A stretch of DNA of 64,000 bases from Perna viridis (lineage: Eukaryota): contig CM074518.1 of the NCBI GenBank assembly GCA_037379345.1, positions 4,650,001-4,714,000 on the forward strand, given 5' to 3'. The position numbers and the translations under genes are program-made. How positions within the stretch are numbered: the stretch's first letter is position 1; each line of letters starts with the position of its first letter. Below, piece after piece: positions 1-64,000 of this stretch. The notes beneath the pieces were generated by a model. It was not told the DNA's origin. It did no database searches and was given only the letters and a program-made list of their open reading frames with translations.

Positions 1-523
1 ATGTTTCTACAAAAAAGAGTTCTGAAAAGCCTTACTTGCTCAACTGGTAATGTTAGATATCTGGTTACTATTTTATTTGTCCCAGCAGAGCATTTTTTTA
101 CAGAGACTTTTCCTAATACACCGGACATTTATATAATAATCATATCAATATTGTCCAATCATAGGAATCATATTATCAACTGAAATATTTCTTATCCATG
201 ATACATGAAAGTACAGCATGTACTACAAGTATTATGCATGGTTTTCAAGATACACAATGTAAAAGTTGAAGAACCCTGTCTTTGTTCACACTACACACAT
301 TTACTTAATGAAAAATCTTCCACCAATTACAATAAAATTTGATTAATCGTGTTTTATTTGATTTAGAAAAAAATGCTGTCATATAATGATTTGATATTGT
401 TCTCTGTTGTCAATGCATGTCAATAAGTACTTTTGTGTGATAATTACATGTAATATAAGTAGTAGTTGGTTGCTCATCTTTTCAAACCCAAAAGGAAGGT
501 TGATATTGATATTGCGAGGTACA

Positions 524-2133
524 TGATTGATTGATTGATTATCTTTATTTCCACCAATATTGACGAGTTTACATTTTAACAATTATACAAACATTACATA
601 ATACACAATTTACTAAACATACACATCAAAATGTAAATACAGACGAAGAAAAAAATATATATATCGATACAAAATAAGGGCATCAATGCCCAAAATTAAG
701 TCTGTTACATTTCAAAATATCTTAATCTTTATACGCATGTCATAGATATAATCTGCTACGCAGTACATCAGAGTTTTCCAAATTTCTGAATCCATTGTTT
801 CTACAAATTCAGTAATTCCACCAAGTAAAGTTATATCATCATCTTCCTGCATGAAGAAGCGGACCGATTCTTGGATTGGTAGCAGGTCAACTATTGGGTA
901 GAAGATTTTGTTTCTTGCTTCTATCAAATCATTACAGTTCAATAGTAAGTGTTTCGCGATACCAATATCAAAACAGTTGCACAGAGTACATTGCATACAC
1001 CCGAGTTTTACAACAAGTAATAGTTTTTCTTTCAATAGTGGGTTTATTGTTGCGAGACTTTATGAATTTTATAGTATCTGTTAAGGTCTGGTCGGTTTTC
1101 TACAGAAGATTTCCACTTTGATTCTTCGCGAATTTCTAATGACTGGTGCGTAATTTTAGACTACAGTCATTTTTTCAGGGATATAAGTGTCTTCAATATA
1201 ACATTCGAGAAACGATAACATATCGTATTTCATTAAGGTTCTTATTAAGTCATATGTTACTGAATCCTGATTTATGTCACCACTAAGTATTTGACCCAAA
1301 CGAAAGTTATATATTTGTTTATGTGTTGTGTCGTGCTTGGCTCTACATAACCTTCCAAAGAACAGTAATTTGAATTTATTAATTTGAATTGAAGTCCGTT
1401 CACTGACCACAACCCAATGCTACTGATGCATGCATCTGTTGGGGACCGTTTGTCGAACACTAATACAAATCTTGCAAAGTATTGCTGAGTCTGCTCTAAC
1501 AGTTCTGTTTCTGTAGCCGTTAATTTACACCAAGTTTCACATGCATAAGTGGCTGTCCGTAAGATAATACGCTTACAAATGATATTATTTGTAATAGTTG
1601 ACATATCGTTACTGTTAAGACCAATTGAATATAAGGAATGCAAGTTCTTTATTAATTTTTACACGCGTTTTCAGTTCGTTCTCAGTCTGTAGTTTTTCTA
1701 GGTGAGTCAAGTAGAGTCCTTGCATATACAACCTTTGATGTCGTATGTATAGTGTCATTTCCAGCTTGAATAGGACTTCAGAATCGTTACACTTTCGTGA
1801 TTTCGAGGATCTAAATATTAAACAATGGCTTTTAGAAGCATTGTATTTAAGTCTCCAAGTTCGAGCATATTTATCCACTACATTCAATAGTGTCTGTAAA
1901 CCGTGTTTAAATGTGCTTCGCACTGTTGTATCATCTGCCAACAAAATCGACGGTATATGTAGATTGCCTAACATGAGACCACAGTTTATATCGATAAGTT
2001 GATAAATAAGATCATTGATAAAAAGCGAAAACAGCCAAGCTGACACCACTCGTCCCTGTCCGACGCCCTGCTAAATGGGAAATGTTCTACTGGTTCTAGA
2101 GTTATATTGAAAACGTGCAGTGGCACTTTTGTA
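524..2133 (-). mobile_element. 5'-truncated, frameshifted non-LTR retrotransposon (3' part of ORF2 RT plus 3' UTR)
   Basis: RT motifs QGVGQGRVVSAWLFSLFIND and LLADD (ORF 1615-2049); YACETW (1272-1643); C-terminal CxxC..H..C remnant (712-1035); AATAAA and (AATC)n tail at ~524-550 on the minus strand. Confidence 0.85.
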
Positions 2134-2554
2134 GGAAACGTAAAAAATTGTCCATATTTTGCCGGTGATCCCAATATTCCAAAGTTTATGTAAAAGTCCA
2201 TCTTGCCAAATGCGATCAAACGCTTTTTTCGTTTAAACGCACGATAAACGCCCAAAGGAAGCGTTCGTTTAAACGCTAGATAGAAGCGTTCGTTTATTTA
2301 TTTTATAAATTTTTTTTTTAAAATAATTTATATATTAATATTCACGAATATGGCAGTTATTAACAATAATAAATCAATTATAAATATTTATAATTCAAGC
2401 CAAAGTGGATTAAAATGCTTATTAATACATGTTTTTTAGATAACTATTAATATTTATAATTCATTTATAGATATTTATGAATACAGTTTGCTGCTATTGT
2501 TTATACTACATATAGCGATTACATGTAGTTAACATATTCTCTGCTGCAATATCA

Positions 2555-3546
2555 TGGGCGGATCCAGGAATTCAGGTAGGGGGTGTAAAGTATGGCAGGT
2601 CGCATTCATATTTATTCCATATTTTAGATTCCTCATACATGTATAATAAATCAGGTATATTATAAATGTATAACATATCATATATCTCATATACTATGTA
2701 AGATTTCTTATGTAATACAATAATATTCTAAAACAAGGAATAAATGTGGAAACGGCTTGCTTGCCATACATTGTTCACATATTATATAAGATATACTATG
2801 TATAAGATATCTCATATATGTTAATTGATATAAGATATGATATACAAGATCTACGATATCTTTAATATTGAATAAATATGAAGACAACTTGCTATAGTAA
2901 AGAGAATTAAAGGCTGGGCAAAACAGGGGAGACAAATATTGGCAGTTGAATTTGTGAAAAATCAAAATTTTATACAAAAAAAAAATTCCCAATTTATTGG
3001 GGGCTGTCTACCTCTGATGAAACTGCACCTGAATATTATCAATATATCGGTTAATATTTGTACCCTAAGGTTAATATTGTATAGAGGTTAGAGACATGAA
3101 TCCCTAGTTTAAATTTTGATTTCCTTTCCGTGATATTGGGAATGTTAGAAATGTGGTTCATTTTTACATTCATAGTATATTTTATGTTTGTTTATTAAGA
3201 TCATTTTTCTTTCTAATTTGTAGTTCAAATATTGGCTATATCAGCAGACGTATACTGAGAATTTTTGGCTGAGGAATTCTGCATTATTACTCACCTTGAA
3301 TCTGTCAAATAAGAATTTGCAACAGAAAGGTGACAGATAGACAGTAACAGGGGTTAAAGTTTGACTCTGATTATGTGCAGTACAGAAATATTACTACAGA
3401 CCTAACATAAAGCTAACTAAATTGCATGCATACAAAGACAAGAAGATTGATTTTTTAAAAATGAGATTGAGGATCTGTTTGCATCATTCTAGAAACACAA
3501 CAGCATTCTCACATGATTTTTTCTTCAGAAGATGGATTGATACATT
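2555..3546. repeat. Left arm (part 1) of a diverged long inverted duplication; partner ~18655-19603
   Basis: Reverse-complement matches read directly, e.g. ggggttaaagtttgactctg (~3350) vs agagtcaaactttaacccc (~18836), and gatccaggaattcaggtagggggtgtaaa (~2561) vs tttacaccccaacctgaaatcgtggatc (~19569). Confidence 0.85.
2591..2768. mobile_element. Short MITE-like element
   Basis: Imperfect terminal inverted repeats tatggcaggtcgcattcatatttattcc / ggaataaatgtggaaacggcttgcttgccata; termini related to those of the 11660-12541 element. Confidence 0.5.
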
Positions 3547-3952
3547 AGAGGAAACGCTTAAAATCTTGGGGCTTCGATATTAAGTCGTTTCAATACTTTA
3601 TTTTGAACAAAACAATCTGTATGAAACAGGAAAAATGTAATAAAAATACAAATATTATAGCACAAATTACAATTTTACATTTTACGCTTTAAATATTGTA
3701 ACAAACATATAACGCAAATACAATGAAAAAAAATAATACTCTATGCAAAAATCACTTCACTTGACGTTCGAAATGTCTGTCCGTTATGTCGTGTAGATCT
3801 AGGTCAAAACGTTAATTTCCATCTGAAGTTAACACACATATAAATTGAAATAGGTTTTTATTATCTATGAAAATAAATATGAAATACAAACAAAATTCAA
3901 ATTCAAGATACAAATAAAATATAAAATACCAGTAATTTTACACACTATCACA
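3547..3952 (-). repeat. 3' LTR of the Gypsy element (~406 bp)
   Basis: 3547-3691 is nearly identical to 10550-10706; begins TGTGATAG on the minus strand immediately after the PPT. Confidence 0.85.
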
Positions 3953-3961
3953 TACTCCCCC
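3953..3961 (-). promoter_or_regulatory. Polypurine tract
   Basis: GGGGGAGTA directly 5' of the TG start of the 3' LTR. Confidence 0.75.
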
Positions 3962-4309
3962 GGCCGTGAAATGACGTCATTTCTGGGGAGATCTGATGAC
4001 ATCTATGATGGTCTTGGCTGTCTCATCCCTAATGTTGTTGAATAAATCTGTATTCGCCAACGACGTTAAACATTTAACCCTCTGGAACCAGTCTTTGCTA
4101 GATGTAACAGACTTCAACATATGGTACTGCCCAGACGTCATCCATGTCGGTGCTTTCCTCGTTCTAGTAGAACGTCTGACGTCTACGGGAGACGATGATG
4201 TGGTGAAGATTGCTCCGAAACATTGTCCTGAGTGTCATCATCAGTTTCCTCTGGTGTTGAAGGCCTTCTTGTGTTCTGATTCTCCGTAGTATGGGCGTCC
4301 CCATCAAAA

Positions 4310-7300
4310 TCAATCACCGACGTGAAACTGTTGGTATTTCTTGATGCTGATCATTTCTACTGATGGATGAATCACTGTTATTCTCAGTTTGGTATACCAA
4401 AATTTCCATTTTTTCATTGGACGACGCTGGCATGAACTCCTCTTTGACTTTCTCCGGTGGTTGCAATTGCTGTTTCTTTGTTCTTGGTATTTCTTTTCTA
4501 TCAGTTTGAGATTTCGTATTTTCTCGGTTGGATTCGGTCTTTTCCGTTCTATGCTTGGTTTCGGTATTGGTCTCCCTGGTTCCATAAGGTGTCCTACAGG
4601 CAACAACTGGTTTCTATGCAACGTTCGTTTTCTACCTTCCCCGTTCTGCTGTTTGACAACATATACTGGAATATCCAGGTTTGGTTGGTCTATAACTATA
4701 TACGGATTGTCTTCCCGTCTGTCTGAAATTTTGTGTTTTCCTTCTAAAGCTAACATCTTTACTAATACCAAATCGCCTTTCATGATGGTTGCTCCTTTCA
4801 CTTTCAAATTATAGTTACATTTCTGTTTCTGTCGGGACTTTGTTGATGCTTCTATCGCCAACTGATGTGCATGTTCTAGTCTCTGTTGAAGGTCTTTGAT
4901 GTAGTTGGACCCTGGCCTGTCCTTTCGAATACCAAAAGCAACATCCATTGGCAGTCTTGGTTCCCGGCCAAACATCAGATGATAAGGAGAGAATCCCGTC
5001 GGATCGTGTCTAGTACAGTTGTAAGAGTGTACAAGGGGTCCGACATAAGATTTCCAATTCTTCTTCTGTGTTGGTTCCAAGGTACCAAGCATGTCTAGTA
5101 GAGAGAGTTTTGTTAAACCGCTCGCATTGGTCATTTCCAATCGGATGGTAACTTGTCGTTCGTGATTTGTCCATTCCTGTCAAGCTGCAAAACTCCTTCA
5201 TAATCTTCGACTCAAAGTTGGTGCCTTGATCGGAGTGTATACGCTCAGTGATTCCATACCGGACGATAAAGTTCTGGTAAAAGGCTTCTGCTGTAGTTCT
5301 AGCGGTCTGGTTTCTAGTTGGGACTGCTTGAGCAAACCTGGTGAAATGATCCGTGATGATAAGTATATGTTGATATCCGCCTTTAGATGGTTCCAACTTT
5401 AAGAAGTCCATGCATACTCTCTGCATTGGTGACGTTGTACGGATACTGCAAAGCGCTGCACGCTGGTTGGTCATTGATTTCCTTCTTATACAACGTTGAC
5501 ATCTAGATACCCACTCAGTAACATCCTTGTGCATGCCTGGCCAGTAAAATCTTTTTCTTAGGAGTGAAAGTGTACGGTCTTTACCTGGATGTCCCATGTC
5601 GTTATGTAATGCCTGCATAGTTGATTGTATTAGTTCAGCTGGAAGTACAAGTTGTTCCTTTACTTCATCGTTGATGGTAACCTCTCGGTAAAGAGCACCG
5701 TCAATTATCTCCATGTGTTGGTACTATCTCTTTAACATGGTATCTTATTTATCTGATGGTTCCTGACTAGCGATGATATGTAGCCAACGACTGATGGTTT
5801 TGTCTTTCATCTGTGCTTTTCTCCAGTCAATAATATCTGAAATGGCTGACCCTGGAATATCCTCCATAATAATTTCCAACTTCGATGGATCGACAGGTAG
5901 GCATTCTGCAAGAGGTGAAGAAGACGCTGAGTTGCATATGGCTTTAATGGTGTCGTCGTTGATGTCGATGGTGTTGACAGGTTGTCGACTCAATGCATCT
6001 GCGTCACAGTTGGTTCTCCCTGGTCGATAATATATGTGGAAGTTGAAGGAAGAAAGATCTGCCAACCATCTATGTCCCGTTGCGTCTAACTTTGCCGTTG
6101 ATAGAACATAAGTTAAAGGATTATTATCTGTTAATACAGTAAATTTAGTTCCATAAAGGTAATCTTTAAATTTATCAGTAACGACCCACTTTAAAGCTAA
6201 AAATTCTAATTTATGAGGTGGATAATTCTTTTCCGCTTTCGTTAATCCTCGACTAGCATAACAGATGACGCGTTTTTCCTCTCCTACTTGCTGGTAAAGT
6301 ACAGCACCAAGTCCGATTAACGATGCATCGACATGGACTTCATAGGGTAGCTGGGTATCCGGGTAACTGAGAATAGGAGCTGATGTAAGTAGCTGCTTAA
6401 GTTTCTTGAAGGCGTAGTCTTACTGTTCCCCCCATTTCCATTCTCGCTGAGGTTTCTTCTTTCGCTCCCCCTTCCTGCCTGGTGGAATTGGCATCACATC
6501 CGTCAACGGCTTACTTACCTGACTGAAATTCCGGATGAAGCGTCGGTAATATCCGGCTAGGTCTAGGATTCGACGAACATCCTCGGGTGAAGTCGGAGTT
6601 GGCCAGCTGGTAACACGGTCGGTCTTGTCGGGGTCTACTTCTACTCCGTCTTTAGATACTATGTGGCCTAGGAACTTAACTCGTCGCTGGAAAAACAAAC
6701 ACTTGTTTGGCGCCAATTTCAAGTGTGCTTGTCGAATTCTGTCCATCACTAGTTTCAAATTCTGTAGATGTTCTTCATATGTTTCTTTCCAAATATAATC
6801 ACGTCGTCTATAAACACGCAGCATATTCTGAGGTGGTAATCGGCTAATACATCCTCCATAAGGCGTTGATAAGTGGCCGGATTTTTAGTTAAACCAAAAG
6901 GCATTCTATTAAATTCGTAAAAACCAAGTGGACCGACTGTAAAGCTCGTGCGCTCTTTATGAGGCTCATAAATCTCAACTTGATGATAACCTGATTTCAT
7001 ATCCACCGTTGAAAAATATGTACTTCCGGTTAAGCAATCCAAAAAATCTTCTATTCTGGGAAGGCTGTAGCTATCTTTCTTCGTATTGTTAATTAGTTGT
7101 CGGAAATCTACGCAGAGTCGAAGGGATCCATCTTTCTTTCTTGCTAATACCACGTTCGACGCAAATGGACTGCTGAATGATACCTGCATTCAGAAGTTGT
7201 CTTAGATGATTCCTAACTTCTTCGTAAGCTGATGGTGGAATTCTACGGTAGCGTTGCTTAAATGGTTTGTCTTCGATGAGGTCTATACGGTGTTGCACTG

Positions 7301-8314
7301 CGTCAGTATGGCCAACATCTTTATCTGACTTGGAAAAGATATCCATGTATGACCTGATAAGTGCTAGTCCATCTTGGAGTTGTTCTGTGCTTAGATCACT
7401 CTGGGTTATCTTGATTTGACTAAGGACCTTGGCTATCTCATCTTCACTTGGTAAAGTCGGCGAGTCTTCGATGGTAACAGGTTGCAACTCACAGACGACG
7501 GTAGCTCTAGGTGGAATATTGAGTGTTCTGGTGGTAACGTTGGTTAATGTGATGGTTACTGGGCTTGTTTGTTTATGTTGGTAGGTGATAAGCGCTGGTT
7601 CGACGTCGAAGTCTGCATTATTCTTAGCCAGTGGTGATGAGTGGAGCATAGCAGGTGTAGTATGATATGGAACTCTTTTATCTATGAATCCGGAAAATGT
7701 GGTGCTGGAATTGGGAGGTAAGACGATGGTATTTTCTACATTCTTTACTAGACCCAAGCGGTTGTCATTCTTGGTGAGTTCCTTCTCTCTGAGTAGTATG
7801 CATCTAAGAGTCAGGTACCATGGTATGGTAAGTCCGCTGTTCTGAAGAAATCGCTGGCCTATACTTATCTTTAAATAATGGATGGCCTATACTTATCTTT
7901 AAAATTTCCATTATATGAGACAGGGCGTTGGTTCCAAGCAGTAGAAGTACATGATGATTGTATCGGCTGTCAGCTGTTATTAACAGGATACATGTATGGT
8001 GCTGGTATCTGTATATCTACCTCAGTATATCTTATATACGGCAACTTTTTCCCGTCTGCACATTCAATATCTAACATCTTCTCAATGGTGATCAGTGGTG
8101 TAGACATATGTTCCCTATAATAGTTCTCGCTAACTGTGGATACTGTCGAACCGGTGTCAAGTAGAGCTGTTGTTAAATTTCCGTTTAGTTTAATCTGCAC
8201 TTCAATAGGTGTTCCAAAAAGACCTGGTGGAACTCTCACTTGGTTGATTTTGGGAACATTCTGTTGACTCAAGCCTATAGACGTCCCCCTTGCATAGGTT
8301 TCTGTGCGTTTAAA
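4310..8314 (-). pseudogene. pol: Gypsy pol (protease, RT, RNase H, integrase), broken by frameshifts and stops
   Basis: LLDTGSTVS protease; RLCVDFR, MPFGL and FIDDVII RT; DAS..GLGAVL and LEFLALKW RNase H (~6066-6340, not in ORF track); HNDMGH..CQRC zinc finger, TDHFTRF and HSDQG integrase. Confidence 0.95.
8270..8314 (-). promoter_or_regulatory. -1 programmed ribosomal frameshift signal (gag-pol)
   Basis: Slippery heptamer T TTA AAC (8308-8314) in the gag frame; the -1 frame runs open into the protease ORF at 8272; CCTAT...ATAGG stem downstream. Confidence 0.75.
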
Positions 8315-9371
8315 GTTGCCTTCTTACTGTGATCAAGACGGACCTTATATCCTATTCTGAGATGGCCATGGTTGTTGAGTTTTCTTTTGCCATGGTTACT
8401 GCATGTTCTGCGGCCAAGATGTCGAAGGTTCGCGTTCTTGTGACTGTTCTTGTTGAAATCTCTTGTCATATCCATCGCGTCTGGCTCTGATCTGATTTAT
8501 CATTCCCTTCAGTTCATCCATCTCAGAAGGAGCATCAGTCTGACGGTCATTAGCAGATTTGCTGGTTTGGGGTTTGGCAGGTTTCGTTGCTGTGCGGTTA
8601 CAGTGGTCACTCTCAATCTGTCTCAATGCAACTCGTAAACCGTCAAAATATTTTATGGTGTCGTACTTATATCCCGAGATGTCTTTCAGGGAAGGTTTCA
8701 ATCCGGTCCATAACATGGAGTGAAGCATGCCATCAATATGAAGTCTGCTTACAAGTCCACGTTCCACTGCCTTGCCAAGGATACCCACTAACCTGCAACT
8801 CCAGCTAGTAAGACTCATCCTCTCGCTGACGTGACCCATAAAATTCGTCAAGCAATTCCTGTTTCTCATCGACGCTTCCATATATTGAATCGAGTTTCTG
8901 TAGAATCTCTTCAACTGTGGCATCAAGTGGCAATGTAAGGGCTACATAACCTGCTTCACCTCTGAGAGATCTTCGTATGCATTAAAGATGGAATGAATCC
9001 TTCTCATATAATTGGTTCATCAAGCAGCGTACTTCATGTTTCAAGAGCTCATACGTTGTTTCTCCTGACTTCGGTTCTGTGCCAGAAAACCATGTGATCT
9101 TCGATGGCTGACTCATGGACATCTTCGTCGGTCTATCTATCTTCATTGGGGGTTGCAAGGTATTACTATTTACTGCTGGGTTTACATCTTGCTGGGGTAT
9201 CCGCCCTGATGATCGTAGGTGATCTATCATCCAAGAATTTAAATCTTCTGGTGTGTCACATTTAGGCTTAACTCCCATTTTCTGAAACGCTTCAAAAAGT
9301 TTCTTGGCATCTGGTAATATCTCTGGTCCCTTATCCGCAGTATCGGGTACTTCTTTCCCTCCTGTTGCCAT
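8275..9371 (-). pseudogene. gag: Gypsy gag, PNMA/Ma-like capsid, frameshifted
   Basis: ATG at 9371; ITWFSGTEPKSGETTYE..KHEV resembles the PNMA-type capsid N-terminus; lies upstream of pol and ends at TAG 8275-8277. Confidence 0.8.
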
Positions 9372-10534
9372 ACTGTAAGCTGAACTAACTTACTTATACT
9401 TACTTATGATGACGTGTGTCCGATTACAACTTGTAACACTTACTTACATGTTTACATCAGTCAACTTACTTACTGTGTGTTTATAACAAACTACCCTGTA
9501 CTACTGTATAATCAATCAATCAATCACAGATAGACTTGGACGCAATGTAAAAAAAAGTTGCACACAATAGTGTCTCTGAGGTATCAAATATAAGGAGCTG
9601 GGCTAGCGAAACTTTTACGTTCGCAAAATAAAATTTAGACAATATCAACTTACGCTGTATCTAATCAAGTGTAGTCTTACTACGTATATGATCTGTCAAT
9701 GGTCAAAAGTCAATACTAGACTAAGTAAAATAGACCAAAGGTGAAAATCTGTACACCTAAAACATATCCCAACCTAAACTAACTACAACTACCTCAAGGA
9801 AAACTGCCTGAATGAAGAATAGTCAACTGAGCAGCTGAAAAGGTAGGCTACATGCAATAGGTGCGTGTAAAATAGACATACAGGTTCTGGTAGCTAGGAT
9901 TGGAAGTGCAATGTTAATAGATAAGCGTTAGGATTAACTGCAAATGTATAGTACCAAATATCGATCTCGCTCTACGTTGTCGATTGATATTAACGTTTAA
10001 TTACAAATTAACTTTAACTTTAAATTAAAAGTTTAAGTTTTGAAAACTAATCAAACTTTATCAAATTTTAAACTTAAAATTCAAATTCTAAATTAAGTTT
10101 GAATTAAATTAACTAATTTATCTATTATCAAAAACAAAATAACTTCTCCAATTTACTCTCCTCAAATTTACATAAGTATTTCACTAAAATCTCAAAATCT
10201 AAGCTTATAAGCAAATAAGCAAAGGCGTACCAGGAATAAGTAATGCTAAGCGTACAAAGCAAACAAAAGCAATGATTTATATAAATAATTTGCTAACACA
10301 TAAAGCAAACACAATACAAAAGTTTTACAAAATATGCATAAATAACTTACTATAAAATGTTGCTATAGCACAAATCTCCTATGCCGAATATCCATAAGCC
10401 ATGGCGAAAACAAAAACACAGCTGTGATGACTCCGCAATCTAGTCTTTAAAGTGCACTAATGTCAATATCGTATATCATCGTAGTGTACATAGATCCACA
10501 AATCCAATTTCATCAGAATTTCGTCCAAAAAAAT

Positions 10535-10548
10535 CTACGTGGGCGCCA
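10535..10548 (-). promoter_or_regulatory. Primer binding site, tRNA-Lys-like
   Basis: TGGCGCCCACGTAG one base after the 5' LTR end (...TTCCACA); resembles the Lys PBS TGGCGCCCAACGTG. Confidence 0.75.
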
Positions 10549-10549
10549 T

Positions 10550-10706
10550 TGTGGAAGCGCTTAAAATCTTGGGGCTTCGATATTAAGTCGTTTCAGGTTC
10601 AATACTTTATTTTGAACAAAACAATCTGTATGAAACAGGAAAAATGCCCTGTAATAAAAATACAAATATTATAGCACAAATTACAATTTTACATTTTACG
10701 CTTTAA
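10550..10706 (-). repeat. Truncated 5' LTR (~157 bp remain)
   Basis: Matches 3547-3691 except for small indels and a few substitutions; then switches abruptly to inverted-duplication sequence. Confidence 0.85.
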
Positions 10707-11533
10707 GCGTGGCTAAGCCAAAATGTTAAGGGTATGCACAAATATAAGGTAAGGTAGCATGAACTGTACATTTGAAATGTGAAAAGGTTTCGGTGTGGCA
10801 TTGGATATTTAAAAACAGAATGCTGTTTACTTTATGACACACAGGGAACAATTATATCAGTGGGACAGATATGATAAAGATGTACATAAATCACCAGTCC
10901 ATGGACAGTTATGATATAGGTGTAGTCAGTCATCAGTTCAACATGTACATTATATGATCATTGGACTGAACTGTTACAGAGGACAGTTATACAAACGGAA
11001 CATTTATGATATAGGTGTAAACCAGTCATCAGTACAACATGTACATTATATGATTGTTGGACTGAATTGTTACAGAGGACAGTTATACAAACGGAACAGT
11101 TATGATATAGGTGTAGACCTGTCATCAGTACAACATGTACATTATATGATCGTTGGACTGAACTCTTGCAGGGGACAGCTATACAAACGGGACAGTTATG
11201 ATGTAGGTGTAGACCTGTCATCAGTACAACATGTACATTATATGATCGTTGGACTGAACTCTTGCAGGGGACAGCTATACAAACGGGACAGTTATGATAT
11301 AGGTGTAGACCAGTCATCAGTTCAACATGTACATTATATGATTGTTAGACTGAACTATTACAGAGGACAGTTATACAAACGGGACAGTAATGATATAGGT
11401 GTAGTCAGTCATCAGTTCAACATGTACATTATATGATCATTGGACTGAACTGTTACAGAGGACAGTTATACGAACGGGACAGTAATGATATAGGTGTAGA
11501 CCAGTCGTCAGTCCAACATGTACATTATATGAT
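10707..11533. repeat. Left arm (part 2) of the inverted duplication, containing a 96-bp minisatellite (~6.5 copies, ~10903-11533)
   Basis: The unit translates as a 32-aa repeat in the ORF track; an inverted, diverged copy lies at ~17672-18230. Confidence 0.9.
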
Positions 11534-11659
11534 TCTTCCGTCGATCTTTTATATTATCAACCATTTTCGTAATATGTTCAGTAATAATGCTCAATCTTAA
11601 CGAAATCAATAATTGAGCAAATACATACGACCTGCCGATTTTATTATTATTCCAATTTG

Positions 11660-12541
11660 TAGATAATTATCTTCTATTTTCATAAGATACCTTAGATATT
11701 GTGTTTGTAGGATACCTCATACAATTTTGCTAATAAGATATCATAAACTCGAAGTATAACAGATATTCCATAAAGCACATAAGATATTAGATAAAGAGTA
11801 ATCAAGGGAACCAAGACTATAGCGGTAATCAAAAGAGTGTAGTCCAGGGACAAAGACCAGACATGGAAAACAGACATACACAACAAATAACATAAAGTAA
11901 CTAAAATCATACATACAAAGTAACAAAAGTAAATGAGCAACTCGGACTCCACTAAAAACTGGGAGCATGGATCAGGTGCACCGGTAGGGTAAGCGTCCTC
12001 TGCTTTTCTAGAAACACCCGCCGAGTTGCTCATAAAAAGATTATAAAATATCTTTCAAAGTATATAAGATATCTCATAAACATAATTTTATAAATTATTT
12101 CATAAAGTCTATGAAATAGCTTATACACTTTACTAGATAACTTATTAACTTAATAACATATCTTATAAACTTCATTCTTAACTTCTAATCTTTATCTGAT
12201 ATCTTATAAAACAATAAGATATATTATATACTTTAAGATAGCTTACAAACCGTTTATTATATAAGATATCTTATAAAAATGGGAGATATCCACAAAATTG
12301 TTTGAAATATCTACAAATTGCAATTTCAATTTGTAGATATCTCATATAATTTAGTAAATATCTTCTATTTTTTGTAAGATATCTTATAAATTTTATGAGA
12401 TGTCTCATAAACTTTACTAGATATCTTATACACTTTATGAGATATCTTATTCTATAAGATATCATAAAGGAAATAGGACATATCTACTTAATTATATAAG
12501 AAATCTACAAATTGGAATTGATATGAATACGGCGTGACATA
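11660..12541. mobile_element. MITE-like element built of ~14-bp AAGATATCTTATAA-type repeats
   Basis: Inverted ends tccaatttgtagata / tctacaaattggaattgatatgaatacgg; many internal agatatct repeats; interrupted by a PLE 3' fragment. Confidence 0.55.
11795..12034 (-). mobile_element. 3' end fragment of a Penelope-like element
   Basis: Near identical to 63520-63710, which directly follows a PLE RT C-terminus; further copies at ~18280-18490 (+) and ~33430-33510 (-). Confidence 0.75.
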
Positions 12542-12910
12542 AATACAGACAAACCAGTCTCAATACGGGATTGCAGGCCCAATTATGAAAAACCGTTTCA
12601 ACACCTGATACCTTTTGATTTCATTCAAAAGCTACAGTTTTATGATACAGCTATCCATTACGCTGTATTATTGCTGGTCTGACCAAGAGTCGATCATGTA
12701 TCTAAATCAGTTCCAGATATTTCACATAGGTACATTATTTGGGCATCATCCTTTTGCGCCCATTGGCGAAAACATGTAGTTCGATTGTGCAAAATTATAT
12801 TCCCGAAGTTGAATTGCGTGAAAAAAGATTACCAATTGCGATAGTTTGCCCGTAAAAAATCTTTAAAGCTAGTGATGCCAAATATTTCACAAAATATATG
12901 AAAATAGAAT

Positions 12911-13870
12911 ATATCAAATATCAAATATTTCATTGTCGTGTAAACATATTAATGTTTGTGCAAACAAAGGCCAACAACAAAATTAATCACAAATCATACA
13001 ATAATGACAAATGCAAATATGAGACTATTTAAAGTAGAATATGAACAATGTTATGCTTCTTCTACCCTCAGTTCTAATGACCGTTTCAAAAAGGAGCGGA
13101 TAAATTTTACATGTTCCTTAGAGGAGGGATTAAGTAGTTTAGATACAGTCATGTCTTCAAATTTCCAATTTAAATCTTTCTGAAGTTGATGTCTTAAGTT
13201 TTCATACAAATTACAGTGTATAAGGAAGTGTTCTTCAGTTTCAATAACATTGTAATGCTTACATCGTCGGTTTTACCTAGGAATGTTAAAATATCACCTC
13301 CCTTGATCTACTTCAAGATTGTGTTTGCTTTATCGTAATTTTGTAAAACATTTTCTTATGTAGAAGGCATGACTTAATTTTATATTTATACAGTGAAAGT
13401 TTGCTATTTTCATCATAGCTTTTTAATTTATTTTCCATAAGTAATCTATGTTTGTTTTCTACAGATCTTTTTATATGGATCTTTACAAGATTGACATCTT
13501 TAAAGTTTTTACAGTTTTCCATTTCTTGCAAGCTGTTATCTTCCTTAAATATGTTTTGTTATATATGTATACCAGGAATAAGTTCCCGAACTGTCTAGGG
13601 ATTTTGTCAATATGAAGACTTCTTTCAGGAGAGGATTAATTTTTTCAGTGTGGAGTCTTGCCAAATATACAAGAGACTGAGACAAAATAAAATGTTCCCA
13701 TAGGTAGACAACCTAGTTCGGCTCTTGCCGCAATATTTGATGCAGACTTTTTATGCCTAATATAAATTTACAAAAATTCAAATTATTTTTTCAAATGGGG
13801 TTTTATCAATAAATGAAAATAAGTCGACGGGATTTCCATTCTTTTTTCCTCTATTGATGGTCCAATGTAG
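12911..13870 (-). mobile_element. Decayed 3' fragment of an RTE-X-like LINE
   Basis: Remnants KTPFEK, SNIAARAELG and RCKHYNVIETEEHFLIHC; short (ATTTGAT)n-type tail near 12911. Confidence 0.65.
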
Positions 13871-16409
13871 GGCTACGTACCCATCCATAATATAAGTTAA
13901 GAATATAATTATCAAAAATGCATAAAAGATGTAATTCACAGTGTTGCAGTGGTGAGATCAGCCAAATGGCTGATAAATTTCTTTAGTTTAGCTGTTCTTG
14001 ACCCTGAAAATGTCAGTTATAGTTTGTTTTTTTTTTTTATAGATGACGCTACGTAACCGTGCAGTTGAGTAGTTTTCAGATTACGTCTCGACAACATACA
14101 TTGACGATTATAAATGCTATGTTTCCTCCGTCAATTTGGGCAGAGGTTCCTTCAACTAATCGCCAAACAAACAATAGACTAAGGTCTTTCATGCTCATTT
14201 TAACGAGCAATATCAATAATATTAAGATAGTTGTATTTTTTTCTGTATAAACTGGCGCATAGGGGTTATTGTCGCAAATGAGACGTTGCGCAAAAGGAGA
14301 TTCCCCCATTACTATAGTGTTTAGTTTAGCTCGGCACTTGAACTAATTGAAAGTAAAATTATATGTTTATTTTAGATGCTAACAAGTGTACTAGGTCAGA
14401 GTTTTATTCGATTGTTTTAGTGTCCTTTCGTCCAGTGTAATATTGGATTTGGCTTAGGTGTTCATACAAGCAGGTCATAAAATGATGTCACTGGTCCATT
14501 TTTTTTTGTTTTACTTTCTGTTATGAACTTCCACTTTTACATGATGCGCACTGCTTTGTATTTTTAGACAAGTTCAACTGTAGTTACATGTGATTTCCTG
14601 ACAAGTTATGTTTAAAAGCATCCCGTTGCGTTTCCTTTCTCTGGATGTGTGTCACTTTATAAGAGAATTGTTAATTTTTCTAAAAGTATCGACTGAAAGA
14701 AGTAGTAAAAAGAGGAAAGTTATGGAAAAGACAACATCAGGAACATGAAACAGAAAACAGACAGCATAGAAAGAACAAATTGTTCAACACAATAGAACCA
14801 AAGTAAATAATCAGCGCAAACCCTTCTAAAAGCTATCATTTTCCCTGTTTTTTTTTTTTGTATAGAGTATAGATTAATTTCAAGGAGTGAAATGTAGGTT
14901 CCCTCAACTAGGAACATAAACATGTGTTAGTAGTGGGTCGATGCAATAGTTCAGAGTATAATAATAGGTATCTATACTCTTGCAAAGAATTCATTTTAAT
15001 TAAAAATTTGTCACGCAGTAAACAGACGTGTCTGACCCCGAATTATATCAGATTTCATTTATAATTGTCAAAATTGGCAGTAGTACAAATTTCAAAATAC
15101 AAGTAACTAAAACACCGATCCTTCATTCTTTGTATTGCTCATGGTAGAAGCTCTCCATGGTGAATTTGGCTTCCAATGCTTTGAGTACTATTAGTATACA
15201 CTATTTTTTTTTAGATCTTCCCACATATTTGATTCTAATGCTGCTTATAAGATATTACTCCTTGAAACACATGTGCAGCTTATCCACAATTTCTATTGAC
15301 TTATGGCTTTCTTTTTTCTTGTTTTTCCCTTGTGACACACTTTCTATTAGTGGTGTTAAATGATGAAAACATGTTTTACCGCTGATTTTCAAAATCCTTG
15401 GATGTTTGAAAAGTTTAGGTGTGGATACAATTTAATTTGTGACGGACGGCCCGACGGACTGACAACTGATTATCGTGGTTTTCCCGCCAACAGTCAACAT
15501 AGTTGAAGCTACTGCTTCTTTTTTATAAGTTTTTGACTACTTCATCTAAATTTACAAAAATAAATATGCAACTGTTAAATCAGAGGGTAATTTTGTTAGT
15601 TATTTTAGAAACCAAATACACGTAGTATTATAAATTTTGAAATTTAAAGTAACACAAAACGAGTTTGGGGTAACAACAAAAATGTCGGCTCAAGAAATGG
15701 ACTTCAAAATGTTCTTTTATTGAAATTAATATAACGAGAATAGGTATGATGTATATGTCTAATAGATAACAACACCACCGAGATGAAAATGTCACCTCAA
15801 TTTTAGGACACTGCTTTAAAAATGAAAAGTTCTCTGATCCTTGAACTAATTATGCCCAAATACGTTACTCCGTAGGGATTCTTCCGTGAATTCACTTACA
15901 ACGGTGGACATGTAATTGCTATTAATGCACCCTTAAATATAAGCATTGCTGTTATGCCATACCGGCTAGACAAATTAAACTCGTATAGTACATAATAAAT
16001 TGGCCATTCCAACACTGAGCTTTGTTAACCACTATAAGTCATTTTGAAAAGTTAACAAATACGAATATCTAATCTAAATAACATTTTGTATAAATTATGC
16101 GAGATTGTTTCTCCTTTTTTGTCTTTAGCAGTATGCTCCCACAATCCAATTATTCGCATCTTAACATTGACATTGTCTACTTCATTTTTTCCAACATAAT
16201 TATATTACAATTATATTACAAGTTACTGTATTAGTGTGGTGTTAAATGTGATTCTTCAATATCAATGTTGTTATACCGTTATACTTATGGCACTGCTCAC
16301 TTTAAAAAAATGGTTTTACCTATGCAATGAACTGTGAATAAAAAATGTTTTCCTATCCGCTTAAAGAAGTTCGGTTTTTTTTTTGGTAAAATGAACTTGT
16401 GATCAGTAG

Positions 16410-17360
16410 TTTAGTTTATGACAATTTATTTGCTCAACTAGAACAAATGGGATAGGACACAAGTTAGTCAAAAAAAAGTCTTCTCCCGTGAATAATATTT
16501 CTTACAATATTACACAGAGCATACTACAAGGATATACAGTAATGACATGCACAAGAAAAAAAGAAGAAAACAACTAATATCAATTGGGTAAATAAAATAC
16601 CCAAACAAAAGATTAACAAATACATATAGCTTGTGCGTGGACCCGACGTCTCCAAGTATTTTAGGACACGTTTCGATTTCTTGATAAATTTTAGAACTTC
16701 TTCTACGATTGCTACATTCATTTCGTTTGTAAGATCCTGATGGGCACTTAAGAGAATACTACTTTTTATTTCTATGGGCAGCCAATTCAGTTTATGAATA
16801 GGGTCGTTTCAGATATCATTGTCGAAAGGACAGACAAAGAAGAAATGATTTACATCCTCATTTTAGCACCACATTTACACGCTGGGCTAGACACTATGTT
16901 AATTTTAGCAAGATCTTCATTTACAAACGAAGCCGAACAATGGAGTTGCGAGAGTATTATGTTGTTTTCGTGGGCCATAAGATTTATAGGAAGGCCTAGT
17001 TATTTTTGAGGATTTCTCTTTTAGTGCTGCCTTGAATTTTGAAAGAGAGCCTAGATCGAGAACGGATGGGTCAAGTTTATTCCATGCTTCAATAGCAGAA
17101 GGAATGAACGATTCAGATGTTAATGACAAAATGGTAGTTAAATCCTTGCCGTTTCTCAATGGATACAAAGTTAAACTTAAGTAGGTACAAGGTTATTGAG
17201 ATAGTTGGGTGCTTTATTATTGACAATGTTGTAAAATGTTGAAAAGCAGTTTTCTACGCTTTCTTCTTTCCGAGAATGGCTCCCAGCCTGTTACAGAGTA
17301 CAAAAATTGTTTCTGTAAATATCGTCAACCCTGTAACAATTCTAGCAGCATCAAGCTTTA
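16410..17360 (-). mobile_element. Decayed 3' fragment of a CR1-like LINE
   Basis: SFIPSAIEAWNKL (ORF 16917-17168) and SSPACKCGAKNEDVNHFFFVC remnant. Confidence 0.7.
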
Positions 17361-17671
17361 GTTCGATATGTCAGTACACATCGATGATACGCTGCATGTG
17401 TCTGGATGTCGGTATCATTTAGTCATCTAGGTACTTTCAACAAGATGCTTTTTGAAATTTCTTCAAAATTTTCGTCTGGAAAAAAAACATCTGAAAAGTT
17501 TTAAAAGTATAAAGGTGAAAACTAAAAGGATAAAGATCATAGCGTTTCTACATTTCGTCTTAATAATTTAAGATTTTATCTTTGTACCCTCAACTTTCAT
17601 CTAAATATTTTAGTTTTCATCTTATTATCCGAAATCCGACCTATAGATTAAAAACTAAATTTGTCTATAAA

Positions 17672-19603
17672 TAAATTTGTATAACTGTCCTCTGAAGCAG
17701 ATCAGTCCAACGATCATATAATGTACATGTTGGGCTGACCACTGGTCTACACCTTTATCATAACTGTCCCGTTTGTATAACTGTCCTCTGTAACAGATCA
17801 GTCCAACAATCATATAATGTACATGTTGGACTGACGACTAGTTTACACCTTCATCAGAACTGTCCCGTTTGTATAACTGCCCTATGTAACAGTTCAGTCC
17901 AACGATCATATATTGTACAGTTTGGACTGGTGGTTGGTCCACACCTATATCATATATGTTCCATTGAAATAATGGTCTTTGTGACAGATCAGTCCAATGA
18001 TCATGTAATGTACCTTTTGGACTAGTGATTTGTCTACACCTATACTATATCTGTCCCACTGATATTATTGTTCTTTGTGTGTCCTAAAGTAGAAAAAAGC
18101 AGCATTATGTTTTGAAATATCTAATCCCACACAGAAGCCTTTTCACATTCAAAATGTTCAAAAATTCATTTCGTGCTACCCAACTTCCACTATTGTTTGT
18201 ATACCCTCAACATTTTGGCTTGGACACTATTTTAGTGCAAACTAACTTGTTGAATGTAAAATGTTTTCGAAAATAAAATGGCAGGTGTTTCTAGTAAAGT
18301 AGAGGATGCTTACCCTACCGATGCACCTAGCCTATGCTTCCAGTTTTTGGTGGAGTCTGAGTTGACTATTTGCTTAAAATGTAATGTGTTATTTCATGTT
18401 CTTTGTATTGTGTGTCTGTTCCCATGTTAAAGTCTTTATCCCTGGATTATATTCGTCTGATTTCTGCTCAAATTTTGGTTCCCTTGACTACCTTGGCCCT
18501 CTTACTCACTTGAGTACCTAGTTTTTTTTTGGTGGTAGCAGAAAACAAAAATGTTAATTGTTTTTGTGCCTTAAATAAGCTTTGAAAAAAAAATTTCAGT
18601 CCAACAAATTAAAACCAAAAAAAGCAAGTTCTATTTATTGAAAACAACAAATAAAAAGTATCAATCCATCCTCTGAAGAACAAAGCATGTGAGTATGCTG
18701 GTGTGTCTCTAAAATAATGCAAAAAAAATCCTCAATCTCATTTTTAAAAACTAATTCTTCTTGTCTTGGTATGCATGTAATTTAGTTAGCATAATGTTAG
18801 GTCTGTAGTAATGTTTCTGTACTGCACATAACCAGAGAGTCAAACTTTAACCCCTGTTATTGTCCATCTGTCAATTTCCTGTTGCATTTTCTAATTTGGC
18901 GGGTTTGAAGTGTGTTATAATACAAAATTCCTCAGCCTAAAATTCTCAGTATATGTCTGCTGATGGAACAAAATTTAAAATAAAAAAATAGAGAAAAAAT
19001 TATCTTAGAAAGCAAACATAAAAAATACTATGAATATAAAAATGAGCTCCATGCACATTTTAAATTACAAATTTACTCATAATTATCAATTAATACAGTT
19101 CAACATTCCTAAAATCATGGAAAGGAAATCAAAATGTACATTAGGGATTCATGTCTCTAACCTCTACATAACATTAACCTTAGGGTACAAATATCTACTG
19201 ATATATTGATAGAATTCAGGTGTAGTCTCAAGTTGTCATCATATTTATTCCATATTTTATACATCAGAGATCTTTTATATTATATAAGATATCTTAAATA
19301 ATATAAGAGACTTTGTTAATAAATTAATATATATGAGACATAAATTATATAAGAAATCTCACATAATTTGTGAACGATGTACAGCAAGCCGTTTTCATAT
19401 TAATTCCATATTTTAGAATATTTAATTATACTAAATAAGATATCTCATATATAAGAGATATCTTATATAGTATATGAAATTTAAGTTTCACATGTAAAAG
19501 ATATGTGATTTATTATACTGAATGAGGTATCTAAAATATGGAATAAATATGAAAGTTGCTTATCATATTTTACACCCCAACCTGAAATCGTGGATCAACC
19601 CAG
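17672..19603. repeat. Right arm of the long inverted duplication
   Basis: Reverse complement of 10707-11533 (including the 96-bp units), then of 2555-3546; carries an extra PLE 3' fragment at ~18280-18490. Confidence 0.85.
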
Positions 19604-21175
19604 CATTTCAATTATAATTGAATTGTAAATATCAATAATTGAATTGTAAATATTCATAATTTTATTATTATTATTCATAATTGAATTATAAATATTATTA
19701 AATGATTTATAAATATTTATAAATGAAATATAAATATTTGTAATTTTTATAAATATGAATACATAGATATGTAGAATTTGTGAGCTTGAATTTGCACTTG
19801 CAGTTATTATTAAAAAAAATGCTTATGTTACCAAATATATGTACCAGTATTATCCACATTGGCGGACAGATCAATATTTTTTTAAATAAGGGAAGGGATA
19901 CTCTAGTGATTTTCAGTATTTACTTCATAATCAATCTAACTTTTTTATGAATAAACTAAAAGGGGGTAGGCTTCTGGTCTAATCCCAAAAGGGATTAGCT
20001 TCTGGTCCTACAACCTCTTAGAATCGTCTTTGGTCCAGAATAGATAAACGTACATGTAATTGTAAACCCTGTAGATTGAATTACATATAAAGGGGATAAA
20101 AACAATCCAGTAAGAAAAAACCATTATTCAAACTTTCCATCATAAAAGTGCTCAATTTTTTCGTATGTTAACTCGAACTTATTTGATCATCATCGGACAG
20201 TATACGCCGAACGCCGACAACCCCCTTAAAATGTTTTTTTTTGTACAAAAACATAGTTTTAACACATGGTTTCAGTGAAACAAAATCTTAGGCCAAAAAT
20301 AAAAATACGTGTATTTCCCCTCGTCCTGACCGGGTGAAAAAAGGCGCCGGGTGAAAAAATGGTTTTTTTTATTTCCGTAAAATAATCGTGTCTGATCCCT
20401 GTCGGCTTTGGATATTACTTTAGTTAATTTCGGAACTCACTGGCATTTATCTATCCAATGTATCGGTATTACTTTGAAAGATTGACGACAAAAGTGCAAT
20501 GTCGCCAACTGTTAGAATCAAGTACAAGCAATCTTCAAAAGTTGTTCCGATCGTAGTTAATAGAATGTACTTTTTTTTTTTTCAAAACAATGTACTTGGC
20601 ATGACGTGCTATAGGATCTAACCATGGATGATGAACACGAGGTCATCGTCACTGTCAAACTAACAAACGGAGTTACCTTCCAGAGAAAAAAGAATGGAAA
20701 TCAAAACACGAGATATAATGTCCAAATCAATTCACGAAAAGTATTTATTTCATTTCTTTAAAATAATTAAAAATGAAATAAAATAATTAAACGTTATTGT
20801 TAAAAAAATGTCACATTTTCTTTTTTTTTTTTTTGAACAACTTTATTCAGAAAAACACTCAGCCGTAGTTCATGCTACGGAACAGGAGCGAATATATATA
20901 TACAGTTTACAATGGAAACAAAATGAGTAGACAACAGACAATATTTTTAAATACACAAAAACAAAATACACTAATTCAATGTCACACAAATGTATTGAAA
21001 TTCAAAAGTACATTTAGCCTTATCATCACCGGAAATTATATCACGTGGTTTATATTTTACAACACGTTTATAAAAGAAAGTCAAACTCTCATATAGGTTT
21101 AACGGATTAATGTGACAATATGTGTACTAGTTTACAATTTAAAAAAATATATGTATATATGGGACTACTGTGTGC

Positions 21176-24100
21176 CTACAAAAGTTTTGCAACTTTTGCG
21201 ATGAAGATAGAAAAGTTAGTCAATACATTTGTGTTACAATACATTATCATTCGATACAATTTATTAATATTCGGATTGGCTGTATAGTAACCTGGAATAT
21301 ACTTATTTCTAAGTTCGGTTACAAGATCATGATTGCACAAAGCAAGATAATGAAACTCATCCCCCAGACCTGTTCGACATAAAGTGCAGACCCGTTCATG
21401 TTGTGGTGTTCCGTACCATCTTCCTGTTTCCATAGGAAATTTTATATTGCATGTTCGAAGTTTACATATAAGTGTTCTGTGATATTTTTTGAGTCTCAGT
21501 AAGTATGGCTCGAGACGAAACTCAATTTTAAACTTCGAATAAAAATTTCCTCTGGACGAAGCATCAATATCAGAATACCATTTCTGTATGAACTGGTCTT
21601 GTAAGACCTGTTTCACAAGAAGTTTAAGAAAATTGATATTAACATTCCCTTGTATATTCCAAATTTCACTACATCCAATATCATCAAAACTTGATTTTAT
21701 GTAACATATCCATTTGAAAGATCGATCACCGTTTTCATACATATTGAACATAAGATTATACAATTTACCAGATAATTTATCTGTGTTATTTACAAGTTTA
21801 AACCAGAAACATATCATTTTAAGCTTGATGCTGATTTCAATAGGGTATCGTCCTAACTCTCCATACACCAAAAAATTTGGAGTAGATGAACGGAAATTTA
21901 GGATTTTCTTGCAAAATTGAAGTTGAATTTTTTCTATATTTGACTTATTTTCAAAGCCCCATATTTCTGAAGAATAGGTTAAAATAGGGGCTACTAATGA
22001 GTCAAGTAATTTCAATTGCAAATCTATGGGAATACTTATGTTATTTACCTTGTAATAAAAAGCATAAAGAGTTTTTTGTGCCTGCTCTACGAGTTTGTTT
22101 CTGGACTTATAAAAATTACCATTATAATTGAATATAAGACCCAGATATGTATACGAATCACATATTTCTATATTCTGCTCAAAAATATTAAAATGTACCC
22201 TTCTAGTAGATTTCCGCTTAGAAAAAATTATAATTTTTGTTTTTGAAACGTTCACAGTCAGCTTCCAAGTTGCACAATATTGTTCAAATACATCTAAAGC
22301 AGTTTATAATTCCTCAGGTGTATCCGCAAAAATTACAGTGTCATCTGCATATAGAAGTATAAACAATTTAATATAAAATCCTATATTTTCTAAACTTTTT
22401 GTATCTAGATATTGTAAACTTGAAATAGAGTTTTCGGTAAAAAACTCTTCCAGATCGTTTAGATACAAGGCAAACAGAAATGGAGAGAGTTTTTCCCCTT
22501 GACGAACCCCTATTTCACATGGGAAATATTCTGTTTTAAGTTCTCCCATTTTAACACATGATTTAATATTAGTGTACATGTTCAAAATAACATTAAACAC
22601 TTTCCCACTAATATTATTTTTTAATAATTTTTGAAATAATCCAACTCTCCAAACTGTGTCAAAAGCTTTCCTGAAATCAATGAAAGCACAGTACAATTTT
22701 TTACCTGATAAAAGATATAGAGAAATGAGGGAGTGAAGAATAAATATATTGTCCTGTGCACTATAACCTTTCCTGAAACCACCTTGAGAGTCAGATATAA
22801 GTCGAAACTCATCAGACATCTTATTGAGTCTAATGTTTATCACAGAGGTAAACACTTTACCCAAGTTGGATGTAAGACAAATTGCTCTATAATTATCTAA
22901 ATCATCCCGATCACCTTTGTTTTTGTATATGGGTTTAATAATTCCAGACAACCAAGTATCAGGTATCAAGCCCGTATCCAAAACAATATTGAACAATTTT
23001 ACATATATTGGCAACATATTGGCAATAGAACTTTTTATAAATTCATTGACAATTTCATCGTCACCTGACGCTTTACCATTTTTTTAAGATTTAATTGCCA
23101 ACTTGATTTCATCTTCAGTAATAGGACAATCCAAAATGGCAATCACATCTTCATCAACATTAAAACTATCAGCATCAGGATCAAACTCTGTATCATCGTC
23201 ATTTCATTTAACGATTTAAAGTATTCGTACAATTGCTCAGTAGTGATTTTATTATGAGCATTTGTTCCTCCTTTTCTTACTCGATTCAAAATTTTCCAAA
23301 GTTTTTTTGAATCTTTCTTGGAGGTTAGACGTAAATCTTGTTCGAATCTGTGCTGATAGTTTTTGTAACTCGTATTCATTTGCGATTTGTACTGTTTACT
23401 CGCATTTTTAAGAGCCTTCCGGTTTTCTCTATTCTTAATAAAACTATACCGAATCCGTGCCTTATGAAATTTTGCACGTGATTCGGCACACTTTTTATCG
23501 AACCAAACTTTATGATTTTCTTTTTCGGTACTACGGCGCTTTGGTTTGCCAAATGAAGACAATGCCGATTTTTTAAACAAAGCAGCAATTTGACGGACAA
23601 CTTCGTTTAAACTATCAACAAACACTTCACCTTGACCCTGTGACCGAATTTCTTCCATTTTTGTTTGTAACTCAGTTAGACATGTGACGTCATTATTAAT
23701 CGATTCAATAAAGCGGTTCTCCTTATAACTCACCCATCTAGGGACATGCGTAGGTGGAGGCGTGGGATTTATAGTAACTGTGCGCACTGAAGCATTGAGA
23801 CAAAACGTAATACAATTATGTACGTCAGAAAATAACGGATCAAAGTCATTCACATTAAAAGAACTAAACAATTCAAAACAATGCGAAGACAATAATACAT
23901 AGTCAATTAATGAAACATTTTTACAAGTTTTAATACCGACTTGGTAGTCATTTCCTGGTAATCTACCATTACCTATATACAAATTATTTCTTTTACAAAA
24001 CTCAATCAATTTATACCCAAAATTATTTGGAGCTGACTGATCTGTAGAATACCTTTGTAAAGGAATATTTATTTTGTATTAACACCTGATAATCATATAC

Positions 24101-24698
24101 ATAAGACAATAGGTCATCATCATCTACAATTTCATCTAATATTTCAAAGAGAGAGTCTTCTGGTATAACCACATCATTCAGAAGCTTAGTTTTAGCAATC
24201 ACCAACAAGACAGACATTACAATCTGTTTTACTGTTTAACACCAACATTTCATTTTCTATATCTGTAAATGCTTCATTAGAAGCATACTTAGTATTTTCA
24301 GGAGGTATATAAATTCCACCCAATAATAAATTTTTGTCAGTACTCGAAATTTCTGATTGGATTTCCACCCACTGAACAAAATCACAATTTGTAATATGAA
24401 ATTTTAAAAAATCTTTTAGCCCTTCTCGATAAACAATTACAATTCCACCTGATTTCTTTACAAATTTCGACCTATATTTTGAAAAACATAAATAACCTTT
24501 TGGCAAATTGCCTTCAATATCATCATAACTATCAGTTTTTGTTTCTACAAAAATTAAAATGTCATTTGTCTTTATTAAATTACAAAATTCTGGACACAAC
24601 AATTTGGACTTGAGCCCACAGACATTTAAACACGATACGTGTATGTTTTTTAACACATCACTACCAACGTTGACAGTTCGACTCCTGTTAGCGAGTTC
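21176..24698 (-). pseudogene. LINE ORF2: APE endonuclease, reverse transcriptase and C-terminal Cys/His domain, several frameshifts
   Basis: LNVCGL, ETK, SGG, YIPP, GD, SLIDY and SDVH endonuclease motifs; NYRAI, FIDFRKAFD, GVRQG and LYADD RT motifs; GELGRYP; ETGRW..CTLC..DEFHYL..C. Confidence 0.95.
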
Positions 24699-25918
24699 CT
24701 AGCTGCCCCCAGCGGGAGGGGGGATGCAAAAGTCACCACGTTGGTTTCCGGGCTGACCAAAGAATTGCGGAGGTGGTTCCCTGGACACTTGAGTTGGAGG
24801 AGGTATAGTAGGTTGTCTACTAGTAGATGGACGTTGATTGTCCATAGGAAATGCCTGTTCATTAAGGGGGTTGTTGACTAACTGGTTCCCAACGTACAGT
24901 TTATCCAATACTAGTCGTACATTACGATTACCCTGCTGCTTAAGCTCAATCATTTTCGGGATAAGTTCTTTTCTCCTGTTGCTTATTTCAGTGGGGTATT
25001 GTTGGAAAACTGCAACGCCCCTTCTCCCTTTGAGTTTATCAATGGCAGCTGACCTTACCCGTTCATGGTCACTATACTTAGCAAACTTGGCAATAATGTT
25101 CCTGGGCTTTCTGTCAACCCTTTGTCTAAGCCTATGAACATTACAGAATTCAATATTTTGAGCATTGTCAATACCAAGTTCAGTATGTATAAAGTTTTTA
25201 ACAACCTCTTCTGCATTTTCATTTTCAGGATCTCGGGACTCCTCAATGCCATTAAAAATGAGGTTATATTTCATTGAGTGAGCCTGCATTTCAAGAAGTT
25301 TTTCCTGTAGCATACCATTTTCAAACACAAGTTTATCTCTTTCAGTTTCTAAGCCAGATACCCTGTTTTCAACTAAATTATAATGGAATTCCTCATTAGT
25401 TAATCTATCTGATTGCTGTTTTAAATCATGCCTTATATCTTTTATTTCACAGTTTATTTTGGTAAAATGTGATTCCATAGCTGACACTCTGGCAATAATA
25501 AGTTCATCTAGCTTATCAAGTTTATTCAACCTTGTATTCATGAAGTTTATGGTTTCTAGAATTGTTTGTAGTGTGGAACTATCACATGTAGATATGGGTT
25601 GCTGATGAGTAGGTTGTTGAACTTGAAGAGAGTTATGTATAGGCAAATTTGGTACACTTGGGCCTGGCAGATGTTGAGTTCGTTGAACATGGGTGTAGTA
25701 GAAAAATTGCTTATAGGTGTGCTATGTTGCTGTTGTTGAATGGAGGGATGAAACATGGTTGGATTGGTACTTCTAACACCGTAAATAGACTCATTTGCAT
25801 TCGCAATGACTTGAGATAGCTCGGGTGAACTAATGTTTACATTCGGTATGGGCGCCGCCATATTGCTATCGGGTGGGGTCTGAGTACTTTTTGATTTCCT
25901 TTTTCTCTTACGTGCCAT
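24699..25918 (-). pseudogene. LINE ORF1: basic N-terminus, coiled coil and L1-type RRM; one frameshift near 25646
   Basis: MARKRKRKSKS start; heptad-rich region; NLIFNGIEE and HRLR..KPRNIIAKF typical of L1-like ORF1p. Confidence 0.85.
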
Positions 25919-26420
25919 AGAATAAATCCACAAAAATGTCTCATTTGATATTCATATTGATAACAAAAGCACATGATGTTATAAGATAATAGATATCTAA
26001 CCAAAAAAGTATGATATATAAAACATATTGACGGAGCTCTAACTCGTCCGTCCACTCACTTCGCCTCCATTTCTCCATTTTTCTGAACGGGGAATAACCA
26101 TGCCAAATCAGCCGTGACGTTAAATATCGAACATTTGAAAACTTCATCCAAGCGATATAGTTTTATTTGTTAAATTTTCGATCAATAGTGTACGTGATGT
26201 ATAAATATCGGTATGCTGTAGACCTATTTCAGAGAGTACCGTTTCATCAGCATCAAAAAATGCAGTTAAGAGTGTTGATTCTATTTGAATTCATATTCTT
26301 TGAATTAAAGTATATACAACATACTAGTATATTAAAACATATGGTTTTCATATGCTATAGGCCTAAAGGTATATTGGGATAACAGTCGTCATATAAACCT
26401 TTCTATCCTAATTTCACTGA

Positions 26421-26830
26421 AGGCACGAAACCACAATTAATTTTCCCACTATCTTCTTTATAGCCTTCCTGTAATTTAAAAAAAATACCACCAGCGCAAT
26501 TCAATTAAGATTTTCAGGGATGTTAATTTGAACCTTCCAACAACTTATATACAAAATAAAAAAAAATTACCATAATTGTTTCAATTTATATGCATAAACA
26601 CAGAGATATCCTAAAAAATGACCCAAAATGGCTTCCGGATGCCACAAACTTGACCTTTTTTGACCTCACCAAATCACAACCTAAATGTAAAATTTCTCAT
26701 TTCAACACATCTACTAAAATAATTTCATTATTCCTCTTCCATTTGAGCACAAAAAGTATGAGAAATTCTTAAAAGAAGTATTTGAAAAATCCGCAATTAT
26801 CATAGGAACTATAATTGTGGTCTCGTACCT
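26421..26830. mobile_element. MITE (~410 bp)
   Basis: TIRs aggcacgaaaccacaatta / taattgtggtctcgtacct. Confidence 0.6.
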
Positions 26831-27867
26831 GAAATGCTGACAAGTTCTTTGAATTTGACGACATAGGCATTTTGCCATATTTTTTAGCCACGCCCTTTAA
26901 TTGCCGAAACTTTTTACTGGTTTCCAAATACACTAAGAAATGGAGCTAATTCACAATTGATTACGTATACAGTATGGATCCCCGTTAAAACTGCTGATTT
27001 AATATTGTGAATTAAAAACATTAATGTAATTCGTTTTGTTTGGTTAAACCCACCCCAAGTCGTATATACCGTATATTTTAATCAGCTTTTAAATTAATGC
27101 TTAATAAATCAACTCTAGTAAAAGTCTAGTAAAAATGATTAGAAAAATTCCACATTCTACACTGAATCCAAACGCCTTCTCTTATTCTAGAAATATGGTA
27201 TTAGGATTTCTTTCAGCTGTTTTAAGTTAAACGCTGCCAAAAATATATTTATCAGGTTTGAGACACTTTAAAATTATTCGTTTTAAAACAAAACTGCTAA
27301 ATTTATTACTACATGTTTAACCCATTTCAAATGACGTCCCAAAGTATTGCTCCTGTTAATGTTTAAATATCGTGCATAGTAGGTGGTTTGCATCGCCATA
27401 TTGTAGACTTCTGTGTCGATTGTAACTAAGGGACAAAAGATCTAAATGATTTGCTTTATGTCATATATGTGCGCGTTCCCTTCCCCGTCTATGTTTACAT
27501 CTTATCTAGTAAAATGTGCCTTAAAATTGTGTAGTGATAAGGAGTCCATTTCCCCTTGGCCTGGTGGCAGCGACGATTCATCTCACGTCTTCTGTGCAGT
27601 TGCAAGTCACAGACGTTAACGTCCAGTTTTACAATGGCAATGAACGTGCAATGACCAGTCATGCTTGACTAAAAATGAAACCGTTTACACTTTTGAAAAC
27701 TTGAAACAAACCCTAACATACGCTATTTCTTTGGATAAATACTTTTCCCCATTTCACGTATCTGGAACAAAGTGGAAAAAGGACCAAAACCTCGCTCTAC
27801 CAGGGTTTCGCTGACGACGGCAATGGAGTGCCGGAAGCCAACAGGTTAACAAAAAAAACAGAAAGTC

Positions 27868-28332
27868 TGTTTGTTGGGGTTTAACGTCCGAGCAACAATA
27901 TTTCAGCTATTTTCAGCCGATGAACATGAAATTGATGATAAAATGAACATGAAATGATGATGAAATGAAAAAGGGATGGGACACAAGGACAATGGGGTCG
28001 ACAAATTTTGATTGCCACTGGAAATAGGGAGAGGTGGGTAGGGTCGGTCAATTTAGCCTCCTGTGGCGGAACCCTATGGTTCCTACTCCGGGAGGATTCC
28101 ACAGTAGGGTTCTTTAACGTGCGAGGAACGTGGTATCTTTCCCAACACGGTGCACCACTATGGTTTACGGTCAGGTTTTCTGTATTATAGTCTGACAACC
28201 CCAGCATGTAACACGCCAGGGGTACCCCATTCCACCACCTGGGGCACACACCCCAGTTGCTCTGTGGGCAGAGCGCCCTAGCCCCCGGCTAGTGTTCTGA
28301 GCACTATTTAGTTGCCTTTTACGACAAGCTTA
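27868..28332 (-). mobile_element. SINE copy 1 (5'-truncated)
   Basis: Near identical to 52803-53319; ends within the GTCGTAAAAGGC head motif. Confidence 0.9.
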
Positions 28333-28334
28333 TT

Positions 28335-29760
28335 TCTCCCGTATACGTATCCGAATTTCTCAGAAAGGTTAGATCTCTATGTTCATTTCGTCTTATTGTC
28401 GCTGCCGATCAGTGAACGGAAATTAGAAGAAAAACGAATTGTTACATGCCGCGACGAGAAACTTGCTAGTGTATCTGACGTCATATTGAACAGTTGGCCC
28501 GATTCGCGTAAGGAATGTTCTCCTTTAATTATCTATTTTTGAACTATCGCGATGAATTATCGTTATTTGAGGAGTGATTTCGAAATGGGAGCAAAATCTT
28601 TATGCATAAATCACTCAGTAGTGAGATTCTCGAGAAAGTTCATACTGGCTGGTCATATGGTTATAAAACAATACCTAAGTCCTGATAGGTATATAATATG
28701 TTCTGGCCGAAAATGTCAATGGACATACATAACCTCGTTTTAGAGATGCCATATATGTTTAGAGTCAAGAAGGTCAAACCAAAAGGAACCGTTAATTAGT
28801 TTCAATATACCCGAAAAACCCTGGCACCTGGTTGTTGCTACGGATTTGTTTGCAATTGGGGGTCAAGACTACATTATTGTAGTTTATTTTCTAAGCTTCG
28901 CAGCACGAGCAGCAGTATAACTATCAATGTGCTCAAATCCATATTTTCAAGATTAGAAATCCCTAAAAAAGAATGTGTCCAACAAATGTCCACAGTACTC
29001 GTCATACTAATTCAAGGACTAAAGTAAAGACTGGCACCGGTCCTCTGTTAGCAGCTCTAGAATATCGTATAACTCCTATGTCGGATAACGATTTCGCCCC
29101 TCCAAAGTCTTAATGAGTATAAAACGCATGTCTGTTATTCCCTGTTTGCCTGTTCAATTTTTTCCCGAAAGCCCGGATTTACCCAAAATCAAGAACTTTA
29201 TGGAGCAGAAGCTTCATTATGTTTGAAAAGCAAAACCATTGAAGCCAATTGGTCCACATGAAATGGTGATAATTCAGGTTGAGAACAAAACTTGGAAGCC
29301 AACTTTAGTAGTTAACAAACATAACACAATATCATATACAATACAAACTGCTGATGGTTCAAAATACAAAAGAAATCGTAGTCATTTACTTAAAACAAAT
29401 GAACCAGCTTTGTGCCAACTATAAATGATTGAGTCTTTCCCTAATGTTTTGGATAGTCAACATTCTAGTCCCACGATAGTTAAAGATCGTGATCATGAAA
29501 CTTAAGATGTTAAGAAAACTGATAGGTCACTAAAATCCAAAAGTGATGCTGTTACTAGTCAAGGTTTTCAAAGTGAATTTTGAAACGACAATTCAATCAT
29601 ATTGAATGAAGTGTTTACATAGACATTATTTTCTAGAACTGAGGGAGATGTAACATTATAATTTGGTTTTAAAGATTGCACTTTAATCTATTTGTCAAAA
29701 TTTACTATAGAGTTATCTAACTTTGTTTTTATTTCTAGAATTATAGATCGATGGAAGCAC
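28335..29760 (+). mobile_element. Decayed second Gypsy fragment (integrase region, PPT and LTR start)
   Basis: GH..CHIC, PEKPW..ATDLF and YKRNRSHL remnants; GAGGGAGA then TGTAAC at ~29641-29654. Confidence 0.65.
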
Positions 29761-32700
29761 GTGGTATTTTTTCCTGTTTAGCCCAAGTCCTGACCACTAA
29801 AGATTTACAAAAAACTCAACATTTGTAGACAGCATATGGCAAACAATACAAGCACTATTGTACACTTTTTAACTTTGCCTCTATACGTTATGAACCTGGG
29901 AAACGGCCTAAAGACCTGTCACGGAGAACTAATGCCGAACATAATTCATTACGCAGTGATATGGATATATCTCACCATGACGAAGCCATTAACGAAGATG
30001 AAGAATTATCGCCTACAGTTGAAAACATGTATGTTTTGACGTTGCTTTAACTAATCAATCTAAATTTGCCCAAACTAGTAATACGAAGGTATGGAACTGA
30101 ACTCCATTACTCGAACATTGACTTCAATATAACCCAAACTTTCACAAGCCCTTGTTTCTCTTCTCGAGGAAATCAGAACGTTTGAAGGTTCTGTTGCAGT
30201 GCATGTTGCTGTTCAGTGTTTCCAGGTTTAAGTCCGCGCGCACCCAATTCCGATTCAACCATTAAATCATGCCATTTATGAAAAACTGTAGTACGCCCTG
30301 ACTGACATTTCTTAAGCACATTTGTATATGTACCTCAATGTGACCGTAGTTTTATTGCAAAAACTCGAGCAATCGCCGATATTAAAGACAATGATAGTGA
30401 AAATGAAGATGTCGCAGACTTTAACGATACCATTGTTCACGCACTCAATACTGTATCATCAAAACTTGTATAGACTTGTCAATCACCATACTTGGAGGCT
30501 TAGTTTGGCAACATTCCTGTGAGTTTAACCATTGATAGTGGTGCTACCGGAAATATGATACGTGCCTAAACCGCTACACAGCTCAACGCAAAAATTACTT
30601 CCTCTTCTCTGTCGGCTCGACACGATGATGGATCATCTCCACTAGTAATTGTTCGCGAAACCAGGTTGACTTCCACATGTAATAACCATTCTCTGTACTT
30701 CGAAGGTCTTGATGTTCAGATTCTGGATTCAGATGTGTTAGCAGGGATACCATTCATGGAAAGAAATGAAGTATCAATCCGTCGTCACGACGTCAAGTTA
30801 CAATTGGTGATAATTCTGTGTACACTTACGGAACATCTGGTGACCAACCTACAAGCGATGTTATTCGAAGAACTCATACTGTCCGTGGACCCGTAGATTC
30901 TACCTTATGGCCTGGCGATTATATCGATATCGCCGTACCATCAGACATGCTATCTCCAGACGATATGTACTGTATTGAGCCACATACAAACTCCAAATTC
31001 AGTAACTCGTGGCCTCAAACTTCTTTTGTCTACTCTGTTAACCATAGTCTAGGTATACCTTATTTAACTGATGAGCCGATAGCCCCAAAATATATCGACT
31101 ATCTGTGCAACGATCGCACGATATACGTTCCCTCCAAAGAATCGTCTATGTTATGCCCAACTGCAACCAAGTCGAAGCAAACCGGCCAGCATCACTCGGA
31201 TATTGTGCGTATTGACTCCAATGGATTGTTAATTATCGACATGAAAGAGAACTCTCTACTTATATGTACACCATTTGAAAATGTCATTGCCGTAAACGAT
31301 TAAAAACATCATAAACTGGAATGATGACCTCACTGCTGCATTTGCTAATGCTCAGGAAGCTTTTCAGCCGCTTAGATAAAGTGGTCTTGAAGCAACTTTG
31401 TATATCAACAGAAATGATTAACTCTTGCTTGGTGGTTTCTTTATTGCAGGCGTATGAAAAGCTAAGCAGAGGTAAATTCCCGAACAGTCTAAGAATTTAG
31501 ACCTTCATTTATACCGTCAGTCGCCTTGATGTGTCAATTCGTCACGTCAGTATTGCAGCAATATTGCCAACTGAATTCGCCAGTCGCAATGCCCCTGACT
31601 GCAACAATCCAGATTGCCAAGTGTGTAACATCCGTTTCAATTAGAAGGCTACCGTTGGACATATTTCTATGTTAGATATATTAGACGGAAAAGTGAACCT
31701 TGCATTCATCAGAATGATCGTTCGTTTGAGACAAGGAACAAGACCGATCTCTAAAAAGCTCACTATCATTAGAGACGTAAAATGCTACCTTGGCGTTACC
31801 TCGCTTAGTTAGTATTGCATACTTGTTACTGAGAAAAGGGCCCCGTTTGCTCCTCACCGAGAACACATCGTCGTACTCTGTCAAATATTGGACGGTTTTC
31901 TAACTTCGATTAACATCAAATTAAATCATCCTTCTATCTATCAAAGGAAAACTGTCATGGGTTGTTATTTTTTCGCACTTTATCAGAGCTATCGAAAACG
32001 TTACAAATGGATGTCACTAATGTGCTGCGTTACTACAAAATCGAAATTTCCATTACCGATATCTTGAAGCGCAAAATACAGCTTATATTTGTTATCAGGG
32101 AATGCGTTTCTTCATACACACACACACGAAATAGTTAGATTCAGAACGACACCAAGAATTGAGCAATTGTGCAACTCCTAGCAAAAGTTCATCCACTTGA
32201 TGGCTCTTTCGCAGTTATGAGAACAGACTCTGCGCCAGGATTCAAAATCATATGACGAAATTATATCATGTCATCGGTTATCAACAGAATTAGGGCGCCC
32301 AAAAAATGTGAATAAGAATCCAGTAGCCAAAGAGGCTATTCTGAAACTTGAGGACGAAATTCGCCATATTGACCTTTCAAATGGCATTCTCCCTCCACTT
32401 GCATTTTAGTTAGTGGAAATTCGTCTAAGTACACGTATTCGAAATTGAGGCTTTTCTGTGCGTGAAATGGATGAAAATGGAACCATGTTTGCCACGAACA
32501 ATTGCCTATCAGTGACCTTGAATTCATAGACCCACAGAACTATAAACGGAAAAGAAATCATACAAGCAGTGAACAATCTAATTGTCCGTCTGGATATGTT
32601 CCCGAAAGCCAAACTTTGGAAAATTTTTTGACATTTTATACTTGATTAGTGACCACAATATGACCAAATCTCCTGATTGGTACCTCGTAACATCCGTCGC

Positions 32701-35700
32701 AACCCCATGATGTAACATGTAACCGCAAATACCACAAGCCATACAACTCCACCCAAACATCATCTAAACAATGAACAGTTAAGTGAAAACAACGGCCTCT
32801 ACATTCCACAAGATTCAGATTGTAAGGCACTCTAAATAGACTCTGAGTCTACACTTAACACCCCATCGAGACCTGTTCGTAAACGAAATAAACCAAAGAA
32901 GTTCGACGATTTTATCCTCTACTGGATGGGCATTACATAGCTATCGTTCAATTTCAACACGTATTAACTGTTGCGATTACTCATTCATTAATCAAGTTCT
33001 ATGGATGTCTTTCCGTTTACATTAGATTTACGTTGTCTAGATAATGCTAAATTTGGGAGTTTACTACATGTACTTGTGTTTTCAAAATTGAGGACAGTCT
33101 TAAATGTACATTGAAATGATGATTTGAGAAGTGATAAGGCAAAGTGGTAGCGTCATAATGTAGATTTTTGTGCTGATTATAACTAATTTTACGTGATTTG
33201 ATTTAAGTCATATATGTACGCGTTTCTTTCCTTTGTTTATGCTTCTGACCTGTCAAAAGGAAGTCGGCAAAAGTGTACAGAAATTGGATAAATTTCAACG
33301 ATCCTAATTAGTCATTGAATAACACCTTTGGTTAGGTAGTTTTTCATTGGATAACGTTTCATCGGACTGTGGAATATAACGTAAAAAAGAGGGTATTGGG
33401 GTTTGCTCTTCGGATCTCCGAATACGTCGGAAATAAACAAAACATAATCCAGGGACAATGAACACACATGAAAAACAGACACAAACAACAAAGTATACAA
33501 ACTAACCAAATGGATCTATTAACATTAGGAGGACAAAGCATTTATTCACGGTATGAAGTTTTATGAGATTTTAGATGGAAATAACGATTTACTTAATACA
33601 TCATGTAGTCCAGCACGTTTGATTCTGTGACAGGTATTATACGAATAGCAGACCGAGACCGAGATTCGGCAAGAAAATTTTGGAGCATATTTGGAGAGAT
33701 GGATTATCCGAACAAACTACTACCCCCAGATCCGCTTATAGCGTATTATAAACTTCGGTCTTTTTTGTTTAGCAACTGAAAATATAACCACAACTTTATG
33801 TTTATATCATGTATACCAGGGACATATGCAGAGTTTCAGGGGTGTGTGTGTGTGTATGTAGGGGGTAATAGAAGTAAAAGTTAAATGAAGGGAGACAAGA
33901 AACACATTTTGGAGATAAACGTAGGGACGAGTTTTACTCTGAAAACCAAATTTGAACAGGAGCCATAAATTACTTGTCTAACAACAACGACATCCGGGAC
34001 GATAATTATTCTTCTCAATTCAATAGACCATTGATAGTTCCCTACAATCGACGAAGATTATAAAGGGCATTTGTTGTGCATTCACATACGTTAGTAGTTT
34101 TATGAAACAACTTTTCGAGCAACAATAATTTCAGGAAAGAAATAAAGTGTGTTCTCTTAAAAACATCCAAGTTTCTAAAATTGTAGGTCATACATATACC
34201 ATTAGATGGCATAGAGGTTTTGATAAATGATACAATAGTGTACCCTCAATTTCCACAAGGAGATTCCATGCCCTATCTCCATCAATATCTGAAGCGTTTT
34301 TAATTCTAATTGGACTGAACAGGCTTTGTAGTTTGATCCGGATGTTTTAAGGCAGTTGTTATTTTGTTAACAAAAAAATAATTCAAACTTGATTTCCATT
34401 ATCAGTTTTATAAAGATTCTTGACATGCACTCATTGGTCATTTAGCGGTATAGCCATCAAAACTACTTTGCAGTTGTATATATACGAAATGGAAGATTTT
34501 GAATTTAAATGGGATTTGACTGTTACGATTTTAGTCTTCCAGTTACTAGGGTAGCATCCTGAGTTAAAAAATGGCGGCCCTATGCCATCATCTATCATTT
34601 ACAATTTTGCCAAATGAAAGTTTTACACGAAAGTAGCAAAACTATTTAACAAAAGGGGGATTCTTACAATACTGTAGATACAGGGACACATCATGTTTTG
34701 TCCACGCTAGCCTGCCTTTTATTGGGCATTTTTTTATTCCCCTCTAACGTATCCCACAAAAATCAAATGCCTATGAAAAACTCGAAAAACTGTGAGCAAA
34801 ACTCATTTGGTGATACCCCCACTCCCTTAAAATATGCGAAGAGGGATGTTATATGATTATTATATAATCCCTGGTGTAAAGTACATATCAGCGATAAACA
34901 TTAAAAACAAAACTTCTTTTACCGGACCAAAAGTTGTCCATAATATACTGAAGTATTAATAGGCAATTATACCAAGAGAATTCCCATTGCGTCATGTTGA
35001 CTTACATTATCTTAAACACTAGGGACATTCTTTCCTAGAAAAGATCAGACATTTATTATATTTTAGCCCTGAATGTAGACTTTTACAAATGTTGCATGAC
35101 TTTTCTATGAAATAATTATCGTAAAATTCCAATAAAGGTAAGAAAGAGTTGCGCATGCATTTAAAGTCATTATGATGAATTACCTCCCTTTGCAGATTTG
35201 AAATTTATAGACTTCCGTCTTCAATGCCTATTCTTTCTATGACGTTACATGAAACTCATTGTATAATTAAGATTTGTTCTTTTTTTTATTTTGGTGCTTA
35301 CAACCAGAAGTTTGATATTCTTTCTTTACAAACAGCAGACAATCAATATCTTCAGCATGCAATCCAATCATAAGATTATGCGTGACTTGTTAGAAAAAAA
35401 TACTGTAGAATTTTATAAAATGTATTTCAACAATTGTTTAGCTTGTTTTGTCTTTTTAACACTTTCCCATTGATGTAACAATCCATTGGTTCCAGCTTAC
35501 TGTGTCACTAAGACTGTTGTTAACCATAGCTACAAGCAGTGTACTCATTTAACTGGTTCAAATATGTTAATGAAAATGAAAATTGGTGAAATTGGAAGTA
35601 AATCTATGATAAAACAAGAAATATATAAATGGTAAAATCAGGTTTTGAAAAAGCAAAGGAAAAAATCATGTTTGTTAATCTGAGTTCCAGCAAAATGCCA

Positions 35701-36489
35701 CTATTTAAAAAAAATTTCCTTAAATACAGATTTTGCTGATTGTGTGACAAAACAAAATTTAATATACATGTATGACATTTGCATATAAAAATAACTGTTT
35801 CAATACAGTACAAAGTTCACGGCATATTTGTATTTATGTAGATACTCAGACTACAAATAATGTTCTTCGCAATATTTGAAAATAGAAAATTTAAATAGAA
35901 AACTCCTTTTCAAAAATGTTTTTTCTACATCTGCTTAGGTCCAGATTAAGGGTCATGGGTAAAAAGTCATATGCATACTTTTTATGTAGCACACACTTTT
36001 ATATTACTTTAATCTCCTTCGCTATGTATCACTCTGCTATCTTAAAGTGTGTTTAAATGCAGTTTTGTTTTACTAGAAATCATTTACAGATTATTAAAAT
36101 GATCCAATTCATAATAAGATATCTATTTGCTTGGTTTAGTGTCGGAAACATCATTGGAAATCATCACTTCACACTTGTTATAGACGCTTTCTCAGTTTAT
36201 GGCTGTTTTTGGCGCTTTTGGTATATAAAGCGGCAATTCAACGCAAATTTGGTTCAGATCGACAAAGCAATATTAAAATTAGAAAAAAATACAAGGAAAC
36301 AATATTTGAAAGTCCAAGAAAGCTAAGAATTAAAGTTTTGCAAACTAAAACCTTGAAGTTTCAGTTTAATATTGAAGCTTGTGATTTACAAGCAACATTT
36401 TCAACATTATATTATTATAAGTCATGCTGCTACACAGAACATATTCCAGTACAAATGATTGGTCAGATTGGGACAAGTCCAAGAAGGTT

Positions 36490-37730
36490 GTAGGTAATAT
36501 GTCTGTAGATCAAAGAAAATTAAAAAGAGATTGAAAGGACTCTTTCGGGTAGGTTTTCTCCTGCAAATTAAACTGAACTTTATCAAAGGCAGTTGTTTGA
36601 ACGACGTCAACAAAGCAGCGGAAAGCCTTCCTGAGCTAGGCCAGAACATTAAGCGTTCATAGGAACAGTTCATTTACGGACCTAAAGGTGTTGACATTAG
36701 ATTTCGAGTGAAACAAGCTAGACCATATGACTTAAAAGACCCGATACGACATGCAGTCGAATTAGAAGCTTTCATTAAATCCTAACTCAAGATAGAAGAA
36801 AAAGTGGGTTTCTTAAGAACTACTGCATATGAAAGTGACTCTTACAGACAGGCGATAAGACTTAGAGATTAAGAATATGCAAAACAGCTCTGAATGATTT
36901 GCAGCAAGAAGTTAAAACTATAAAACTTAATAAGAATGGGTCTGAACATGGACAACTATCTTAACCACCTAACTGTTCTTGCAAAATCTCTCCATTTAGA
37001 TATGGTACTTCTGGTCACGTCGTTACGGGAGATTTAACCATCATCGAAAACGAATCTCTACATTATATCCTTTCTAAAGGTCCCAACTACCGTGAACCAC
37101 GCTCCATAAATTAGATTTATAACTTTAAAGTTATTATAGATGCCGTGGAGGACTATGCATGAAAATGGATAAAACGAGACCAAGAAGACATTGAGTCTCT
37201 GTCAGAGTGGTTAAAGGCCGTGAGGTCTTTATTTTTTAAACGAATGAGAGTTTTAAGTAGGTCAATGAGTGCCAGGGCTACATCTGTTTTCAAAGCTCCC
37301 GATTTAGCGAAAACATTGTCTACTATACATGACAAATATATATAAATAAATAGGACTGGGACAGCGGGATGCTTTAAATGTGGGAAATGTGATCATTGTA
37401 AAAAAGATTGTCATGACAGTAGAGTGAAAAAAAGTCCACTGAAAGTTCAGGAAACCACATCTGAAAAACAGAATGGTTCAATTGGGGTAAACGAACTGAT
37501 CATGAGACTGAGACTGTTATGTTAAATACCAAAGTCAATGATACACAAGTGAAAATGTTGGTTGACACAATGACAACGGTAACCCTCATTTCAAAGAAAC
37601 TGTTTAATCTTATGCATCCGCATGTAATGACACAAATGGACAGAAAGACTGCCAATGGATCTCTTTTGACGTTGTTTGGGAAAACCATCATTGACATTGA
37701 CATAAATGGCTCGAACATAACATAACTGTA
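36490..37730 (+). mobile_element. Decayed Gypsy gag-protease fragment
   Basis: RFSPAN.TELY, AVELEAF, zinc knuckle CFKCGKCDHCKKDC (~37370) and MLVDTMTTVTLIS. Confidence 0.65.
36960..37340 (+). mobile_element. Penelope-like element internal fragment nested in the Gypsy gag
   Basis: PPNCSC..GHVVTGDL..SKGPNYREP..LSEWLKAV, typical of the region upstream of PLE RT. Confidence 0.7.
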
Positions 37731-40352
37731 GTAGCTGAAAAAAACATTGCCATATCAGTTATATCAATGACATAATTTTGTGATTATCATCAGAAATAAA
37801 TCTTCAGAGAGCCGAAAATTGTGTCATTGATATAACTTAAGGGAATATCAAGACAAAGGGAAAAGAGATCCTTTCATACTTTGAAGGTCAGATAGGTTGA
37901 TATAGAGTATCTATCGCAACGATTGGTCAGTTAACTCATTGAAGCGCAGAACTCGTTTCTAGAAACGCCAGGAATGCAAACATGCCAACAAAAAACAGTT
38001 TGGGTATGGTTGAACAAGGTTAAAAGTAAAACAAAGTAACATGTGATCCGTGTATCAAAACGTTCAAGAAGGTGGCTTTTTACCAACGTTACATGACTAC
38101 ATACCACAGCGATGGTGGTATAACTAAAATGCCAGATATCAATGAAAAGAAAGAAGTTGAGGTGCGTACAACTACAACGATTAATAATTACACTTTCACT
38201 TACACTTACACATCTTCTTTTCTGAAGTCATTCGGACCTATAGTTTTTCTCTTATTTGAATCAGTAAAACATCCAACTCTGAAATGAAACTTCCACAGAA
38301 CATGTACACAAGGCTGCAATGTGGTATAGAATCATCATTATCTTTCTATGCATTTCAAAAGCATAAAACAAGCAACTCTGTTTCTTTAGAGAAGAGTTTT
38401 GCAGATCACAAAAACTAAATATGACTTATAATCAATATGAAAGAATGTATCCCGAAAGGTATCACTGGCTGAAAAACAAGCGCCATGTGTCAAATTTTCT
38501 CTTGAAACCAACAACCATTTCTAACTTGTTTTGGTTGAGAATGATGTCTTTCCAACAACAAGGATTTCTATAATACTTCAGGGAAAACGTCATCAAACTT
38601 CTGCTTGAAACTTGATTCCTCATAACTAGCAACATCTGCAGATTTAAGGAATTAGTCAACCTGCAATCTGTACATGGCCTTTTAAATAATGGGGTATAAA
38701 AACGGTGGCTAACAGTACACCTGATACGGACAAAATGTCCTATCAATGTTGCCCCTCTATGAATCTTCACGGCTAAGTCTTGAATATCATAGCATCATAA
38801 TATACCTTCATGAAAGTGGACAGCACATTCGTGAGAATTTGCTAGTCTTCTGCGCACGGAGTACCCAGTACCAATTCAAATAACAACAATACTTCCACTT
38901 AAGCTTAATCATGCTGTAAGCATGGTAGTTTAGAGCCTACCTGAAACGTCGCATGCAGAAATGGGGTTACTCTGGCTTGCTACATGCTGGGGACGTCAAG
39001 CCATAATACGGAAAACATTTGGACTCCGCAGAGGAAGCTACACTATATGGTGAAGCCTATTTAAAGTAAACCACGAAAATCTAAATAAAATGATTTGCAA
39101 GACGCAGCTTGATATGACAACAGAGGTCTAACCTTGAACAGTTGGGGTAACTTCATACCGTTCAAACTTAACACAGCTTTGAATTTTGATTAAGATTATA
39201 AATCTGAAAAAGGATAAAAAATAACTGCAACCAAAAGAGTTCCAGTCGAAATATGAAATTTAATCCCAAATTTCCTGTGGACATATGGAATATTGTTAAA
39301 AAATTTCAAAGCATTTCATTCCTTTTCACAAAAGTTATTATGAAGTAATCAGAAAAAAAATACTTGTATCTGGTCCTTTATTCATACCTGCTATAAGTTA
39401 CAGCCCAAAAATTAATCAGTCTTCCCCTTGTGTGTATGGCATCTTGTAGTAAAATTTATATAAGATTTTTTCACTTTATTCAAGTTATTATACGAAAATA
39501 ACAGAAGCAGAGACTCCCAGCAATAGTTGGAAATCCCAATAGAACTGATTGAAATCGCTATGTTATGTTGAGGTAAAACAAAGTTCCAAGTTACTGATCA
39601 ATAAAGGAAGTGATATAAGTATAGTAACGCCTGTAAAAGTTGTTAAATCAAACTGAGTGTATCTTTCGATTAACTTTATCCTATACTAAAGTAACAACAA
39701 AAATACACCCCTTGGTCCATAAAGTGTTCAATATGGGACTTGATCAAATTCCCATAACAGGCATAACCCATAACTCCTGCAAAAGATTTGAGGGAGAAAT
39801 ACACATATCCTTTAGTTATATGGTAGAGTTGAACAAACAGTCTTGCTTCTGGTCCATTTACACTGGCCCATTTCTAAACAATTAGTTTTATATCCAAAAA
39901 TTCAATTCAAACTTTTCCTTTTTGTGCAATGTAATATTGCTGTATAATTTTCTAGAAATTCATACATTTTTACTCATTCTATTGTCTGAAAACCAGATAA
40001 ATGTTGGATTCTTTCCCCTTTTCAGCCTTTATTACTCTGTACTTGTAATAACCCCAATAACCAATCATACACATGCACCTGTATGTGGTAATAAAATTGT
40101 ACGAGATCCTTGAGACGCATGATCTTATTGTGTGAGCTGTGTAGTTAAATCTTACGAAAAAGCTAGTTTCTGGTATTTGGTTCTAAACTTAGGTTCGCAT
40201 CAACTCATATGTTTTTCTGATAACTCTGCAATTTTATGTTATCCCCAAAACTAAGTATCGACATTTGACTTTACAGATAATGACCACAAAGATGACACTG
40301 CTGCATGTGTATCTGACCAAAGTAAGTTGGACAGTTATAACTATAATCATGT

Positions 40353-40825
40353 TTGTTGGGGTTTAACGTCCGAGCAGCAATATTTCAGCTATATTCAGAC
40401 GATGAACATGAAATGAAAAAGGGATGGGACACAAGGCCAGTGGGGTCGAAAAATTTTGATTGCCACTGGAAATAGGGAGAGGTGGGTAGGTCGGGCAATT
40501 TAGCCTCCTGTGGCGGAGCCCTATGGTTCCTACTCCGGGAGAATACCACAGTAGGGTCCTTTAACGTGAGAGGAATGTGGCATCTTTCCCAACACGGTGC
40601 ACCACTATGGTTTGCGGTCAGGTTTCCCGTATTATAGCCTGACAACCCCAGCATGTAACACGCCTGGGGTACCCCATTCCACCTCCTGGTGCACACATCC
40701 CAGTTGCTCTGTGGGCAAAGCGCTTTAGCCCCCGGCTAGGGTACTGAGCACTATTTTGTCGCCTTTTACGACAAGCTTAGCGCTGCTGCAGGCCTATTCT
40801 TTTAACACCCGGACCTGCACGGGGT
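40353..40825 (-). mobile_element. SINE copy 2, full length
   Basis: TSD actataatcatgt (40340-40352) / actatgatcatgt (40826-40838). Confidence 0.92.
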
Positions 40826-43587
40826 ACTATGATCATGTAATAGCAGTTTATGGGAAATAAACAGAAGCGGAACTTACCATAAGAGGTCCTAGCTACATGC
40901 ATGTCTAGACTAGAGTGCCTTGTTGTTCGAGATTCCAGAGTGTTACTTATTTAAGGGCTTGTGTGTTGAAGAATCAACAATGAAGAACTATGTTAGATTG
41001 AGATAGATGAAACCATTGTTTAAAAGTATGTGTAACATGTGTGTTGAAATGAGAATTTGTTTTTATTGGGAGGTACAATTTATTTTTGTTGGGAGGTACA
41101 ATTTATTGGGAGGTACAATTTATTAGGCACAATACTTCTAGTAGCTGTAAATATTAACCAATAATAAACCAAGTTAGCCACGAATACTTGTTGATTACAT
41201 GAATATATCGGGTGTTTTCATGTATTAAGTCAATGTATTTACACAACCTACATAAAATAAGGATAATGTGGTTTTATAGGAGTTACATTGATAGTATAAG
41301 TTAAAAATGTTGTGAAGGCAACAGTTTTTTTTTTAAATAATATGTTTTTCAACATGGCCCAACACCAAACCTCGGACTCTTGCAAATAATGCTCGTATTT
41401 GGCATTGAAAATGGATTACCATTTGAAACATAAAGACTATAGGCTGTTTTTAATAGTTTTACTTCTATCAATAAACATGGGGCGTGAAATGAAAATCTGT
41501 CAGCTTTTCCATTGGACAACTTGAAATAAGAAATTTCGCTATCTGAGAAAGTTGTCCAAGCTTTCTCATTTTTATTGGTTATCAATATTAACTTATTTTT
41601 TTTAGTCAACTTCAAAAATCATGTTTTCAAATGAATTTGATAAATTTTACATACCTATTATGCATTTAATATTTTACTTTTATTTTACTACGGTAAGCGG
41701 GTATAAAAAAATTCCCGGAAAATTTACGACACCAATTTTAAGAGTTGACTGTATTTGGGTCACTGCTAATGCGTTCAAAGGATTTTGGGGTCACGAAATT
41801 ACTTTCAATTGCTGTTTGGCTGATAATACCATTGATCTGACGTAGAAATTAACATTAAATACCTATCATTTATCCCTTCTCGTCATTAGTTACAAATCTG
41901 ACCGAGTTCCTAGAACCAGACATGCAGACAGGTGTTGACAGCTGAACTGACATTGTAGAAAAGCTTTGCATTGGTCTTGATGAATGGTTAAAAGCCGTTA
42001 ATTGGTCGAAAGATCGGTGAGGGTAGCAAACACTTGAACAGTTTTCTTCAAAATTCGCTTTCCAATTAATTTTAACCGAAAAATAAGATACGTTTGTCTT
42101 TTGTTACTTCTTTGACAAACCTTTCTTATTTTTCCTAAAGCTAAAGAGACGGCATTCGATAGTTTTTTTTTCTCCAAATACGCCACTTTTTGCGGTCCCG
42201 CCATTCTGTCGTCACAAAAATCAATAGAAAATTATGTCCACTAGCAAAAAAAAAAGCTTTCAATGTACTTTAATACCCTTGCAGAGTAAAGCGGTAGGTA
42301 AGCAAGTAGAGGAGCGCAATTTGTTCCCATTGAAATGCCGACCGTTTATTGAAAAACGAGTCCAGCACACTGGACATATATGTACTTAAACAAAAATGTA
42401 TCTTAACATTTATATGTCAGAGTGCATAGATAGTGCCATAACTATAGTATTCAAATAGTGACACTTGCCCTGATGTAAACAAAAGAAGATCAGGACATTA
42501 TGCCATATATATCAGGTTGACAGTGGACACCCTCGTTCAGGTGCTATTTAAGCACTGAATATCTATTAACATTTGGATTTATAATTTCAAAGGCTTACCT
42601 GGTAATCATTTTGAATTTAAAAGAGCAGTTAGTTAGTAATCGTCAAAAAAAACAAAAACAAAAACAAACAAACAAACACATAAATGAAATAATAATTATC
42701 ACTAAAAAATGTATATGGAATAACTGCATTCATCTAAAAAACGATACGATTATTAAAATAAAAGCGATTGACATTGACATCTGCTATTATTGAACTACAT
42801 TTTATAATTGATGAAAAAGGGAAGTTTTCATCTTAAATCTTTGACAAATTTGACAAATTTGATTTTCCCTTTGGGTTTTTCGACGCAGTCGGTATAGTTT
42901 CACTTTTTACCCTTTGACCTTAAAGACGCTCTTCCATGGAACCGCAATTCACCTGATCGCAATTCTATTTTCCGATTGGCCCAATACTGATAACTTAGTG
43001 GCGTTCGAAAAAAAAACTGCATCGAAAATTTAAATGGCATGCAATGTGTTATTTCCTGTGTTAAATGTAGGAATTATAAGTGAAGAGAACACATTTTATT
43101 GCGTCGGCTATCTTTTTTTTCTTCCTATTGTAGTAAAATTCCATAGGCTCCTTGCTTGGAGTTTGACCTCCAAACTAATGGACCAGTGATCGATCTATAA
43201 CTGACATAAATGCCTGTTCTATTCATAGGACCTAACGTTCCAGGGCAAAAAGGTTTACCCTCTGCTTTGTGAAATAGATTTTTTCGACTGTTCCATTATT
43301 TTTTTTACTGTTTTCGTGTGCTGTAATTTCATGTGGTCTAAGGTTTACCGCTGTCGACACTTCTGTTACTGTTATTTTCTTCTAATAATGTATTTTTTTC
43401 AATAACAAGGGTTCTTACGGTTTCTAAGAAGTAGTAAAAGGAATAATCAGGTAACTTTTTTATAATTCCTTTTTTAAATAACTTTATTATATAACAATAC
43501 GAATTAAAATTTAAAGACAAATCATACTATTGTTTATGCGCATTGTATGGCGCAAACTTTTATATCGTCGTCAATTTGTGACGTCGC

Positions 43588-44670
43588 TTTTTGCTCGAAT
43601 TTCGCGATTTATCGCGAAAAGCCAAGTGAGCTTATGCCATCGTCGTCGTCGTCATCGTCTTCGACGTCGTCATCGTGGACAAATTTAAAAAAAAAAATCT
43701 TCTCCTCTGAAACTACGGGACTGACAGGTTTTAAACTTAACATGATTGTTCCTTAGAGTGTTCTGCACAAAATAACCATTGGGATTTTTGATCCATGAAA
43801 AAACATGGCCGCTGTTACTAAAAATAGAACATAGGGGTCAGATTGCAGTTTTTGCAAATAACTCAAAAACCGTCGCCTTTAGCAAATTTCTGGCGGAGTA
43901 AAATTGTTCAACATCATGAGATGGACCTATGCCAAAATTTGCAAAACGATTGGTCAACTGAAACACTTTTTTTTGTATTTTCGCATGTGCAACTTTGAAA
44001 ATCTTCTTCTCAAAATCAAAATCCATTGCGCAGAATTCAATGAAAGTTGGCATTTCTGTTTCTTAGGGTATCGCACACAAATTGACCATTGGATTGTTGA
44101 TTCTTGAAAAAACATGACCGCCATTACTAAAATAGAACATAGGGGTCAAATGGTAGGTTTTTGCAAATAACGCAAAAACCGTTGCCTTTACCAAATTTTT
44201 GACATGGGTAAAATTGTTCAGCATCATGAGAAGGACCAATGCCGAAATTTTCAAAGCCATTCATTGACTGATGTAGGAGTTACGGCTCCTGAAACAGTTT
44301 TTATTGTTTTTTTTTTCACATGTACAACTTTGAAAATCTTCTCCTCTAAAACCATTTAAGATCATTGGATGAAATTAATAAGCATAATAGTTCTTTAGTG
44401 TATTGTGCTCAAAATGACTGTTGTGATTTTTAATCCGTGAATAGATATGGCTGCCTATACTAAAAATGGAACATAGGGGTTTTTGAAAAAAATTCAAAAA
44501 TTGTTGCCTTTAGCAAAATTCTGGTTCAGGTAATGAAAATGCTATGAAAAGCATTTCCTGCATTTGACAATTTAGTTGATTTTAACTTAGCCTGTCTCAT
44601 TCCTCAAGTTTTTCAAATAAGCAAATGGTTAACCAGGTGAGCGATTCAGACTCCCTTGAGCCTCTAGTTT
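43588..44670 (+). mobile_element. Helentron-associated (HINE/DINE-1-like) non-autonomous element with ~3 internal ~305-335 bp repeats
   Basis: 5' gtgagcttatgccat plus (CGT)n microsatellite; aaatagaacatagggg-type motif at ~43822, 44130 and 44463; 3' caggtgagcgattcagactcccttgagcctctagtt. Confidence 0.75.
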
Positions 44671-44907
44671 TTGGATATTGAACATTAATTTGTGTATATT
44701 CTATGGAATATAAACTTGAAAGTGCAAAAAAAGAATTCGGAGTTGCCGCTTCCTGGTTACCGAAAAACAACATTGGACATTTCGTATGTCGATTTCATGA
44801 ATATTTAGAGAACTGTATATCTATAATCGTGAAAAACTGTTCAAAATGGTTTATTTATAAAGGTTTCTAACGTCAACATTGGAAATGGCGGGAAAGTAAA
44901 GCCAAAG

Positions 44908-45329
44908 ATGTGCGTCTATATTGACGGTTGGTGCCGACGGATTGGGAAGATCGGTTCAACAGTCACGTACGAAATTTACGTTAAAACTGATAACACAAAA
45001 AGGGAACTGCTGCCATAGAAGCTTTAAAAACGCAAATCGGGAAAATATCAATGAACCGATAAAATCCGATAGTGAATACGTAATCCGTGAAATTACTAAA
45101 GAAATTGAGTACTTGAGATTAAACCATTGGAAAGTTAAAAGCACAAACACTGCCCTTAAAAATAAAGAGTTACAGAGGCAAATTGAATATTAATTCAAAT
45201 GTTACATGGACCCACGTCATAAGAGAATCAGAAGAGGGCCAGATGATTGCCGACCAGTTAGCAAGAAGTGCGTACGATGAAGCGAATAAGATATCTAGGG
45301 ATATAACGAAACGTACGGATTTTCAGTGA
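44908..45329 (+). pseudogene. RNase HI-like pseudogene (three frameshifts)
   Basis: Stitched frames give VYIDGWC / REL.AAIEAL / IKSDSEYVI / HWK..KNKEL / VTWTHV / ADQLARSA; all four acidic catalytic positions are present. Confidence 0.75.
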
Positions 45330-47358
45330 ATTTTCACGACACATAATTTTGTAGCTGAATTATTCAAGAGTTTACAATTGAAAAAATGAAACTAAATACT
45401 TATATCCGAAGTAAAAGTTAGCGAACAATAGATGGCCGATAGGAGTTTTTGAAAAAGTAAATAATGTCTGTCGAAAAATAAACAGACTTAATTCTAACCC
45501 TGTTTGTCCCCGTTGACTTCAATGTTAATAATCAAAGTGCTGAAGCACAGAGTCAAGGAAGACCTCAAATTTATCCAAAAAAAAATATTCATGTAACAAA
45601 ATTGTAAGCTAAATACACCGATCAAAAACTTACTCATTTTAAAGAAATAATCATTTGTTTTAATGCAATGCATATTATACTACTTGTTTATCAATGTATT
45701 TTTGGATCTTCTTTTGTACTGTTACTTTTGGTATTCCTGGCTGTGTGCCTGTATGTTCTCAAATCATGACACTTTACACTTAAATCAGCATTTCTTAAAA
45801 AATATGAAATCCACTGGGAATCACTGACTATCAATATTAGATGAATTTGCAAAGTAAGAATGGATCCAGACTTTGAAATTTCGGGTTGGAAATGCGTGCA
45901 GTAGAAATGAATCCCGCGGACTGGAGGAGGTTGAACAAGTGCCTAATCTAAAGGAAGGAGCAAAAAGCTTCTCCTTATGTGCGATCACTTTTACAGGGAA
46001 TTTGTTTGTAATAGAATAAATCAACAAATAAGTCTATATTTTTAATTTTCGAAAATAATTTACTAACACTTGTCCTTGTCATTATTGTCTAAATCAGGGC
46101 CTAGGTTGAACTTGTCGAAAATGTGCACGTTTTTACAATAAATGATTACCTTTATTGAGGAAATTTTCAATGCAAACGAGGATACAAACTCGTGTCGTAA
46201 AAAGTACTCATAGATTTGAGGGATTTAAGATTCCAATTGGAAAGTCAAGGATATAGAGATGTGGTTAATACAGGAAATATGATGGACTTTGAGTATAATT
46301 CCATCTTTTCTTCTCTCCAAAGCAAAAAGGTTACTAGTGAACCCATACCCCATGAGTATGATAAATCACTATTTCTCATAAGCTGAGTGTTTTATACTTG
46401 TCAGCCCTCAATAATTTATGTGCATTTCATTCATTTTTTCTGCATGTTTTTTTTTCACAAATATGTACACTTGTAAAGATAACAATGCAAGCATCTCTTA
46501 TGTTTTGCAAATTAATTTGCTAAGAAATCGGGATTCAGTTTTGTATATTTTTTTAGATGTTGACATATACACAAACAGGTGCTTCATGCTACTGATACAT
46601 GTACCAGCACTTGAGAGTTACGAACTTTGCTTCATGTTTAATAGTGTACCAGCACAAAAAAAGTTTTATTTTTGCTTTCTTCTCACTACATCTAGTGAAA
46701 CTTCTACGTGATGACAACTGAAAAGGAACCAAGGAAACCAATCATAACAGTCTTTGATAAATGCAATATATTACAAGTACAGAAGTACAGAAACCTCCTC
46801 CTGTTGGGAAATATTATTATATATACTGATAATTTCGTGCAAAATCAGGCACAGGTTTTTACTAGTTTGAAACCGCCCGGCCAATATTCCCACAGTGATC
46901 AATACTGGTCGATTTAGATTTCGGTCATTATTTATATTTTTTGTTCTACGTTCTACATTTAAAAATGTTAATATGATAAGTATCTACTATATTTCAGTGT
47001 TCTAAAGTTATATTCTTAAAATATCTATCATCTGTATTAATTAAGAAAAAAATAAATAAACATTCCTTCCTCGAAATAAGTAATAATTTTAATTGTTTTA
47101 ATTAATTCAAAGATAGTTCCTCATATGATACATAATGTATATCGATTATTGCCCGTAAATTCTCAATATAAACAAGGAACTCGGTACTCAAGCAAACCGA
47201 TTGTTTCAAATAATTTCAGTGTTGATATGAGGAAGATTTGTTTTTAAAACACATGATAAGGAAATAATAAAAAAAAAAAACACGTTGCACAGATGAACGA
47301 AGGTCATGATTATGAAAGGTAAGCAAGTATCAATGTAAAAGTTGTATTAACATTCTCA

Positions 47359-48330
47359 AGCGCCCTAGACCACTCGGCCAGCTATATAGCCTAGCTGGCC
47401 GAGTGGTCTAGGGCGCTGGACTTTGTGCAGGCGGTGTTGCCAAGTTCGAGTCCCGTGGAGGGAACGACCAAAAATTTGCATCGCAAATTTGACAGTTCTA
47501 ACATCGTTGGGAATTTTTCAGACCTTTCTATACGTTTACATATCTTCCCTGTATCAATTTGATCCGATGCAGTGGATGCAAATTTTTGGTCGTTCTCTCC
47601 GCGGGACTCGAACTCGCTGTGACATCTATGGCAACACCGCCTGCACTAAATCCAGCGCCCTAGACCACTCGACCAGCTAAGCTATATAAAAATATCGCTT
47701 TCGCTGGCCGGGTCATTCCTCCTCGTAGGATTAATCTAGGGCTGTAACTTAGTACACGATGTATGGTAGTACGGGACAGTTCATCTAGGTGTTATTATGT
47801 AGGATGGAGGATCAAATTAATGATGCATGTCACAACAAATCAATATTATACAACGTCTCAGAATGTGACGACTCTATTCGCTACACTGCTCCATCGGATC
47901 AAATTGATACAGGGAAGATAACGTAAACTTATAGAAGGGTCTGAAAAATTCCCAACGATGTTAGAACTGTCAGATTTGCGATGCAAATTTTTGGTCGTTC
48001 CCTCCGCGGGACTCGAACTCGTACCGCTGTGAAATCTATGGCAACACCGCCTGCACTAAATCCTATATTTTTATATAGCCTAGCTGGTCGAGTGGTCTAG
48101 GGCGCTGGATTTAGTGCAGGCGGTGTTGCCCTAGATGTCACAGCGGTACGAGTTCGAGTCCCGCGGAGGGAACGACCAAAAATTTGCATCGCAAATTTGA
48201 CAGTTCTAACATCGTTGGGAATTTTTCAGACCCTTCTATAAGTTTACGTTATCTTCCCTGTATCAATTTGATCCGATGGAGCAGTGTAGCGAATAGAGTC
48301 GTCACATTCTGAGACGTTGTATATATATAT
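47359..48330. mobile_element. Tandem and inverted array of a ~405-bp tRNA-Leu-derived unit (retrozyme / non-autonomous PLE-like)
   Basis: Segments: - (47359-47384), + (to 47573), - (47575-48063), + (48064-48330); period 405 bp (47575 to 47980); ends in (TA)n. Confidence 0.8.
48078..48172 (+). other. tRNA-Leu(TAG)-derived head with Pol III A and B boxes (not a functional tRNA)
   Basis: A box TGGTCGAGTGG at 48085-48095; GGCGCTGGATTTAG as in tRNA-Leu; B box GTTCGAGTCC at 48152-48161; anticodon and acceptor stems do not close. Confidence 0.75.
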
Positions 48331-48480
48331 GTAAGATTAATCGTCTAAATAAAATTCAACAATCACTCTTACGGGGTGATGGATCGTTAAAAAACGATGC
48401 GAAACATAACAATAAATTAAATATACGTCTAAATATGTTTAACATCACCAGAAGATGGTAAAATTTACATTGAATATGAG

Positions 48481-48528
48481 TTTTATGCTGATGAAGGATA
48501 TCAGTTATCTGAAATATTCAATGTAAAT
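48481..48528 (+). ncRNA. Candidate minimal hammerhead ribozyme remnant
   Basis: CTGATGA (48488-48494), stem II AG(G)ATA/TATCT, GAAA (48511-48514), palindromic AATATT then C; stem I is weak. Confidence 0.45.
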
Positions 48529-50249
48529 TTTAACATATTCTGGTATAAAAATTTGACACTTTTCAGTTCATCCAAATAGGACATCTTCTCTCCATTGTTT
48601 ACTTGCAAAACAAGAAGAAATCTGAACTTGACTTAATTGTTCGTTGCTTGGATGTTGGTGAATGGTAGTCATACAACGTCTCCTATTTTTATATTATAGT
48701 AAGTGACATTCGGAAAATACTCCAAGTTTTAGATTAATGTCTAGAAAGAATCAATGTACCCTCTAGCGATTGGTCAATGGTGACATCACCGTGCTCTTCA
48801 TTCAAACTCCTGCATCTAAATAGAAAACAAAATATTACCCCACAATCTTCATCTTTTTGTCAACGAAGACAAATTCCTAATTTGATCAAGAGACCATCAG
48901 TTAAAATGAAGATATCTAGAACACGTAGAATTATTAGAAGATAAAATATATGTACATGTACAACTACATATTAGCAAGCTGTTAATATTTTAGTACTACG
49001 TTTAAATTTATAAATAAATAGACCAATAGCCTACCGTACGGGACAGAAACGTTAACTGTTTGTAGCGCGTTTTTGTTTTTGTATTATTATCAAATAAACA
49101 TATACATTGTAACTTCGCCCCCTCTTAAAATGATTGAAATGTAAGTACCGGACAGACAACTACATCAAAGTAAAAGCAAGATCACATTTAGAACGAGAAA
49201 CAGGTTATTGTTCCATAACCTGTCCCTCGTTCTAATTGTGGTTACAAAAAATGCTGGAACGTACAAAAACTATACCAGACACCAAAAATAAGACGAAATT
49301 AATGTAATATAACGAGAGTGAATATGGAGCGACTACAACTCCCCCGTACGAAAAATGTCAGCTCAGTGCCATCCGTGGGTATTCAATAAACGACGATGAA
49401 ACCTCAACACCAAAAGGCAGGCTAGCCAAATAGACATACTGGTACAGCGAAAAGGTTGCCCTTATAGGCTCCAGCAACATAAAAGTAAACTGAAAATGAA
49501 AAGGAAACAAGACATACAGAGGCCAGAAATTTCTGACCTTGGAACAGGCGCAACGAAACATGTACTTCTGTGTCAATTACTTTAAGAAAAAAAATTCAAT
49601 TCGGAAGAATATTAATGAAAAAAATACAAAAAAAATGTAAAGATTAAAAAGATAAGTATAAGAAAGGTGTCATAGAGACTTCACTCAATGTACGAGTAAA
49701 AACTTTTTTATTTCGCGATTTTCACTATAAAATAATACTTATTCCGGTCTTAGAAAGGGTATATAAATATTGGCTCATGGAATATAAATCATAAGCTGTG
49801 AATGTGACATTATATACCCTGTCTAAGGCCGGAATAACATATAATATCCTTTACGAATGAGTCTTTTCAAGGTTTAGTCAACTTATTGGGTGAGCATTGA
49901 GCTTTCCGTGCTTTGTAAAGAATATTGCCAGGAAATAAAAGTTGAGAGATATCCACACGTGTTAATCGTACATCTGTTTTTGAAAATGAGTTCAGTTTAT
50001 GGGTCGAACAATTTTGTAGATTTTTTTTACGAGCTTGTGATATCGAACACCTTGATGTACATGTAGTAAATTTTCGTTTGTATAAGATTACTTTCGTGAA
50101 AATCCGAAACATAGTTACAAATTCGAGCAAATCGAATCTATTGTGATATGTAAACACTATATGATGGTGACAATGGGACATCAACATCCAACAGATAGTT
50201 ATGATTAATGATAGCGAAAGAAAAGTAATTTTAATACTAAGTTTACCAT

Positions 50250-50600
50250 TATTGATATGAATACTTAGACGAAGAAACGGACATGTTTAATTATCAGTAT
50301 TTGCTTTGTTCAAAGAAAATGCTGTTGAATATACATCTTTATTACTTATATTCAAGTCGTCGTTGTTAAGAGCCAAAACATCGTCCAAATATCTGAAGGC
50401 ATTATTAAACTTTTTCTACCAAATGTTATTTTGAAGGGTATTTTCCTATTCTTGCCAAACAATTCGATCCATAATTATATAGAAAGATCCACAATCACCA
50501 AGTGGTGCACAATTGGTCGCCATGGGAATTTCAATAACTTGACGATAAAAGGTATCGCCCAAGCGAACGAAAATGTTGTCTAACGAGAATTCGAGCCTGT
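50250..50600 (-). mobile_element. Decayed PLE reverse transcriptase core fragment
   Basis: LDNIFVRLGDTFYRQVIEIPMATNCAPL and FRYLDDVLALNN. Confidence 0.8.
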
Positions 50601-51460
50601 AAGTCTATCAAAAGAAGTCCAAATTAGTATAGTTTCCAAGTTTAATACCTAAAAGAATTCGAACAAATATATTCACATCCCGATTTATCGAAGGACTACT
50701 TGATAAGATAAACCGATTTTTGTTTTATGAGATTGTAGGGAAATACACACCATATATATATATTTAAGCATAAATGATCATCCCGGAATCATTTATGCTT
50801 AACTGGGAATACGGAAAAGGTGCACAGAAGGAGTATGTGTACTCTACGACATCATGAACAAATTTCTTTTTAATGATCAACGAGGTTGTTATGTTTACCG
50901 TAAGACCTTGCTGAAATAATATACATACTAAATATTCGTACCTTGAAAGAATTTTTAATTTAGCACGATACAAAAATCCGTATCGCTACGAAAGGCTTTG
51001 GTATATATACTAAAAGACATGTCGAAATTACTTAGTACGCACACAGTTATATCCAGGAGTACTGTCCCATCCACTAACTTACTCCATTAGGCATATTCGG
51101 AATGATTTCCATTGTTCCGTAGGCCTCCCATTTATGAAGCAATTTGTCGATAAAACTGAAATATTTTTTTATGTCTATACTACAAGGAAGACCTTTTTTG
51201 TATTCAAATTATGTTTTGCTTTTTGTTTTGTTTTTGTTTTTGTCTTTTCGTTTTGTGCGTTTTAATTCTTCAAACTCCTTCTAAATACATGAAAATAATG
51301 AATTCATATTAATGGTAGACTATCATTGTTAGAAAATCAATGCTTGCTACCTCCATGACAGTTTAGGAAATTAAGAGAATGATCAACGCAGTACAATGTA
51401 GCAGTTTGTTTCCACTGTAAATACAAAAATGTAATTACACATCATCTTTTAGCTTATACT

Positions 51461-51542
51461 CTGAAGTTTGATTTATTCACAAGAACACAAAGAAAACTCC
51501 TACTTGGTACAACTTTAGTTTGGGTCTTTTTGCCATATTCAG
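51461..51542 (+). CDS. Putative signal-peptide exon of the Ig receptor gene
   Basis: LKFDLFTRTQRKLLLGTTLVWVFLPYS ending at a phase-1 donor AG|GTAAGA; no in-frame ATG. Confidence 0.5.
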
Positions 51543-51882
51543 GTAAGATTATAACTCACTCCACGTTATAGAACTCTATAACTTTTATCTACCATACATG
51601 TAGTATTTTGTACTTTGACGCTTTTCGTACATTTGCATTATATTAAGAACATTTTGTCTAGACAAAAATATATTGTAGATCATTTAAAAACAAAAATACT
51701 TATTCAGGGATAACATAATGAATGTTCAGTGGCATACAGATACAGGTACATAATAGCTAGTGTTTGTTTAACAATGCATGTATTTTCTTGGGGCTACCTG
51801 TCTTTTTCTTCGTTTACTATTTCTTCACCGACTGACATTCTTTTTTATTTATATGTTTAGTCAAAGTTTTGTTTACTTAAAG

Positions 51883-52185
51883 TTCTAAATTGTACGAACA
51901 CGACCACAGTGATCGGAACAGTGGGTGGAAGGTCTACACTACTTTGTGACTTGAGACCAACAGACTCAGTGGTACAATGGGTCCGATTTGGTAAAATACT
52001 ATCAAATGGTAATGATATAAATATTAACATCAATGGATCGAGTCGTTATACCATATTGGGAGATGAAACAGGGGAGTTTAATCTGATGATTAAAGGAACT
52101 CAGATGTCAGATGTAGGGATATATCGATGTGATAGCCGAGTCAACGAATACGCAATTACATGTTATGTTAACCTGAGTGTAACAG
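51883..52185 (+). CDS. Immunoglobulin V-set/I-set domain exon
   Basis: G..TLLC, VQW, RY, FNLMI, SDVGIYRC and VNLSVT; phase-1 acceptor AAG at 51880-51882 and donor G|GTAAGT. Confidence 0.85.
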
Positions 52186-52802
52186 GTAAGTTAAGCTCGG
52201 TTTATCACAGTACTGTTTGACATATACGAATTATTGTATACTTTCTTAATTTTCACATCTTCAAACTGTAATTTTAGTGTTTCTTTTATTAACAAATCTG
52301 TTTTAAGGTTGGAATTACATGTAACGTAAAGTTTACGGAGAGTTTGCATCCTCAACATGATTCACCTCCACAAGAAACATACTCTAAAGGTACATGTTTT
52401 TTGTACATGTGTAGATAGATATTGTTCCATGCTACTTCCGGTACATTGTTAGTTTGTAAAAGGACTAGGTCTGGATCACAATTCTGATTTTGTTAATCTT
52501 TGTTTTCATGTTTTATTTTACTTTCCGATGACCAATTCTGTCAATAAAAAATTCTGTAACTGAAGTGCATTTGTTTCGTTTCCTTATCTACGGAGTACTG
52601 ACATGGATGGTAGATTCTTGTTTATTTTATTTTCTAATCTGTAAACTTTTGTTATGTTTTATCAAGACCTATTAAATCTTTTACTGGTGTGATCATTACA
52701 AGCTTCGTTTGTAAATTTGATAAGCCGTGTCCTGCATAGTCCTGCATAATCCTGCGTAAATTGACTTGTCAGTTATGCAAATATGCACAGTACTCTGGAA
52801 AG

Positions 52803-53319
52803 TTTGTTTGTTTGTTGGGGTTTAACGTCCGAGCAGCAATATTTCAGCTATATTCAGACGATGAACATGAAATTGATGATAAAATGAGCATGAAATGATG
52901 ATGAAACGAAAAAGGGATGGGACACAAGGACAATGGGGTCGACAAATTTTGATTGCCACTGGAAATAGGGAGAGTTGGGTAGGGTCGGGCAATTTAGCCT
53001 CCTGTGGCGGAGCCCTATGGTTCCTACTCCGGGGGAATACCACAGTAGGGTTCTTTAACGTGCGAGGAACGTGGCATCTTTCCCAACACGGTGCACCACT
53101 ATGGTTTGTGGTCAGGTTTCCCGTATTATAGCCTGACAACCCCAGCATGTAACACGCCAGGGGTACCCCATTCCACCACCTGGGGCACACATCCCAGTTG
53201 CTCTGTGGGCAGAGCGCCCTAGCCCCCGGCTAGGGTTCTGAGCACTATTTAGTCGCCTTTTACGACAAGCTTAGCGCTGCTGCAGGCCTATTCTTTTAAC
53301 ACCCGGACCTGCACGGGGA
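52803..53319 (-). mobile_element. SINE copy 3, full length, in an intron of the Ig gene
   Basis: Perfect 12-bp TSD tactctggaaag (52791-52802 / 53320-53331); (CAAA)n tail. Confidence 0.95.
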
Positions 53320-53631
53320 TACTCTGGAAAGAGATTCAGATTTTATTTAGTAGTCCTCATGCCTTTTGAAAATGTTCACACCCTGGCTAGCAGAGCTGAT
53401 ATTACCAATCTCCTCAGCATACAAAATAAACGCATCTTGATTTACTACAAATTACTTTGTTAGGATGGGAATATTGTTCGTATGGCAGCTCAATTTGTTG
53501 CACGGTATTGATATGCTTGAAGATGTTAGGTTCAGTACTGAGTGCGATGGAGAAGTTTGAAATAACAAATATTCTACTGAATAGACGATTGCTTTGTAGT
53601 AGGCAGATTTAAATGTAGAAGATCAGGCAAA

Positions 53632-53775
53632 GGTTATAATGTCTACATATGATAGGTGATATAGATGCAAGCCTCTCTCGGTTATAATGTCTACATTTGA
53701 TAGGTGAAATAGATACAAGCCTCTCTCAGTTATAATGCCTACATATGATAGGTGAAATAGATGCAAGCCTCTATC
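53632..53775. repeat. 48-bp tandem repeat, ~3 copies
   Basis: Unit ggttataatgtctacatatgataggtgatatagatgcaagcctctctc. Confidence 0.85.
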
Positions 53776-53897
53776 AAAACTAGCTTCAAAAGAAAGACAT
53801 AGCTTGTAAGTTTAATTTCGTTGACATGTAAGATACATATGATACCAAGGTATTTATAGCGCACTCTTCGTTGCAGATACAAAAGAAGAATCAAAAC

Positions 53898-54166
53898 ATG
53901 ATCACATTGGTGGAGAGGGTAAAGGTATGTCTTCTTATGATCACATTGGTGGAGAGGGTAAAGGTATGACTACTTATGATCACATTGGTGGAGAGGGTAA
54001 AGGTATGTCTTCTTATGATCACATTGGTGGAGAGGGTAAAGGTATGTCTTCTTATGATCACATTGGTGGAGAGGGTAAAGGTTTGACTACTTATGATCAC
54101 ATTGTTGGAGAGGGTAAAGGTATGACTACTTATGATCTCATTAGTGGAGAGGGAAAAGGTATGACT
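53898..54166. repeat. 39-bp minisatellite, ~7 copies
   Basis: Unit atgatcacattggtggagagggtaaaggtatgtcttctt. Confidence 0.9.
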
Positions 54167-54965
54167 CCGGTAACACAGTACCATACAAAACAGAAAGTAC
54201 TTAGTCATTTTCTTAGATTTATTTACCAAAATATGATCAACTTATGAAATTCCATTCAATTTGAAATCTGTCGAAAAACTACCTAATACGACAATTTATG
54301 GACAAAATGTTTTCAAAATGAAGAAGAGATCAATTATTGGCAATATCAATTGTTCAAAATGCCTTTTTGATATTGCATTTAGTTCTAAAATATCACTCTG
54401 TTGGTCGGGAATGCCAAAGGAACTGTTGTTTTATACAATATATGTGTTTTCGGTTTAAAATGTGACAAAAACGAAGCTTTTTAATTGCGTTTGTTAGTTA
54501 ATATGAAGATGTATTTCTATTACAAAAGTAAAACACATGATCATGGTGTAGCTCAATACGACAAAATTTCTATGTCTTACATGTACTCGTAGCCCAGACT
54601 AAACAATCGCACCAGTGGGATATCGTTTTTGAAATGTGTTTTGCTTTCAGGTTTTGGCTGCCATGTCATTTTAAAGTTTAGATATCTGCCATTTCCTTTA
54701 TTTTTTTAAGGATGGTTTTTTTTTAACTTCGAGTAATAACTTCTAACGCCCGGGGTTAAAGACAAATGAAACTCGTAGAAACGTAGACAAAATAATCGGA
54801 AATACACATACATGTAGAACTGATATACATTTACACTTAAAGCAAGAAAAAATGAATACATTACATTATGAGGACGAGCTCTTATATCGCTTCATTTAAA
54901 TAAATTGCCGCAACAATTATATGTTTGTCTAATAAACTTATATTATAGGTTACATTTTTTTCTAG

Positions 54966-55597
54966 GATTTAACCTGTATGCTTGGATAGGGATGTTCGTT
55001 GCTGTATGCTTTCTTGTTATTTTGATAACACTATCATTAGCTTACATTGTAAGCAAGAAACAAGAAATTAAGGACATAAAAACAGAGGATAAACACACAG
55101 AAGAACAATCAAGAGATATATGGACCTCTAACAACGGGTGCTATGCTGATAATGATAATTTAGACTTGAATAGGCTACACGTAGAAACCCAGCAGACAGG
55201 ATTCACTGATACCTCAAAACGGAATAAAGCCACAGGGAAGCAATCTAAAGACACATGGAAAGTAGACAACGGGTGCTATGCTGTTAGTAATAATATAAAC
55301 TTGAAAAGGCAACAAGTAGAAAACCAGCAGACAGAATACGTTGATACCACAAATTGGGATAGATCCACAGAAGGGCAAAAACGCACATGGACAGTAAACA
55401 ACGGATGCTATGCTGTTAATGACGTTACAAACTTGAATCTGCGGCGTTTAGAAACTCAACAATCAGAAGACGTTGATATAACGTTAAGATCTCATTGTGT
55501 ACTTGACAATGACATTCAGACAAATCCATACTGTGATCTGTTGAATGATAGAAACAACGATCCCAACATATATGGCAGAATTCAACATACCGTATAA
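54966..55597 (+). CDS. Terminal exon: transmembrane helix and cytoplasmic tail of the Ig receptor
   Basis: Acceptor ttttttctag|, phase 1 and compatible with the Ig exon; AWIGMFVAVCFLVILITLSLAYIV followed by SKK; three ~45-aa repeats; stop at 55595-55597. Confidence 0.8.
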
Positions 55598-56444
55598 GTG
55601 TTGTCTTGGTTTGTTTGTTTGTTTGTTTTTTGTTCGTTCGTTTGGTTTTTTTTGTTTTGGTGTGGAAAATTTCGCGTTTTTCTTCAAAAACTGGGTGAGT
55701 GTGTTTAGCGTAATCTAATTTTAGCAGAAGACAAACAGTTCAATGAATACCGAATTCTCCACTGATCGACGAAAAAGGCTAAGGAGGAACAATTACCAGC
55801 AGGAGACCTCGATGAGGTGTAGAAAATGCGTATTTATTCATTATTAATCTTTCAATGAAAGTTTTTATTTTTTATGTTTCTCTGCGTTAGAAAACAATTT
55901 ATTAATTAGAATACCGCGATTAATTGGATCAATTCGTATTATACGTCCCTGATTCAACGAGTCAGCTTAAATGTTTACATTTCCTTTTCGTATGCAAACC
56001 AAGAGTTTCACTAAAATAATGGTCTTAACTTCGACAGTTTATAAAAAAAAAATGTTTAAATTTGCCATGCTTGTGTAATAATATTTGACATCTGGAAGCA
56101 GTTAATCAAGTGGAGTAAAGGATTAGTTGACAATATGAGAAATTTTCGTGATGTCATCACTTACCTGTGATTTGGTCTTGGTTGGCAAAAAATCCTTCGA
56201 GTGACATTGGGCATCAACTTTAAAATCACCATAACTTTTTCATTTTTCACGATAATTGAAAAAGTCTTTTGATTCCCTACACTGCCAATAACACTCTTGT
56301 TATTTATGGAACTTCTAAATAAATAAATATTCAGTAATAAGACTTTACAAGCATAACATTAAAAAAAATATATGTGAAATTGAGGTTTACATATAAATAT
56401 TAGTTCTAACTTATTTTTCAAGTAAAGTAGTTCCAAATTCCCAT

Positions 56445-58022
56445 ACATTCATTCATATATTTATTTCCTCATAAATGAGATTATAAAATGAAGCAGTATA
56501 TTAAGCACCCACTCAACTAAAGGAGAGGAGAACTAAACACAATTGATGAGGAAGTATACATATATATCACACATACTACATACAATGCGATCTCATAAAA
56601 TAAATAATTTGCTAATGACACGTCCTGCATTACTAAAGAATCAGTTTTGTCGATCGGCCGAACTTGGCGACACATTGTGCAACATGCGAGTGGCATAGTT
56701 GAACAAAGTACTTATAATCATCGCTTTCGAAACTAAATATAGGCTCATGACCGAGAAGAGTTTGAAATAACGTTTCGTCGTCGTATGAAAATAGTTCAAG
56801 ACACAGTGGCAGTTCAAAATCTCTATAATTACCTCACTCCATATCCAACGGTATGCCCTCGGTGCAGGAGCAAGCACAACACGCGTGAACATTGCCATCA
56901 ATATAATTGAGGTTACAAACATCGCAGACTACATGACCCGTCAAATAAGGAATTTCAGTTATGAGTTTGGTAATAATATATGCATTTCTAATGTCTTTAA
57001 ATGACTGCATTTTTCCAGAAACTCGCAATTGACACAGTGTTATGAATTTTCGCAAAACGATTTAAATTGGGATCGGCTAAAATGCGATTTCTCCAGTCAT
57101 TGAGTTGTATATCATCTACTGCTTTGTGTACAATTGATTTCCATCGTGATTTTGAGAGAAAGACTCTTCCCTTACATATTCTGAGAGATATTTAGTTAGT
57201 TCCTAGGTACACAGGATACTCACAATATCTGGAATAGCACCGTATTGATATCTATTGTTATCCATAAGACAGAAAAAAAAAAGTTTCATTAGGAAAATTT
57301 GTTTTGTCAAGTACGTACTGTTAAGAGAACACAATTTCTGAAGAAAAAAATGGTTTCTTTTATGTATAGAACTAACTATTGGTGATAGGCCAACAATACT
57401 TTCGCACATAACTGATCTGGTGGCAGTTTTTAAATGAAGTATGCTTTTAACTATAAAATTTTGGAAACAGTTCAGAAATGATATTTCTCCACTCTTGAGA
57501 TTGTTCCACAACTCGCAACCATACATTACACTTGGTAATACGACAGTTTTGTATAATCTACATAATACCATAGGATTTGTTCTTTGTAAAAAGACACCGT
57601 TTAAAGCAAAATAAACATTTTTTTCCTTTTCTACATGCCTTCTCGGTCCTTTTTTAGATTTAAAGTTGGACGTCAAATCTATACCAAGATGCAAATAATT
57701 GACAGAACACGGAATCGTTTCATCACCAATATTCCATGAAAAATCTGACTTTTTTCTTTATTATCGAAAATTGCACTATACATGCCTTGCTTGCATTTAA
57801 GGTAAAGTGCCACTTTTTAGAGAATCTAAAACCGAATCTAACATACGTTGTAACGCTACCGGCGACGTTGCAATACACGCTATGTCATCAGCAAGAGCTG
57901 GAGCACAACTATTAAGATTGAAAATGCCCATATTTCTATTACATGTTTCTATTTCACAGATTATATCATTTATAAAAACCAAATAGAGTAAACCAGACAG
58001 AACACCACCTTGCCTTACTCCT
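56445..58022 (-). mobile_element. 5'-truncated decayed LINE (same broad type as 524-2133)
   Basis: GVRQGGVLS..VFIND, ALADDIAC, HLGI and YGCELW; AATAAA and (GAAT)n tail near 56445-56465. Confidence 0.85.
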
Positions 58023-58999
58023 GGAAGTTGATGGGGGGGAGGGGTTGCACGGTGAACCTTCCCAGCCCATGGACTTTTTGTAGACCATATTAAAGAACCA
58101 TAAAAATGATGATGTCGAATTTATATTTAATAGATTTGTGTTGACGTGGGGATGAGTGAAAGTTAGAAATCAACATTAACGCATGCCTCTTGGTAATCAA
58201 TATTGTACACTACCTATCACTTTTAAATTTGCATAGACGAAAAAGTTAATAAAATACTCCATTTCATTCATCGGTTCATTTAAAATGTATTGCAGTATAA
58301 AATATGCATATGTTCCTTGTTTATTTTCACTCAACTTTTAGAAATTAATAATGCAGACAAGTATGTTTCCTCATCAACAGCCAGAGGCCATGTTTCCTGT
58401 GGTCCACATTTCAATTTGAGAACAATCCATTTTATTTAGGTCATTTGTGTGCGAACTCTGGTTATTGTAGATAAACATGTTAAGTTCTGTAAACGGTAAT
58501 TTCCAGATTGCTGGTCATGACCAAGTAATTTTCTTTTATTATATACTCATAACTATGTTCCTATTCAAATCAATAGAAAACAAAGCATGCAATATATCCT
58601 GTTATTTGCACACAAACTTTCATCCGTATCTGGAAAAATTCGGCGACGTTCCGAATACATTTTTAAATTAATTACACTTCTGTCGTCCGCTAAAAAATGC
58701 CTGAACGGGATATTGACAGGTTGTTATAAAAATAGCAATGACCTCTTCATATGGGTCAACATATTTCAGTATTTGGTGACAGTTATTGTGATTCCATTTT
58801 TCTTTCAAATTATACAGACAAAAAATGCATTCCTTTCAATTTTAATCCAATTTATCAAACATTCATAAATCCATATTGCACTAATTCATATATTTATTAT
58901 GCATCATATTTGAACTAGTGCAATAAAACACATACAACGTTGTCAAATGCATTATATCCAACAAATTAGTATAATTTTAACGGAATTATTTATTACTAT

Positions 59000-59123
59000 A
59001 TAATACAATGGTTATTGCATGAATACTGGTGAATAATGTCCCTCGCAGAATATCATACTGCATGAATTTGCAAGTGCTCGGGACAATATTTACCAGTATT
59101 CATGCAATAACCCTATATTATTA
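59000..59123. repeat. Short inverted repeat (~33-bp arms)
   Basis: ggttattgcatgaatactggtgaataatgtccc / gggacaatatttaccagtattcatgcaataacc. Confidence 0.8.
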
Positions 59124-62100
59124 TTTGACTAATTCTTCGATACTCCGATGTAGTAAATATAAAACTGACTAGATATAACCAGTCAAGAGTGGATTTAAAA
59201 TTGAGTAAAGCATTTCTTTTTCCAATTTGGATCTTATTATTTTAAATCATAATCTCATATTCATATTATTTACAAGTGATTATTGTTCGATAATTTCTCA
59301 AAACCGTTATTAAACATGCCGCTATTTAATTGTCTCTGTTTTGAAAGGCGCTTTGTTTTCATGTCGCGTTAATCACCTTTCTCCTTTACAAAATCTTTGA
59401 ATGGGACCAGTTTCTTCTGAATCTTCCACTGGTTCTCTACAATTAGACAGTCTTTGTTCTTGTAAACCTTCTCCTACTGAGTGTAAATTGTTAGTTATAT
59501 AGAATAGTAACAGTCTTACTAATACCTGTATCAACCGCACCATATGTGCACTCTCTGTCTGTCTAGAGAGCGAACATTTATGATCATGTACCAATAGCAC
59601 AACATAGTACTGCGATTGAAAGAGCTTTCTATTCATCAGAAAATCCGTATTTTATCAACACCCTATTAGAAAGCTGCTCATTGATGATTCTATGTCATAT
59701 CTTCTTTTTGTTCTTCAATTTTTGTCGTCCTTTTTTTTTTCTTTTTTTTTTTTTGCTCATTTGCGCTTTCCGATATGCAAAATGTGTATGATTCCATTCT
59801 TTCTTTTATTGTATTTCATTGTCTCTTTCGTTTACATGTTCCATACTAATAATTAATATCAATAACGAATTTAAGTGTCCCGTTCTGGTTACCTGAAGAG
59901 AAAAAAATATATATTTACTACATATTCCGGTCGACGGAAAACGTTCGAAAAGTAAAAATTGGACAAATCATTAGACATTTGTTATGTTCGAATTTTATTC
60001 GCTTAAAACTGCAAAAATCATATGATAAATATGTGTGTTCATAAGTGCATGCACAATTTCAAAGTTTCATGATTTCATAGAAGAAATTGCTAATTGATGA
60101 AAGAATAACGTTTGAGCATGCAGGTTTCTCAACAAACGCAAAAACATTTTCAAGATGGCATAACTTTTATGTTTGTACTGAAAACTTTATCAAATACCGA
60201 TGTAGAATTGCTAAAACCATGTACATTTTTAGGAAATATAAATTGGACAGAATATTGCGGAAATAAGAACTTAATTTAACAATAAAATTTGACAACTGCA
60301 TACTTTTAGAAATCTTACCATTTACGAACACGTCCATTTTTTATCTGAATATTTGTTTACCTAAAATAAACGCGATTCCGATAATTATCTCTAAAAAACA
60401 TATGACATTATTCTTCCATGCAAAATTTTGCTAACTTCCTATCCTCTGCAGGATTGCAATTCACGATTGAAATAGAGTGCGTAAGGTCTGTACAATAAAA
60501 ATTTTAAATCATATGACGGTCGATTTTAGTGGTTATTACAACCAAATGGTGTTGGTAGCGGTGTCTAGCTTTCGGGATATCTGATCGAGGAACTTGGGCA
60601 GGGCTGCGGTTTTTCCACTTTAACTGTCTTGGAAGTACGTTTTCGTAAGAAATGCAAATTAATCCAATTTCATAAAATTTTATATATGGTGCCACACCAT
60701 TGCCTTTATAATGTTTAAATTATGTGTTGCTTTTGCAAATACATTGCTAAAAAGATAATAATTCACAGTTTAGAAATTCAAATACATTTAGTTTATTTCT
60801 TTTATTCTTTTTATGTAATAAAATTTAAGAAATATTGAAAGCTATAAGAAAAATAAATAAAACTAAGAGATAATGGGCGACAATTAACATGTGAAAGTTT
60901 CCTCCCTCCTTCCTAGCGATACGTATTTCTGCGTAACCGAACGAATGATACGTGTGATATTATAACTCGATTTTCGGTCAAATAAATGAAAGGCCCGGTT
61001 TGTAGAGGCATTACATTAATTTTATTTTAATTTCAATGAAATCGAAATGAGTTAAACATAAGTTTTAGCATTATTTCTACTATAATTGAGGTCATTCACC
61101 ATAACAAAACAGACAAGCCTTATTGGTACGTCCGTTCATTCGCCAATTTAGTGGAAATCGCTACTATGACGCAATAGCATGTGCTCAGGTAGCACGAACA
61201 TTTTTCGAAATATTTTTTTAGAGTTAATTGGTAGTTTGCTAAAATATTTTCAGCAGAAAATGTTGAAATCGTTTTTAAAACATTTTGGATTTTTTTCAAA
61301 ATGTTTTGATAACATTTTTGAAATATTTTACCGTTTAAGTTTTAAAAAGGTTTTCAGAACTGTTTATTGAAATGTTTTTGAAATGTTTAAATAACATGTC
61401 ACTGTAATGTGTTTGGATCTGTTTTTAAAACATTATTAGAACATGTAATAAAAATGTTTCTTATATGATACGAAAAAAATATTTTCGAATAATATTTTTC
61501 TTACATTCCTTTGGAACAGGTTAAAACATTTCCAGATATTGTTTTAATAAGGCTTTCTGAAATGTTCATAAAATATAATGTTCTGAAATATAAGTTGTAG
61601 AAATGTAAGAAAAACATTTTTATATATTTTTTTTAAATAAAAAAAAAAAACGTTTTAAAACAAATTTAGAAAATGCTCCTAAACTATTTTAAATTAGGTA
61701 TTTAAAAAACAATTTTCTCAAAAATATCAAATATAGAATAAGAAATAAATATGCCATGAAATTGAAATTCTGATAATTTAGCACTAAAAGACAATAGAGG
61801 ATATATATAATTACATCATTATTTAAAAAAAAAATTAAAAATGGCCGAACAAGAATATTATACACATGCAATATACATGGACGTGTAAACTAATCTTCAT
61901 AATTTGTAATGCATATTTGATTTACAATTAATTTATCCCAGTTTACTGGTTAACCAACATCAATGATGTCATCTTCATAGAAATAATAAGATGAACTTGT
62001 AAATTGTGTGCCACATGCTGCTATTGAAATAGGCTAGAGCAAATCTTTATCAGTGTGCGTATTATCTTACACATTTGTTCAAGGAGCACACACTATTTTG

Positions 62101-63084
62101 AAGATGATTTAAAGAACTGGATCTATCCAACAAGATGTAAGTACAATGCTTTGTAATTAGATTATCAGAAAACTGTTTGCCAAAGAACTTTGAACTAATG
62201 CTAATCTGTATAACCTTGTTTTATAAACATAGCTGGTCAATTAGTCATTTTACCATTTTAGTCAATTTCCTAGTCTCTAGACAACATCATGCTGTGAAAA
62301 TAAAAGACTCCAGTGACTTCTGATTTTGTTTTTGTAATGCTCCGACAATTTTTACTGCTCTGGGAAATTTACGTGTTTCTCCGTTTCCGGTTTTGTATAA
62401 TATTGATTCAATTGCATGTTCAGAACAAGATGACTAAGTTAACAAGTCAATTTTTTTGTCAAACAATTAGGTGTTGTCCCCACATGAAGTAAGTTTTTAA
62501 CTTTTGATTATTTTTTCATGATAGATAAGTGTCTCGGTGAATTAATTGATATGTTTAGATTGCCGAATTTTGTGTAAACAAGTGCATTTTGAGTGTCACA
62601 AAGAATGTCCTATATACTAACCTGGTCATTAGTTTTGCCAGTGTTTACATTCAATCTTTACGTTAATTCCTGACCAAACTTGGTAATTTTAAGGTATGTG
62701 TCAAAGAGAACAACTATCTTCTGATTGAATATAGACGGTTGTTTTCAGCAGTTTACAATCATTTTGAAGTGTGTATTTTCCAACAATTTTCCATTATAGT
62801 CGACTGTATGTCTAAACCATTTTTCATTGTCATGATAGTTCTATGAATATTGTGATTATGTTTATGAGTACTTAGTCTGATACGTTGCATTGAATCTGAC
62901 TAGGACATTATTTTGAAGCTGTGCAAGTTATTTTTAGAATTTATAACATTACTTCAAGTCCTGCATGTATGGAAAGCCAAATTGACAGAAACTTTGAAAC
63001 ATTTACACTACACATATTGTTAAATTTGTGTTCATGACATTGAATATGTTATGTTAGTTTTGAATGTTATGATTTTCTTGCATC

Positions 63085-63710
63085 ACCCAAGGATTTGATA
63101 CATCGCATCTACCCAAAAGAACTTGAGATAAAGGATGCTACACACACTGTAGATCAGCCTCATATCTTGACCTACACTTATAAATCGATGGTAAAGGAGA
63201 ACTATTGACCAAACTTTACGACAAACGTGATGACTTTTCATTCAAAATTGTCAACTTTCCTTTCAACTGTGGCAACATGCCTTCAGCACCTGCATATGGA
63301 GTGTTCATATCACAACTCATACGTTATGCCAGAGCATGCCGAAACTACGCAGACTTTTTGTATCATGCTAGAACTCTAGCAAATAGGCTTATGATTGTGG
63401 TTATGATGCTACAAGATTGAAGTCATCACTTCAGAGGTTTTATGGTCGTCATCATGAACTCGTTGATCGTTATGGTGTATCTATCTGCACCATGAAAACT
63501 GATTTATTTAACGGGTCATACAGTGCACCTGGTCTATGCTCCCAGTTTTTAGTGGAGTCCGAGTTGCTCATTTGCTTTTGTTACTTTGTATGTATGATTT
63601 TAGTTACTTTATGTTCTTTGTTGTGTATGTCTGTTTTCCATGTCTGGTCTTTGTCCCTGGATTGCATTCTTTTGATTACCACTATAACCTTGGTTCCCTT
63701 GATTACTCTT
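63085..63710 (+). mobile_element. 3' fragment of a Penelope-like element (RT thumb with no downstream endonuclease, plus 3' UTR)
   Basis: YPKELEIKD..SYLDL, KLYDKRDDFSFKIVNFPF, YGVFISQLIRYARAC and FYGRHHELV; 3' UTR follows directly, consistent with N-terminal-endonuclease (Naiad-type) PLEs. Confidence 0.85.
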
Positions 63711-64000
63711 GCATATTCATGGTTGTGAAATTGTGTTTTTTTTGTTTTGTTTATTGTTGGTTTTTTACCCTCTCGGTGGGTTCGGATTGAACTTATAAAG
63801 TTCACTGTTTTGATTATATAATGCTTGTCATTTTTATTTTATTTCTTTATAAGAAATACACATAATCTCTCTCTTTGCAGGAAATAAGGATTACAAAGAA
63901 GCTCATACCTAATGATTTAATGTTCCCAATAAACCAAGTTGATTATTTAGTTTTCAAGGTAAGCTTTATTTAGCGATGATATATTGATTGGACCATGACA

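Follow-up and report, generated by a model that had tools for sequence, protein, structure and literature searches.

What propagates a short non-coding repeat that carries a tRNA-like Pol III head, lies in permuted and inverted arms and ends in (TA)n, and is a ribozyme involved? This question is raised by positions 47356-48330 of the window, the whole 64,000-nucleotide stretch of Perna viridis DNA analysed here. A preliminary description had placed the element with the retrozymes, as a ribozyme-processed unit whose local hammerhead had decayed. We find that, in the way it works, it resembles a non-autonomous PLE, with the head of a SINE. The reading that we favour, with a probability of roughly 0.7, is that of a ribozyme-free, tRNA-Leu-headed, non-coding PLE passenger with a Penelope-type insertion structure. 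To our knowledge, the known partners of SINEs are LINEs, and the small PLE passengers known so far are either hammerhead retrozymes or derived from pLTRs. That picture would widen, if the reading is true, with a passenger that has a tRNA head, lacks a ribozyme and can be given a named candidate partner.

Organization of the window copy

The repeat at 47359-48330 has a period of 410 nt, close to the ~405 bp first reported, and the three strand switches and perfect 26-bp hairpin reported with it are borne out. Unit positions (u) take the first base of the tRNA-like head as u1 and run to u410. The copy comprises four segments: 47356-47384 (minus strand, u32 to u4), 47383-47572 (plus, u405 to u204), 47575-48063 (minus, u30 through u410 to u113) and 48063-48330 (plus, u396 to u250). 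The first switch is a fold-back of the tRNA head at 47356-47417, where the minus-strand stretch is followed by the plus-strand head; its 26-bp hairpin, 47359-47384/47392-47417, is perfect as read from the sequence and also appears in the inverted-repeat list. Arm 1, the second segment, is 87% identical to the consensus with an internal deletion, and contains an A box at 47396-47406, the first start motif at 47518-47532 and its hairpin at 47550-47565, all on the plus strand. Arm 2, the third segment, holds 1.2 permuted units (u30 to u410, then u1 to u113) and crosses the unit junction. Arm 3 stands head-to-head with arm 2, has its A box at 48085-48095 and B box at 48150-48161 (plus), and runs into (TA)n (48320-48330) at the second of the two fixed 3' ends. 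The permuted tandem unit first described is therefore real, but as the direct tandem in the window amounts to only 1.2 units, the term tandem array was an overstatement. An ORF scan of the window found no open frame of at least 110 aa overlapping the region. A complete monomer is absent from this copy, which is probably a dead end.

The tRNA-Leu head and Pol III signals

As first described, the unit has a tRNA-Leu head, intact A and B boxes and a (TA)n end. Compared by eye, the head and the tRNA-Leu(TAG) of this genome agree from the D arm up to and including the anticodon, and once more at the B box; ARAGORN called no tRNA in the window. Judging from the position of the A box, the Pol III start is expected at ATATAGCC. 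The unit junction joins a T5 run, the predicted Pol III terminator, to this sequence, and is found at 47681-47694 (minus; T5 joined to ATATAGC, the predicted start), with a second copy at 48066-48079 (plus). A sister family, B, has a 465-nt unit with ~90% identity among copies; it has the head and junction in common with the family of the window copy (A), and its body is diverged. The junction is the sole run of at least four T in family B. Family A has a further internal T5 at u145, which, on the sequence, Pol III would have to read through.

Long tandem arrays of tRNA-Leu-like 5' halves were also observed, on contig C6 at 6.63-6.78 Mb (L296-L301) and on C7 at 14.45-14.55 Mb. The C6 array has mostly a 1087-bp period, with a full tRNA in just one repeat of L296.

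Copy number, ends and insertion structure

A first look at the family in the 723-Mb host genome gave 1648 candidates. Stretches placed arbitrarily and totalling 590 kb contain six insertions, which corresponds to ~7,400 genome-wide (95% interval 2,700-16,000), making this a dispersed, non-coding family of high copy number, with ~7,000 insertions by sampling. At loci found without a unit query, 44 of 84 segments stop at one of two fixed 3' ends, u155-166 or u241-258, which together cover 30 of the 410 positions; at the same loci, the 5' ends are spread and have no fixed start. RNA reads and contigs have TA-rich loose ends at both fixed 3' ends (47930 and 47847 in the window). In the set of the next paragraph, many of whose loci came from unit queries, the tract (TA)3 adjoins 134 of 210 outer 3' ends versus 41 of 122 outer 5' ends.

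Larger features were counted in 166 insertions, a set in which many loci had been picked by unit queries and from which listed duplicate loci were removed. The unit junction is crossed by 127 of them, and 57 contain a head-to-head inversion; the PLE-style mobilisation with inverted junctions first proposed is probably right. Candidate TSDs of at least 7 nt are at chance level (9 versus 7.1 in shuffled sequence). The alternative offered at the outset, dispersed monomers with TSDs as in an ordinary tRNA-SINE, does not describe such copies. In the whole set, a complete monomer is found in 11 segments. Tandems reach at most 3.5 units among the copies seen, and most copies are below 1.5. Haplotypes are shared between tandem units at 108 of 126 sites (74 expected) and between inverted arms at 86 of 102 (60 expected). 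Some 80% of copies pass the junction; of those reaching it, 8 of 40 have it as their 5' stop, 2.4 times background (p ~0.02). The pattern of ends, tandems and inversions fits that described for PLEs in the accessible text of PMC8557442. TRIMs with a small-RNA promoter (Helenus, Ajax and Cassandra, in part of PMC10886601) were considered and rejected: the two LTRs with fixed termini are not found here, where 5' ends vary, 3' ends lie in (TA)n and TSDs of at least 7 nt show no excess.

The family carries no hammerhead

The hammerhead-like letters at 47686-47740 (minus) are present as first noted, but they do not make a hammerhead. The heptamer CCTACGA, taken for a locally decayed CTGANGA core, is the normal state of the family (50 exact matches), and the restoration of CTGANGA that was looked for in the consensus failed: in a consensus built from 55 loci, CCTACGA persists and CTGANGA is on neither strand. 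Of 128 junction hits, a set with old copies and duplicates in it, not one has that core, and family B carries CTTACGA at the same position. The single local decay is T397>G, which gives GCGATA for the family's GCTATA. Stems I and II are absent and the U preceding the cleavage site is a C. With core and both stems lacking, the ribozyme processing once envisaged finds no support. CCAGC, which precedes GAAA, is complementary to the head, so that GAAA sits in an internal loop of the helix that pairs the two ends of the unit.

A hammerhead descriptor matched neither strand of family A or family B, also when one mismatch in the core was allowed, while detecting minimal hammerheads in six of six PLE 3' ends, controls that were picked after the motif was known. 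Rfam reported no ribozyme in the unit, a silence that is weak since it also missed the PLE hammerhead in L242; a genome-wide search with the Rfam Hammerhead_1 model gave no matches with the controls equally silent, and is thus uninformative. An HDV-like ribozyme on the antisense strand was also rejected. Both families have a P3/L3 look-alike there, but with no P1 partner within 250 nt and, in family B, also without the GG for P1.1. A side hairpin at 47714-47731 (minus; u360-378) has an ACGAGG loop and a stem that changes compensatorily between A and B; its opposite strand resembles an HDV-type P3/L3 without P1.

As far as sequence can tell, the element is not a retrozyme and its family has no hammerhead. 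That it is nonetheless a hammerhead retrozyme with a decayed local ribozyme, or the descendant of one, would account for its size and tandem habit, which fit retrozymes (PMC7229834, in part), and for the near miss of CCTACGA, one deletion from CTGACGA and followed by a GAAA-hairpin; Sm-alpha, in the available text of PMC6765202 and PMC2770079, is an existing case of a tRNA head with a hammerhead in tandem. Against it stand the missing core, lacking in the sister family too, the absent stems, the descriptor that worked on its controls and, as a weak point, Rfam. We consider it highly improbable. On this sequence evidence it is refuted for the family, leaving room only for a ribozyme of a class not yet known or for a distant ancestor.

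Predicted pairing of the RNA ends and the variable junction

The predicted monomer is rod-like when folded, its two ends pairing with each other (z -3.9 and -5.7). In the window, the predicted terminal helix, in which the 3' end of the unit pairs with the tRNA head, spans 47640-47750 (minus; fold z -3.8). Chimeric arms of this helix fold 3-9 kcal/mol worse. Across 50 aligned junctions (26 from family A and 24 from B, taken from 76 and 24 available), 90.5% of cells in the inner 18 pairs are paired. The inner helix has one subfamily-wide compensatory change, G-C to A-U in 23 B copies, and a second such change separates A from B in the outer helix, which was checked pairwise as the alignment tool had shifted it. 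Folding models thus predict a long helix between the two ends, and the sister families differ in it by two compensatory changes; with two subfamilies only, this covariation amounts to two independent points.

The junction is hypervariable: it has length variants in 38 of 94 cases, as against 4 of 136 for the internal T5 and 25 of 146 for an A5 run. The palindrome at the junction could, on its own, be prone to slippage. Junctions are identical in 4 of 8 direct tandem neighbours, where 0.18 would be expected at random, and control sites in 8 of 15 and 11 of 17; in inverted-arm pairs the junctions differ in 4 of 4. Since the identity between tandem neighbours is at the control level, it does not tell a template jump from a ligated circle. 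The idea that the junction is re-made at every pass drew on a count of 3 identical among 12 neighbours that mixed tandem and inverted pairs, and was dropped because matched controls show no deficit.

By RNA-seq, the unit is transcribed on both strands, and 62-68% of reads run into the flanks. There is no discrete start or end, so that no free monomer is seen in these cDNA libraries, which are dominated by read-through and unsuited to circles.

Candidate partners and a shared start-site-plus-hairpin module

A search for GIY-YIG domains identified PLE-N, which encodes an RT followed by an endonuclease with a CX4CXXC linker, in an 897-codon open frame in L129; a second copy, L130, has RT and GIY-YIG domains. 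PLE-N has an ordinary pLTR. A tRNA unit serving as promoter of the autonomous PLE was suggested by L129 only, and was rejected as other full-length copies have the ordinary pLTR. PLE-C, found later, is mostly 45-70% identical to PLE-N in aligned pieces, and both carry their own hammerhead. PLE-C is a C-terminal-endonuclease PLE with 929 first-look candidates, 18 of 30 loci passing the hammerhead descriptor. An inverted pair of PLE-C 3' ends lies just outside the unit at 48320-48544 (both strands), tail-to-tail over a common TA tract, and includes a true minimal hammerhead core at 48488-48514 (plus), 160 bp to the right of the unit.

PLE-N adjoins the unit at 22 of 30 loci, or 19 of 27 when a duplicated composite is counted once. 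The composite of PLE-N and unit occurs with an identical flank at L155, L167, L168 and L175, on two contigs, and so probably travelled as part of a larger segment, either mobile or duplicated. Long TA tracts adjoin the unit in 5 of 13 cases versus 19 of 27 for PLE-N loci (p 0.09), and the co-location may reflect merely shared (TA)n targets.

Further information comes from a module at the 3' ends, consisting of a start motif, T.AGAC..TATA, and, 29-36 nt later, the pattern YGY-[ATY..GAT hairpin]-CC. Module 1 of arm 2 lies at 47896-47944 (minus), with the start motif at 47930-47944 (fixed 3' end u163) and the hairpin at 47896-47911; its plus-strand copy has them at 48226-48240 and 48259-48274. 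Module 2 lies at 47809-47860 (minus), with the start motif at 47847-47860 (fixed 3' end ~u246-250) and the hairpin at 47809-47827, and on the plus strand the start motif alone is left, at 48310-48323. In the neighbouring PLE-C, the module occupies 48426-48432 and 48381-48401 (minus). The module occurs at all seven testable sites, twice each in A, B and PLE-N and once in PLE-C, with hairpin stems of 4-8 bp that differ in sequence, so that four families give a covarying start-plus-hairpin signal. The hairpin pattern was derived from the hairpins of the first module, and three of the second module then turned up unprompted; as background, it matches 9 times outside these families in 1.18 Mb, and the few matches in six family-D and two Naiad loci were read as unit copies or as lying far from the PLE end. 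PLE-N and PLE-C each have two 3' ends in (TA)n, separated by 83-89 nt; in the unit the two are separated by 83 nt. Linear similarity is weak beside this strong structural signal. Aligned over the whole length, unit and PLE-N pLTR reach only z 1.7, which is not significant, with 239 of 2438 random windows scoring as well, and a family-D PLE end reaches z 2.4; an anchored block test, chosen post hoc, gives 2 of 2950 for unit against PLE-N. On insertion structure, module and co-location, PLE-N and PLE-C, as autonomous TA-targeting RT/GIY-YIG PLEs, are the likely partners that copy the unit.

Other PLEs were considered as partners and set aside. The PLE RT fragments noted earlier are indeed in the window, at 36965-37342, 42283-42396, 50099-50595 and 63092-63518, the last in a Naiad fragment running to 63700, but they belong to two Naiad-type families, A and B, that have no sequence in common with the unit; the 3' ends of Naiad family A, moreover, are mostly not in (TA)n. 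One Naiad family is extremely abundant, with 34,197 first-look candidates, and one is old, at ~25% divergence. Family-D PLEs are TA-targeting and sometimes adjacent to the unit, but have a different end motif. Family D comprises several further TA-targeting subfamilies (L100, L101, L102, L105, L109, L111, L113, L115, L118 and L121), most with minimal hammerheads; four adjoin the tRNA unit. On contig C6, 47136030-47151672 (part in L128) has four GIY-YIG hits, in 628-aa frames, ~5.1 kb apart, a probable tandem PLE array.

Proposed mechanism and its rivals

In the mechanism that we propose, Pol III would make a ~410-nt monomer that begins at ATATAGCC and ends in the T run. The hairpin would be bound by the PLE protein, which would nick (TA)n, and reverse transcription would begin ~20 nt upstream of the hairpin, at AGAC..TATA. 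At the RNA 5' end, the RT would jump to the adjacent 3' U-tail, held in place by the helix, and go round again; repeated rounds would yield permuted tandems, and the head-to-head arms would come either from both DNA strands being primed or from strand switches. Since the hairpin is downstream of the start site, it would be lost from the end of each copy, and a complete source copy would thus be rebuilt only by copying more than one round. In the accessible part of PMC11167929, an Anolis PLE initiates internally at two sites, with a binding region that extends downstream of them, extends both strands and can dispense with its hammerhead in vitro. End-to-end jumping by non-LTR RTs is mentioned in the text available from PMC12039810. 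A template jump at the RNA 5' end specifically is a tentative element of this scheme, to which we give a little under an even chance.

The same element and partner could instead operate through a monomer whose ends, held by the terminal helix, are joined by a host ligase into a covalent circle for rolling-circle reverse transcription. The frequent passage of the junction, the rod-like fold and the sharing of haplotypes between tandem units, and of junctions by half of the tandem neighbours, are consistent with a circle, and retrozyme circles are ligated by RtcB in vitro (part of PMC7229834). However, no ribozyme is there to leave a 5'-OH and a cyclic phosphate, and the 5'-triphosphate of a Pol III transcript would have to be processed before ligation. 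With the mild excess of 5' stops at the junction and with junctions that differ in the other half of tandem neighbours and in every inverted-arm pair, we regard the circle as unlikely. Tandems might also arise solely from read-through transcripts of tandem loci, through a leaky T5 or Pol II, with internal priming and no end-joining. Family A already has to read through a T5, most RNA reads are read-through, and PLEs are thought to use multi-copy mRNAs (PMC11167929, in part), yet the hypervariable junction and conserved end-pairing are left unexplained; if the hairpin is required, one module would be lost per generation, and copies nevertheless reach 3.5 units. This makes an origin in read-through alone distinctly unlikely.

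If the unit were an ordinary tRNA SINE dependent on LINEs, its tandems and palindromes having formed by recombination after insertion, the tRNA head and high copy number would be explained; bivalve SINEs are occasionally tandem or palindromic, ~3% in one species in the accessible text of PMC11481361. The permuted copies, internal 3' ends and spread 5' ends, the head-to-head arms in 57 of 166 insertions, the chance level of TSDs and a 3' module that matches PLEs largely refute this reading, which we consider very improbable. To return to the PLE passenger, it is possible, if somewhat doubtful, that such elements form a distinct class of Penelope-dependent SINEs, in which Pol III RNAs with paired ends let the PLE RT roll on a linear template without ribozyme or ligation, and expose the PLE cis signal of an AGAC..TATA start and a hairpin downstream of it. 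Their end-to-end jump could be a general origin of PLE pseudo-LTRs and partial tandems. Internal start-site choice and partial-tandem formation by PLEs are called open in the portions available of PMC8557442 and PMC11167929. A 410-nt RNA and a near-intact partner frame make both questions testable in vitro.

Comparison with known systems

The closest likeness is to non-autonomous PLEs such as MRC1, a Chlamys derivative. In the text available of PMC8557442, these are, like the unit, non-coding, with partial head-to-tail multicopy insertions, inverted 5'-truncated arms, microsatellite targeting and alternative 3' ends ('tail'), and a hammerhead is not needed in either. Unlike MRC1-type PLEs, the unit has a tRNA-derived Pol III head, a predicted terminator and predicted paired RNA ends, and it shares only the short motif-plus-hairpin module with an autonomous element; its likely partners are C-terminal-endonuclease PLEs with a Neptune/Nematis-type linker. 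Non-LTR retrozymes, as covered by parts of PMC7229834 and bioRxiv 10.64898/2026.07.22.740005, have in common with it a short tandem unit (150-450 bp), a self-paired RNA and a proposed mobilisation by PLEs, but the unit lacks the type I hammerhead, and its monomer would be defined by a predicted Pol III start and stop rather than by self-cleavage. The schistosome SINE-like elements Sm-alpha and Sj-alpha (PMC6765202 and PMC2770079, in part) are also tRNA-related Pol III elements in tandems whose single copies tend to lose what propagation needs; they carry an active hammerhead, which the unit does not.

Bivalve tRNA-derived SINEs, in the accessible text of PMC11481361, share the tRNA head, the A and B boxes and the thousands of dispersed copies; their partners are LINEs and Penelope is absent from that text, whereas copies of the unit are permuted, lack TSDs and have internal ends. 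DRT2 (part of PMC12039810), whose RT makes tandem DNA by repeated jumps on a non-coding RNA that is linear, offers an analogy only: it is a bacterial defence system with an unrelated RT and RNA, and the jump in the unit is one that we infer. A literature search found no PLE-mobilised tRNA SINE described; Repbase, Dfam, subscription journals and supplements were outside its scope, and the family may be catalogued.

Other repeats in the window

Two further retroelements were recognised by eye, both on the minus strand. At 4310-9389 lies a broken LTR retrotransposon with gag-, protease-, RT-, RNase H- and integrase-like frames, and at 21176-25951 a LINE-like element with ORF1-, endonuclease- and RT-like frames interrupted by stops. 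A 96-bp tandem repeat forms two arrays in opposite orientation, at 10903-11533 and 17676-18057.
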